The position numbers were made by a program, and so were the translations under genes. A stretch of DNA of 62,324 nucleotides, the filler included, from Jimgerdemannia flammicorona (Eukaryota), in assembly GCA_003990765.1 (NCBI GenBank). It is 3 parts of 3 records of this genome, joined end to end, with 100 filler letters (N's around TTAATTAATTAA, not from the genome) between each part and the next. Parts side by side here need not be neighbours in the genome. Positions count along the whole stretch, not along the records: positions 1 to 20,711 come from RBNJ01001603.1; 2 more parts are not named here. The stretch is one strand, 5' to 3'. This document shows positions 1-62,324 of the stretch, one piece after another (position 1 is the stretch's first letter; each line of letters opens with the position of its first letter). The notes beneath the pieces are model-generated. The model was not told the DNA's origin. It worked only from the letters and a program-made list of their open reading frames with translations, and did not search any database.

Positions 1-177
1 TGCCCCCCCCCATTCCTTAGTCCAGTCCTGTAAATCCACATCTGCCTCATAACAAACATCCTGTAACAAGAAGAGGTCTGTATCCAGTTCCTTAAGCCAA
101 CCAAATATATACTTCCTTCTAGCCACCCCCCATAACCCATTTATGTTCAAAGAGAATATCCTAGTTATACTATTCAT
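1..177 (-). pseudogene. LINE ORF2 N-terminus (APE endonuclease)
   Basis: Reads MNSITRIFSLNINGLWG...WLKELDTDLFLLQDV, i.e. APE motifs I/II; homologous to 14036. Confidence 0.85.
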
Positions 178-208
178 ATTGAAAGAATGATACAATAGAG
201 ACTCCAGC

Positions 209-2113
209 TTAGTATTCCATGCTCATCTCATCCCCAGTCAGATCTAAGCACTGTTCAGCTTCCAAGTCACCCTCTGCATTAGCCTGAGCATCCAGTGCCT
301 CCAAGATTTCCTGACATTCCACCCCATCCACTACCTCCATCTCCGACTGGTAGTCCATGCAGACTGTGCACCACTTCTCCAGTCTCTTTCTCAAGTTCTA
401 TAAGTAAAATGCCCTGTCACTCGCAATTCTCCTAAGTTTCTCTTCTCTCTGATCATCGACTTGATATTCAACTGACTTCAGGAGAACAGCCAGGATCTCG
501 TTCCTCATCTTCCTCAGTACCTCCTCCCCCCATAAATGCCTCTCTTCCATAACCCTGAAATCCTCTCCTCCCAGCTCTTCCGCCACCACCCCTTCCAGGG
601 TCTTCCACATCCACTTCTCCTCATCCACCACCTCTGCCACACTCTGAATGATTTGTCCCCCATCCACCTCGGGGTCCACTAGTGTGCTCCTCCTCACTGA
701 CTCATCTCACTCCTCATCTGGTACATCCAGCAGCTCCTCCTCCCCCTCAGCTCCACCCAAGACACTATACTGAGGGTATACACCTTTGCTCATTTCCACA
801 TCTGCCTCCATATTGCCTTCCCTCTCCTCCTCCACTCCAATCTGAGCCCCACCCCAGGTCCTTTCGCCCCCCTCAGCCTAGGCACTCTTCTGTAATCCCA
901 CAACCCCCTCCCCTGTACTTTCACTAGCTCCACCCCCACCCAACTTCGCCAGCAGCTCCTTCTGAATTTTCCTCCCCTGCATCTTCTTCCAGGCCCCCCT
1001 CTCCATCCGAACCCTCTTCCCATCCATCTCCCCCACTACTGTTCTGGCCTCAAACTCCTTCCAGGCTAATCTCCTCCTCACAACTGCCCCTTCCAGATCC
1101 TCCAGAGCCTCCAACAGATCTTCCTCCTCCTCCTGGGTCTCCTTCACCCTCATGACCTTGCACTCCACCGGTCCCCACCTCAGTATCGCTAGCCAGTCCC
1201 TCAACTTCCCCATATTCTCCTTCCCAGCCAGCCTCACCCTGATATCAACATCACTAGTCCAAAGCTCCATATCCTCCCAGACCTTGAACCCAACATCCAC
1301 AATCTTTCTATACTCCTTAATCGCCTCTACAACCAACTCCCTAGTCCTCTCCTTTGACACTGTAGGGAGATCCAACACCATCAACTGTGCCACTCAGGGG
1401 TTCCAGTGCATACACCTGGCCATAGGGACCACAACTCTGCCAACTGTCACCCCCTTCTCCAAGGCTGCCAGCAAGGCATCTTCCTCCTCGAACCCCACCT
1501 CAACCCCTTCTTTCTCCTTCAAAAACTTCACTGATACTGCTCCTTTTGCCTCCTATGCCACCAGCCCCAAAATCATCCTTACTGTCACTGCCAAGCCCCA
1601 GAAACACATTGTAACTGCGAATTCTGATCTTGACTTCTTGAGTAATGGGGCTGACACCATGCCTGTCATCCCATCTGCCAGGTCCCCGGGCCTCATGCCC
1701 ACTCTCTGTCCTGAATTATCAACTGCCATCACATCTGGATTTTTTGCCAGATCCCCAGTCACAGCCCCATCAACATTTATATCTCCAGCCCCTACTTCTG
1801 CTCCTCCCCTACCATCCGAAACTCCCCTGGGCACACCTCCCTGTCCCTCAGCAGTAGCTGTCAATGCCTTCCCTAGGCTCAGCCAACTATCCAGACCAGA
1901 GGCCATCTTCCCCATTCTGACCTTGTCAGCAAAGGTCGACCTCTCCCCTTCTCTCTGCCTCAGACCACCCCTCTCTTTACCACCAGGGCCTCGGCTAGCC
2001 ATCGAGGCCCCCAGTATCCCCAAACCATCTCCCCTCCTTCCCACCTGCTGCCAGCCAAAGACACTGCCACTCCCCTGGTCAGTACGCTCACTAGTTCAAT
2101 CATTGCCATCTAT
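209..2113 (-). pseudogene. LINE ORF1 (RRM-like nucleic-acid-binding protein), with stop codons
   Basis: Shares DLADGxxG...PLLKKS.SEF.VT.CF.GLAVTVR, YxxIVDVGF.VWE and P..L.WG with the intact ORF1 at 19398. Confidence 0.85.
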
Positions 2114-2185
2114 GTCAATAGTTGTCAGACACCAAAAATATAGTAAAAAGTGTTGTCTGAGTCTTGTGTCACCTGAATGTTACCA

Positions 2186-2669
2186 GCTCTAAGTTCTTTA
2201 TTATACTAGATAATGTCAGCACTGGTATTTTGATGTAACACTGAATAATGCCAGCACTGGCATTCTGAGGTGATGCGAAATTGTTCCAGCACCAGTATTC
2301 TGATATGATACTGAATTATACCAACATCTTGAACCTATACAACCATCAGTACCGACCCTGGAACTTAGTAGTTTTAGTTATTGAAATTTATATTTAGCTT
2401 ATATCTTAGCAATTATTGAATTATATTTTGTATGAATACCTCTCTTATTTCCTCTGAAATAAAGTCAGTTCTGGTTTCACTTACATATACTTCCTTGCAA
2501 GCAATCTAAGAGATAACAAGACAGTTTAAAGATAAGAAGTTTGAGGACCATAAGACCTTGGGAAGGTACTCCAATAAGAACTTACTTATAACAAACTTGA
2601 GTTAGTCTAAGAGATATATCTTAAAGAGAATCTGGTATATTTGAAGGACTTAGCAATCACTATATGATA
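2186..2669 (+). repeat. 5' LTR of element A (3' part only; cut by LINE copy 1)
   Basis: Matches 9811-10295 with mostly transition differences and ends TGATA (TGACA in the 3' LTR). Contains a ~35-bp tandem repeat (~2203-2330), a degraded TATA and AATAAA. Confidence 0.9.
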
Positions 2670-2725
2670 ACTTGGTGCCCATTGACTGGTGATTCAAGAC
2701 AAATCCCTCACTTTCAAGCTAAAAA

Positions 2726-4039
2726 ATGAACAATCCCACAATAACTACCCTAACTACAAGAGTCACCCCTACAAGAATTCAAGACAAGATGGAAATGTGT
2801 CCCCCCATATTCTATAGATATACTACTAAAGAGTCAATTCTGACCTTTATTGAACAATTCACTGCTATACGAGCCCTTGGTGTAGATGCTCAATTGGCTC
2901 TTCTACCAGTCAGCCTCAGAGGACCTGCTAGAGATAAGTTCAATACAACTACCATTGCTGATGCTGGTATAGCCAAACTTGCCAATATGAAGGCCTTCCT
3001 CAGAACAACATATTATACTGAAGAGATCAAGCAAGCACTCAAGGATCAACTCAATACTATCTGCCAGGAACTTAGTGAAGATCCCAACTCATTCTATATT
3101 TGAATCTGCCACCAGATTATCTTGGCTGACTATGATGACTGTCTCAAGGAACAAATAGCAGATTCAACCTTCCTTAAAGAAGTTCATCTGGAAATTGCCC
3201 TAGCAATCCGGTCTATCCCAGCTGCACTGACTCTTGATCGGAAAGTGGTCTTTGCACAGAGATATTGAACTACCAGACACTCTGCTAAACACTCAATAGA
3301 GAAAATAACTGGCATCAAGATGGAGCCATCAAAGCTAACTAGTATCATACCTGCCACAGTTGTAAACAGACAACTAACCCCACTTACCCCCAAGACATCC
3401 AAAGCTGACCCAGTAGAAGAACTCACCAAGCAGTTCGCTGAGATGACTGCACATCTTGGTGATGTTGTTAGAGAAGTCTGAAGTGCCAACAGGAGACCAG
3501 TGCAGAGATTTGCAGCTGCTACAGAAGAATGTAATATCACATGCTTCAGATGTAGAGAAGAAGGCCACTATGCAAAGAGTTGCATGACCAAAACAAGATG
3601 CAAAGCCCAACTAAGTAATACTAGCAGAACCAGAGAATAAACCAATACAGTAGTCATTGAGGAGATTGGTGACACAGATGATGAAGAATACTATGAGGAG
3701 CTCAAATTCTACCCTGCTACTGAAGGTACTGGAACCCAGTCCAGGCCCTATGACAGAAAGAGCAACAGCAAGCCAGTTGGAAGACCAAAGAAGACCCCAG
3801 CTGTTACTATTCAAAGTAAGACCCAACCCAAGAAGATTGATCAAGATATGGAGTTAGATGAAGCTGCCTACCAAATCATTGAAGACACTACTCCAGTCTC
3901 AGGAGAAAGCGAAAGCAAGAAGGAACAGAAGCTGTACAAGACTAAGATCCATCAGTATGATATCTACAAGGACCTCAAGGAACAGAAGGTCAATGCTACT
4001 TTTGAACAACTAGCTGAAGTCCCTTCCTTTAGACAGTAG
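2726..4039 (+). pseudogene. gag: Gag of element A with CCHC zinc knuckle
   Basis: Capsid-like LRGPARDKF...ICQELSEDPNSFY; CFRCREEGHYAKSC at 3542-3583; in-frame stops. Confidence 0.85.
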
Positions 4040-4169
4040 TTGAGAGTAGGACTTGCAACTACTGCCAATAATCAAGAGTACAAGATTGTAGAAGCTCACA
4101 ATGCACAGGAAGAATCTGAGAACTCAGGTAAAGAATCTGAAGATCAGCGCAAGATATCAGCCTATACCT

Positions 4170-4530
4170 CATATCAGATTGAAGATTATATCTTTGATGC
4201 CATCATTGATACTGGTGCTGGAGGATGCCTTATGAGCAAGAAGACAATTGACCACCTAGGTTGAGAGATTGAAGAGTCCATCAAGATGGTCTATGTTACA
4301 GCAGATGGTACATGAGCTATTCTCCTTGGCAAAATCTGAGAAGTCCCCATCAAGATAGGAGGAGCTACCATCCAGTAGATGTGATTATTATAAGCACTAC
4401 CAACTATGACATCCTCATTAGCAATCAATGGCTTCACAAGGCCAAGGTCATCATTGACCTCAATACCCAGAAGATGCAGATCAACTATAGAGGAAGAAAG
4501 GTATGAGTCTCTATCAATGTCCACAAAGGA
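4170..4530 (+). pseudogene. Aspartic protease of element A
   Basis: AIIDTGAGGCLMS and YDILISNQWL (DILLG..WL-like) motifs. Confidence 0.9.
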
Positions 4531-4869
4531 GTTCTACTAGATATAGAGGAAGGAGATGAAGAGGACACAGAGGTCTTTATGCACTTGGTGAACAAGAACA
4601 AGAACAAGACACCTAAGCTCACAGATGAGCAGTGGTACAACAAGATCATTGATGGCTATACCCCTCAAGGAAGATGCCCCCATGGTACTAGAATATACTG
4701 CTCCAAACACCTGAATGACTGCTGGTCCTGTATCAGTGAAGTCAGGAAAATCCATCAACAGAAACATAAGCAAGAAGCTGCCAAAGCAAAAAGGAAAGCT
4801 GAAGAAAATGACCAGCCCCCAGAGCTTCAGGCTGACAGTGATGATGAGGAGGAACAAGAATCAGATATC

Positions 4870-5290
4870 ACCCTCAAGGTCAAGAAGTTTCACCCTGAAG
4901 CCAAGATCCCAGAATACAAGACTGAAGGAGCCATAGGAATAGACCTTGCCAGCATTCAAGATGCTACTCTCAAACCACAGACCACCACCCTACTTGGTAC
5001 TGGAATTAGAGTCAAGCTGCCAGAGAACCATGCTGGAATCATCAAGACCTGGAGCAGTCTGGCCAAAAGTGAAATCTCAGTTGAAGGAGAAGTAATTGAT
5101 CATGATTATACTGGTGAGATCTTTCTCATAGTCAGAAATCACAACCACACCACCCCCTTTGAGGTCAATAAGCATGACAAGATTGGCCAGATGCTGATCC
5201 ATGAAGTCAAGAAGCCCAAGATCATTGAAGCCATCAAACTCATCAAGACTAAGAGAGGAGAACAAGGCTTTGGATCTACTGGAAGAGGAG
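4870..5290 (+). pseudogene. dut: Trimeric dUTPase domain inside Pol, between protease and RT
   Basis: dUTPase motifs visible in ORF 4579-5925: GAIGIDL, KT(W<R)SSLA, VIDHDYTGEI, KIGQM, RGEQGFGSTG; in frame with RT. Confidence 0.95.
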
Positions 5291-5469
5291 CCTATGCTGC
5301 CATCAAGATTACCAAACTTGAGCATAAGAAAGATAAGGACCAGAATAAGCATACATATACCATTGGAGAAAACTTTCCCCTGGAGGAACAACTTCTCAAG
5401 ATTCTGCACCAGAATAAAAGAGTACTTACTACAGACCTCAGGAATATCTATAATCAAGAACCCAAGTAC

Positions 5470-6760
5470 TACCATGAAGTTGACACTGGTGATACCAAGC
5501 CCATCTACCAGAAAGTCAGACCCATACCACCTGCCTACAGAGAATGGCTGCAAGCAGAACTCAAGGAAATGGAAGAAGCCAGAATCATCAAGCAAGCTAT
5601 CAGCCCCTGGGCCTCACTCATTATCCTTGCCCCGAAGAAAGAAAGCAAGCCTGGAAAGTTTGTGCCAAGACTCTGCATTGACTATAGGAAGCTCAATATC
5701 ATCACCAAGAAGGATAGGCAGCCCTTGCTGAATATTCAAGAAATTCTTACCACTCTTGGAAGTGAAGCTGAATACTACACCACCTTGGATCTATTCTCAG
5801 GCTTCCATCAGATTGGTCTCACTCAAGATGCCAGTGAGAAATCAGCCTTCATCATACCTGATATCACCTATATCTACCTACGAATACCATTTGGAATGTG
5901 CAATACCCCAGCAAGTTTTCAGTAAATGATGAACAGAGTCTTCAGTAATGAGATTGGAAAATGGCTCTTTATCTATGTTGATGATGTGATCATCTTCAGC
6001 AATACTGCATGAGAACATATCAATCACATATAGCTAGTTCTCAAGAAGCTCAAGGAGCATGACCTTTACATCAAGCCCAAGAAATGTAAGTTTGCAGCCC
6101 AGGAAATTGCCTACCTAGGACACCTCATCAACCAGACTGGAATCCACATAGACCTCATGAAGATTGAGGCTGTTGCAGCCTACCTGAGACCCAGAACAAC
6201 TACAGAAGTCCATGCCTTCCTTGGGCTGGTAAGCTACTACAGAAGGTTTATCAAAGGATACTCCAATATTGCAGTAATATCTATGAGCTACTGAAGAAGG
6301 AGACCAAATTTGAATAGACTAAGGAGTACCAAGAAACCTTCAATGAACTCAAGACCAGGTTGACCCAAGCATCTATCTTCAGAAGACCAGATTGGAACCT
6401 AGAATTCATCCTGCAGACAGATGCAAGTGCTATAGGACTTGGAGCAGTCCTAGCTCAGAAGAAAGATGGACATAAATATGTCATCTCTTATGCAAGCTGA
6501 GATATCTGAGGAGCAGAACAGAACTACGAGTCATACAAGCTTGAATGCTTAGCAGTAGTTTGGGCAGTAGACAAGTTCCACTACTACCTAGCTGGGAAAT
6601 ACTTCACTATTCAAATAGACCATTCCACCCTTGCCTGGCTATTTCACACTCTGAACTCCAAAGGAATATATGCCAGATAGATCTACAGACTGTAAGAGTA
6701 TGACTATACTGTCAAGCACTGCTCAGGAAAGACTAATACCAATGCCGATGCACACTCAAG
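5470..6760 (+). pseudogene. pol: Reverse transcriptase + RNase H of element A
   Basis: SPWAS, RLCIDYRKLN, LDLFSGFHQI, PFGMCNTPASF, YVDD (~5974), LQTDAS, LECLAVVWAV. Confidence 0.95.
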
Positions 6761-6795
6761 GACATCCTGAAACACCCCTATCAAGACTATTTAAC

Positions 6796-8410
6796 ATGAA
6801 CAAGGAGCTATACTATGGATTAATCAGCTACCTTGGGCAGCAGAAGATGCCTAACCACCTCGAACCCTAGATAATCACTATCATCAACTGAACTTAGAAA
6901 TGGTTTGAACTAGACAACACTATACTCAGAAAAGGAGGAAAGCTAGTAATACCTGAACTAGTGCTCCCAATGAATCGAATGGAATCAAATTTGGCCCAAA
7001 CTTGATTCGATTTGATTGAATCAAGGGTCCAATTCAATTTGATTCAAATCAAATCAAAGGTCCAATTTGATTCGAAGTTTGATTCAAACCTTAATTTTCA
7101 AAATGTAATAACTTGACGAAAACTCATCCAAATTTAACATATTTTAGCTTGTTAGATTCACTGTATTAATGTGATTATAACAAGCTAAAGTACATTAGAT
7201 TTAGATGAGTTTATGCTGAGTTATTGCATTTTGAAAATTAGTGTGCAAATCAGACCCTCAATTCAATTCAACTTTTGATTTGATTCGAATTGATTCAAAT
7301 TGAAAAATCCCCAATTCGATTTGACTTGTTTAACCCTCAATTCAATTCAATTCAAATTGATTTGACTCATTTGGGAGCACTAACCCAAACATAAGAAGTA
7401 TCAAGTAATGAAGGAAGTATATGAGCAAGGATACTTAGGAGGAACTAATATATATGATAAGGCAAGAAGAACTATGTGGTGGCCCAAGATGGAAGAAGAC
7501 CTATGCCAATTTGTCAAAGGGTGTGACAAGTGCCAAAAACAGAAACAAGATCAGCAAGACCAGGCACCTGGGTCATCAAGAATTGAGTCTATCTCCTTCC
7601 ACCACATCGCAATGGATATCATTAGACCACTACCAGTAACACTATCAGAAAACTACTATATTATAGTTATTATAGACCTCTTTACCAAATGGATAGAGGC
7701 AGAAGCATTACAAGAAGCCAATGCCCTCTCTATAGCCAACTTCTTGTACCAAGAAATCATCTGCCACTATAAGACACCAAATAAATCACAATAGACTGTG
7801 GAATGGAATTTGTCAATGGATTTCACAAGATAATATATCAGAAATACAAGATCCAGCACATCAAGACCACTGCGTACCACCCTCAAGAAAATAGACAGAC
7901 AGAGAGAACTAATAAGACTCTCAAGAACATCTTAGCAAAGATCTCAGAGATATATGAGAATTGGGATAACTATCTCCCAACTGCCCTCTCTGTCCTATGA
8001 GACATATGGTCATAGAGTACACACTTTACCCCAAGAGAGCTGCTCTTCAGAGAAGAAGATTCTGATGAAACCTCAGTTACAAATCTAGACCTAACTTGGA
8101 GATAGATTGATGCAGAAATCTGGAGACTACACCAAATCAGGAAGAAGGCTGAAGATTACATCACCAAGTCACAAGTGCTGATAAGGAAGAATGTGGAAAA
8201 GAATTACAAGACCCTAGAACCCATCTGAATCAGAGAAAAGGTTCTACTATATTGAAATATAGTAAAAGCCTCATGGTCACAAAAACTGAAGTCCAAATGG
8301 GCCTTCTATGTGCAAAATATCAAGAGAACTACCTTCTGATTTAGAAAAATCTCAGAGACTATACTGCCTACTATAGTACACAGGAACAGACTCAAGAAGT
8401 ACCATAAACC
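6796..8410 (+). pseudogene. Integrase of element A, interrupted by a hAT MITE
   Basis: WWPKM..D...FVKGCDKCQ, HIAMDII.PLP, IDLFTKWIEA, TTAYHPQ.N.QTERTNKTLK. Confidence 0.9.
6959..7382. mobile_element. hAT-family MITE (424 bp) with 8-bp TSD
   Basis: TIRs TAGTGCTCCCAAATGA / TCATTTGGGAGCACTA. TSD ACCTGAAC (6951-6958) / ACCCAAAC (7383-7390), both derivable from ACCCGAAC. Removing it restores the integrase frame (VIPEHKKYQVM). Subterminal TTCGA/TTCAA pentamers and a central palindrome. Confidence 0.95.
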
Positions 8411-8472
8411 TATATAAGAGAAGTAAAACATGATGACCACCTGCAAGGTTCTAGTCCACAAATCATAACAGC

Positions 8473-8680
8473 ATGTCCCATGACCAGCAGACTATCTGTC
8501 TGGACCATTCTCTAAGGAATATAGCACTGGCAACTACTCATCTATGAGACTTTCGAAGTCAGAGGAGTTCAAACCATCAACTGATTGGTCAAGATCAGAA
8601 TCAGGTCCTTGCTCTATATGAAGGGAGTGATCCTTCACCATCACACCAAAATACAAAGGGAAGATATCAGCCCATAAACA
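8473..8680 (+). pseudogene. Degraded accessory ORF between integrase and PPT
   Basis: One frame reads IYETFEVRGVQTIN*LVKIRIRSLLYMK with stops explainable by C>T; loosely resembles the LTR-encoded domain. Confidence 0.4.
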
Positions 8681-9085
8681 CCACTTTTCGACCTCTTGCC
8701 AGAGGTTATGGGATAAGTAAATTTTTCAGGACTGGACAATAAATAAGGATGCTTGAGAAGATTCTTATTCAGGAGAAAGATGTAACAGTGATCTCAGAAT
8801 GATGACATCAGCAAAGGAGATAATATTTTCTCACAAGCCACCAGATCAGAGCACAAGACAATCATACAGCATATGAGATGAGTAATGATGACCAACTGTA
8901 AGTCATTGTAACCACAGTACAAGCATCCTGAAGAATATAAAAGAAGAATCAAGAAACTGCAGTAGCAGCAACCAACAAGAACCACCAATCCCAAAATAGC
9001 TCAAAGACTTATCATAAATAAAATATCTGCTGCCTGCTAAATCTCAAGGTCAAGGAATCACTAAGGCATCTCAGTTGAGGAAAGG

Positions 9086-9817
9086 ATGTTCCAAGACATC
9101 AGAAGAGCCATGAGGATCTGCTCAAGAAGGACTCCTAGTATTAACCTGGGTACTGCAGATCCCTATCACTTTATCCTCTACTACTGTGAAATGGAAACAA
9201 GGATCACCATTACTACCAAATGCCTCCAAATGTGGCAGGAGTATGAAATAGGAAACCTCCTCTACCAGGAGTTCTCACAGGCCAGCACTCAAGAGCTACA
9301 AGATGCCACTCTCATAGATATATACGAGACAAGAAAAGCTAAGATCCATCAGATCTTCAGACATGCACTATGGTCGATCCCCAACTTAGAGTATGTTAGA
9401 GTCTCAGATTTCAGAGATCTGTCATCCTGCTGTATCAATGCACTAGAAGCCAGAGTGGCTACAGAAGTCCAGTCCACTATCACCCTCAATAGTGATAAAG
9501 TAGAAGACTTCTGGCACTCCATCCTCCAAGACAACCCAGACCAATTCCTGCAAAGATTGATCTCAGTATTCCAAGGCCCTAGTATCCAGGTTAGACCTCC
9601 CCAAGACCCCACATTTGTTCCTTACTTTGTAGAAGAGAACCTCATAGATTGGAGAGCCCCTGATTTTCCTGCTGAATATGATGACATCATCAGTGATGAC
9701 GTCATCCCATGCAATATTGAAGCATGTGAAAACAACAAATTCACAGATTTTATCTCCTTCAGTAATGATGATGATGATGATGATGAAGCCCCCATGGTCC
9801 TGAACTTTCTGCTCTAA
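9086..9817 (+). CDS. LTR(U3)-encoded hypothetical protein, 243 aa open (original start probably the ATA at 9023)
   Basis: Open ORF inside the LTR. Motif YEIGNLL...KAKIHQIF...IPNL is shared with the ORF in the unrelated solo LTR at 17167. Confidence 0.7.
   Translation: MFQDIRRAMRICSRRTPSINLGTADPYHFILYYCEMETRITITTKCLQMWQEYEIGNLLYQEFSQASTQELQDATLIDIYETRKAKIHQIFRHALWSIPNLEYVRVSDFRDLSSCCINALEARVATEVQSTITLNSDKVEDFWHSILQDNPDQFLQRLISVFQGPSIQVRPPQDPTFVPYFVEENLIDWRAPDFPAEYDDIISDDVIPCNIEACENNKFTDFISFSNDDDDDDEAPMVLNFLL
9682..9704 (+). promoter_or_regulatory. CRE/ATF-like sites in the LTR (TGACATCA and intact TGACGTCA at 9697-9704)
   Basis: Perfect palindromic TGACGTCA plus CpG-decayed copies at ~9682 and ~8803. 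Confidence 0.4.
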
Positions 9818-10295
9818 GTTCTTTGTTATACTGGATAATACCAGCACTGGTATTTTGATGTAACACTGAATAATGCCAGTATTGACATTCTGAGGTGACA
9901 CGAAATTGTTCTAGTATCTGTATTCTGATATGATACTAAATTATACCAGCATTCTGAACCTATACAACCATCAGTGCTGACCCTAGAACTTAGTAGTTTT
10001 AGTTATTGAAATTTATATTTAGCTTTATATCTTAGCAACCATTGAATTATATTTTGTATAAATACCTCTCTTATTTCCTCTGAAATAAAGCCAGTTCTGG
10101 TTTCACTTACACACACTTTCTTGTAAGCAATCTAAGAGATAACAAGACAGTTTAAAGATAAGAAGTTTGAGAATAATAAGATCTTGGGAAGGCACTCCAA
10201 TAAGAACTTGCTTATAACAAACTTGAGTTAGTCTAAGAGATATATCTTAAAGAGAATCTGGTGTATTTGAAGGACTCAGTGACCACTACATGACA

Positions 10296-11800
10296 ATAGA
10301 TAATTATAAAGTTATTCTTAACTTTAAATTTTCTCTAATAATTATCTAAAGATAGCATCAAAGAAGTAGACAGCTTGGGTTCTATTTATAGTCTATTCTT
10401 ATCAGCTATATTTTGCTCTTATAGTATTTAGAGAGATTTCAGTCTTATTGTAGATACTTCAAGATCTTCTTTTCTATTATTATAGAATTATAAATTCTTG
10501 AGCTTAGTTCTGGCTTCAGTAATATAGATAGAGCTGTAGAACTATTAGATGATTAGTTTCTTTAGACCTATAGTAGCTAGATAAGCTTTATAGTTGGGAT
10601 AATTATTATCTTCTTTATTTGTATCAATTTTGATATAGGCTTTTTAAATAAGATAATATACTGATAGGTTGTATCACTACTGAGCAGTTGTGACTATAAA
10701 ATAAGTAATGACTTTCTCTACTTATAAGTCTATAGTTATATAGAGATCTTTAATCTTATAGTACTAATTATTATTAAGAGTATTATCTAGAGTTCAATTA
10801 CTATTCTATTTATTAGTATGATGATCAGTATTAACTTGATCTATAAATATTATTACTTAGTCTACTTTACCTTTAAATAGAATGAAACAGAGACCTTTTG
10901 TAGGTTTATTTATTTTGATACTAAGATAAAGAGCTTAAGTATAGCTACTTAGTTAGCCAGTACTGTTATCTTATTATCAATATTATTCTGCTATCTCTAT
11001 CATCTGTTTGATAAAATAGTTGAAGTCTTTTATTTTATAGTATATTGATTATGGTTTGGATTTAACTCTTTTATAATATTACTGAGATAAATGAGTCTAT
11101 AGACTGATAGTTTTAATAGGTTTGAGTAGTTCTGTAATAATGCTGAAGTTACTAATGTCAGGTTCAAATATCTCTTCAATTATCTTCTTAGATCTAAATA
11201 ATATAGCTGAGGTCTTACTAGAACTTATGGCTTATAGTTTTTATTACTAAATTATTCTCATCTATATATAGAGAATTTAGTAATAGAAGTGAGATTTCTT
11301 TTAATTAGTATAATATCTCTTATAGTTTAGAAAGGCCTTGGCTTTATAATAGTAATTGTTAGAAAGAAGATTCACTTACAGTCTCAATAGATTCTCATAT
11401 ATATTTTTTGTAAAAGTATTTATAAATTAGCTTATGAAATTCTTTCTTAAGTTTAGAAGTATAGAGAACTTCTTTATTAAGTGCAAGAAAGAGTATTGAA
11501 TACTTTTTGAATAGTTTTATTATTAAGTTTGTCAAACTTCTCTTGACTAATGTAGATTTTAGTTTACTTGATAATAATTCTATTAAATTCTACAGCTTGA
11601 GTCTGAGGAGTATTTAGAGTAAAGATATTTTTTGACTATTACTAACAATGTTAACAATATTGACTAGTTTTAATTATCTATAGTAGAATCTTGAGAGAAG
11701 ATTGCTCATAGATGAGAAATAACTTTTACTATTATCAAATTATAATAAATCTATATATGTACTAATAGAATTAATATATTATAGATAATTAATTTTAACT
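10296..11800 (-). pseudogene. Very degraded gag/protease relic of an older LTR element
   Basis: AT-rich. The minus strand gives IIDNKITVLAN (~10960-10990; possibly a decayed protease IIDSG) and gag-like fragments with many stops. Confidence 0.4.
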
Positions 11801-14800
11801 ATCAGCTCTAAGTTCTATACTCTTGAAGAAGTATTGAGTTCCAATTATTTATTATGATAGAGTTTAGATATTACTTTTAGGTTTTTATATAGATGATAAT
11901 ACTATATTTGTATTTCAAGTTGATTAGACTCAGAATTATCAACATCTCTCTCCACTACAATTCACGTTACACACACTTTACAATATACTTTCAAATCGTT
12001 TATTGGAGAAAGATACTAAGGAGATATCAACCAGTAAGCGAGCTGATGCATGTCCTAGGTCAGGTGGACCTGGGGCCTTCAACTGGCAGCATGTTGGGAG
12101 AGGGTATGGACTGGGGATGGGGTCTTTCGGTGGATCGAGTAGACAGGGCAGCTCGGGGGGTAGAGGAGGCACTGGTGGGGGGGCTGGAGGGCAGCAGGGA
12201 GGGAGCTTTGTGGATGCACTTAAGGCTGGGGTTGGCTGAGGGATACCCGCAGTAGACAGGCAGGAGGAAAGGGGAAGCAGAAGGTTGGCGACACTGGGGG
12301 AGCTGAGCCTTCACTGGTGGAAGGTGGGGAGAGTGGAGTAGTGGCTGGGGGTAGTGGCGGGACTACTAATGGTAGTGTGACAGTGAATCAGGAAAAAAAA
12401 AGAGATGTGAGAGCTGATGGCCAGGGGGGGCAGGGGTTCCCGATGCGGAAGGGGGACCTGGCCGATGGTGTAACGGGACTGGCAGTGGCCCTGTTGCTCA
12501 AGAAGTCAATCTCGGAGTTCGTGGCTACCTTGTGCTTCCAGGGCTTGGCGGTGACAGCGAGGATGGTCCTGGGGCTTATCTCGAGGCAGGTGGCTGGTGC
12601 GGTCTCGGTGAAGTTCTTGAAGGGCCTGGAGGGGGTTGAGGTGGGCTTTGAGGAGGCAGACCTACTGGATGAGGCCATGAAGACAGGAGTGATAGTTGGG
12701 GAGGTGGTGGTCCCCATGGTGAGGTGCTTGAGGTGGGACCCCAGGGTGGTGCAGTTTCTGGTGAAGGGGGTGCCCATGGTGACTAGGGAGAAGACTAGGA
12801 GGAGGGTGGAGGAGATGATGGTAGAGTATGGAGACGTGGTGGACATTGGCTTTCAGTTGTGGGAGGGGACAACTATCAGGATGGGCGACGTCGATGTCAG
12901 GATTCAGTTGGCAGGGAAGGAGGCCACAGGGAAGATGAGTGACTGACCCTCGGTACTGATGTGGGGGGCCATCATCTGCAAGGTGTCGAGGGTAAAGGGG
13001 AGCGAAGAGGAGGGCGAAGGCCTGGAGACTGTATGAGGAGTTGATGCATCTGGAGGTTGTGGGCGGGAGGCATATCCATATGGATAAGAAGCAGTAAGAG
13101 TGGGCCCAGGGCCGCAAGAGGCAGAAGGAGCTGTTGGAAAGTATGACAGGTGGGGGGAAGAAGAAGTTGGGTGAAGCTGAGGAGTCTGAAGGTGCTGAGG
13201 CCAGTGTCTGGGCTGGTAAAGGAGGAGAGGAGGTAGAGGCAAAGGAGGCAGGGGCTGGGAAGGGGCTAGACAAGGACCCATTTGCTGATGGTACCTTTGA
13301 AGTATGGGAGCCGGAGTTGGATGCCACCCCCCCCCCACTTATCAGGAGGGGCCCAGTGGGGAAGAGAGGGATGATGGAGGATACACAGATGCAGGGGGCC
13401 CAGCAGGTGCACTTTGGGGTCCCTGATGTAGCTCAAGGGGGTCAGGTGGTGGCGGTTGGCGAGGATGAGCTGGTGGATGTCCCTGAGGAGGAGTGGGATG
13501 AGGCTGCTAGTGTAGGAGCTGACACCACGATGTTGGATGCAGGGCGACCGGGAACTCTGGGAGGGAAGGAGGTGGGGAACTTGTTGTGGGTACGCAAGGT
13601 GATGGATAACCTTGCAGCAGAAGCATTGGGGGAGGTAGACCTGCAGGTGATGCCTGAGGAGCATTGGGCAAGGATCCTGCATGGTGATGGAATGGTAGAG
13701 GCACTGAAGGTGGAGATTCTGGCGATTTTGCTGGAGGAGGAGGGATATGAGGTTGACGAGGTGAGGAAGGCAGAGCTGGGGGTGGTTGCTGGTGAGCAGG
13801 CAGACTACTGTTGGGCAGAGCATCATGGTCTGTGGCTCTGGCAGGAGGCCTGTCTGGAGTATCACAAGGATTTTGAGGAGCATGAGGATGGGGCGATAGT
13901 AGAACTTCTGGGAGAGTTGGAGGCATGGAAAGCTGGGGAGAGGGAACTGGCTACTGAACTTAACTTGGACTTGGTACAGGAGAGGCAGGATGCCGACTTA
14001 TAGAGGATGGGCCCTGATATATATCATTATTCTTTATGAACAGTACAGCCAACATTTTTTCCTTGAATGTGAATGGGCTAAGGGGCTCTGGGTGGTGTAG
14101 GAATATTTTTACTTGGCTCAAGGGATTGGAGGCTGATCTCTTTTTATTGCAGGATGTTCGATGTGAGGATGAGGATGATCAGGTAGAGTGGACTAGGGAA
14201 TGGGGGGGGGGCTGCTACTTGGTTTGGAAAGGTAGCAATTCTGGTGAGGAAGGGCAGAGGAGACTTGGGGGGAATCAGGAGCTGGGGTGATCACTTGGTC
14301 TGGAGAGAGTGGCATCGGCCAGGGTGGGAATTGGTGAAGATGGGCTCTTGCTACTGCCCTGCGGCTAGGGGTGAGAGGACTGCATGGATTAGGGGATTGC
14401 TGGAGGAGGGTATTCTCTTGGAGGAAGGGGTCAATGTTCTCAGTGGGGACTTTAATATAGTTCGGGATCAGCGTCTGGACAGAACTGATGGCGGGAGGAG
14501 TGCTGGGGGTAGAAGTGGAGGTCTGGATGCATGGGAGGAGGTAGAGACATTGAGCTCCTTGGGGAATATGGGCAGAATGAGGTGGGGTGACGCCAGGGTT
14601 TACACGCATTAGGTGAATGGCCTGGGCACAAGAATTGATTGGATTCTGACAGCAGAGTGCTGGGGTTTGGATGTTTGGAAGGCATTGGAAGTGGAGTGGT
14701 GCCCATGGTCTGATCACTGGAGACTGTTGGGACAGGGGCAGTTTGGGGGGAGTGGAGATAGACCTGGACATTGGTGCCTTAACTCCTCCCTGCTGGCTGA

Positions 14801-16989
14801 GAAGGGGCTGTGGGAACTGTGGGTGGAGGACATTCAGGCAAAAGTTTTTATCTGGAAGCATGAGAGTTTGCCTGGGGCTGTTCGCTAGATGAGGTTGAAA
14901 GAGGCTGCGAGGGTTTATTGGGGAGAGGCTGGTAGAGGGGCTGGGAGGCAGAGAAGGAGGTGCACGAGGTGTGCTTCCAGCAGGCTGAGGAGACTACAAA
15001 TAGATTGAGCAGATTTGCTCACCTTAGGATTGGAGGATAGAGAGGGCGAAATTGGAGATAGTGGAACTACAACAGGTGCTGAGGGAAGAGGAGGAGACCC
15101 ATATATGGGGCATGGCTGCTAGGCTGTGGTGGCAGGGGCTTAAGGAGGGTGAGCGGCCTACTAGGTACTTATTGCAACTTCTCAAAGCTAGGAGAGTGCA
15201 TCATCAGTGGGATGGGGTCCTGGATGCTGATGGGGACATGGTTCACGGCACATAGCAAATCCTAGGGGTCTTGAAGGAGAGATGGCAGGGTTTGTGAAGT
15301 GAGGGAGAAGGGGGTGTAGATGAGGCAGAGATTGTGAATACACTAAATGAGTGGGGGCTGCCGCAGGTTGCTGGACTGAGGGACTTGATCTTACCAGTAC
15401 AGGGAGAGGAGATCCAGAGTGTCCTGGCAGCAACTGAGATTGGGATGGCGCCAGGGAAGGATGGATTGCCTTGGGACTTCTGGAAGAAGATGGTAAATGT
15501 CCCCGGGGTGTTGGGCGAGATAGCTGATCTTTGTGACCATGTCCTTCAGAGTGGTGAGTGGGTTGGAGAGCAGGATCTGGGGCTGGTGGCCTTACTGTAT
15601 AAAGACAAGGGAAGGAGGAAAGACTGGAAGAACTGGAGGCCAATTATGCTTCTGGATATGGACAGGAAGATGGTGACTAAGGTGATTGTCGCAAGGCTGC
15701 AGAAGGTTGCCCAACAGGTGCTGGGGGAAGAGCAGAGGGGCTTTGTTGGGGGCAGGCTAATAAGAGATGAGACTGCATGGGTTCATGGTGTCATTGAAGG
15801 GGCCCGGGCCTGTAGACTGGATGGAAGGTTGGTCTTTCTGGACCAGGAGAAGGCCTATGACTGTGTATGGCGGGTGTGGCTGGGAAAGGTGTTGGACCAA
15901 ATTGGTGTTCCCCCAATATTTAGGTCCTCTATGTTGAGTCTGCTGGAAAGTAGTCAGGCAGCTCTGATGTGTAATGGTCACTGTGGGAGGGCATTTCCCT
16001 TGGGAAGAGGAGTACCTCAGAGGGACCCTCTATCTCTGATTCTCTATGCTCTTTCACTGGAGCCATTAATGGATAGGATTCACCAGAAGGTAGCAGGGCT
16101 CTATATATGGTATAGTATGGAAGGTTGGGGCCTTTGCTGATGATATGGTGGTTGGACTTGGGACTGTAGCAGATGTAGAGGCACTTCAGGAGACTGTGGA
16201 ATGGTATGAGGCTCACTTGGGGGCAAAACTCAACTGGCATAAGTGTGAGACAATGGTGCTAGAGAATGAACTAGTGGGTGGGGATATCATTGGAACAATT
16301 GTCCCTACTGGTGAGGTGGTGTGGTATCTGGGTATCTTCTTCTCTATATATGGTTCTGTCTTGCCATAAGTGTGGTGGGAGAGCAGGGTGAATAGTTGGT
16401 GGGAGGCCCTTCGAGGATGGGGAGGCCACCATATCTCTCTAGCAGGGTGGGTGTCAATCCTGAATGTATATTGATTCCCAAAGCTGTGGTATGTGGCATA
16501 TCACCTTGACTTCCCAGTATGGGTGGTGAAGAAGCTGACGAAGGTGGCTAGAGATTGGATTTGGGCAGAGAGGAGGTCCCAGGTCAGTTGGGATACTCTG
16601 GTGAGACCGGTAGTCAGGAGAGGTCTTGGCCTGGTGGATTTCCCTAAGAGGCTGCACTGCTTGAGAGCCTGGTGATTGAAGAGAGCTGTGGAATTGCAGG
16701 GCAAAGGTTGGGTGCCTCTGCTGCAGAAGGTATGGGAGATGCGAACATCCCCTCGAGGGTCCTCCAGAGATCTGCTCTCTTTGGTGGGGCTGAATGGAAT
16801 TCGGAGGCTACGGTTCAGGGGCTTTTAGTGGGGAGTGGCTGATGGAGCACACTGAATTGGCCTGCGCTGGCAAGGTTGTAAGCGCACAACCTCCAAGCCA
16901 TCAAAACAATACATCACCCTCCGAACAAGCCACTGAAATCACACGCGACCTCTAAACAAATCTGGAAATCACTTGCTTAATCATGAAGC

Positions 16990-17095
16990 TGAGTCAAACC
17001 GAAGTCACAGTACACAAAGCTGAGTCAATACGAAGTCACAGAATACAAGATCTATACAAATGGAATCTTACCAATCAGGATCAAATACATATATA
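16990..17095 (+). promoter_or_regulatory. Putative promoter of the LTR cargo ORF
   Basis: Two GCTGAGTCA (AP-1/Gcn4-type) sites in a 31-bp tandem duplication (16990, 17021), CCAAT at 17071 and TATATA at 17090, all upstream of the ATG at 17167. Confidence 0.45.
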
Positions 17096-17166
17096 CCGAG
17101 CACCAAGATGCATCAATTCAGAGAACAAACACACAAACAACAACCACAACTTCCAAACACACAAAT

Positions 17167-18264
17167 ATGACCACTGAGATCTATACCCGCATCTGCGCTG
17201 ACATTTGGAATACCATTGTCAACCGAGCCACACCCCCTCTGCCCCTCATGAATATCCATAGCCTAGCACTCCTTCTCCTTCATAGAAGCCCATTGGAATG
17301 CTCTGAACATGCTTAGTGAGGCCCACCGAATCGGACAAATCTCAAGCTACTACCAGATTGGCCACCTCCTGGAAGACATGGTCGAACACCACCATGATAT
17401 AGACATTACCGAGATATCTCAACACCAGAAGCTCATTGCCCACAAACATCGAGAACTTTTCTATGAGTATAGTACCATTATTCCCTGCCTCTAAGTTACT
17501 ACCAGCGAAATGGTTGCTACTCTGTTCTATGGCCAAATCGATGATATGATACAAGAACTCAACCACAAGTACCTTGAGTATGTCGAAACCACAGACAGAA
17601 CCTTCCCACACCCCAACGATCATATCCTGCAAATGCCCCAAGTTGGATATGCCATGAAGGATATCAACGATATAATTCACTTCAATGAAGATGAAGCAGA
17701 AGACAATGATCCCTCCGATGCCAACATGACCTCTAGCCAAGGATCTCTGCCAACCCTGATCACTCTGCCAACCTTGCCGATGAACTTACAACAGTTTATA
17801 ACTGCATACGAGACTTATTGGGACAATGACCACTGGCACGAATACCAACCCATGTTTACCCCTAATTACTTCAACTACAATGAAGAGACCGGAGAACACA
17901 ACCTGTACCTCCAGACAACCCTCGAGATCGAATCAACCACTCCACCACCTGAGTACAAGTGACATGAACCACAACCACCAGCTTACTACAATCCTGCAAC
18001 TCATAGTGCTGTAACCTATAGAAGGTATACAGATAGTGAATCCAATGAAAGTGAAGATAATATACCCATCCTTCGTCCACCAACACCTTATCCAGCCTAT
18101 GAGACAGATGATGCTATCCTGTAGGATGGAGATAAAGTTCCAATATATTATTACCTTAGCGAACAAGGAGAAGTAATCTGCGAACCACTCTTTCTGGACG
18201 ACTACTTCATCAGAGATGATGCAATTGATGGTGATGTCATCAAGGACTACCCAGACAGTGCCTA
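17167..18264 (+). pseudogene. LTR(U3)-encoded hypothetical protein (~365 aa; one frameshift, three stops)
   Basis: MTTEIYTRIC... with a +1 frameshift near 17275 (absent from the copy at ~31003), then QISSYYQIGHLL...AHKHRELF...IIPCL*...; the frame continues through TGA/TAG to DVIKDYPDSA*. Confidence 0.75.
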
Positions 18265-18328
18265 AACCCATAAATAGCCTAGCAGTCATAGTGTAGTTAG
18301 ATTAGCCTTATATGACATGACTGTAAAC

Positions 18329-18583
18329 TGACTCAGCAGTCAGATGATCTCTTGACATATCAGATCACACTTGTACTACGTGACTGTATTCTGACTCAGC
18401 AAGATACTTAGTGCTACATCCATATTCAGCATAGCCCAGATAGCCCCTCACTAGTATAAATACCCCCTCCCCCAGACCTCAGAATCTCAGACTCGAACAT
18501 ACAAGAACATTCCTGAATACTTTCCCACAATATCCCTTTACACAACTACTCCTAGTATAGCAATATCATGAATAGCGAATAAA
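18329..18583 (+). promoter_or_regulatory. Canonical LTR promoter and polyA signal
   Basis: TGACTCAGCA at 18329 and 18392, TATAAATA 18455-18462, AATAAA 18578-18583. Confidence 0.6.
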
Positions 18584-19313
18584 CCTATTTAATAACCCAC
18601 AAACCACTCTTAAGTAAATCTACTCCCTGTTAGGTCCTACTCCTAACTCCCTTATGAAATTTCCTAATTGGGTATTGTCTGCAATTCAACTAAGCTGGTC
18701 TTAGTTTCTTGAACTTCCTGAAATATGGAAAATCCTGAACATCCAGAACTAGTCTGAAAAAGGACTTTGGTTGAGACATCAACCCGATCTTGAAATCAAT
18801 AAGCATAGAGGATATACTCTATATGAAATTGATCTTGACCATAAGAAAATGGTCTTCTAGAATATCCAGAACTTCCAGAAAACCCCTCCAGAACTACGTA
18901 ACAGTTATCATAAAAAGCAACCCTCTTACAAAGATAATGAGGGGGAGGCGGCGTGGGGGCCTAATATGTGATACTGGGATAGACTGCTCCTGGGGAGCAC
19001 TCCACTGACTGTGTTCGATATTGGGGAGGGAGTGGAGTGTCAGCAGGGGCTTGGCCAGGATCTTTGGCCAGGTGGCTGGCAGGCGGTTGAAATCGGAGAG
19101 GAGTGGGACTGGGCGGGCATCTGGTCTTGGAGTGCAGAGGTATGAAGATGGCTTCCTCCCAAGTTCTGGGTGGTATGGTGGTGAATGTTGTAGAGGAATA
19201 TCATGCTGAATTTCCACTTAGAGCATTTAGTAGAGGGTGGACAATTCGATTGTGAGGAGTATTATGATGTTGGGTAAGCTGGGGGTCATGTACAGATATC
19301 AGAACATTGGCAA

Positions 19314-20711
19314 CAGACCTTTCTCCTGTACAATTCACGTTACACAAAACTTCAAGCAACAGTTCTCGACATAACTAGGAGTAAAGGTACTAGCAATATG
19401 TCTTCAAGCAAGAGTTCTGACGGGTGTACTGGGTCGGGGGGAGCTGGGGCTTTCAGCTGGCAGCAAGTGGGGAGGGGTTATGGCCTGGGGATGGGGGCCT
19501 TTGGAGGGTCAAACGGTGGTGAGGGCTCTCAAGGAGGACTGGCAACAGGTGGTGTTGGCGGAAAGGCTGGTCCCTCAAGCTTTGCTGACAAGGTGAAGGG
19601 GAGTAGATGGCCAGCTGGAGACAGGGCTGGTACTGCTGTGGGGAAGGGCAAGGTGAGCCTTGGGAGGGGGGGAGGTCCCCAGGCTGGGGGTGCGAGCGTA
19701 GGGGCTGGAGGTGCAGTGGCTGGGGGCGTGACTGCTGATGGGAGTGTGACGGGGAATCAAGAAAAAAAAAGAGATGTGACGGCTGATGGCCAGGTGGGGC
19801 AGGGGCTCCCGATGCAGAAGGGGGACCTGGCCGATGGTGTGACAGGGCTGGCAGTGACTCCATTACTCAAGAAGTCGATCTCGGAGTTTGCGGTGACCTT
19901 GTGCTTCCGGGGCCTAGCAGTGACGGTGAGGATGGTTCTGGGGCTTGTCTCGAAGCAGGTGGCTGGGGCAGCCTCGGTGAAGTTCTTGAAGGGGCTGGAG
20001 GGGGTTGAGGTGGGCTTTGAGGAGGCAGGCCCTCTGGAGGAGGCACTGAAGACTGGAGTTGTAGTTGGGGAGGTGGTGGTCCCTATGGTGAGGTGCCTGC
20101 GATGGGACCCCAGAGTGGTGCAACTTCTAGTGAAGGGGGTACCCACAGTAACTAAGAAGGAGATGAGGAAGAGGGTAGAGGAGGTGATGATTGAGTATGG
20201 TGATGTGGTAGACATCGGCTTTCAGGTGTGGGAGGGGACGATGATCAGGACAGGCGATGTTGATGTCAGAATTCAGCTGGCGGGCAAGGAGGCCACAGGG
20301 AAGACAAGTGACTGGCCTTCGGTATTGATGTGGGGGGCATTTATTTGCAAAGTGTCGAGGGTGAAGGGGAATGAGGAGGAGGAGGAGGATCTGCTGGAAG
20401 TGTTGGAGGAGATGAGTGGTGCGGTGGAGTGTTGGGCAAAGGCCTGGAAGCTCTATGAGGAGTCAACGCATCTGGAGATTGTAGAGGGGAAGTGCGTCCG
20501 TACTGACAAGAGGCAGTGGGAGAGGGCTCAGGGGCGCTTGAGGCAGAGGGAGCTCTTGGCGAGTATGACAGGAGGGGAGAAGAGGAAGGTTGATGGGGCT
20601 GAAGGGTCTGGAGGCGTCAAGGCTAGTGTATGGGCTGGCGAAGGCGGAAAGGAGGCGGTGGTGCCAGAAGAATGGGCTGCAAAGGTACTGGGCAGGGATC
20701 CTTATACTGAT
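19314..20711 (+). mobile_element. L1/Tx1-like LINE, copy 3 (youngest; inserted into copy 2; ends at the gap)
   Basis: 5' UTR CCTTTCTCC..CAATTCACGTTACAC, as in copy 2; ORF1 has no stops and CpGs are comparatively retained. Confidence 0.92.
19398..20711 (+). CDS. LINE ORF1 protein, open up to the assembly gap
   Basis: 438 codons without a stop. Gly-rich N-terminus, then RRM-like VVQLLVKGVP...YGDVVDIGF...WPSVLMWG. Confidence 0.85.
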
Positions 20712-20811
20712 NNNNNNNNNNNNNNNNNNNNNNNNNNNNNNNNNNNNNNNNNNNNTTAATTAATTAANNNNNNNNNNNNNNNNNNNNNNNNNNNNNNNNN
20801 NNNNNNNNNNN
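20712..20811. other. Artificial contig-joining spacer (N-TTAATTAATTAA-N)
   Basis: Identical 100-bp construct at 41522-41621; the 12-mer puts stops in all six frames. Confidence 0.95.
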
Positions 20812-20968
20812 TTTTTTTTTTAAAGTCCCTTGGACTCCGTCTTTATTACCAGTCTATGAATAATTATACAGTATCACCACCCATTAACCAATCCCCATCT
20901 GGGGGCCCCACCCCACCCCTTCACGTCTAAAGACCACCCTCTCGCCAACAACTCCAACTTTACCCCCG
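20812..20968 (-). mobile_element. 5'-truncated LINE 3' end with poly(A)
   Basis: Reverse complement matches copy 4 at ~37980-38140, including AATAAA and the A-tail. Confidence 0.8.
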
Positions 20969-20982
20969 ATGCAATATTTCTC

Positions 20983-21045
20983 TATCTTTACATATAGATT
21001 TTTTTTTTTTTTTTATATTTTTTTTATATATCTTTACATATAGAT
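20983..21045 (-). mobile_element. Poly(A)-only retro-insertion with 17-bp TSD
   Basis: TATCTTTACATATAGAT at 20983-20999 and 21029-21045 flanks a ~29-bp T tract. Confidence 0.75.
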
Positions 21046-21480
21046 GACAATGTTACTCTAGTAATGTTTTATATTCTAGAAAAGAAGGACCCAACTTGAG
21101 AGGACAGTAGTGGTATCTAGTACAATCTTATATAGTTTTGGAGTCCTATTTATAGCCAATACAACTATCTTATTTCAACTATACAACCTCTATAGAATCC
21201 TTATCTTCAAGAAGAACTCATATACTATAGTTATTATACTCACAATAGATGACAGACTTATCAAGGCCTGAGACTAGTGAGTGGAGCAGTTTTGTGAAAG
21301 TTAGACTAAGTAGTCTTTTGTGAAAATTAGGTAGTCTTTTGTAAAGGGTAGGCAGTCAGGTGTCTCTTGATTTATAGTACTAGTATTAGCTTTTTACTGA
21401 GTTCTACTTGCCCCTTGGCCCTGCTTTGTAGTACTGTTGGTATAGTATTACAGAGGGCCAGGGTATCTATGGGCTTCAAA

Positions 21481-21549
21481 TCTGTATTAAAGTCTGATCT
21501 ATACTAGAGTCTAATCTATACTAGAGTCTGATCTGTACTAGAGTCTGAC
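21481..21549. repeat. 17-bp tandem repeat (~4 copies)
   Basis: AGTCTGATCTATACTAG units at 21491, 21508 and 21525, plus partial copies. Confidence 0.8.
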
Positions 21550-22396
21550 TGCTTAAAGTTACTTCTTGTAGTAAGTTAATGGGCTGCAAATTCTGTATGC
21601 TCTCTCTGACCTGAACTTCTATACTAACTTGCAGCTTAGAGTTGCCCCTTACTACTAGTGGAGGACTGTAAATTTTACATTCTCCCTCTGCCAACCCTGC
21701 TAATTTCTACTCTACTTGGACTAGTAAGGGGCTATAAATACTAATATACTCTCTTTGCCTATCACTTTGTACTCTGAGCTGAGTTCTCTTTTTTTTTTTT
21801 TTTTTTAAATAATTTTAAAAAAAAAATTTTTTCTTATTTTTTTTTTTTTTTTTTAAATAATATATAAAAAATAATTTATTCCTGACTTTTTTGTTTAATA
21901 ATATAGAACATATCTAATTTTAGTGGTCCATACTCCACTATATATGTAAGTCCAGATTGCCTTAGCATTCAGTATATACCTTTTAGGAGAAATGAGATTC
22001 ACTCTACTAGAGAATATTTACTCAACTAAATCCCAGATAGATGAGGCACTGTAGGTGCCAAAGTCTGTCCCAGACTTTATAAGCTTTGGGAGGACTGTGA
22101 AGAGTTGGTTTCTGCTATCCTGAAAGTATTGGCATGCTTTATTTTATCTTAAACATAGGTTTATTCATGCGAATTTCCTTCTGTCTAAGACATATATATA
22201 TGAGACATTTCATGTAAAATATGGTAATAAAAGAACATCTCAACTCTCATGAAGTCCCTTAGTCTAGAAAGCTTGACATGTGAGCCAGAAATACCTGAAG
22301 AGAAATATAGGAAAAAACCAGCTAGTGAAGTATAGCTGAAAATAGGAAAATGAAATATACTTAAAGAAAAATGAAAGAAGGGCCAGGAATGGGTGG

Positions 22397-22517
22397 GAAA
22401 CCAACTCTTCATGGTCCTCCCAAAGCTTGTAAAGTCTAGGACAGACTTCAGCACCTATGGCACCTTGTCCATCTGGGACTAAGCATCACTTTGTTTTGGA
22501 CAGTTTCAGAGTTGGTT
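22397..22517. repeat. DIRS internal complementary region (ICR)
   Basis: 22397-~22478 is the reverse complement of 22031-22113, and ~22478-22517 is the reverse complement of 26789-26829. Confidence 0.9.
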
Positions 22518-22599
22518 GTTTGTAGATCTGATATGAGTGGAGCATCTGGCTGGGGGTATACCAATGGCCATAACTTTACTCTTATATTTGAGGACTGTA

Positions 22600-23560
22600 T
22601 AAATGAGGAAAGTGGCCTGAGCAGATTGTGAAAGGACTGGCATCCAGTGTAGTAGATGATAGTGGCATTCAAACATAATTTTGGAACTCCAATTGCCACT
22701 CTTGAGGACTTCATCAATGGGTGTACTACCTTCTAGGGCTTCAGTGGAGGATTTGGCCCAAACAGAGTGAGGGCAATGAACTGGATCAATGTCTGCAGCT
22801 GCCATACATTTGGAAAACCAATTTCAAAGGCAGTCAGGTGTAAGGTTGTGATGGAGAGAACATGTACTGATGAACAGGTGGTCGCTGTTTGTTCGTGGGC
22901 AGAGGGGATCCACCTCATATACCCAGTGGAAAATCCAGTATATAGGGCACATATTCTTATCCTCCAAGAGGACTGGAATGGGATGAGAGATCTTGGTAGT
23001 GACATCGGGGGTACATTCTTTCATCATGTCAGCAGTCAGAATCATTTTGGTAGGCCAATCACCAATACTACCACAAAAACTAATAGTCACCTGACATTTC
23101 GCAAAATTGCTTACCACTTGTCAGAAGGTACATAGGGCAAGAAGAGTATGTGTTTTCTTACCATTAAGTACCCATTACTGAATGGAGTCATAGGGGCCCA
23201 GAGAAGCTAGCCACTAAATAAGAGTAGTGACATTCCATTGGGTGGTCTTGTCTTTTGAGGGAGGGGGTTGAAGATTCGCAGCACCCCAGATCAGATGGGA
23301 GATAGTTGGAAGGTTGGAGAAATGAACACTGTTCATTGTGGGGGTCTACCAGCCAATGGCAGTACAGACACTCTGAAGCTGACACATGTAGTGTATTGCT
23401 TGGTAGAAGCTCATAAGGGATTGATATATTGTTGATGGCACCAATAGACAAAGTGTTGCTATGCTGACTTGTAGTTCTTGCATGAGGATATTCATATGCT
23501 GGCCTGGATGAGTTTGCGAGCCTGTGGTGCCAGCACTGTGGTATCAGGAGATTGCCACTG
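22600..23560 (-). pseudogene. DIRS tyrosine recombinase
   Basis: KNMCPI, HSVWAKSST (HSxR with CGG>TGG) and GNWSSKIMFECHY (catalytic Tyr). Confidence 0.9.
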
Positions 23561-23679
23561 ATTTGCCATGCCAGGGCATCCCAGTGCATCATCCATATCA
23601 TCATTGTTATCATCATTATCATCAGGAGATAATAAGGAAGAAGAATGGGGGGAGTGGTCACCATTTTCAGAAGTTCAGG

Positions 23680-23970
23680 TCACCAGCTCTATTGTTGCCA
23701 AAATGGCATGATGAGGACTAGGTGAGCACACCTGTTCTCCTTGACCTTGCACAGTGTGCAGTTGAGGAGGATCCATGACAGGTTCACATAAGCACTGGAG
23801 GTCAGCCATTGATGTTGGAAAGCATCAGTGCCCAGGGCCTCAGGGTCCATCTGCTAGCTATAGAAGAGGGGGGTCTGGGTTGTTGTTCATGACATAAAGA
23901 GGTCCAGGTATATGGGACCCCAATGGAGGAGATGATGGAATATCATCAGGTTGAGTTGCCATTTATCTGA
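23680..23970 (-). pseudogene. DIRS Dam-like N6-adenine methyltransferase (MT) domain
   Basis: KWQLN...WGPIYLDLFMS*...DPEALGTDAFQHQW...YVNLSW (NPPW decayed)...LVLIMPFW. Confidence 0.85.
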
Positions 23971-25623
23971 GCTGGGGCAGATGCAGCTCAGAAAATAAGT
24001 GCACATGTTTTCAATCCTGGAGATGTATTATGTGAAGAGGCATATCCTCCTCATTATCCAGATGTAGTGTATCTTAGTAGCAATCTCATTCAGGTGGAGG
24101 AGAGAGCCCCCTTACTTGTTGATAAAAGCTCTCATGATCATGTTGTCTATCTGAATGAGGACCATATGGCCCTCTCAATGGTAGTTGTTGATCTGGAGTG
24201 TGAACAGGACTGTCTTGAGTTCACGGTAGTTGATAGAGCAGCATTGTTCCACAGGGGTCCAAGTGCCTGTCACTTGCTGCATTGCTTGGCTGACAGATAT
24301 AGAAGCAGTGATTTCAAAGCCCCAACCTAGATTGCTGGCATCCATATCAACTGTGACCTCAGGGTGTTTAGTAAATAGGGACCAGCCATTCCAGCTGGAG
24401 AGCTCAAGGGACCACCAACAGAGGTCCTCCTGAGATGTTAGAGAGATGAACATGAGATTATTCCAGTTGTAGTTATTGGTATTGTAGGAGTCCTGGATGT
24501 TCTGAATGAGGGACTATACTCGAAACCAGGCCAGAAAGATCACCTATACTGTAGAGTTGCAAAGACCAACCAGTGATGCCACCTTGCATATGGAGATCAC
24601 AGTTGGCAGGCAGAGGAGAGATGTAGTTTCCTTACAGATCTTGTATACCTTATCCTTGGGTAAGTAGAGTTCCATATTGATGGTATTGACCAGGAATCCC
24701 AGGAATGTCTATTGCTACATGAGTTCTCATATGTATTTCATTGGGTGTAGAAGAAAGCCCAATGTCTCCAGATAGTCATGAATGATCCTCTCATATCAGA
24801 GCACTTTGTCCCTCATAGAGGTCAGGAGATATATGTTGTCAATATAATAGGTGAGCTGGATGCCCCTTGCTTGGAGAGACTCCAGAACTGCCACCATCAT
24901 CTTCATCCAGATGTGCAGGGCAGACAACAGGCCAAATGGTATGACATGGAATTTCCAGTTGATTTTCCACCACTGAAAGGCAAGGAACTGTTGATCAGCT
25001 GGGTGAAAGAAAATGTGTAGATAGGCATTCTTTATGTCAATCTTGATGAGGTGGTCACCAGGCCAGACCATATGGCATAGGGTCTGGATACCTTCTATCT
25101 TGAAGTGTAATTGTCTCATGAACTCATTCAGTGAACAGGCATCAAGACAGGGTCAGTTCTTGTTGATCTGGGGGATTGTGAAGATGTTGGAGAAGAAGAG
25201 CAGCTCCTCATCCTGAGTGAGGTAGATGGCCTCCTTGTCCTGGAACTCAGCAATGGTGGCATCTACCAGGGCCTTCTCCATCACTGATATGTTCTTCTTA
25301 TAGGAGAACCTGGGTTCAGTCTGGAGTGGGGTCAGGGGTTGTAACCATTTGATACAGTTCTTACCATGGACTGTATCAATGGTCCAGCAGTTGACACTCA
25401 GAGTTGTCCAAACAGTCTCAGAGACCTGGGCTAACCATGCCCCCACCTTTAAGATGACATTTGAGGTCTTGGGGGTGATGGTATAGTAGATCAATTGATC
25501 CTTCAGAGTTGAGCAGCAGGTGTCGATACACTGTTGCCTGGATTCAGAGCTCAGTACTGGGAACCTCCTTGGCTGTATATACTTCAAGTATGGTTCTGGG
25601 AGCTCTGTTGTTGAGAATTTCAA
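23970..25623 (-). pseudogene. pol: DIRS reverse transcriptase + RNase H
   Basis: FFSNIFTIP, HFKIEGI, KIDIKNAYLH, IPFGLLSA, YYIDNI, MDASNLGWG, INYRELKTV. Confidence 0.92.
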
Positions 25624-26570
25624 TAGTTAGGGTGGTGGCCACCCCAGGACCTATTTCCCCAGCCATGACCATCAGGGCCATGGGATGGGATTGGATTACC
25701 TCTTGGTTTGGAGATTGCTTTGACTATAAGAAGGTACTTGCAGTGTTTGGTGTTATCGTAAAAATAGTGGGTGAATTCAGTGCCAAATAGGTCACCATTA
25801 TACTTGGAGTCAGAAGCCACTGTGTAGCAGGCAGAGATGAGGACAGGTGACCATCCTGCAGATTTGGCAAGTTTGATGTGATGGTGGATATGGATATGTT
25901 CTGCTTTGTGAAATCCGAACCAGAGAGAGTCTTGCAGTTTTTCCACCAAAGGGGGAATGATAGTGTCATGGACCAGCCCATGGTGGTGAAGATTGGCTCC
26001 ATCAAAGCGAGGTTCAAGGGCCTGGAGGGTGATGGTGATGGGCTGGAGAGTGTTATAGATTGCTCATTGGGTGTTAGCAAGAACCTTGTCTGCTTCTTTG
26101 GTGGATTTGCTGAAATCATCTGTGAATGCTTCATCAATGGAGGGGGTGCAGAGAATACCCTGTTTGAGTTCAGAGTTTTGTTGGAGAAGTTTCTTGAAAC
26201 TGGTGGAGGAGAGGTGTGCTTTGACATGTTCTGGTGGAATGGCATCAGTGAATGTAGGAGATACATGATATCTTCCAATGGCCCAAGACTTAGCTGCTAT
26301 AAGGAATTCATCATCACTGCTGTCGGCATCATTGTGGAGGTCCATATTATCAGAATTCTCATCAAGTCCAAGGACCACAGAGATGGAACATTGGGAATGC
26401 TGAAGGAAAAAGGCATTGATGAGGTATTGTTGGTCATGCTGGCTTGTGATCTCTGGATCCAGCAGAGGAGAGCAGAGGCTGACTACAACAGCCTCAGTGA
26501 CTTAGTGAAGGAACTCAGTGTGCTTGGCCAGGGCAGCCTGTTGTTGTTGAAGGAATTATTCATTGCTCAT
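25620..26570 (-). pseudogene. gag: DIRS gag-like ORF1
   Basis: Minus-strand ORF fragments (26064-26378, 25620-25949) lie upstream of RT and inside the ITR. Confidence 0.6.
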
Positions 26571-27059
26571 AGTAATGTGATAAGAAAAGATTCTGTGGGT
26601 TGTGAGAAGAGGCAAACTGCCAAGCTTTCAAAATAGCTAAGGGACTCTGTGGGAGTCAAGATATTCTTTTATTACCATGTTTTACATGAAATATCTCATA
26701 TATATATGTCTTAGACAGAAGGAAATTCATATGGATAAACCTATGTTTAAGACAAAATAAAGTACACCAATGCTTTCAGGATGGCAGAAACCAACTCTGA
26801 AATGGTCCAGAACAAAGTAATGCTTAGTCATTAGTAGCAGAAATAGCCAGATAGTCCTGAGCTATACTATATAGGCTGGGGAAGTCTGTTTGATACATCT
26901 TTGGCTGCACACCCCAGGGGGTAGAATAGTGGTTAGAATAGTAGGTAAAATTGACCCAACCCTACCAATTATCTGTGGAAAGACAACTCACCTTTTACTA
27001 GTTGAGTACCTCTGTACTCTCCAGCAGAATTACATAGTTACTAGTAAGGTAAATAGTGA

Positions 27060-29692
27060 GATTATTTATTAATAGCAGTTCTTTTACTAATGACTCTCTC
27101 TTTTTCTTTTAACTGAAGTAAATATATAACAGAAGAGATCCTTTGATATATTTATCTAGACTTTAGCTAGAACCTTGTGGCAGTATATAGTTTTTCTGAT
27201 ATATTTCAATTATAACTTACTTGGCTTCCTCAATGTAGTACTGCTCCCAGCTCTGATCATTGTGGTAATGTAGCTTTAAGTATAGATCCAATACTATTTT
27301 GAGAAAAAGAGTAAGTTTTGTAAGAGTTTTACTTTTTTTAGAAGGGGTATCTGCTATACTAATATATCTGTACTAATTGAGTATATAGTGGCATCTGTTT
27401 TGGAGTAGTATTTTCTAAGCTTGCTCAGAGCAACCTCTATAGTATCTCTCTGATCTAGGCTAAACTGAAAATTATCACTACCCTCTAGTCTTTTCTTGAG
27501 CTTATTCTCTAATTGATCAATCAAAAGATTATATACCAGTATTGCCAAGCTTATTGTTGAGGTAGTTTTTTTGACTATATTCTTTATATAATTATTAAAA
27601 CACTAATAGTTAAGAATGATGAATTGTTAAATTATTATATAGAGATAAACAAAATAAATATAGAGCCAAAGCAATTATCACTTACTTCTAAAACTCTGAA
27701 AACATTCCTTAGTACATCCTACTTACTTTTATCAATAGCCTTACCCCATATTTCCTTGTCAGTAGTAATTGTGAAATCTATTGGCTTTTTGGTTTTTTTT
27801 TGAAAAAAAAATTTATTTTGAAATTAATTAATAATTCTCAGTTATCTAAAACAATTTGCTTTAGTCAACTGAAAAAAGAGTATATACTATATCAAACTTT
27901 AGTGCATACTGGATCATTTCAAATATTGAGTTCTAATATATATAAATATCTAATATCAGCTCTTTTAGGACTAAGCTAATTGCTCTATACTGTATAGCAA
28001 ATTTGTCTCATCATTGTAGAGATGATCAGACCAACACAATCAGTTTGTATAGCTGGAAACAATACTCAGAGTTTCTTTACTTCCAGATATTTTGTCTACA
28101 TATATATGATAATCATAAATAGTAAGGTTTAGTATATGGGTCTGATAATAATACAACAGTTTTCTATACTGAAGACCACATTTTCCTGTTAAAGGCTAAT
28201 TGCTAAATTTTGAAAAAATTGTTAAGTTGTTTGTAATATTATCCATCATAATGGTCAAAATCTGTACTTGAAATTTTTAGTTAATAAATTTATATAAAAA
28301 TAAATAATTATTAAAATTTGTTTTATTTTAAGACTTCTCTCAAAATGCTGACCAGATAGAAAGCCTCCTCTTTTTATCTTAATTATGATCCCAAGCTCTC
28401 AGATATAACTAATAAAAACATCTATAATGTTTTTTCCAGAATAAGGATCAGTGAGCTTGATAAAGTTAAGAGTAAGAGATTTAAGTTACCAATTGAGATT
28501 AATTCAATAACTAGTAATACTTAAAAATAAAATTATATTAGAGAATATCCATATATCAATTATAAATAAAATTCTGCTTACTGAATTCTATTTATTGAAT
28601 GTGAGATTAAATTGATGAGCTCTTTATATATATATATATGTAATTTAGCTTGCAATAGTTATAGTATTACTCTTATTTATTTATTTTATCTAAAGTATCT
28701 AGTGATGATCATCATACTCCTTCCTATAGACCACTAGGATATCTTTACAAATAGTATCAGTACTTGGCAGATATAAATTATGCTTGAGGAGGCCAAAGAT
28801 ACTATGTAATTGATCACTCTTAATGGTTGTGAATGATTGGTCTATGTATATATATAATCTAGTGAGTAAGTTGATTTCAAAATTCTGCTAAAAAATATAG
28901 CTAAATATTTTTGATTAAATGGGGTTATTGATATAGAAATAGTCAGGTAATTAGATAAATATATCCACTATAGCTTAAATATCAATTTTATTTATTTTTA
29001 TATTCTTTTTGATTTTGTCAAAGTATTTGTCTTTTATATATTGATATATATATATTCAAAGTTGAACTACTAAGCATTTTAAACTTCTAGCTAGATAGTA
29101 TAAAGAGGTTAATAGAAATAATATTATATATATATTAAACAAAAAAATTAGTTATATTATAAATATATTTTCTTTTTTTAATTTTTTATCTATAATAATT
29201 AAATATAATATCATCTCCAGTCATTATCAGATTTCAGAATGAGAATTGTATAGAAAGTGTAGAACTATTAAGGATATTTGACTTGAAGCATCATTGATAC
29301 TATGAACTATTGAAGACTAATCTGTCAATATGTATATTTGTATATTTATATATATGTTTATATATATATATGTGTTTATATATATGTGAACATTTCTAGC
29401 ATATGAGTCATATAGAGGATTTGTCAGATTGATGGATTTAGATTAGATAATTTGAATTGGATAATTCAGATTGAATAATTCAGATTGAGTAGTTCAGATT
29501 GAGTGATTTGGATTAAGTGATTCAGATTTAGTGATTCAGATTGAGTAATTCAGATTGAGTAGTTTGGATGGAGTGATTTGGATAGAGTGATTCAGATAGA
29601 GTAATTCAGATTAATTTTGATTATTTTAGATTTATGATTTGAGTCAAACCATTATATGACAAATTGAATCAATCAACTTATTTGGAGCACTA
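27060..29692 (-). mobile_element. hAT DNA transposon relic (spliced transposase remnants, subterminal repeats, one TIR)
   Basis: *NSIFEMIQYAL (RWNST-like, ~27900-27940), TISLAILVYNLLIDQLE and ALSKLRKYYSKTD..YSIST. TIR TTTGGAGCACTA at 29681-29692 is nearly identical to the MITE TIR. Confidence 0.8.
29425..29615. repeat. 15-bp tandem array (GATTGAGTGATTCAG-like), hAT subterminal repeats
   Basis: About a dozen degenerate units without spacers, ~70 bp from the TIR. Confidence 0.85.
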
Positions 29693-29837
29693 GTAATATA
29701 TATAGCCATAGGTTAGAATAGCAACCATTTCAGCAGTAGTAATATAGAGATAGAAGATAAAGATACTATATTCATAAAAGAGTTTATAATATTTATTTGT
29801 GATGAGTTTCTAATATTGAGATATTTTAGTAATATCA

Positions 29838-30746
29838 TTTTTTTTTTTTTTTTTTTTGTTTTTTGGACTGTTATATTTATTATCAAATTAATCTAAATCT
29901 ATAAAATATACAATATTCCAATCTCTACCCAATCCCTCTGAGAGACCTCTCCTCTCTCTCATCTGTTTATAATAGAATACTACTTAACTATTAATAATTA
30001 TAACTCTCTCACCACTCTTTTTACAAATCTACTTCACTAGATAGTAATAGTAATCTCTTTGGAGATACATACTACTTCTGCTACCAATCAGACAAAATAT
30101 CCACCACCAATCTCTCTCACTATATTATTTTCTTCTTAATCTCATCTGTTTTTTCTTCTCAAAAACATACAGCTAACATCTAGCCAACCCCATCTATACA
30201 ACCAAAGCCCATCTGTTAGTAAGCCAATATTATCAATATACTCTACTAACTATAACTCCAAGTCTTCCTAATGACCACTTTCTCTATCTACCTATCTTAT
30301 TACTTTCCAACAACTACTAACTACTACTCAGAAGTTGCCAAGGACTTCACACTCATCCAGCCAATATTCTGATATCTGTACAAAATATCCCTCTTATTCT
30401 ATATTATAATACTCTTTACAATCAAAGATCCTACTATCAACTAAATGACCTAAATAAAAGTTCAATATAATATTCCTTCTCAGTATATACCACTATATCA
30501 CTCAGAACTTCAGAGAAAGCAACCACTATACTCTAGTACTCTATGACCAGATACTAGCTCAGTTTCACTCCTTATTAATACCATTAAACTACTAGTTAAC
30601 CAGCTATAGACCCTGGCTCATTCTCTATTGGTACTCTAATTCTACACTAATATCAAAGTTCATCAGAGGGGAGCTATCTAGTAGTAGCTAATCTCACCTC
30701 TATATTACTAGACCCCAGTATATCTCTTCTTCTATACTACTCTAAT
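29838..30746 (-). mobile_element. Old LINE 3' portion with poly(A)
   Basis: T-tract at 29838 followed by C/T-rich sequence colinear with the reverse complement of the LINE 3' end (~37270-38150). Confidence 0.75.
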
Positions 30747-31332
30747 TATAAGTATACAATCTCTAAGCCACTGAAATCACACATCACCCTCAGAAAAAAT
30801 TCAGAAATCATATATAAGATTATGAAGCTGAGTCAAACCAAGGTTATAGATCATGAAGCTGAGTTACCTAAAAGTTATAGAATATAAGATATATGAAAAC
30901 AGAACCTTATCAATTAAGATAAAAGTATATATAATATAATAAAATAAAGAACTATAATAAACTAAATAACAATAACTATAACTCTCAAATATATATTCAG
31001 CTATGACCACTGAAGTCTACAACTGTATCTATGTTAATATTTGGAATACAATTATCAATTAGACTATAGTACCTCTGTCTTTTATAAATATCTATAGCTT
31101 AGCACCCCTCTACTTCATGAAAGTATAATAGAATAACCTGAATATACTTAGTAAGGTCTCTCAAATCAGACAAATCTCAAGCTACTATCAGATTGGTCAC
31201 CTTATAGAAGATATGGTTAACTACTACTATATATAATATAGATATTACTAAAATATTCTAATACCAGAAGTTCATTATACATAAATACTAAGAACATTTC
31301 TATAAGTATAGTATCTTTATTTTATACCTCTA
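30747..31332 (+). mobile_element. Partial family-C LTR with the N-terminal part of the cargo ORF
   Basis: TATAAGTATACAATCTCTAAGCCA corresponds to TGTAAGCGCACAACCTCCAAGCCA (16877). ORF from ~31003 reads MTTEVYN...QISSYYQIGHL. Cut by the LTR of element B. Confidence 0.9.
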
Positions 31333-31796
31333 TATAATAGTTCTAGTTTCTTTAAGAGGAAGCAGCTTAATATAGAAGTTCTAGTTGGTCTAAAGTAGCT
31401 TAAAGAGATACTTAAAGGTTCATGTATTCTTGAAGAATTTCTGAGAGAAAATATTCTGAGCTTTATTCAGATAAAGAATAAGGATATTTATACATGATCT
31501 GAAAGAAAGATCCAGAAGGATCTTGAAAAGAAAGAGAAATGCCAAGAAATAGGTTCTCAGCAAAGCTGACTAATACTATTCTACAATGTTCCAAAAGGTT
31601 CCATGACTAGCTAAGATAAGATACTTGGTACCAAGGAAAGACAAGAATATTCTAGTAGTATCTAGGTGCTGAGAGAAGGTTTCTAAGCAAGTAGAAGATA
31701 GTGGAATATAGTAGAATATTTAAGAAATAATAAGAAAAGACTAACTAAAAGACATGAAAATATATTAAAACTAAATATGACTGTAAAATTGTTACA
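31333..31796 (-). repeat. 3' LTR of element B
   Basis: Starts TGTAACA after AGGAGAGAGAGA on the minus strand; reverse complement of 52173-52636. Confidence 0.9.
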
Positions 31797-32295
31797 TCTC
31801 TCTCTCCTTAAGAACTAATATTCTCATTGAGTTCTTAGGTAACATAAGACTAGATATACTTAACCAAAATTTCTCAAACTTGTATTAGCACATTGGTAGA
31901 GATTGGCCATTCTCATATAGAGCAGAGGGGCTATTATCAGACTAATCAACTGAGAGGAATTTGAACCCAGCTAGTAGCTTCATTTTGGTAGACTTCTTGT
32001 TTATTAAATATTCTGCTAGTTCTGGGGTCCCAAAGTAAACTTCTGATGTATAAGGCACTGGTCATTGCTATAGGTCATCAATAATCTAAGAAAGTCACTA
32101 TAGAGATTGGGCAATCCATTTTGCCTCAAAGTCTTGAACTAGATCTTGAGAGTTCTTGAGGTTGACCAGTAGTTTCCAGGTAGTATCATTTTTAGAGTAA
32201 CCCATCAACTTGACTAGATATTCAAGACAGTGGTAGTGGATATATTTGTCAAGAATTTTCGCAGCTTTATTCTCAATATGGTCTTTAATAATCAC

Positions 32296-35200
32296 CACTC
32301 TTTCTCTGATAACATTCAGATTACACAACCTTTAGCAATACTTTCAATACAGTTTCTGGAGAAAAGCTACTAGTATCATGGCAACAGATGAGTATTCTGA
32401 GATACATACTGAGTAGGTGGCCCAGGTGTGTTCAACTGGCAGTATGTAAGGAGGGGCCCTGACTTGAGAGGAAGTATGAGAGGCCTGCTGGTGGGAGGAT
32501 GAGATAGGAGAGGAGGTAGCACTGAAGGTCAGGGGATAGAGAAGGCAAGCTTTGTAGATAAGGTGAAGGGGGGTTGACAGAGAGCTGGGCTAGAGGGCTG
32601 GCTTAGGAGGGATAAGGAGACAGTGAAGACTGCTGAGCAGTGGCCTCAAGGGGGAGTCTCTCTGGGGGTCAGAGTAGTGGGGCTGGTAGTGTAGGAGCAT
32701 GATGGGTAATCAGGAAAAAAATCTAGATGAGACTGCTGATAGTAGACTAAGTAGTGGGAAAAGTATGAGGCCTAGCAATTTGGCAGATGCTGTAATGGGA
32801 CTGGCAGTGGCACTGTTACTCAAGAAGTCAATCTTAGAGTTCACAGTCACCTTGTACTTCTGGGGCTTAGCAGTGATGGTGAAAATGGTCCTGGGACTAA
32901 TCACTAAGCAGATGGCTGGAGTAGTATCCATAAAGTTCCTGAAGGGACTGGAAGAAGTGAAGGTCAGCTTCAAGAAGGCTAGACCATTGAAGGAGGTACT
33001 GAAGTTGGGGTTGACAATGAGAGAGATGTGTGTTCTAATAGTGGTGTGTTCTGATAGTGTACTGCTTAAAGTGGGACCCCAGGTTAGTACAACTGCTGGT
33101 AAAGAGGGTGCCCATAATGACCACTGAGGAGATGAGGAGGAGAGTTGAGGAAGTCATGGCTGAGTATGGCAAGGTAGTCAATGTTGGATTTTAGGTCTGG
33201 GAGGGGACCTCATTTAGAACTAGGGATATTGATGTTTGAATTTGGTTTGCAGAGAAGGAAGCTACTGGGAAGGCTAGGGACAGGCCCTCAGTAATAGTCT
33301 GGGGGGCTTTCTTGTACAAGGTGATGAGGGTGAAGAGGAGTGAGAAGGAGGAAGAGGATCTGCTAGAGGCACTGAAAGAGCTGAGTGGTGCTGTAGAGCA
33401 GAGGGCTAAGGCTTGAAAGGTGTATATCAAGTCGATACATTTGAAAGTAGTAGATGGAAAGAGGATTCAGATAGATAAGGGGTGGTGGAAAAGATCCTAA
33501 GAATGCAAGAGGCAGAGAGAGCTGTTGGCAAAACTAGAAAGTAGGGCAAAGAAGGATGCTGGTGCTATTGAAATCATAGAGAGCACTAAGGAGAGTATCT
33601 GGGCTAGCAAGGAGAGAGAGAATGCAGAGAAGGGGCCAGGAGGAGAAGAGGAGGTAAAGGGTAATGACCCTTATACAGATGACACCTTTGAGGTCTGGGA
33701 GCCATCCCTGACCCCTATGCTGCTTATTAGATGTGGTCCAGCCTCTGGGGGCAGGATAGTGGAGAATGTCCATACAGAGAGCCCAGAGAGTACATCTTGG
33801 AGTTCCTGAGGTGGTAAAGGGAGAGCAGGTGGTAGTGGTGGGTGAGGATGAACTGGTGGATGTTTAGGAAGGAGAGTGGGATGAGGCTACAAGTGCAGGG
33901 GCTGATATCTCAATGCTGGATAGAGGGTGGCCAGCAATTCCAGGGGAAAGGAGGTGGGCAATCTGCTATAGATGTACCAGATGATGAATAACTTTGCAGC
34001 AGAGGAGTTGGGGGAGGTGGACTTGCAAGTGATGAGTGATAAGTATTGGGTGTATATTCTGTATGGTAAGAGAGTGGTGGAGGTGCTGAAGGTAGAGATT
34101 CTTGTAGTTTTCCTAGAGAAGGAAGAGTATAAGGTTGATAAGGAGAGAGAGGCTGGGCTGGCAGTTGCTGCTAGTGAGAGGACTGCTTTCTGTTGGACAG
34201 AGTGGCATGGGTTGTAGCTCTGGCAGGAGGCCTGCCTGGAATATCATGAAGATTTTAAGGAGAAGGAGGATGGGGAGCTTATGGAACTTCTGGCTGAAAT
34301 GGAGGCTAAGAGGACTGAAGAGGAGGAGGAAGCTATGAAACATGATCTGGACCTGGCTCAGGATGAGATGAATATGGAGCAGTAGAGGATATACTTACTA
34401 TTATACATTATTCCTTATGAACTGTATGACCAATATTTTCTCTTTGAATATGAATGGGCTCTGGGGTTCTTTTTATCAATGGAATATTTTTACTTGGCTG
34501 AAAGAATTAGAGGCTGATCTCTTTCTTTTGCAGGATGTCAGGTATGAGGATGATTTGGATAAACTGGAATAGACAAAGAAATGGAGAGAGGAGGCAGTTT
34601 AGAAGGGCAAGATTTGGATCCTGGTCAGGAAGAATAGAGGGGAGATATGGAATATACAGAACTGGGGAGATAGGCTGGTCTGGGGTGAGTAGATTTGCAC
34701 TGATTGGGAGCCAGTTACAGTTGGATCCTGCTACTGTTCTGTGGTATAGAGTGAGTATGTAGAGTGGCTAAAGAGTCTCCAGAAGGAAGGAACTCTGGCA
34801 GGGCCTGGAGTGGATGTGCTTGACAGGGACTTTAATATGGTCAGAAATGCACTATTGGATAGAACTGATAGAGGGCAGGGGGTGGAGGGAAGGAGTGGAG
34901 GTTTGGAGGTGTGGGAAGAAGTAAGAGGCTGAGTGCTTTGGTGGATGCTGGCAGAGAGTTGTAGAGTGACAGAAGGGTGTATACATATTGGGTGAATGGC
35001 CTGGGGATAAAGATTAACTAGATTTTGACAGCAGACTGTTGGGGGCTGGATGTTTGGGGGTCTCTGGAGGTAGAATAGTGTCCATAGTCTACTGCTGGGA
35101 CAGGGCCATTTTGGGGAGAGTGGGGATGGACTGGGATATTGGTGCCTCAACTCTTCTCTGATAGATAATAAGGTATTGTAGGACAAGTGGGCTGAGGATA

Positions 35201-38153
35201 TTTGGCAGAAGGTGGAGGGGTGGATACAGGAGGGTGCTTTGATTGATATTAGATGGATGTGGCTAAAGGAGGCTACAAGGGTCAATTAGAGATAGGCAGG
35301 TGTAGCAGCTGGGAGATAGAGGAGGAAAAAGAGACTGTGGGCCTCTACTAGATTGATGAGATTATTGGAAGATTGGGCAGATTTGGTGGTCCTGGAGAGG
35401 GTGGAGGATTGGCAATTATTATGGGTAAAAAAGAAGGTTGTGGAGTTGCAACAGGTATTGAGAGAGGAGGAGGAAGCACAGGTATAGAGTATGGCAGCAT
35501 ATCTATGTTAGCAGGGGTTGGAGGAAGGGGAGAGGCCCTCTAAGTTTCTCACAAGGGCCCTTCAGGTGAGGAGGGTTCACCAGAGGTAGAAGGGGGTTCT
35601 TGATTCTGAGGGGACATTGGTGCATGGTATACAAGACATTCTCAGATCACTGAAGGAGCAGTGGAGTGGCTTGTGGAGTGAGGAGGAGGGTGGGGCAGAA
35701 GATGCCACCATTGGTCTAAACTTGAAGGATTGGCACCTGCCATAGGCAGAAGGGCTGGGCAATCTGATGATACTGGTACAGGAGGAGGAGATTTGCCAGG
35801 TTCTTGCTGCAACTATATTGGGTATAGCACCAGATAAGAATGGCCTGCCCTGGGCTTTCTGGAAGAAGATAGTGGATATCTCTGGTGTGCTGAGTGAACT
35901 GAGGGTACTCAGTAACTTAGTACTATAGTCCAGAAGATGGGTAGGGGAGCAGGATCTGGGGCTGGTGGTGCTGCTGTATAAGAACAAAGATAGGAGAGAG
36001 GACTGAAAGGACTGGAGGCTGATCATGCTACTGGATATAGACAGGAAGTTAATTACTAAGGTGGTAGTAGTGAGGTTGCAGAAGGTGGCCCAGCAGATCT
36101 TGGGGGTAGAGTAGTGGGGATTTGTCAGAGGCTGACTCATTTAGGATAGCATGGCTTGGGTCCACAGTATTATTGAAGGGGTATGGGCCTGTGGATTGGA
36201 TGAATGCCTGGTCTTCTTGGATCAGAAGAAGGCATATAACTGTGTTTGGAGGGTCTGGTTGACAGGGGTACTAGATATATAGGATTAGTGTCTCTTATCA
36301 GTTCTGAGTAGTGATGGTTAGCCTGCTAGAAGGGAGCAGGGCTGCACTTGTATATAATAAGCATTGAGGGGTAGCTTTCCCTCTGAGTAGGAGTGTTCCC
36401 CAGGGGGACCTGCTGTCTCCCATTTTGTATGTAATATCTTTAGAGCTCTTGATGAACAGGATTTGGTAGAAGATAGGAGGGCTTTCAGTTTATAGTATTG
36501 AGTGGAAAGTTGGTGCTTTTGCAGATAATATAGTGGTTGGCCTGGGTTTGATTACTGATATTGAGGAACTCAAGGAGACTATGAAGTGGTATGAGGTGTA
36601 CTCTGGGGCTAAACTCAATTAACACAAGTGTGAAACAATGGTGCTGGATAATGGTCTAGTGGGGGGGGGATGTCATTAGAACAATTGTCCCTACTGGGGA
36701 GGTAGTGAGGTACTTGGGCATCTATTTGTCAGTGTATGGGTCTGTTCTTCTAAAAATCAGGTGGGAGCAGTGAGTGGTTGTCTAGAGAGAGGCTCTGCAG
36801 AGCTAGAGAGGCCACCACTTATCTCTAGTGAAGTATGTTTCCATCTTGAATACTTATTGGCTGCTGAAGTTGTGGTGCCTGGCATACCATCTGGACTTCT
36901 CAGCCTGAGTAGTGAAGAGACTGCTGAAACTGGCCAAGGAATAGATCTGGGCAGAGAGAAGGAGTCAGATTAGCTGGGAAATTTTGTCCTTACCAGTGAC
37001 TAGAGGGGGACTTGGGCTGGTTGACTTTCCAAAGAGGTTACACTGCCTGAGAGTATGGTGGCTGAAGAGAGCTGTCAAGCTGGAGGGCAGCAGCTGGGTT
37101 TCTCTATTGAAGAAGGTCTGGGAGATGAGATCCTCACCAAGAGGATCCACAGGAGATCTTCTGTCCTTAGTTGGGCTTTAGAACAATAAGCACATACATT
37201 TTAAGGGCTTCTGGTGAAGAGTTACTGATGGGGCATATTATATCAGCATTCATTGGCAGAGAGATGAGGGAGAAAGGCCTTGGGGCCCAGTGATGTAGAG
37301 ATGAGACTGAGTGTTGCTAGGGGGCATCCCCCTTGGTGACTTTGATATTAATGATGGGGTTGAGTACCAGAGAGAGTTGGGGCAGGATCTGTGGCCCAGC
37401 AGATAGCAGTTGGTGAGTGTTATCGAAGAGTGAGACTGGAATAAGATCTGGAGCTAGAGTGCTGAGGTTCAGTAGTAGCTGCTACTGAAGTATTGGGTGG
37501 TCTGGTGGTGTATGTTGAGGAAGAATGTCATGTTCAACTTTCACTCTAGCTACCTGGTGGAAGGGGGAACCTTTGACTGTGAGGAGTGCTATAATTTTGG
37601 ACAGAAAGAGGGTTTTATACAGATGCCTGAATATTAGCTAGGGGAGTACAGGGTGCTTAGTGACTTCTAGATAGTAGTTGGAAAGAGATTGGATGTCATA
37701 TAGAGGGGGGATGGTGTGAGGGGTCAGTAGGAGGATCTGCAGAATAGATGGGAGGGATTGGGAGAGAGTGACTTACTTTAGGGTGGGTGCTGGCTATTTG
37801 GGTAGAGTTGGCAGGATACTGGCTGTATGTATTTAAGGATAGGAGATATCTGGGCTTAGAGGTATGACTGTTGTAATTGGAAGGACTGATGGAGGATACT
37901 CTGATGGGTTGGTGGTATGGGTGGAGACTACAGAGTAGTCAGTAGCATCATTTGGTGGAGAAGATATATAGACAGAGTGGGGGGAGGGTTGGGGTTGTAG
38001 AAGACAGAGTGATTTTTAAGCATAAAGGAGTGGAGGGGGGGGGGGACCCCCTAGGGGGATTGGGTAGTGGGAGAAGATATTGTAAATTTATATATAGACT
38101 AGTAATAAATGGCAAAGTCTAAGTGACTATAAAAAAAAAAAAATAAAATAAAA
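32296..38153 (+). mobile_element. L1/Tx1-like LINE, copy 4, full length (~5.86 kb), degraded
   Basis: 5' UTR, ORF1 (~32378-34385), ORF2 (from ~34417), AATAAA and poly(A) at 38131-38153. ~11-bp TSD TTAATAATCAC / TCAATAATTAT. Removal rejoins integrase (PSAPIII) to the chromodomain. Confidence 0.95.
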
Positions 38154-40504
38154 TCAATAATTATAGGGGCAGAAGGCTTAGAGATTTGACCAGGGTAGGG
38201 CAGTGACTAGTTCCAGGTCTTGAGGTGTGACACATGAAAGACTGGGTGTACTCTCATTGTTTTAAGTAGCTTGAGGCAGTAAGAGGATGTAGAGACTTAT
38301 TCAGTGATCTCAAAAGATCTAATATACTTGGGTTGGAACTTGTTTGAAAGGCAGTTGACTTGAGATTATATCTTGAGATTCTTGGTAGACAGTAGAACTT
38401 GATCTCTAATAGTGTAAGTGATATTATGGCATTTCTTGTCAGCATATATGACTTGATATTGTTGAGTCTTCTAAAGATTCATAGTAGTAATTTTAAGTAA
38501 TTTGTCCATTTTGTTTATAAGGCTCTTAGTAGTAGAGACTTATATTTGACTACTTTTCTTGAAAGAGAATAGACTTGCAGGGGTCTCAGGATCTTGACTA
38601 TAGAGTAACTGAAGAGGGGAAAGACTAGTAGATAATTGGATGATATTATTGTATGCAAACTCCATATAAGCCAGATAGTAGTCCCAATCATCTTACTCAT
38701 AAAAAATATAGTTTCTAAGCATTTGTTCTAGAGTTCTGTTCATGCACTTGATTTGTCCATCAGTTTGTGGGTAAAAGGCAGTAGACATAGCCAATTGGGT
38801 TCCCAGGGTCTTAAAGAGAGTTTGCCAGAAGTGACTGGTGAACTTGGGGTCATGATCACTGACAATCACTCATGGTAGGCCATAGTGATAGAAGATAGAC
38901 TTGAAGAAGATTCTTACAATCTCTGGTATAGTAGCATTGATAGTAGTTGGTTCAGCAACTATAGTCTTAGTCAGGCAGTCAATGAATATGATGATAGCAT
39001 CAGCACCAGATTGAGTTCATGGTAGTTAAGTTACAAAGTCTATAGTAACTTACTCAAATTTCTTGGTAGAAATTGGCAGTAGTTGTAGCAAACTGACTAG
39101 TGCTTAGTTGGTAGACTTGTTGCACTGATATAGATCACAGTTAGCAATATAGTTCTTGATTTCCTTGACCATGCTTAGTAGTGATATTGAATGTTCTTGA
39201 CAGTCTTCTCAATTCCCAGATGATCAGCAAGAGGGGAGTTATGGTGTTCTTATAAAACCTTATAATATAGGTAAATGTTTTCAGATAGGTAGACTTGTTC
39301 TTAATGATAGATCAGGTTGTTCTTGACAGTATATGTATCCTTGAGCTCATTCAAGAAAACTCTAGTAGCAACTATGTCTTCTTTGTAATGATTTGGTCTA
39401 GAAATTCTAATGCCAAGGTGACCTGCATAATTGCAGTGATCTGGGCAACCTGATAAGATATCTGGTACTATAAGTATCTTGTCAGGCTTGTAGATGATTG
39501 TCAGGTTGAAGGTTTGAAGCTTGAGGCTCCACTTGGCTTATAGATGTAACAGAGTAGGTTGGGTGTTAATATACTTAAGGGATTGATGGTCAGTAATAAT
39601 ATCAAACTCAACACCTTCTAGATAGTATCACTAGTAGTCTAGTATATATATTATTATCAGTAGTTCCTTCTTATAGATGGCTAGCTTTTATTCAGTTGGG
39701 GCTATCTTGCAGGACTCAAAAACAATAGAGTGGTGTCCTTTGCCATCATCTTATAATAGGACTACTCTAAAGGCAAAATTTGACACATCAGTGGTGACTG
39801 TGAATTTTAGACCTTGATCTGCATTATGTAGGACTGGAGCATGGGTTAGACAGTTCTTGAGTTCTTGAAAGACTTGTTGATAGAAGAGGTTCCAGGTATA
39901 AGGTACATAGTGGTCTGAGTGTAGAGCCTTCCTCATGAGATTGGTCAGTGGTTCAGCAATACCAGAGAAGTTTCTGACAAAGTAGTAATAAAAGCCAGCT
40001 AGACTAAGGAAGGATCAAAGTTCTGTGAGGTTCAATAGAATGGGCCATTCTTAATTACTTCTATCTTATATAGGTCTACTTGAATTTCTTATACAAAGAC
40101 AATATGGCCATAATATTCGACTTGTTTCTTGAAAAATTCACACTTCTTGAGCTTGGTATAAAGCTTGTGTTTTTGCAGGATCTCTAAGACTATTCAAATA
40201 AGTTTGAGGTGTTCTTCTTTAGTTGTACTAAAGATCAGAATGTCATTAAGATATACTAATAGGAAGATAAATAGTTAGTTCTTGAATATCTTATTTATCA
40301 GAGTCTGGAATATAGTGGATGTTTTGGTGAGACAAAATGCTAAGACCAGAAATTCATAGAGTCCAAGGGGGTCATGAATGCAGTCTTGGGAATATCTTCT
40401 GACTTGATTCAAATCTGGTGGTATTCTGACATAAGGTCTAACTTAGTGAAATACTTGGTATTCTTGAGAGCATCAAAGATTTAAACAATCAAGAGTAGTG
40501 GATA

Positions 40505-41410
40505 TGTAGAACCTTGAAGGCTGAATGATATGAGGAACTGGTGATAGAATTCTTATAGTAGTATATTATTCAAAATTATCAAGAAAAGTAATAATTGACT
40601 CATCAGAGATATATTTATAAAATACTAGTAATTATATATCCATCTTATCTAGATGTCTTGATTCAATTTGAGTGAGTATTCAGATGGTAGCAGTTGTTTA
40701 TTATTTAGCTTAAAAGTGAGAAATTTATCTTAAATTATCAGCCAATAGATGCTAAGTTGTAATATAGGAGATATATAATCTGAGAAGTATATTGAATTTC
40801 TTTATCTTGAATACTTAATCTTCAAAGTTCTCAAAATATAGAGTGGGTGAGTTTGAAGTATATCTGTCTACACATTTACTGGTTCTTTTATCTCTTTACT
40901 TTGAACTATTTTGATCTGAAATTTGTTCTTTCTAGATATTGAGATTATTTATATAAGTTAGCTAGCTATATAGTTACTAAGATTTCTTTTTCTATAAGTC
41001 ATTTCTTATAACTGTGAGATCTATACATCTGTATGATCTGTATAATTATGAGTTTCATATAAGTATATATTTCATACAATTGTACAAATTATACAACTAT
41101 GAGATTAGATAACTACTAACTATAATACTATACTATATCAGAAATTGAATTGAGATACTACAATCAAATGTCTATCTCCTGATTTTATTCCTAATTTTGA
41201 TCAATTATCACACTGGATAATTATAGAATTTGCAGTTGGTTTAATTATGGGGGATATGACTTCTTGTTTCTTCAGGGAACAGTATACCTTCAGGGGATTG
41301 CCCTAATATAGTTTGTCTGATTATTTATACAAATTGGTGATACATGTGGATAACTATGTGGGGTAACTATGCTATGTTGTTCTGCTATACTATAATGTTT
41401 GCTTGTCACA
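40505..41410 (-). repeat. Probable LTR of another family
   Basis: Termini TGTAG...TGTCACA; interrupts element B RT; the right end resembles the element D LTRs. No TSD seen. Confidence 0.5.
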
Positions 41411-41521
41411 CTACGTTGTCATCCCCGTAACCCTTCTAACGAAAGACGTCCATAAGTGAAAATGGGCTGATGTGATTACATTCCTTGAAGCAAATCGGGA
41501 GAAATATGGCCTAGGCGATAG
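41411..41521 (+). pseudogene. Fragment resembling the N-terminal SAM-like domain of expanded fungal protein families
   Basis: KDVHK*KWADVITFLEANREKYGLGD; CpG retained; too short to be sure. Confidence 0.3.
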
Positions 41522-41621
41522 NNNNNNNNNNNNNNNNNNNNNNNNNNNNNNNNNNNNNNNNNNNNTTAATTAATTAANNNNNNNNNNNNNNNNNNNNNNN
41601 NNNNNNNNNNNNNNNNNNNNN
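41522..41621. other. Artificial contig-joining spacer
   Basis: N-TTAATTAATTAA-N, as at 20712. Confidence 0.95.
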
Positions 41622-42545
41622 GTATGTACAAGGCCACGCCCGAGCCGAATAGAATAGCCCCTGCCACCCCAAAGAGAATGACAGGCAAAGAAAAAACCCT
41701 CATCAAAGCACAATACGGTGGGTAGGGCCTGGTTCTCCCAGTCGAGGTGAGTAAAGGACTTACATGTGAGGTGGGAGGAAACCCCCAATACCCTACTACT
41801 CAAGCCTGCGGGCCTCGATCACGTTGCCGTGTCAGCTCCCGGTTCCAGTTGAGTGCAGCCAAGACACCTGAAATGGGTAGCCTCAGGCCCCCTGACCCCC
41901 CCTGATGACTGGGGCCTCACCCCACTACCCGCCAAAAGAAGCCGAGAGTGACACCTACCATCTAACTGCACCGCACTAATCAAAAGGCCCCACCGAAGCA
42001 GCACCTGCCCCAGCCCCGACGACCGCCCCCAGCCTGGCACCCTACTGGTTCACTGTAATCATCCTTCCGCCTATCTGTGACGGCCATCTCCCCTCCCATC
42101 CCGGCAACACCTGAAAAGCAGTCACTTACGCCAGAACCACGCTCGCCGGGAAGCTTGCCAAAGCCAGAGGGCCCCACTACAGACACCGAGGACCTGCAGG
42201 TAACCTACACTGAGCACTTGATGCCCAAGGTCGGCCGACTCCCTACGTAGCCCGAGACATACTGAGACAACTCCTTGTTGGCAACGGCAAAAGGAAGAAG
42301 GCGCCGCACCAAAACGGGTACACCCCAGATGCAGCTGAAGGCACCAGAATCTGCGAAAAAGTGGAGAAAGCACCGATCTGACACCAATAAAGGGACAACT
42401 CATCACCATTGCCCTCCTCCCACCATGCCCCTGTAGGTACAGCAAACCAACCCGAGGTAGAGGGGGTAATATTAGGGGAAAGGGGACTCGGAAGGTCGCC
42501 TACCAAACCTTGTGACTGGTAGGGTAGCGGAGAAAGGAGCGTGAC
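41622..42545 (-). mobile_element. GC/CpG-rich young insertion, probably the 5' UTR of another LINE family
   Basis: Sharp GC boundary at ~42545. The minus strand starts CACGCTCCTTTCTCC, like the pyrimidine-rich LINE 5' ends. No convincing ORF. Confidence 0.4.
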
Positions 42546-42865
42546 GTTATTTATTTTTGTTACTGCTTTGCTCATAACTTTTTAATTATTTAATATTCAC
42601 CATATAATTTGATTAGAGTAAGCAAACCGAAAGTATAATCTAATATTCTCTGTTTTCAAGCTTCTTTTAAAGTCTTCACTGATACTGATAGGACTTTGAT
42701 GCATTGTAATTAGGTAGAACATAATTTTTTCAGAGAACATTTCTTCATTTTCATACTATATCTAGATTATCATCAGTAAAATATAAAAATCTGATATATT
42801 TCTTTCATTCAGAACTACCTTAAAGAAAAATAACAATTGTTTTTTTTTTTACTAAAATAATCTAT

Positions 42866-44162
42866 TGTAATATGCCTGGCTCAATGGAGGCAAATTACAA
42901 GGTTGGGGGTTGATGTAGTTTGGCTTGAGCCCCCAGTTACTTTGTCAAAAAGCAATAAAATGTTTTAAGATTCCTGAGGTCCTTGGTGTTTAGTGGTATA
43001 ATCATCAAAGCTAGATATCTGTGAGTAATTTGTATGTTGATTTCCTAATTAGGATAGTTCTCTGAATATAGCAGCAATTTGTATAAATGGATTTCTTTCT
43101 TAGATCAATATGGGAATTGGCAGAATTTCATGTATAGTGTGATGATCTCTGTGTGTGATGATCTTGTGTAGTATGAGTTCTTTATATGTAATGGTCTGGC
43201 AATTTGGTGGTTCTTCTTATGTGATTTCAGTATGATAATCTCTATATAGCACAGGTTCCTTATATGGAGTAGTCTGGTAATTTGACAGATAACTCAATTT
43301 GATATGGATTCTCTTAAATTGGCAGAGTTTTTGAATATTACTAGAAATTGTGCTGATAGCAGATAACTTGATTACTTAGGCTTACTGGGAATAATAAATA
43401 GCTTAGTTATTGTGAATTCTTCCTAAATTGGTGGCTTCAACTAAGAATGTGAGTAACTTGAAAATAGCAAATGATGCAGATTCTTTCTGAATCAGTGGCT
43501 TCAACTGAGAAATAACTTGGGTTCTTGACAAGTTACATCTAGACTGGCTTCATTTATGTAAACAGATCACTGCAAAGTTGTGTCAAGAGACTGACTTGTG
43601 ACAAGAAAGGCAGGCTCTCTGGGAATGTAGCAAATAACTCAAAGAGTGGCAAAGTTCTCCTTGAACTTGATGGCAAACTCAGATTCTTCAGGCTTAGTCT
43701 GGCAAGCATATCAATAATTCCAAAGGTGGTAAAGTTCTTTACTTGAACTTGGCAGCAAAATCTTCAAGTTTTATATTGGAAAGTGGACTAGAGTGGGGAA
43801 ATAAGCTTATAATCTCCTAGTAGTGGCTGTAGAGTTTCTCTCAAAGTATAGTAGGCAGACTTGTCTTTTGCTTCAATTTTAGACTGAGGTTTATTCACTC
43901 TTGTCTCTGGGGTAATTTATACATTATGGTTACTATCTGGTTGCTATATGGCTAACTATAGATTGGCTACTTATAGCAAGTTGTACAGATCTAGCACAAG
44001 TGTGCAGATCTGGCACAGATATACAGGTTCTGCACAGATATATCTTATCTAGTAGTCTGGCTATTTATATAGTTTCTGCAGCAATGGTTACTGATTACTA
44101 TGCTGTGTATTCACATTATCTGGCTAAGATATAATTTAGGTAGTATATCTTGATTTGTCACA
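42866..44162 (-). repeat. 3' LTR of element D
   Basis: Direct repeat of 47767-49043; 19-bp tandem repeats, TATAAAT (~43920) and AATAAA on the minus strand. Confidence 0.93.
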
Positions 44163-44668
44163 TCAGTCTCTACTAAAGGATGATCTATTCTCAAACTATC
44201 CTTTAGTCATCATCCCAGTGTGGATAAGCATCTTCTGCATTAATACCTGTTCCATCTTCATCATCTGTACCATAGTTACTCCATTCTAAGGGTTCTTCTT
44301 TTTGGCTTTTTGGTCTAGCTTTTTTGGATCTGGCTTTAGTTATCTCCTCTCTTCAAAGTACGGATTGCAATATCATGACTGAGATGAATCTTCTGATACC
44401 TGTAGTCTCAGCAATCTGGGTGTCTTCTATGGTTGCAATATCCCATTACTCAGAAATGATATTCCTGGTTAGTGATCTCTTGTTATTTTGGAAATTGGTA
44501 CCCATCTTGGTCATAAGTTGGAAGAAGGGTAGATAAGGAGTATACTTCTATCTGAGTGAAGAGACCTTGTCCTCTGAATCAGCTTTACAACTTGGTGGTA
44601 ACTTCTTAGAAGGTAGTTGACTGTACAACTGTGTTTGGGATTTCTGATCTCTGGGGTCTCTATCTCTC

Positions 44669-47373
44669 CTATTGGTCTAGTAAATAGTACTGATAGCAGT
44701 AGTCTTGGAGAGAGTGAAAGACCATTTGGTGTAGATATCTTCCTAGCCAAAAAGCCTTTTCTTGATGTGTTTCTTTCTTAGAGATAATGACAATTATACT
44801 GAGTCCTTCTTCTATATTCCAAGGGTCATTGTCTTCAGATGGTGTCCAGTGAGGGTCATCCCAGAGAATGAGTTCAGAGACTTCTTCCTCTTTGGGTACT
44901 TCTTGTTCAGGAACTTCTTGGTCAGAAACTTCTTTTTCCTTGAATAATTCTTGTCCCCAAATTGCTTGCACTTCTGTAGCTTTGACTGCAGATGTTTTTA
45001 GAGTATGTCTGCATTTCTTCTTCTTCTTTCTACACTCAGAGCAGGCTGTACCAGGTGATTTTCTTGTTCCCATGATCTTGGAGGAATGCTCAGGACACTT
45101 GTGTCTTTTGAGACATATAGGGCATCTTTTGATTTCTCCTGCAATGGCTCCAATAGTGATAGAGATGGTGTTCTTAGCCCACACATTATCTTCTAGTCTG
45201 TCATCCACCAGGTTAATTTAGGGATTAAGTCTGAGATCATTTCTATCTTCAGATTCTTCCTCTTCTTCTGTGGTAGATTTTTCACTACTAACATATTCTT
45301 CTTAAATAGTGACCTTCTTTTTCTTCTTCAATTGCTAATAACTAATCACCTTAACTCTGTACTTCTTACCTCAGTAGTCAAACTTGAGTACTTATTGACC
45401 AATATCAATAACTACATTCATTTTCTTCATTCAGTTGGTGCCAAGAATTATGTCATAGGTAACAGCTTTAGTGACAATAGCTTTCAGGATAGAGAACTGG
45501 ATGTGTCCAAGGGAGATAGTAATATTTCACACTTCTCCAAGGGGTTGAGTTCAGGCTTCATCTGCTACTATGATGCTGAGGTTGGATGGTCCATCAATGG
45601 GCCATTAGAGGGTGTCCAGGAACCATTTGGCAATGATACAGATAGCTGCTCCTGTGTTTATGAGGATCTTCACCTTTTGTTCTCTAATATCTCCATATAG
45701 GTAGGTGCTGACATGTATTTCAGCTGCTTGGATAGAGATGGGAGCTGGTTCTTGCTGTGGGATTGGGACCTGGCCAGTGCTAGACCTGGTTGTTCTCAAC
45801 AATTTGTTTTGAACTCCAGCTGATATCAGCTACAGGAACTGCAAGAGAGAGACTTTCATCTTGGCCTCTTAAATCTTCTACCAGGCTATATTGTAGATAT
45901 CTCTAGGCATTGTCTTCAGGGTGTACTTCTTCTTGAGCTTTGAAGTAGCAGGTTTCCATTCTTCTTGTTCCATTTCTTTATCTTCTGGTAGCAACTCATT
46001 TGTCTTAGGAACAAAAGATGAGGGGGTTCAGAGGAGTGTTTCTACCTGCTCCTCTTTATGTTCTTCATCCTCTTCTTGGATAATTCTTCTGCTGATGTTC
46101 CTGGATGGCCTTCCTATAGGTCTCTTTCTCTTCTCTGCTGGGTAGACTGTTTTTCAAGTAGTAATCTTGGTAAAGTATAAGTCTAGATCACTATAGTCTT
46201 CACTATTGCTTACTTCCTCAAAATCTTCAACAGAATGGGCTTTGGTCTTCTTGTACTGAGTGTGTTTGGTGGTTCTGAGTCCCTTCAGTCACTTTTTTTA
46301 TTGTCACATTCAGTAGCATAGTGTCTAAATTGTCCATAGTAGAAGTATTGGACTTGGGCTCTATCTTAGACAGAATATCTTCTTTCTTCTTGCTGGTAAT
46401 TCCTATTATCTCTTGGTGGATAACCTTGGTTTCTCTGTAGTGGGTATCCTCTGTTATCTTGGTAGCTCCAATTTTCATATATAGTGAGTTTTTCAATCTG
46501 TCCAATCAGTTAGTCCAACTTAGAGCTGAGGTCTTAGATTTCACTTCTATCCTTCTTTCCTTCTTTGGCTGGCCTTCTTTCTTTGGCTCTTTCTTGTCCT
46601 TGAAGGAGTCCTTATAGGGCTTTGACCAGGATCTCTTCTTTATCTTCTTTCCTATCATGATCACTCCAGATAGTTCCTTGTCTGATATTAAAGAATCCTT
46701 GAGCTATATCTACTTGCTCTTTGGACCTTCTAATGCCTAGGGTGTGGACATGCTGAGCAATGTTCAGAGGAATTCCATTTATAAAGATCATTGGACCTAT
46801 GATATTCTGATTGATAGCATTGAACCTGACAGTATGCATTCTCTTCTGGATTCTTGTAAAGAAGGCTCTGGGCAATTCTCTAAGATTCATTTTCATCTCC
46901 ATGATAGATTCTTGAGCCTTGTGGCAGATTTTGTTTCCTGCATACTTTTTGATAAACCAGTGAACCATGACCACATATTCTAGCTCATAAGACATTGCTG
47001 CTTATATCTGTCTCACCAGTTCTGAATCTGGGTTATCTGCTGTTTAGTGGAAAATTCTTCTGGCTGATTCTCTGAGCTGGGCCTTGTAGATGGCAATTTT
47101 TCTTTCATCTGAGAGATTCCTCAGGGCTGTAATTCCTTCAATTCCATCAAGGAATTCTCTGGGGTCCTTCTCTGGATATCCTGCAAAGGTTGGCAATGAG
47201 GTGGCCATTTTGTCATCACTTTTTTCTAATTCTGGTTCTGGTTTGGATTCTGATTCTAACTCACTTTCTGAGCTGTCACTGGAGATGGGGGTGCTCAGGT
47301 ATCTTGAAGATGGTGTTCTAGACCTTGGATGAAGTAGAATGAGCCTAGGTATTCTTGTGGGAGCTACTTCCAA
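44669..47373 (-). pseudogene. gag: Gag-protease polyprotein of element D with C-terminal Cys/His clusters
   Basis: LPTFAGYPEKDPREFL; decayed CCHC YFYYGQFRHYATEC (~46310-46350); ILINTGAAICII; YDIILGTN*; then, in the same frame, CPICLKRHKCPEH and ACSECRKKKKKCRH. Confidence 0.85.
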
Positions 47374-47766
47374 CTCTGTAAGGGGTTGTGGTAAAGGTTC
47401 TATTGGTGAGATTGATAGAATTGATATAGGGTGTCTGGCTGTAAGATCTTGAGCTTGTGTAATAAGATCTTCTAGTTCTTGTGCAAGTTCTTCAAAATCT
47501 CCAGCAGGGCCACCTGTATTGTCTGGTTGATCTGGTTAGAGATTTTGGGCTATATTGTCTTCTGGTTCTGGTTGGGATCCTTCTGATGCTGGATAGTTAG
47601 TGAGTCTTGATGTAATTATTTCTCTTCCTGTCCAGATGCTGGTGATAACTGGTTCTCCTATAATAGCAGAGATTGGTGTAGTATCAAATATATCCAATTT
47701 GACTGTGGGTTCTTATAAGCTGAAAAGTCATGTCAATTTTGAAATCTTCCTAGTTGAGCCCTCAAA

Positions 47767-49043
47767 TGTAATGTACCTGGCTCAATAGAGGCAAATTACA
47801 AGATTGGGAGTTAGTGTAGTTTAGCTTGAGCCTCTAGTTACTTTGTCAAAAAGTAACAAAATGTTCTAAGATTCCTGAGGTCCTTGGTGTTTAGTGGTAT
47901 AATAGTCAAAGCTGGATATCTGCAAGTGATTTATATATCGATTTCCTAATTGGGATGGTTCTCTGAGTATAGTAGTGATTTGTATGAATGGGTTTCCTTC
48001 TTGGGTCAATATGGGAATTGGCAGAATTTCATATATAGCATGATGATCTCTGTGTATGATGATCTTGTATAGCATGAGTTCTTTATATATGACAGTCAGG
48101 CAATTTGATAGTTCTCTTTATATGATTTCAGTATAACAATCTCTATATAACATAGGTTCCTTATGTAGAGCAGTCTGGCAGATAACTCGATTTGGTGCAG
48201 ATTCTTCTAAATTAGCAGAGTTCTTGAATATCACTGAGAATTGTACTGGTGGCAAATAACTTGATTACTTGGGCTTGCTGGGAATAATGAATAGCTCAGT
48301 TATTATGGATTCTTTCTGAATTAGTGGCTTTAACTGGAAATGCAGATAACTTGAAAATGGTAGATGATATAGATTCTTTCTGAATCAGTGGAAATAACTT
48401 GGGTTCTTGACAAGTTACATCTAGACTGTCTTTATTTGTATGAACAGATTACTGTGAAGTTATATTAAGAGACTGGCTTGTGCAAGAAAGGTGGGCTCTC
48501 TAGGAATGCAGTGAATAACTCAAAGGATAGTGAAGTTCTCCTTGAACTTAGTGGCAAACTTGAATTCTTCAGGCTTAGTCTGGCAAGTATACTAATAATT
48601 CCAAAGGCAGCAAAGTTCTTCACTCAAACTTGGTGGCAAAATCTTCAAGCTTTGTATTGAAAAGTAGACTGGAGTGGGGAAATAAGCTCATAATCTCCTA
48701 GCAGTAGCTGTAGAGTTCCTCTTGAAGTATGGTAGGCAGACTTGTCTTTTGCTTCAATTTTGGACTGAGGTTTATTCACTCTTATCTCTAGAGTAATTTA
48801 TACATTATGGTTACTATCTAGTTGCTATGTGGCTAACTATAGATTGGCTACTTATAGCAAGTTGTACAGGTCCAGCATAAGTATGCAGGTCCAGCACAGG
48901 TGTACAGGTCCTACATAGATATACCTTATCTGGTAGTCTAGCTATTTATACAGTTTCTACAATAATGGTTACTGGTTACTATACTATATATTCACATCAT
49001 CTGGCTAAAGTATAATTCAGGTAGTATGTCTTAGTTTGTCACA
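47767..49043 (-). repeat. 5' LTR of element D
   Basis: Direct repeat of 42866-44162. Confidence 0.93.
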
Positions 49044-49380
49044 CTATATACTTAACATAATGTTATAAAAAGAAATATATAAATATATAAAAGAAAAATA
49101 AATATAAATTTATAACAAAAAACATAATCAATAAACTCTAAGAAAGAAACAAAGAATTATTAAACCAAAATCAAACAATTAAAAGTACTATTATGAGTTA
49201 AGTAGTTGAATAACAAAGAAATTAAATAAGAGATAATTAAATATTTAGAGAATAGATATATTACTTATAATCCTGATCTAGCAGTAGTTAATAAAATTAT
49301 CCAAATTAATAATAAAGAATACTGACTAAGGTTTTGTAAGAATTATCCTGCTGAAAGTTCTCAGCAAGGATATATTTACT

Positions 49381-50241
49381 TACTTTATTAATATTCAATA
49401 TTATGATAATTGATTTAAATACTATAATGAAATAAATAATGTTAAAAAAGATATTTTCTCTACTCTGCAAGGTTTAGATTCAGAGGAAAGTGAGAAAATT
49501 ATTAAAAAATAATTAGAAGAGAATAAGATAAAAAAGGAACCATTTGAAGAAGACCAAAGAAAAGAGTTTAGAAATTGTTATGATCTTCATAGTATTTCTC
49601 TTGAAGATATAGTAAAAAATATTACTAAATAAACTATAAAAGTTAAAAATAAATATGAAAGTTTCAAGAAAACTATTGAGGAACTTTTATTAGATTATTC
49701 TGAATTAACAGAAGAGAATATAGAAAATGAAAGGGTTTAATGGTTAAAAGGAGAACTATAAGAATTATTAGAGAAAATTAAAAATAGTGAATGAGATAAA
49801 CTTAATGAGGTTGTTATGAGAATTATCAAGAAATAGGAAGTGGATACCAAAACTCACTTTATCTCTTTTACTGAAATTAGTAAGAAATAGAATGATAAAA
49901 AGGAAATATCTTTAAAAGAGGAAATTAGAAATAAGTCAAAATTGTTGAAAAAAGAATATGAGAAAAATACTATTCAGAAAGCTAAGATTAAGAAACTTCA
50001 AGCAAAATTATATAAGCAAAAAAAATTATTAGCAAAAGAGTATAAAAAAAACAAAACTCAAGAAGTAGAAAAAGAGAACTTATAAAGATAATTATATTTA
50101 TTCAAAAAAGCTTTATCTAAAATACCAAACAAGTTCAAGATATTAGAAATAAAAATAAAAAGTAAATTTTCACAATTATCAGAAAAAGTTAAGTCTCAAA
50201 CTTGAGAAATAGTTACTTGGATAGAAGTTAAGACTAAATAA
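49381..50241 (+). pseudogene. K/E-rich coiled-coil protein resembling Mollicutes-related endobacterial (MRE) proteins
   Basis: ~286-codon intronless frame whose stops read as CAA/CAG>TAA/TAG or TGA=Trp/Arg; ends KFSQLSEKVKSQT*EIVTWIEVKTK*. Confidence 0.6.
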
Positions 50242-50259
50242 TAGTAAGAGAGTCAATTT

Positions 50260-50850
50260 ATGCAATCTTGAAATTGGAAGAGTGGAATAGAGAGAGTAAT
50301 TGTGATTTTTACTTTCACTTTGAAAACAGTAAAAATTCATCATCTATCTGTCAAATCAGAACTCATAGCAAAGTAGCTGGTAAAATATTTGAAAATAACT
50401 GTACATGTGAAAACTATAAAAAAAGTTTTTAAATGGTGAATTACTCAAATATAAAAGATATGGAAGATTAAAAACTAAACTGAATTTTGACTTTCAGAGT
50501 AATAAATATATTTGCTATTATATTAGACATAATGAAAATACAGAGGAAAAAGAACTTTCACTTTTATCTAATGAAGAGATAAGTCAATCAAAATTTTTTA
50601 TGAGAGAAAAAAGTCCAATTAGTAATAAAAAGCAGATACTTATCTTGAAGCCTTGGGAGTTACCAAAGACTAGCATAAAAGATAAAAATAAGACTTATTA
50701 AATAGAATAAAGGAGTTAGAAGCCAAAGTAGTAAGATTAAAAAAGCTAACTCCTTAAGAATTAGTCAAGGAAATTAATAAGTTAAAAGTCCAATTAGAGT
50801 AATGAAATAGCTAATTTGCAACTCAAATTAAGATTAAAAAGTGATCTTAA
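50260..50850 (+). pseudogene. Second MRE-like coiled-coil gene, in tandem
   Basis: ATG 18 bp after the previous stop, preceded by AAGAGAG; frameshifted; C-terminal KPWELP...IKELEAKVVRLKKLTP*ELVKEINKLKVQLE...FATQIKIKK. Confidence 0.6.
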
Positions 50851-50879
50851 TTGAAAGTAAAGAAGTAAGTAAATATTTT

Positions 50880-52825
50880 TATTCATTAATAGTGTAGATT
50901 GGTCTTAAATAAGTAATATCTTTAAATTCATCTCTGACAAATGGGTGAATATTGTGATAAAGGTATTTCTGGTATTTCAATTCTATAAGAGGAGGCACTA
51001 GCACCAAAAATGACAAGGCCTTGGATTTTTCTATGACTTTTGAAGTTTTGGATTTACTACTCTTTAATAGTTTGAATTCCTGGAATGGACTATTTGTAAC
51101 TTCTTAGGCTTTGATCACTCCAGACTGAGAATGAGTAAAAAGAAAATATTGAAACTTTTGCAAACCAGGTAACTTTTTAAAATAAGTTTCCCAACTACTT
51201 ATGATATCATAATATTGAAAACCTTCATTACTATTATAATACTGAGTTTTATTTAGTCTGACAATACTAGACTTTTTTGCTATATATTTTGACTATATAA
51301 TCAATATAATTTATTATTGTTTTATAATAAAGCCTTTTAATTAGGCCAAAACTACTATCACACTTAAATTTAGTATGGTCTGGAACCATGAAGTTCAATT
51401 TAATACTTTCATAATACCCACAAATTACCAAGTAAATGTAAAACCAAAGAGTAATATTATTTTTGTTTTGCCCATCCACATTATTGCAGGTAATCTTCAA
51501 ATGCTTTTCATCTCTATTCAATTGCTTAATTTCATCAAAGACTAGGCTAAGCATACTATTTAGATCTTTTCTGAGAAGCTCATTCTCATCCAGTATATAA
51601 TTAATTTATTCATACACTACTTTATCCTAGATTCCAAACAATTGTACTTTATAAGCACTAAGATAATATACTTTGTTAATCTGTTGATCTGAATGAAGAA
51701 TATAGACATTTTGAGCTCAGTTATAACTATACATAATGGGTAACTGCATTAATACTACAGAATGATATCTTGTCTCTCAATATAGAATAATTCTGATCAA
51801 TATGTTTTCTTTAGTCTTCTACTAATTTGATATTTTTGTTATAATAATTTTATTCTAACTTAGCTTTGGCAAGATATCTTTATATCTCTTTAATAAGTCT
51901 TGGGCCTCTTCTTTATGAGCCTTGAATTGTAAGTCATTTTATAAGTATTGATAAGTGTCATATAAATTAGTTCAGAGGCTCATGATTTAGATATATAGAG
52001 TTAGTTATTGTCATAATTTACAGAAGATATTATATTTAAGTATGTACAGAGTACTATCTTTTTCTAGGCCAACTAAAAAAATCATGATGAATAGATTTAT
52101 AACTCATTTCTGTAAGTAAAAAGATAAATAATTGGGTAACTCAATTAATATTTCTCACTAGACTAGGTAGCCTATAATAATTTCATGGTCATATTTAGTC
52201 TTAGTATATTTTCACATCTTTTAGTTAGTCTTTTCTTGTCATTTCTTAAACATTCTACTATGTTCTGTCATTTTCTACTTGCTTAGAAATCTTCTCTTAG
52301 CATCCAGATACCATCAGAACATTTTTATCTTTCCTTGGTACCAAGTATCTTGTCTTAGCTAGTCATGGAACCTTTTGGAACATTGTAGAATAGTATTAGT
52401 CAGCTTTGCCAAGAATCTATTTCTTAGCATTTCTCTTTCTTTCCAAGATTCTTCCAGATCTTTCTTTCAGATTATATATAAATATCCTTGTTCTTTATCT
52501 GAATAAAGCTTAAAATATTTTCTCCCAGAAATCCTTCCAGAACACTTGAACCTTTAAGTATCTCTTCACACTACTTTAGATCAGCTAGAACTTCTAGATT
52601 TAGCCACTTCCTCTTAAAGAAACTAGAACTATTACACAGACAATAGACTTCAGTATAATTTAAGAGAAAATTCTTCACTATAGTAGCTATGTTTATATTG
52701 ATAACCATCTTAGTTTTTCACTACAGCATTTTCTTTATATTACTATAGAACTGTGACAGAAGACCATTGATTAACAAATAACTTCTGATATTTTCAAAAT
52801 AAGCATAGTCAATTCCTAGCATATT
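50880..52825 (-). pseudogene. Sola-like DDD transposase relic, interrupted by a solo LTR
   Basis: YSYN*AQNV...QQ...YYLS..KVQLFGI, TCNNVDGQNKNN (DNCxGQNKN), FMVPDHTKFKCDSSFGLIK, YFKKLPG, YLYHNIHPFV. Confidence 0.8.
52173..52636 (+). mobile_element. Solo LTR of family B
   Basis: Reverse complement of 31333-31796; ends TTACA; TSD degraded (TAGCC/CAGAC). Confidence 0.88.
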
Positions 52826-54147
52826 TGAAAGAGAGTTACTTGTTAGAGTAACCATTACATAGTTCTGGAAGAGTTTTCTGGAAGTTCTGGATATTCTGGA
52901 AGACTGTTTTCTTAAGATCAAGATTAATTTCATATGAAGTATATCCTCTATGCTTATTGATTTCAAGATTGGGTTAACATCTCAACCAAAGTTCTTTTTC
53001 AGACTAATTCTGGATATTCAGGATTTTTTATATTTCAGAAAGTTTAAGAAACTAAAACCAGCTTAGTTGAATTAGCATATCACTGCAGACAATATCTAAA
53101 TAGAAAATTTCATAATGGAGTTAGGAGTGAGACCTAATAGGGAGTAGATTTACTTAAGAGTAGTTTGTGGGTTATTAAATAGATTTATTTGCTATTCATG
53201 ATATTATTATACTAGAAGTAGTTTGTATAAAGGAATATTGTGGGAAAGTGTTCAGAAGTTATATTCAGATTGTTCAAGTCTTTAAGTCTGTTTTAAGTCT
53301 AAGATTCTGAGGTCTGAGAGAGGGGGTATTTATACTATCTGAATAGTCTTTGATGATATCACCATTGATGACATTATCTCTGATAAAGTCTGAGCAGTTT
53401 TTTTAGCTTCTGATATCATCAGTTTTAAAGATATCATCATCTCTGTCTCTTGCAAAATTAAGGCTATCCTTAGTAGTAGTAGTTATATAAGAATAACAGA
53501 TCTTAGTTCTCTTTCTTTTTGGACTGCTGGTACATTTGTGAAGACTGGTCATTTTTGTCTAGGGTGAGGGCTCCCATTGTCACAACTGGGGGTTCAAACC
53601 TCTCAGAAATAATATTTTCTATAATCTAAGGTAATTTCTAGTAGTAATATCTGTCATGTAGATAGGCTTGAGATTGATTTTGACAATGTTGGCTTTTTTG
53701 AGTTCAGATGAAGTATCTATCATTTTCCAATAGAGATGATATAGATAGAGCAAACAGAGTTATTCAAATGTATTTTGCTTCTGCTAAGTAATGAGATCTT
53801 ATATAGTTATAGTGTATCTTGGTCTTGAGTTGATAAGTATAATTTGTGAACCTTTGATAGATGAGATAGAGTTCTTCTCATCTCAGTTTGAGTTTGGTAC
53901 TTCAGTTACTTTTGTAATAGTACAATATACCAAAACTAGTTATAGATATTTAGGATCAGTCTTATGGTTATATGTAATACTTCTTCTAGTATTCTTATAT
54001 CTTAGCAGTAGGTTCTCATACTTACTAGCATATTTTGTATAACCAGATAATCTCTTTAGTAACTTGTTTTGTAGTCTCACATATGATTTCCAAATTAGTT
54101 CTGAGGGTGATATATAATTTTTGTGACTTGGAGATTGTGCACTTACA
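52826..54147 (-). repeat. 3' LTR of element C (1.32 kb) with a different cargo ORF
   Basis: Starts TGTAAGTGCACAATCTCCAAG (as 16877). 52826-53390 matches 18205-18930 apart from a ~190-bp deletion. The interior is not alignable to the solo LTR. Confidence 0.9.
53403..53949 (-). pseudogene. Alternative LTR-encoded ORF (~180 codons)
   Basis: TATAAG at ~53999, then AAATATCT (ATG>ATA). Frame reads SITSFGILYYY...EELYLIYQRF...LFALYHLYWKM...IVKINLKPIYMTDITTRNYLRL, with stops explainable by transitions. Confidence 0.55.
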
Positions 54148-57100
54148 ACTCTCCCCTTCTTAGCTTTTAACATCCTCATCAGAGGTCTTCTAATTTTAGT
54201 CTAGTGTTGTTATACTGTTTGGATAGTCAAAAGTCTAGTAAGGTCTATTTTTTCAGAAAGTGGTATGCTCATAGTATAGTTTCCTAATGTGTTAGATTTA
54301 TACATTAAAGGATTGTATATTCAATGCTATGTGCCAGAAGCTATTCTGATATCATTCACTACTAGAGAATTTCCTCTAAGAAATCTTCTTAAATATCTAT
54401 ACCTCATTTCTCACCAGTGGTATGGAGAGAATAGGCTGGCTTTCAGTTTTGCTATTTTTCTAGAGAGTCAGTATTTTATCTTGACTTGCTGAGTTCTTGA
54501 TTTTGTTCATGATAATTATAAGAGTACTTGATGTTCAGAAGGAGTAATATATAATATAATAGATACTAGAGTGCTCAGGTTTCAGTTGTTCAAAGAATCA
54601 TATTCTTGAACTAAGTTAGTGGTATTCTGAAGATTGGTTTTAGATTCCTATATCACATCATAGATTGGGTAACCTTTTTATTTGACAAGATATTCTAGAT
54701 AATTCTTATAGCCACATTTATTGAGGATTTGTTCAACTTCATATTTTTCTTAGTCATTAATAATGACAGGTGTAGATAGTTTTGTAGTTCAGTTTGAAAA
54801 TAGCTCATTATCATTTTTATTATATTACTTGAGATGCTGGACATTGAAGACTGGATGAATATTAATGGTATCTGGTAGTGCCAATTTGTAAAAGATTGGA
54901 GAGACTTGTGTGATAACTTCAAATAGTCCAATAAATTTGCTGTTCAGCTTTTTAGATAGTCTATGCTTAAGGTTATCAATTTGGTATCCTTAGATATCTA
55001 GTAGGACTTTTTCTCCAATATCAAAAGTTATCTCTCAGCAGTACTAGTTAATATACTGTGACTATTATTCTTAAGCTCATGATAAATTCTTGATAGTAAT
55101 CTGGCTTAAGTTGTATATTTAGAGCAGAAATTCTTCAATAGCTTCAACCATAGAGAGTTCATCAGTGGTTTGGATAAGTATCAGAGGGGTGTTTGGGTTT
55201 TGTTCTATATTGGTAAAGAATGGAGTTATTCCAAGAGAGGCTTACTTGCTGTTATTGTAGATAAACTCAACTACAGTGAAGTGTTTATATCAATCATTTT
55301 ATCTATAGGAAACATAGTTTCTTAGTATTTACTTCAGAGTTTGGTTCATTCTTTCAGTTTGGTCATCAGTTTCAAAGTGAAAGGCTATAAATAGTGCAAG
55401 TTTCATTCCAAGATGTGCATGAAGGACTTTTAAAAAATGGCTGATGAATTTCAGATCTTGATCACTAATAATGATCTTAGGAAGACTATGATAGCAAAAG
55501 ATATTATCAAACAAGAGTATAGCTATGTCTGGTACTATTGTAGTAGTAGTAGTTGGCAAAAAGTGGGTTTGTTTGCTAAGATAATCCATGAAGACAATAA
55601 TTGCATCTTTTCCATTCTTGGTTTGGGGTAGTTATATAATAAAGTCCATAAAAATTTGTTCCCAATTAGTGGATAGTACTGAGATGGGGTAGAGTAGGCC
55701 AGGTTTTGCTAACATTGAGAACTTGTTGCATTGGCAGGTATCACAGGAAGTGATGTAGGTCTTTAGCTGATCTGCCATATAGGACCAATAGAAGTTTTGG
55801 GAAATAACTTTATAGTATTTGTCAAATTCTAAATATCTGGCTATAGGAGTATCATGACATTCAAATAGAATAGTTCTTCAGAGATCTCAGTTATTTAGAA
55901 TATATAATCTGTCCTTATAGTAGATAGTGTTGTCTTTCAATTAGTATTGATGATACTGGATATACTTATTAGTATCATTACTGCTTAGAATTTCTTAGAG
56001 TACTTGAGCTTTTTTTATCATTAGCATATGCTGTGATAATTTGTTCTATGATAGAGTTGGTAGCCAAGATGAGAGTTTGGATAACTTTTTTGATTAGTGG
56101 TCTGTAGATTATATCAGAAATAATATTTTCTTTACTAGGGTGATACTGGATTTCATAGTTAAAGTTAGTGAGGACTTTCATCTATCTGGCTTACTTTTGG
56201 AAAAGGGTAGCCTGAGTCTTGATATTGACTAATGATTTATAGTCAGTCAATATAGTAAAGTATATTTCTTCTAGATATGATTGCTATTTGATCAGAGTGT
56301 CTACAATGGCTAACATTTCCTTCTCATGGATTGTGTAGTTAATTTTAGCATCATTGAACTTGTGGGAGTGATTGGCCACAGAGTGTCCTTCTTGTATGAG
56401 CACTGCTCCAAGAGCTAGATTAGAGGCATCAGTAGTAACTTCATATAGTAGAGCAGAGTTTGCTGCTTGAAGTACTGGAGTGGTTATCAAGACATCCTTC
56501 AGTACTTGAAAGGCTGTATCTTGTTCAGGTCCCCAATTTGCAAGATTGTTGAAGTCTTTCTCTTGTTTCCTGGTCCAAGGCTGTTCTTTTTTTTTACTAT
56601 ACTTGGTTATTTGAGTAAGGACAGTAGTGATCTTGGCAAAGTTTGCAACAAATCATTGATAATAGTTTGCTAATCCCAGGAATAACTAGAGGTCTTTCAG
56701 TTTCTTGAGTCTGGGCTAATTCTTGATTGTAGAAATTTTGCTAAGATCTACTTTGATTTCATTAGGTGTGATAATGTGTCCAAGGAATTAAATTTCTTTT
56801 AGGAGAAATTCACATTTGCTGAGTTTTGCAAAGAGTCAGTTTTCTCAGAGTTTCAGTAGTACTAGTTTAAGATATTCAAGATACTCTTCTAGGGTTTTAC
56901 TGAAGACTAGGATGTTGTCAATGTAGACAATAACAAATTTGTCTAGATATAGATATAGGATAGTATTCATCAGAGTCTAGAAGATTGCAGGAGTATTAGT
57001 TAAGCCAAAGAACATAATCAGAAACTCAAAATGTCTATAGTGAGTTTGGAAGGCTGTCTTGTAGATATCTTCTTCTTTAATAGTAATTTGCCAGTAACCA

Positions 57101-60100
57101 TTTTATAGGTCAAAAGAGCTCATAAATTGTGTGTTGGTAAGTCTATCAAATATTTTATCAATTTGGAGTAGTGAGCAACAGTTCTTGATAGTCTATTCAT
57201 TGAGGTCATAGTAATCAATATATATTTGTAGGTCTTCTTCTTTCTTGACAATAAAGAGGACTGGTGCTCCATAGGGTAATATACTAGATCTAATGAATCC
57301 TTATTCCAGGAGTTCATCAATCTCTTTCTTGAGTGTATCAATTTCTCTTAGAGATATATGGTAGATTGACTTAAAGGCTGGCTTGGTATTAGGGATGATT
57401 TTGATAGTATAGTCTATGCTTATTTAGGTAGTAGGTCTTTTGGAAGTTTCTTTGGAAATATGTCTCAGAATTTCTAGAGTAGGGGTCTGATATAGCTATC
57501 AACTTTGGAAAAGTCTTCTTCAGCTTTCTCAAGTTCTTCTTTGAATGAATAGATGGAGATAATAAAGAGAGGGCATTTTTTGATCAATTTCTTGATCTGT
57601 AGCTTATTGATGTGGGTGATCTTTGGTCCAGAGTCACTAGAACTAAGTGAGTTCTTTTTGCCTTGTAGTTTGAAGTTATGGCATCCTTTCTTAATGGTCA
57701 GAGAATGGTTTACCCAATCAATCATAAGGTTCTCTTATTTCAACCATGGGGTCCCAAGGATGATTTCATTATCAGAAAGTAGTACAATCTGGAGAGTAAC
57801 ATATACTCAGTAGTCACTAATTTAGAAGGGTAGGTTGTGGACTTTCTTGTTAATAACATATGAGGTTCTATCAGCTATAGCAACTACTTGAGTTTGTTGT
57901 ACCAAAGATGTCAGAATCTTGAGTCTGTTGACTGTTTCTTCATTGATGAAGTTGCCTGAGGCACTACTGTCTATCATAATCTTGACAGGTACTTGGTTGA
58001 CAAAAGCTTGAAGTATAAGTAGTTTGTCTGATTCAATGGTAGTGATTTCAGTTATAAGAGCTTTTCTTCTATTGGTTCTTCTTTGAGTCAGTTCATTGAT
58101 ACAAGAGAAGCAATTATCAATCATTTGGAAAGAGTACATTCCAATACTATAGAGACATCAGCTACTTAGTATATATGTATCTGTTTTCAATTTTCTTATA
58201 GAATTGTTCTTTTTTATTCATCATAGGTTGGGCTGGAGCCTTATTTGATAAATCAAATCCTTTGGATCTTCAGATAGTGGGTAGTAATTTAGGGACTTCC
58301 TTGACTGTCAGAGTTGATTCAATTTTCTCAAATAGGATCTAGGTAATGCAGAAATCAATGGAGATCTTGAAGAGTGTCTAACTATAGTTTCAGATAAGGA
58401 CAATGATTTTGCTTGTATAATCTTCATTGATGACTCCTCCTTCTACTGAGAGTTCTTTCAGTACTAGGCTGCTGTGACAGTATATTCTTCCAATATGTCC
58501 TTCAGGGATTTGGATGCTGATTTCTGTGTAGACTTGCTTAACTTCTCAGTTGGAGACTGTAGCTTCTTTGGCTGTATACAGGTCATAACCAGCTGCTTTT
58601 TGACTTTCTTTGATTAGGGCCTTGGCCATTGGCCTTAACTTAACAAAGTTCAATGTCTTGGTGGTCAGATTGTTGAGGTAGTGCAGAGTGGTAACAGTTG
58701 CTTATATTGCTGTTTGGGATTTTCAGTTAGAGCAGACACTAGCTATGTGTCCTGTCTTTCAGTGCTCTGCTTCTTTAAAGTTCATTTCTTTCTCCTTCAG
58801 TGAGTTTCTTAAAGGTACTTGATTGAGTAGGTTCAGAATTTCTAGATGTCCAGTAGAGAGAGCTTGGGATATTTCATACTTGGGTTCTACTTTCTTAGTC
58901 CAAGTTTTTTCCTTATTATTGAATTGTCTTCAGGGCAGAATTGGTCTGGCTGTTAGGATTTGCTTGATCATAGTCTTAATTCTTGCCAGACACCATTATT
59001 GGTGATTACAACCAACTGGGCATTCTTGTTCTTAGATTTTCTTATAAACTATTTAGGTAGGGCATCAAATAAATAATCTACTCTTATACTATTCCATGCA
59101 TTATCATTGGTAACATATTCTAGGCCAACAGTATTCAGAAGTGATTCAAGTTTTATACAGAAGGTTTCAAATTCCTCCTTACTATATATATTAAATTTGA
59201 GGTTGTGGAGTTTGACTCAAGATTCAGTGATCATGGTTTTACTGTAATATTGAGCAATTATGAGTTGTTTAAGTCCAGGGGCTGCAGTATGGTCTCTATA
59301 TTCTGGGGTATTATTTGCTATATTATGGGCAACTACTGCAGATTGAGTGTCCCATATAAGGGGTTTTTCAGGAAGGGTTCATCACCATTCCTCAGCAGGT
59401 CCTCAGAAGAATATAATAACTCAGTAGATATAGGCTGTGGTGATAGCAAAGAGTTGTTCCAAAGTGTGGTCTTAATTGTTTATCAGAAGACAGTTAGTCA
59501 CTTGCTCATTAGTCCATTGATTGGCTTTAAAGTTGGTATTAACTATACTAATGAAGTTTTGGACTTCTTGTACAGTACTATTGAAGGTAGGTAGGCTCAG
59601 ATTTTTAGTTGGTCAGATCTGTTCAGCTAAGGCAATAATGGTTGCTACATTATTACTACCTGGGCTATAAGATCTAGAATCTGTTGATTTGTTATATTAT
59701 TTACTAGAGGTAGTTGGATTACTGGTAGTAGTATTACTGGTATGACTTGAGGTACTGATACAGAGTGTAATAGTATTCTTTGAGTCTGTATAAGTTGCTA
59801 GAGTAATAGTTGTGGGTCTAGGGTAAGGGCTTGATATCTAGCTATCTGTTGATATATAGATATATTCTATCCTAATAGAGGTGTATCTTCTTCAGTAGCA
59901 TATCTGGGATCAAATTCACTAAGATACTCCTCTTCCTCTTTGTTTTGGTCCTTATATAATTGGGTTTGCTCAGCATTAAAGTAGACAAAATCAGTTGTAT
60001 ATTGGATTTCAGATAGACTTAATTCAAAATCAAGTTCCAGTTTAGTATTGGTCTCAGTTGTAGGTAAGAATATAGCTTAGCCTACTTCAGGTTCAGGGTC

Positions 60101-60647
60101 AGATTGTTAACAGAGAGTTTCTCTTACTTCTTCTTTAAGAATATGACAGGCCTTGCAATTCTGAAAGCAGTAGTATAAGGCAGTCTTGGTCCTGGTATAG
60201 TGAAAGTTGGTAGAGTTGAGCTACTTGGCTATAGAGGCTTGGGCTTTATAAGAAACTAAGATTAGGAAAACTGCAGCTAGTTGTTCTAAGTTACTTGGAT
60301 TTGTGGAGCTGACAAAACTCTTATTGAGAAGAGTAAAGAAGGCTTCTATAAGACCTTCTTCATCTTGACTTGTGGAGTGTAGAGCAAGGAGTTCAGTATA
60401 TAGGATTTCATTTATTTTCTGATTTAACTAGAATATGAATGAAGTCTATCCTACTTGTTGCAGGTATAGAGATCAAATTGTCCTTGTATATTAGGTTCAA
60501 TTCTCTTCAGATTGTCAGATTGTTTGGGATAAATTCCAGTTCAGAGGTTGGGTTTTATACTAACTTATAAAAATTCACAGAGGGGTTTGTAGCTGAGTAA
60601 GGAAGTGTCTTAAAGTAGAATTAGATTGTAAACTACTGCTATCAAGT

Positions 60648-61070
60648 TATAAGAGAGTTACTTATTAGGGTAACTATTGTATAGTTCTGGAAGGGTTTTC
60701 TGAAAGTTCTGGATATTCTGAAAGACTATTTTCTTAAGGTCAAGATCAATTTCATATATAGTATATCCTCTATACTTATTGATTTCAAGATCAGATTGAT
60801 GTCTCAACCAAAGTCCTTTTTCAGACTAGTTCTGGATATTCAGAATTTTCTATATTTCAGAAAGTTCAAGAAACTAAGACCAGCTTAGTTGAATTGGCAT
60901 ATCACTACAGACAATATCCAATTAGGAAATTTTGTAATAGGGTTAGGAGTGAGACCTAATAGAGAGCAGATTTACTTAAGAGTAGTTTGTAGATTATTAA
61001 ATAGGTTTATTTGCTATTTTTAATATTGCTATACTAGAAGTAGTTTTATATAAAGGGATATTGTGGAAAA
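60648..61070 (-). repeat. 5' LTR of element C (3' part; cut by LINE copy 5)
   Basis: Matches 52826-53250 and the reverse complement of ~18520-18930. Confidence 0.9.
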
Positions 61071-62324
61071 TCTGGGGGGAGGCTCTTAGAGGCTGGGAAG
61101 ATCACTATATCTCCCTAGTAGACTAGGTATTAATTCTGAATATCTACTGGTTCCCTGAGCTATAGTATATGGCCTATCACTTGGACTTCCCTGCTTGGGT
61201 GATGAAGAGACTGATGAAACTGGCTAGAGATTTGATTTGGGCTGAGAGGTGATCCCAGATCAGTTGAGATACTCTTTCAATATCAGTGATTTGAGGGGGA
61301 CTAGGACTGGTGGATTTTCCTAAGAGGATATACTGTCTGAGAGCTTGGTAGTTGAAGCAGACTATAGAACTGAGGGGAGGGAGATGGGTGCCACTGATAC
61401 AGAAGGTGTGGGAGATGAGATTCTCTCCAAGTGGGTCCTCAGGAGATTTGCTATCCCTGGTAGGCCTGGGTGAGAGCTGTTGGCTAAGATATAAAGGCTT
61501 ATGATAAGGGGTAGCAGATAGAGCATACTGCATAGACTTGTGCTAGTATAGCAATGAAGGGGAGATGTTATAGGAACTAGCTATATGGAGATAGAATAGA
61601 CTGCTTTTGGGGGATACTCTACTTATTGAGTTTGATATTGAGGATGGATTGGAGTGTCAGCAGAGACTCAGTCAGAATCTTTGGCCTGGAAGTTGCCAAG
61701 TAGTAAGGATTAGTGAGGAGTGGAATTGAACAGAAGTTTAGGCATGGAGTGCTGAAGTGTGAAGGTAGCTTCCTCCCAAGTTCTGAATAGTATGATGGTA
61801 GATACTATGGAGGAATATTATATTGAATTTCCATACTAGACATCTATTGGAATATGAGGAGTGCTACAATATAAGTCAAGTTGGGAAATTTGTACAGACT
61901 CCAGAATATTAGCTGGGAGAGTGCAAGGTTCTGAGAGACTTTTGGATAGCAGTAGGAGACTGACTGAGTATAGAGAGGAGATCAGATAGGGAGAGAGGTC
62001 ACTGAGAAGATTTAAGAACTAGGTTAGTGGGAGATGTGGGCAATGAATAGCTTACTATAGAGTGGGTTTTAGCTATATAGGTAGAGCTGGCTGGACATTG
62101 GCTCTTTGTTTTTGAGGAGAGATGATAGCTGGGTTTATAGGAGAGATTATTAAGATGGGAGAGATTGATGGGAGATTTGCTGACAGAGTGGTAGATTGGG
62201 TGGGGTCTCCAGGGTGGACATCACTACTGTCTGGTAAAAGAAATTTGTGAACAGAGTAGTAGGTGAGTGGAGGTGATTAATGACCTAGTGGTCTTTAATA
62301 GAGAGAGTGTGAGAGAGAGGGGGG
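61071..62324 (+). mobile_element. 5'-truncated LINE, copy 5 (ORF2 C-terminal part)
   Basis: Colinear with 16400-16876 + 18936-19311 and with ~36790-38000; GGLGLVDFPKR motif. Confidence 0.9.

Follow-up and report, generated by a model that had tools for sequence, protein, structure and literature searches.

The stretch of DNA analysed here (the window; 62,324 nucleotides, filler included, from Jimgerdemannia flammicorona) raises the question of whether an LTR can hold a whole gene. In this repeat-rich eukaryotic window, two gypsy-type retrotransposon families, A and C, have a protein-coding gene within their LTRs, as seen directly for C and inferred for A, an arrangement that to our knowledge is found elsewhere mainly in a few retroviruses. 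A sequence-only reading had described one layout for both LTRs, and direct reading of the DNA located all the described features (Table 1). On balance, and with some reserve, we favour the interpretation that A and C represent two related dUTPase-bearing Ty3/gypsy lineages in which a gene for an accessory protein follows the polypurine tract (PPT). The gene would therefore belong to U3, and both LTRs of an element, as well as each solo LTR of that subfamily, would receive a copy. The earlier description of the families as unrelated was overstated, since in each of them a dUTPase separates PR from RT, and identity between their pol products is 29-37% (tblastx segments, pol reading direction). 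The same applies to the supposed lack of DNA similarity between the LTRs, which begin alike with PPT-T(T)GTAA and, at the second TATA, share the 11-mer GTATAAATACC without a mismatch.

Table 1. Positions of the retrotransposon features in the window, with the basis of each assignment or a remark.
Feature	Position	Strand	Basis or remark
LINE copy, nearly full-length 5' end adjoining gypsy A 5' LTR remnant	1-2185	-	blastn against other LINE copies
Gypsy A 5' LTR remnant	2186-2669	+	corresponds to 9811-10295 of 3' LTR
Gypsy A internal region	2670-8780	+	ORF lists, Pfam
PBS-like TGGTGCCCATTGACTGG after 5' LTR remnant	2673-2689	+	sequence read
Gypsy A gag-like ORF	2726-3103	+	
Gypsy A dUTPase plus RT	4579-5925	+	Pfam dUTPase 1.8e-25, RVT_1 5.1e-10
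Gypsy A integrase	7384-8742	+	Pfam Integrase_H2C2 3.1e-12; pol frame stop 8740-8742
Gypsy A PPT AGGAGAAAGA	8771-8780	+	TGTAACA directly after, at 8781; aligns with PPT and LTR start of C and D
Gypsy A proposed full 3' LTR, 1515 bp	8781-10295	+	TGT...ACA; ends in ATGACA, last base 10295; only last 486 bp with partner in window
First TATA of A, TATAAAAG	8936-8943	+	87 nt before ancestral ORF start
ORF A	9023-9817	+	243 aa intact from ATG at 9086
Second copy of LTR-start motif in A, GATGTAACACTGA	9857-9869	+	compare GATGTAACAGTGA at 8779; short, weak evidence
Second TATA and AATAAA of A	10056-10089	+	GTATAAATACC 10056-10066, AATAAA 10084-10089; LTR core promoter, poly(A) signal
Left TSD of solo LTR C, AAGGT	16872-16876	.	
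Solo LTR C, 2054 bp, within LINE copy	16877-18930	+	TG..CA (TGTAAG start, ..TTACA end); TSD, empty sites
Two TGAGTCA sites upstream of first TATA of C	16990-17027	+	at 16990 and 17021
First TATA of C (TATATA)	17090	+	
ORF C, pseudogene, 366 codons	17167-18264	+	frameshift near 17275; stops 17492, 17960, 18122
Two TGACTCA sites upstream of second TATA of C	18329-18398	+	at 18329 and 18392
Second TATA and AATAAA of C	18454-18583	+	GTATAAATACC 18454-18464, AATAAA 18578-18583
Right TSD of solo LTR C, AAGAT	18931-18935	.	4/5 identical to left
Third ORF C fragment, about 52 codons	29681-29851	-	
Second C-type LTR, AT-decayed, truncated	30746-31342	+	N-terminal 116 codons of ORF C, incl. 8 stops
Element D, chromodomain gypsy, PPT and TGTAACAATT	31810-31797	-	LTR without ORF
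Full-length decayed C element	52821-61070	-	
3' LTR of full-length C element, 1329 bp	52821-54149	-	ORF body absent

In family C, the ORF lies within a genuine solo LTR. In addition to its TG..CA ends and 5-bp TSD, the insertion has empty sites in paralogous LINE copies 2 and 3 of the window and in contigs of three runs, X1 and X2 (joints from 16875/16876 to 18935/18937) and X3 (16875 to 18939), all of which bears out the sequence-only reading on this point. The solo LTR begins with the same 52 nt that come after the PPT AAGAAGGGGAGAG in the full-length C element, both of its ends match the 3' LTR there (54149-52821), and no internal direct repeat was found in it. Between this 1329-bp 3' LTR and the solo LTR, about 50 nt at the start, about 540 nt at the end and the final ~20 codons of ORF C are shared; about 660 unrelated bases stand in place of the ORF body (RY-coded diagonal scan), and LTRs with and without the ORF therefore exist side by side. 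The proposal that every solo LTR leaves an expression cassette was thus too broad, all the more because the ORF copies of both A and C are decayed, the former carrying two stops within the first 21 codons, the latter being a pseudogene.

Homology of the A and C genes is suggestive only. The motifs quoted for the two proteins by the sequence-only reading are present and hhalign picks the same register, but BLASTP was non-significant (E 0.62) and profile methods were borderline (hhalign P 0.017-0.064). The BLASTP result, an hmmsearch i-E of 13 and a hhalign probability of 1-3% suit the alternative of unrelated ORFs, captured or originated separately in U3, with motifs and acidic tails due to chance or convergence. 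That alternative also gains from the A-family invariants H88, Q89 and H93, which are R, E and E in C, from the length of C, about 120 residues greater than that of A with a middle lacking a counterpart, and from the two A-profile searches, neither of which returned a C-family protein. Against it, the five hhalign runs all converged on one colinear alignment (68 to 99 columns), at the same distance from the N-terminus; P fell from 0.052 to 0.017 with a more diverse A profile (the tool's own runs); and few column shuffles (4/200 and 1/162) reached the A-C score. Moreover, both ORFs occupy the same place in U3 and have the same distance to the upstream TATA, both acidic tails carry the motif RDD[VAI]..D[VL]I, and the host elements have dUTPase, the PPT-TGTAA start and the second-TATA 11-mer in common. 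We judge separate origins and common descent to be evenly balanced, one ancestral cassette for the A and C genes being the most likely source at about that level.

For gypsy A, the answer depends on how long the LTR is. Its repeat in the window spans only 486 bp (2186-2670 = 9811-10296, 91% identity), and no second copy of 8781-9810 was found in the window. This is the pattern named beforehand as evidence against an ORF-bearing LTR, with a 5' LTR that starts at ~9811-9824 and has no ORF, but the boundary is also the 5' end of a LINE: in the alignment, the 5' LTR homology ends where the nearly full-length LINE 5' end begins, and blastn predicts the LINE to end near 2192 (2005-2055 matches 19500-19456; other LINE copies have their 5' starts at 11946 and 19319). 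The LINE appears to have landed in the 5' LTR, cutting the 5' copy, and the LTR would start at 8781. We consider an LTR of 1515 bp quite probable because pol stops at 8742, the sole PPT followed by TG lies at 8771-8782, a shorter LTR would have no TSD, and the depth of 8672-10005 is LTR-like. The 1.5-kb LTR of the sequence-only reading is thereby favoured by junctions and contig depth, and would reach beyond the 486 bp repeated in the window. Summed contig depth, which by the tool's own warning is no copy number, was 918 and 757 over 8672-10005 in X1, about 800-880 over the undisputed LTR parts (own arithmetic), and 454-583 in eight of the nine internal bins with 123 in the ninth; in X2 no clear pattern emerged, with 10.7-26.4 in internal bins, 39.3 and 25.1 in the ORF bins and about 15-21 in LTR parts.

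The alternative, which we regard as unlikely, places ORF A in the internal region as an ordinary additional ORF, preceded by pol and followed by a short LTR of about 440-486 bp; an ORF inside the LTR would then hold for family C only, and the few homologous bases upstream of the 5' short LTR would come from tandem elements sharing one LTR. Extra internal ORFs are known in many Ty3/gypsy elements, and the repeat limited to 9811-10296 agrees with this explanation, as do TGTTAT at 9823, a better partner for the LTR end (reverse complement TGTCAT) than is TGTAAC at 8781, and the second LTR-start motif at 9857, which lies 40 nt past the ORF stop and has no PPT. So does the locus L002, a 40-45% relative in which the ORF stop is immediately followed by a good PPT plus TTGTAATAAG and in whose lineage the ORF is possibly internal; the post-ORF sequence of A is alignable to it, and TTGTTATAC of A at 9822 looks homologous. 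Nevertheless, purine tracts are absent before 9811, 9823 and 9858, matches of the 5' copy extend 12-47 nt upstream of the candidate starts, and the short LTR has no TSD (TACCA on the left, ATAGA on the right) and flanks unlike in composition (GC 0.52 left, 0.25 right). It would require a tandem array together with a LINE landing at most 47 nt from the LTR start, and X1 depth over the ORF is LTR-like, unlike that over pol.

ORF A is a real protein-coding gene under purifying selection. Its relatives fall into at least three sublineages at 27-85% identity, with 6/143 candidates matching at E<=0.01 and 12/4133 at E<=1, and two DNA loci of the family have intact ORFs (323 and 291 aa). The first 21 codons of ORF A, where the two stops reflect C-to-T decay, match the N-terminus of the related protein P0004, and the conserved MPxxR start appears as MP[AP]x[RTC] in all six family sequences that reach the N-terminus. 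For three pairs, dN/dS was 0.16-0.20, 0.12-0.13 and 0.05-0.22 (dN 0.34-0.77), far from the neutral value of ~1 that the sequence-only reading had set against its own proposal. A role of the ORFs as mere non-functional passengers, whether pieces captured from host genes or frames open by chance in long LTRs, with no promoter of their own, is very improbable. In favour of it, both copies in the window are damaged, no known domain is matched and protein databases, which keep open frames only, are biased towards intact copies; against it stand these dN/dS values, full-length frames of 247-342 aa kept at 27-45% identity, a conserved start codon context and upstream TATA, and uneven conservation along the protein. 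The link drawn earlier to an abundant Glomeromycota domain found no support, given that a profile search of 1.84 billion representatives returned five matches to ORF A, all unnamed metagenome proteins.

The signals around the ORFs suggest how they could be expressed. The upstream TATA of ORF A is conserved across three sublineages: TATAAAAG precedes the ORF start by 65 nt in the locus L001 and by 80 nt in L002, against 87 nt in A. In solo LTR C, the ORF lies between two pairs of TGASTCA sites, each pair located 60-125 nt upstream of a TATA, and these 2 kb hold 4/13 of the matches in the window, a pattern consistent with a predicted promoter of the ORF's own. In L002, the ORF has a copy of a 33-nt repeat on either side (82% identity); the duplicated DNA motifs of A (13 nt) and L002 (33 nt) are short. 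Allowing at most one mismatch, GTATAAATACC has six matches in the window, all inside LTRs, compared with 1.39 expected, and none of 100 shuffles reached six. We infer a separate ORF promoter that includes the first TATA, and U3 would then consist of two serial promoter modules: the LTR start and enhancer-like repeats leading to the first TATA and the ORF, followed by repeated enhancer or LTR-start motifs, the second TATA, R with AATAAA, and U5. The ORF mRNA would start after the first TATA and end at the LTR's own poly(A) site; if this is true, an undecayed ORF-carrying solo LTR is a complete gene.

As to function, the net charge of the first 40 residues is +5 to +8 in 5/7 A-family proteins and that of the last 70 is -8 to -17 in all nine proteins tested, C included, and the predicted model has a helical core and a disordered tail, both structure models being poor (pLDDT 42 and 53). 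The structure and profile check proposed earlier gave no lead, as searches of Pfam, PDB and folds with the ORF proteins returned no domain, solved relative or fold match. With its basic N-terminus, helical core and strongly acidic, disordered tail, the protein would be a nuclear factor that acts on expression of the element itself, and by analogy with foamy-virus Tas it might be a transactivator or anti-silencing factor, a doubtful proposal and the weakest step of our interpretation.

Retroviral accessory genes in or overlapping U3 of the 3' LTR include MMTV sag, HIV/SIV nef and foamy-virus bel/bet, the last with an internal promoter, from which Tas acts. The ORFs described here are similar in lying past the PPT, hence being duplicated into both LTRs, in possibly having a second promoter upstream of the accessory gene and, as with Tas, in encoding an acidic-tailed protein that could be a regulator. 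Unlike MMTV, HIV and foamy virus, the host element is a Ty3/gypsy retrotransposon without env, its ORF proteins resemble none of the retroviral U3 proteins in sequence or fold, and its solo LTRs carry the whole ORF. As in Ty3/gypsy elements with extra ORFs, a lineage-specific ORF of no assigned function was added 3' of gag-pol, and the dUTPase between PR and RT is as in fungal, rotifer and planarian elements. Excerpts of the literature describe fungal chromoviruses with an 'add. ORF' (Novikova et al. 2010, PMC2864245), ORF capture in bdelloid elements (PMC5408684) and Ogre, whose LTRs measure 1.9-6.5 kb and which has one or two additional internal ORFs (PMC6431247). Unlike Ogre, whose extra ORFs that excerpt places in the internal region, the ORF here comes after the PPT and inside the LTR, visibly in C and presumably in A. 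Element D resembles A and C in its PPT-TGTAAC start and GTATAAATA core promoter but differs in having a U3 of about 300 nt only and no ORF, that is, an LTR without the cassette; its pol-PPT spacer matches the first 49 nt of L002.

The segment 16877–18930 is the solo LTR of a Ty3/gypsy element, referred to here as element C. It begins with TGTAAG and ends with CTTACA, is flanked by the target site duplication (TSD) AAGGT/AAGAT, and lies in a LINE whose paralogous copies at 61544/61596 and at about 37250 are uninterrupted and represent empty sites. Contigs from the three runs compared with the window (X1, a soil metagenome; X2; X3) cross the site by joining 16875/16876 to 18935–18939, skipping 2059–2060 nt (X1, X2) or 2063 nt (X3), and a search for internal direct repeats in the solo LTR found none. 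At its two ends (the first 52 nt and the last ~540 nt), it is homologous to the 3′ LTR of a full-length C element on the minus strand (16875–16926 corresponds to 54149–54098, and 18452–18935 to 53337–52821). This element (3′ LTR 54149–52821) is decayed and chromovirus-like, and the polypurine tract (PPT) AAGAAGGGGAGAG directly precedes its LTR start at 54149. Given the solo-LTR identity of 16877–18930, the ORF at 17167–18264 (ORF C; 366 codons, one frameshift, three stops) therefore lies inside an LTR, and the TSD-bounded solo LTR with an internal ORF proposed by the sequence-only reading is borne out by its ends, TSD, empty sites and PPT-adjacent homology. P0009, a protein relative of ORF C from outside the window, has an intact 247-aa C-terminal part with 63% identity. 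The 1329-bp 3′ LTR of the full-length copy has ~660 unrelated bases in place of the ORF body, and the middles of the two LTRs are still unrelated after purine/pyrimidine recoding, which removes transition decay; therefore, ORF-bearing and ORF-less variants of this LTR coexist. The proposal that every solo LTR leaves a gene cassette fits solo LTR C, but not the LTR of the full-length copy.

Element A, a dUTPase-bearing Ty3/gypsy element, contains the second ORF (ORF A, 9023–9817). Relatives at E ≤ 0.01 made up 6 of 143 candidates; a profile matched five entries at E ≤ 0.001 among 1.84 billion representatives, and a broader profile retained 12 of 4133 candidates at E ≤ 1 in a 5.8-billion set, numbers that lend no support to the abundant Glomeromycota orphan domain named in the sequence-only reading. 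At the DNA level, 134 pattern matches (the A7 scan) gave two short loci, both on JGI metagenome contigs, and a metagenome scan with A2 gave 379 pattern matches and no relatives. The family comprises at least three sublineages at 27–85% identity, and all six members that reach the N-terminus start with MP[AP]x[RTC], of which 9023–9085 in the window is the decayed counterpart. Conservation is uneven, residues 120–193 of the window protein being nearly invariant among close relatives. Codon alignments of three DNA copies gave dN far below dS, with ratios (0.16–0.20, 0.12–0.13 and 0.05–0.22 for the three pairs) that are rough because dS is saturated (1.7–10); the ratio near 1 that would mark a neutral ORF was not seen. 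By these search results and patterns of conservation, ORF A is a real gene. The 12 members listed for five ORF A clusters are all JGI/IMG or ENA records, either unnamed or annotated as ‘hypothetical protein’. A likeness of ORF A to the HECT domain in the ESM Atlas (0.89–0.90, 145–153 shared features, low recognition 1817) was treated as chance.

Element A probably has the long LTR proposed for it, at 8781–10295. Its pol frame stops at 8740–8742, AGGAGAAAGA is followed by TGTAACA at 8771–8787, ATGACA stands at 10290–10295, and the PPT and LTR start align with those of C and of element D, another gypsy element in the window. Soft but independent support comes from the X1 contigs, placed on the window at ≥80% likeness and read as summed depth, which is no copy number: eight of nine internal bins lie at 454–583 (the ninth at 123), the bins over 8672–10005 reach 918 and 757, and by our arithmetic the undisputed LTR parts scale to ~800–880, so that the depth steps up at ~8700–9000 and not at 9811. 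Depth in X2 is noisier (internal bins 10.7–26.4, ORF bins 39.3 and 25.1, LTR parts ~15–21).

The main counter-evidence to a long LTR in A is L002, a metagenome locus with a 40–45% relative of ORF A, in which a good PPT-like tract, AAGGAGGGAGGA, and TTGTAATAAG directly follow the ORF stop; TTGTTATAC at 9822 in A aligns with this post-ORF PPT/LTR-start region. The PPT after the ORF in L002 means that the state of the ORF, internal or in the LTR, may differ between lineages. An ORF followed by a PPT and an LTR start, the order of an internal extra ORF, was found in the window for neither A nor C. The ORF of L002 is also flanked on each side by a copy of a 33-nt repeat (82% identity). The upstream one can be aligned to the PPT/LTR-start sequence of D, A and C, and the first 49 nt of the locus match the pol-to-PPT spacer of D. 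A similar, shorter duplication is present in A (GATGTAACAGTGA at 8779 and GATGTAACACTGA at 9857). These short motif matches are a lead only, toward a cassette with the ORF between two PPT/LTR-start motifs. In such a cassette, the ORF would be internal or belong to U3 depending on which PPT primes plus-strand synthesis, and in A the downstream PPT would have been lost.

A short LTR fares worse. The repeat within the window covers only 486 bp of the proposed 1515-bp LTR (2186–2670 matches 9811–10296 at 91%), so that of the long LTR only the last 486 bp are found at the 5′ end, with a LINE 5′ end upstream of them; a start at ~9811–9824 is what a repeat finder returns for gypsy A, and is the arrangement that the sequence-only reading had itself named as contrary to its proposal. 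A 486-bp LTR would have neither a TG start nor a preceding polypurine tract (reading the sequence before 9811, 9823 and 9858 revealed no purine tract), nor a TSD (TACCA vs. ATAGA), and its flanks are unlike, one being a GC-rich LINE and the other AT-rich DNA. To the left of 2186 stands the 5′ end of a minus-strand LINE. Compared with the 5′ ends of three other copies, with which it aligns, it is only ~6 nt short, and by this alignment the boundary 2185/2186 is a LINE junction, not an LTR end. The claimed 1.5-kb LTR is therefore matched within the window for 486 bp only, but the PPT, the pol stop and the LINE junction favor a start at 8781. For the long LTR, the simplest history would be the insertion of a LINE into the 1515-bp 5′ LTR of A, leaving the missing 1030 bp beyond the LINE and outside the window.

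Other contig joints were seen along gypsy A. Four X1 contigs skip ~432 nt (joints 6950–7383, 6955–7388 and 6957–7391), and the X1 depth bin at 6671–7337 stands at 123 vs. ~470 in its neighbors; 6950–7391 looks like an insertion private to the window copy or its subfamily, within the RNase H/integrase region. One X1 contig joins a LINE 5′ end like 2154–2183 (30-nt side) to 9125 in ORF A through 12 foreign letters; this joint may reflect a further insertion of a LINE into an LTR, or 30 nt that match by chance. Contigs of X2 and X3 match the primer-binding site (PBS) and leader of gypsy A from ~2652–2669 onward and differ upstream; it would thus seem that related internal regions occur together with LTRs of other types, a pattern suggestive of LTR swapping between subfamilies.

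Whether ORF A and ORF C share an ancestor is an evenly balanced question, for which the profile alignments are suggestive. The earlier alignment of the two proteins was recovered by hhalign in the same register in every run, over 68–99 colinear columns (A ~17–122, C ~26–125), but with P values of only 0.017–0.064 and a BLASTP E value of 0.62. A 9-row A profile against C gave P 0.052; an 11-row profile against a cleaned C alignment, a score of 20.1 and P 0.062–0.064, with 4 of 200 column shuffles reaching the score; a 16-row profile, P 0.017 against C, and against the cleaned alignment a score of 21.8 and P 0.048, with 1 of 162 shuffles reaching the score. These values are borderline with respect to a non-significant profile alignment, one of the outcomes that the sequence-only reading had named as contrary to its proposal. 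The A-family profile searches of the 1.84-billion and 5.8-billion protein sets returned no C-family protein, and in the six-frame translation of the window the N-terminal region of ORF C was the third-best match (hmmsearch i-E 13). In favor of common descent, both C-termini are strongly acidic and each carries an RDD[VAI]..D[VL]I motif; against it, C has not retained the A-family invariants H88, Q89 and H93.

Every feature that the sequence-only reading had listed for the two LTRs was found in its place, whereas its two statements on their relationship require correction. The families can hardly be called unrelated, as both A and C have a dUTPase between PR and RT, and their pol regions share 29–37% protein identity over tblastx segments in the pol reading direction. 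Nor are the LTRs devoid of DNA similarity: they have in common the LTR start PPT-T(T)GTAA, also found in D, and the 11-mer GTATAAATACC. With at most one mismatch, this 11-mer occurs six times in the window vs. 1.39 expected, a count reached in 0 of 100 shuffles. Its presence in four gypsy families points either to common promoter ancestry or to convergence on a host-preferred TATA/initiator. Upstream of the ORFs, TATAAAAG stands 87 nt before the start of ORF A in the window, 65 nt before it in L001 (another metagenome locus with a relative) and 80 nt before it in L002, and TATATA lies 77 nt before the ATG of ORF C. Four of the 13 TGASTCA sites of the window fall in the 2-kb LTR of C, one pair before each TATA box; over the whole window the motif is at chance level (13 found vs. 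13.5 expected), and only its clustering in this LTR is notable. Such a two-module layout fits a separate, predicted promoter for the ORF.

Structural comparison, which had been proposed as a check, gave neither a relative nor a fold. Pfam recognized no family in nine proteins, a PDB profile search for a solved relative had no match at E ≤ 1, and Foldseek against PDB, with a weak model as query, had none at E ≤ 0.001 (best E 1.4). The AlphaFold2 models are weak (pLDDT 42 with 9 rows; pLDDT 52.6 and pTM 0.41 with 16 rows) and predict a helical core plus a hairpin around the invariant PQDP..PYF..IxWR block; the disordered tail carries a net charge of −8 to −17. Five of seven A-family proteins have a basic N-terminus (net +5 to +8 over the first 40 residues). 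From this protein shape, together with the enhancer-like motifs that recur ahead of both TATA boxes, we suggest, at low confidence, that the protein is a nuclear regulator of its own LTR, a transactivator or an anti-silencing factor. Foamy-virus Tas, which is produced from an internal promoter, would be the analogue for this putative role. In retroviral U3 accessory genes (sag, nef and bel type) the ORF likewise lies in U3 downstream of the PPT, a likeness held by C in its structure and probably by A; in Pfam, PDB-profile and Foldseek comparisons the ORF proteins resembled sag, nef, Tas and Bet neither in sequence nor in fold.

Retroviruses have ORFs within or overlapping U3. Retrotransposon LTRs are taken to be non-coding regulatory DNA, which annotation pipelines mask. 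In our phrase searches of the open literature, ORFs in LTRs turned up only for retroviruses, and none of these searches turned up an env-less LTR retrotransposon with a conserved gene in its LTR. Published work describes fungal chromoviruses with ‘additional ORFs’ and a dUTPase located between PR and RT (PMC2864245), Ogre elements with long LTRs and one or two extra ORFs in the internal region, and a dUTPase between PR and RT also in planarian, fungal and rotifer elements (PMC6431247). A tentative reading, less likely than not, is that an env-less Ty3/gypsy clade evolved a layout like that of complex retroviruses, in which U3 houses a conserved accessory gene driven from a TATA promoter of its own, and the encoded protein, basic at its N-terminus and acidic in its tail, feeds back on duplicated enhancer modules of the same LTR. 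With the gene behind the PPT, each cassette-bearing LTR, solo LTRs included, would spread a complete promoter–gene–poly(A) unit and seed a dispersed, TE-born gene family, and the duplicated PPT/LTR-start motifs of A and L002 would record an upstream shift of the priming site that brought a formerly internal ORF into the LTR. A gene under selection in U3 would mean that a solo LTR can be a complete gene and not the dead remnant it is usually counted as, and that ‘orphan’ proteins of repeat-rich genomes may be LTR-borne. The U3 accessory-gene design, thought typical of complex retroviruses, would also have arisen, or already existed, in env-less gypsy elements, and relocation of the PPT would be a simple route from internal ORF to LTR ORF, testable by lineage comparison.

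Searching the six-frame window with the A or C profile gave no further ORF copies; decayed pieces of ORF C are included among the features in the table. In D, the PPT AAGGAGAGAGAGA and TGTAACAATT at 31810–31797 are followed by an LTR that has a short U3 and lacks an ORF. The LTRs of element E, another gypsy element, share no long frame; their TATA-like motifs, 100–280 nt from the LTR start, would leave an unusually long R/U5 of ~1 kb. A dUTPase-RT query in the ESM Atlas returned only dUTPase clusters, labelled viral.

Coordinates and sequence landmarks of LTR, ORF and LINE features in the window
Feature	Position or sequence	Strand	Remarks
Proposed LTR A start	TGTAACAGTG		PPT AGGAGAAAGA immediately upstream
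PBS of gypsy A	TGGTGCCCATTGACTGG		Between 5′ LTR end (...ATGACA) and gag
Further decayed ORF C pieces	30746–31342; 29681–29851
Matches to GTATAAATACC	10056, 2430, 18454, 53335, 31493, 48951		A twice, C twice, D, E; all at LTR core promoters
Element D, fourth gypsy family	31329–32331	−	Chromodomain ORF 32331–32098, then 290-nt spacer
Second D-type LTR	52175–52640	+	88% identical; adjoins end of element C
Element E LTRs	42866–44162; 47767–49043	−	1297 bp, 84% identical, ~3.6 kb between
GC-rich LINE, at least four copies	1–2185; ~11946–19311; 19319 onwards; ~32287–37940; 61073 onwards	− (1–2185)	~11946–19311 interrupted by C

The window is a eukaryotic repeat graveyard, with several Ty3/gypsy elements in an AT-rich background (poorest bins at GC 0.24–0.26). 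Between the X1 contigs and the window, transitions (A>G 583, T>C 643, C>T 464, G>A 467) far outnumber transversions (17–92 each), and the window copy of ORF A has Arg-to-Cys changes relative to its relatives; for these reasons the copies in the window are regarded as old and decayed. The second and third C copies and the full-length C element (28000–32000 and 50000–60000) have a GC content of 0.24–0.36 vs. 0.47–0.48 in relatives, and the AT-rich TE copies in these regions have His-to-Tyr changes and many new TAA/TAG stops. Such base changes indicate heavy C-to-T/G-to-A decay of selected TE copies, which could be RIP-like or methylation-driven. In AT-rich DNA at 29410–29619, a tandem array of ~15 copies of a 14-nt unit like TCAGATTGAGTAAT adjoins the third ORF C fragment. 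Runs of N occupy 20712–20811 and 41522–41621, and two LINE copies stand head to tail, with the 5′ start of the second, at 19319, directly after the 3′ end of the first, at ~19311.
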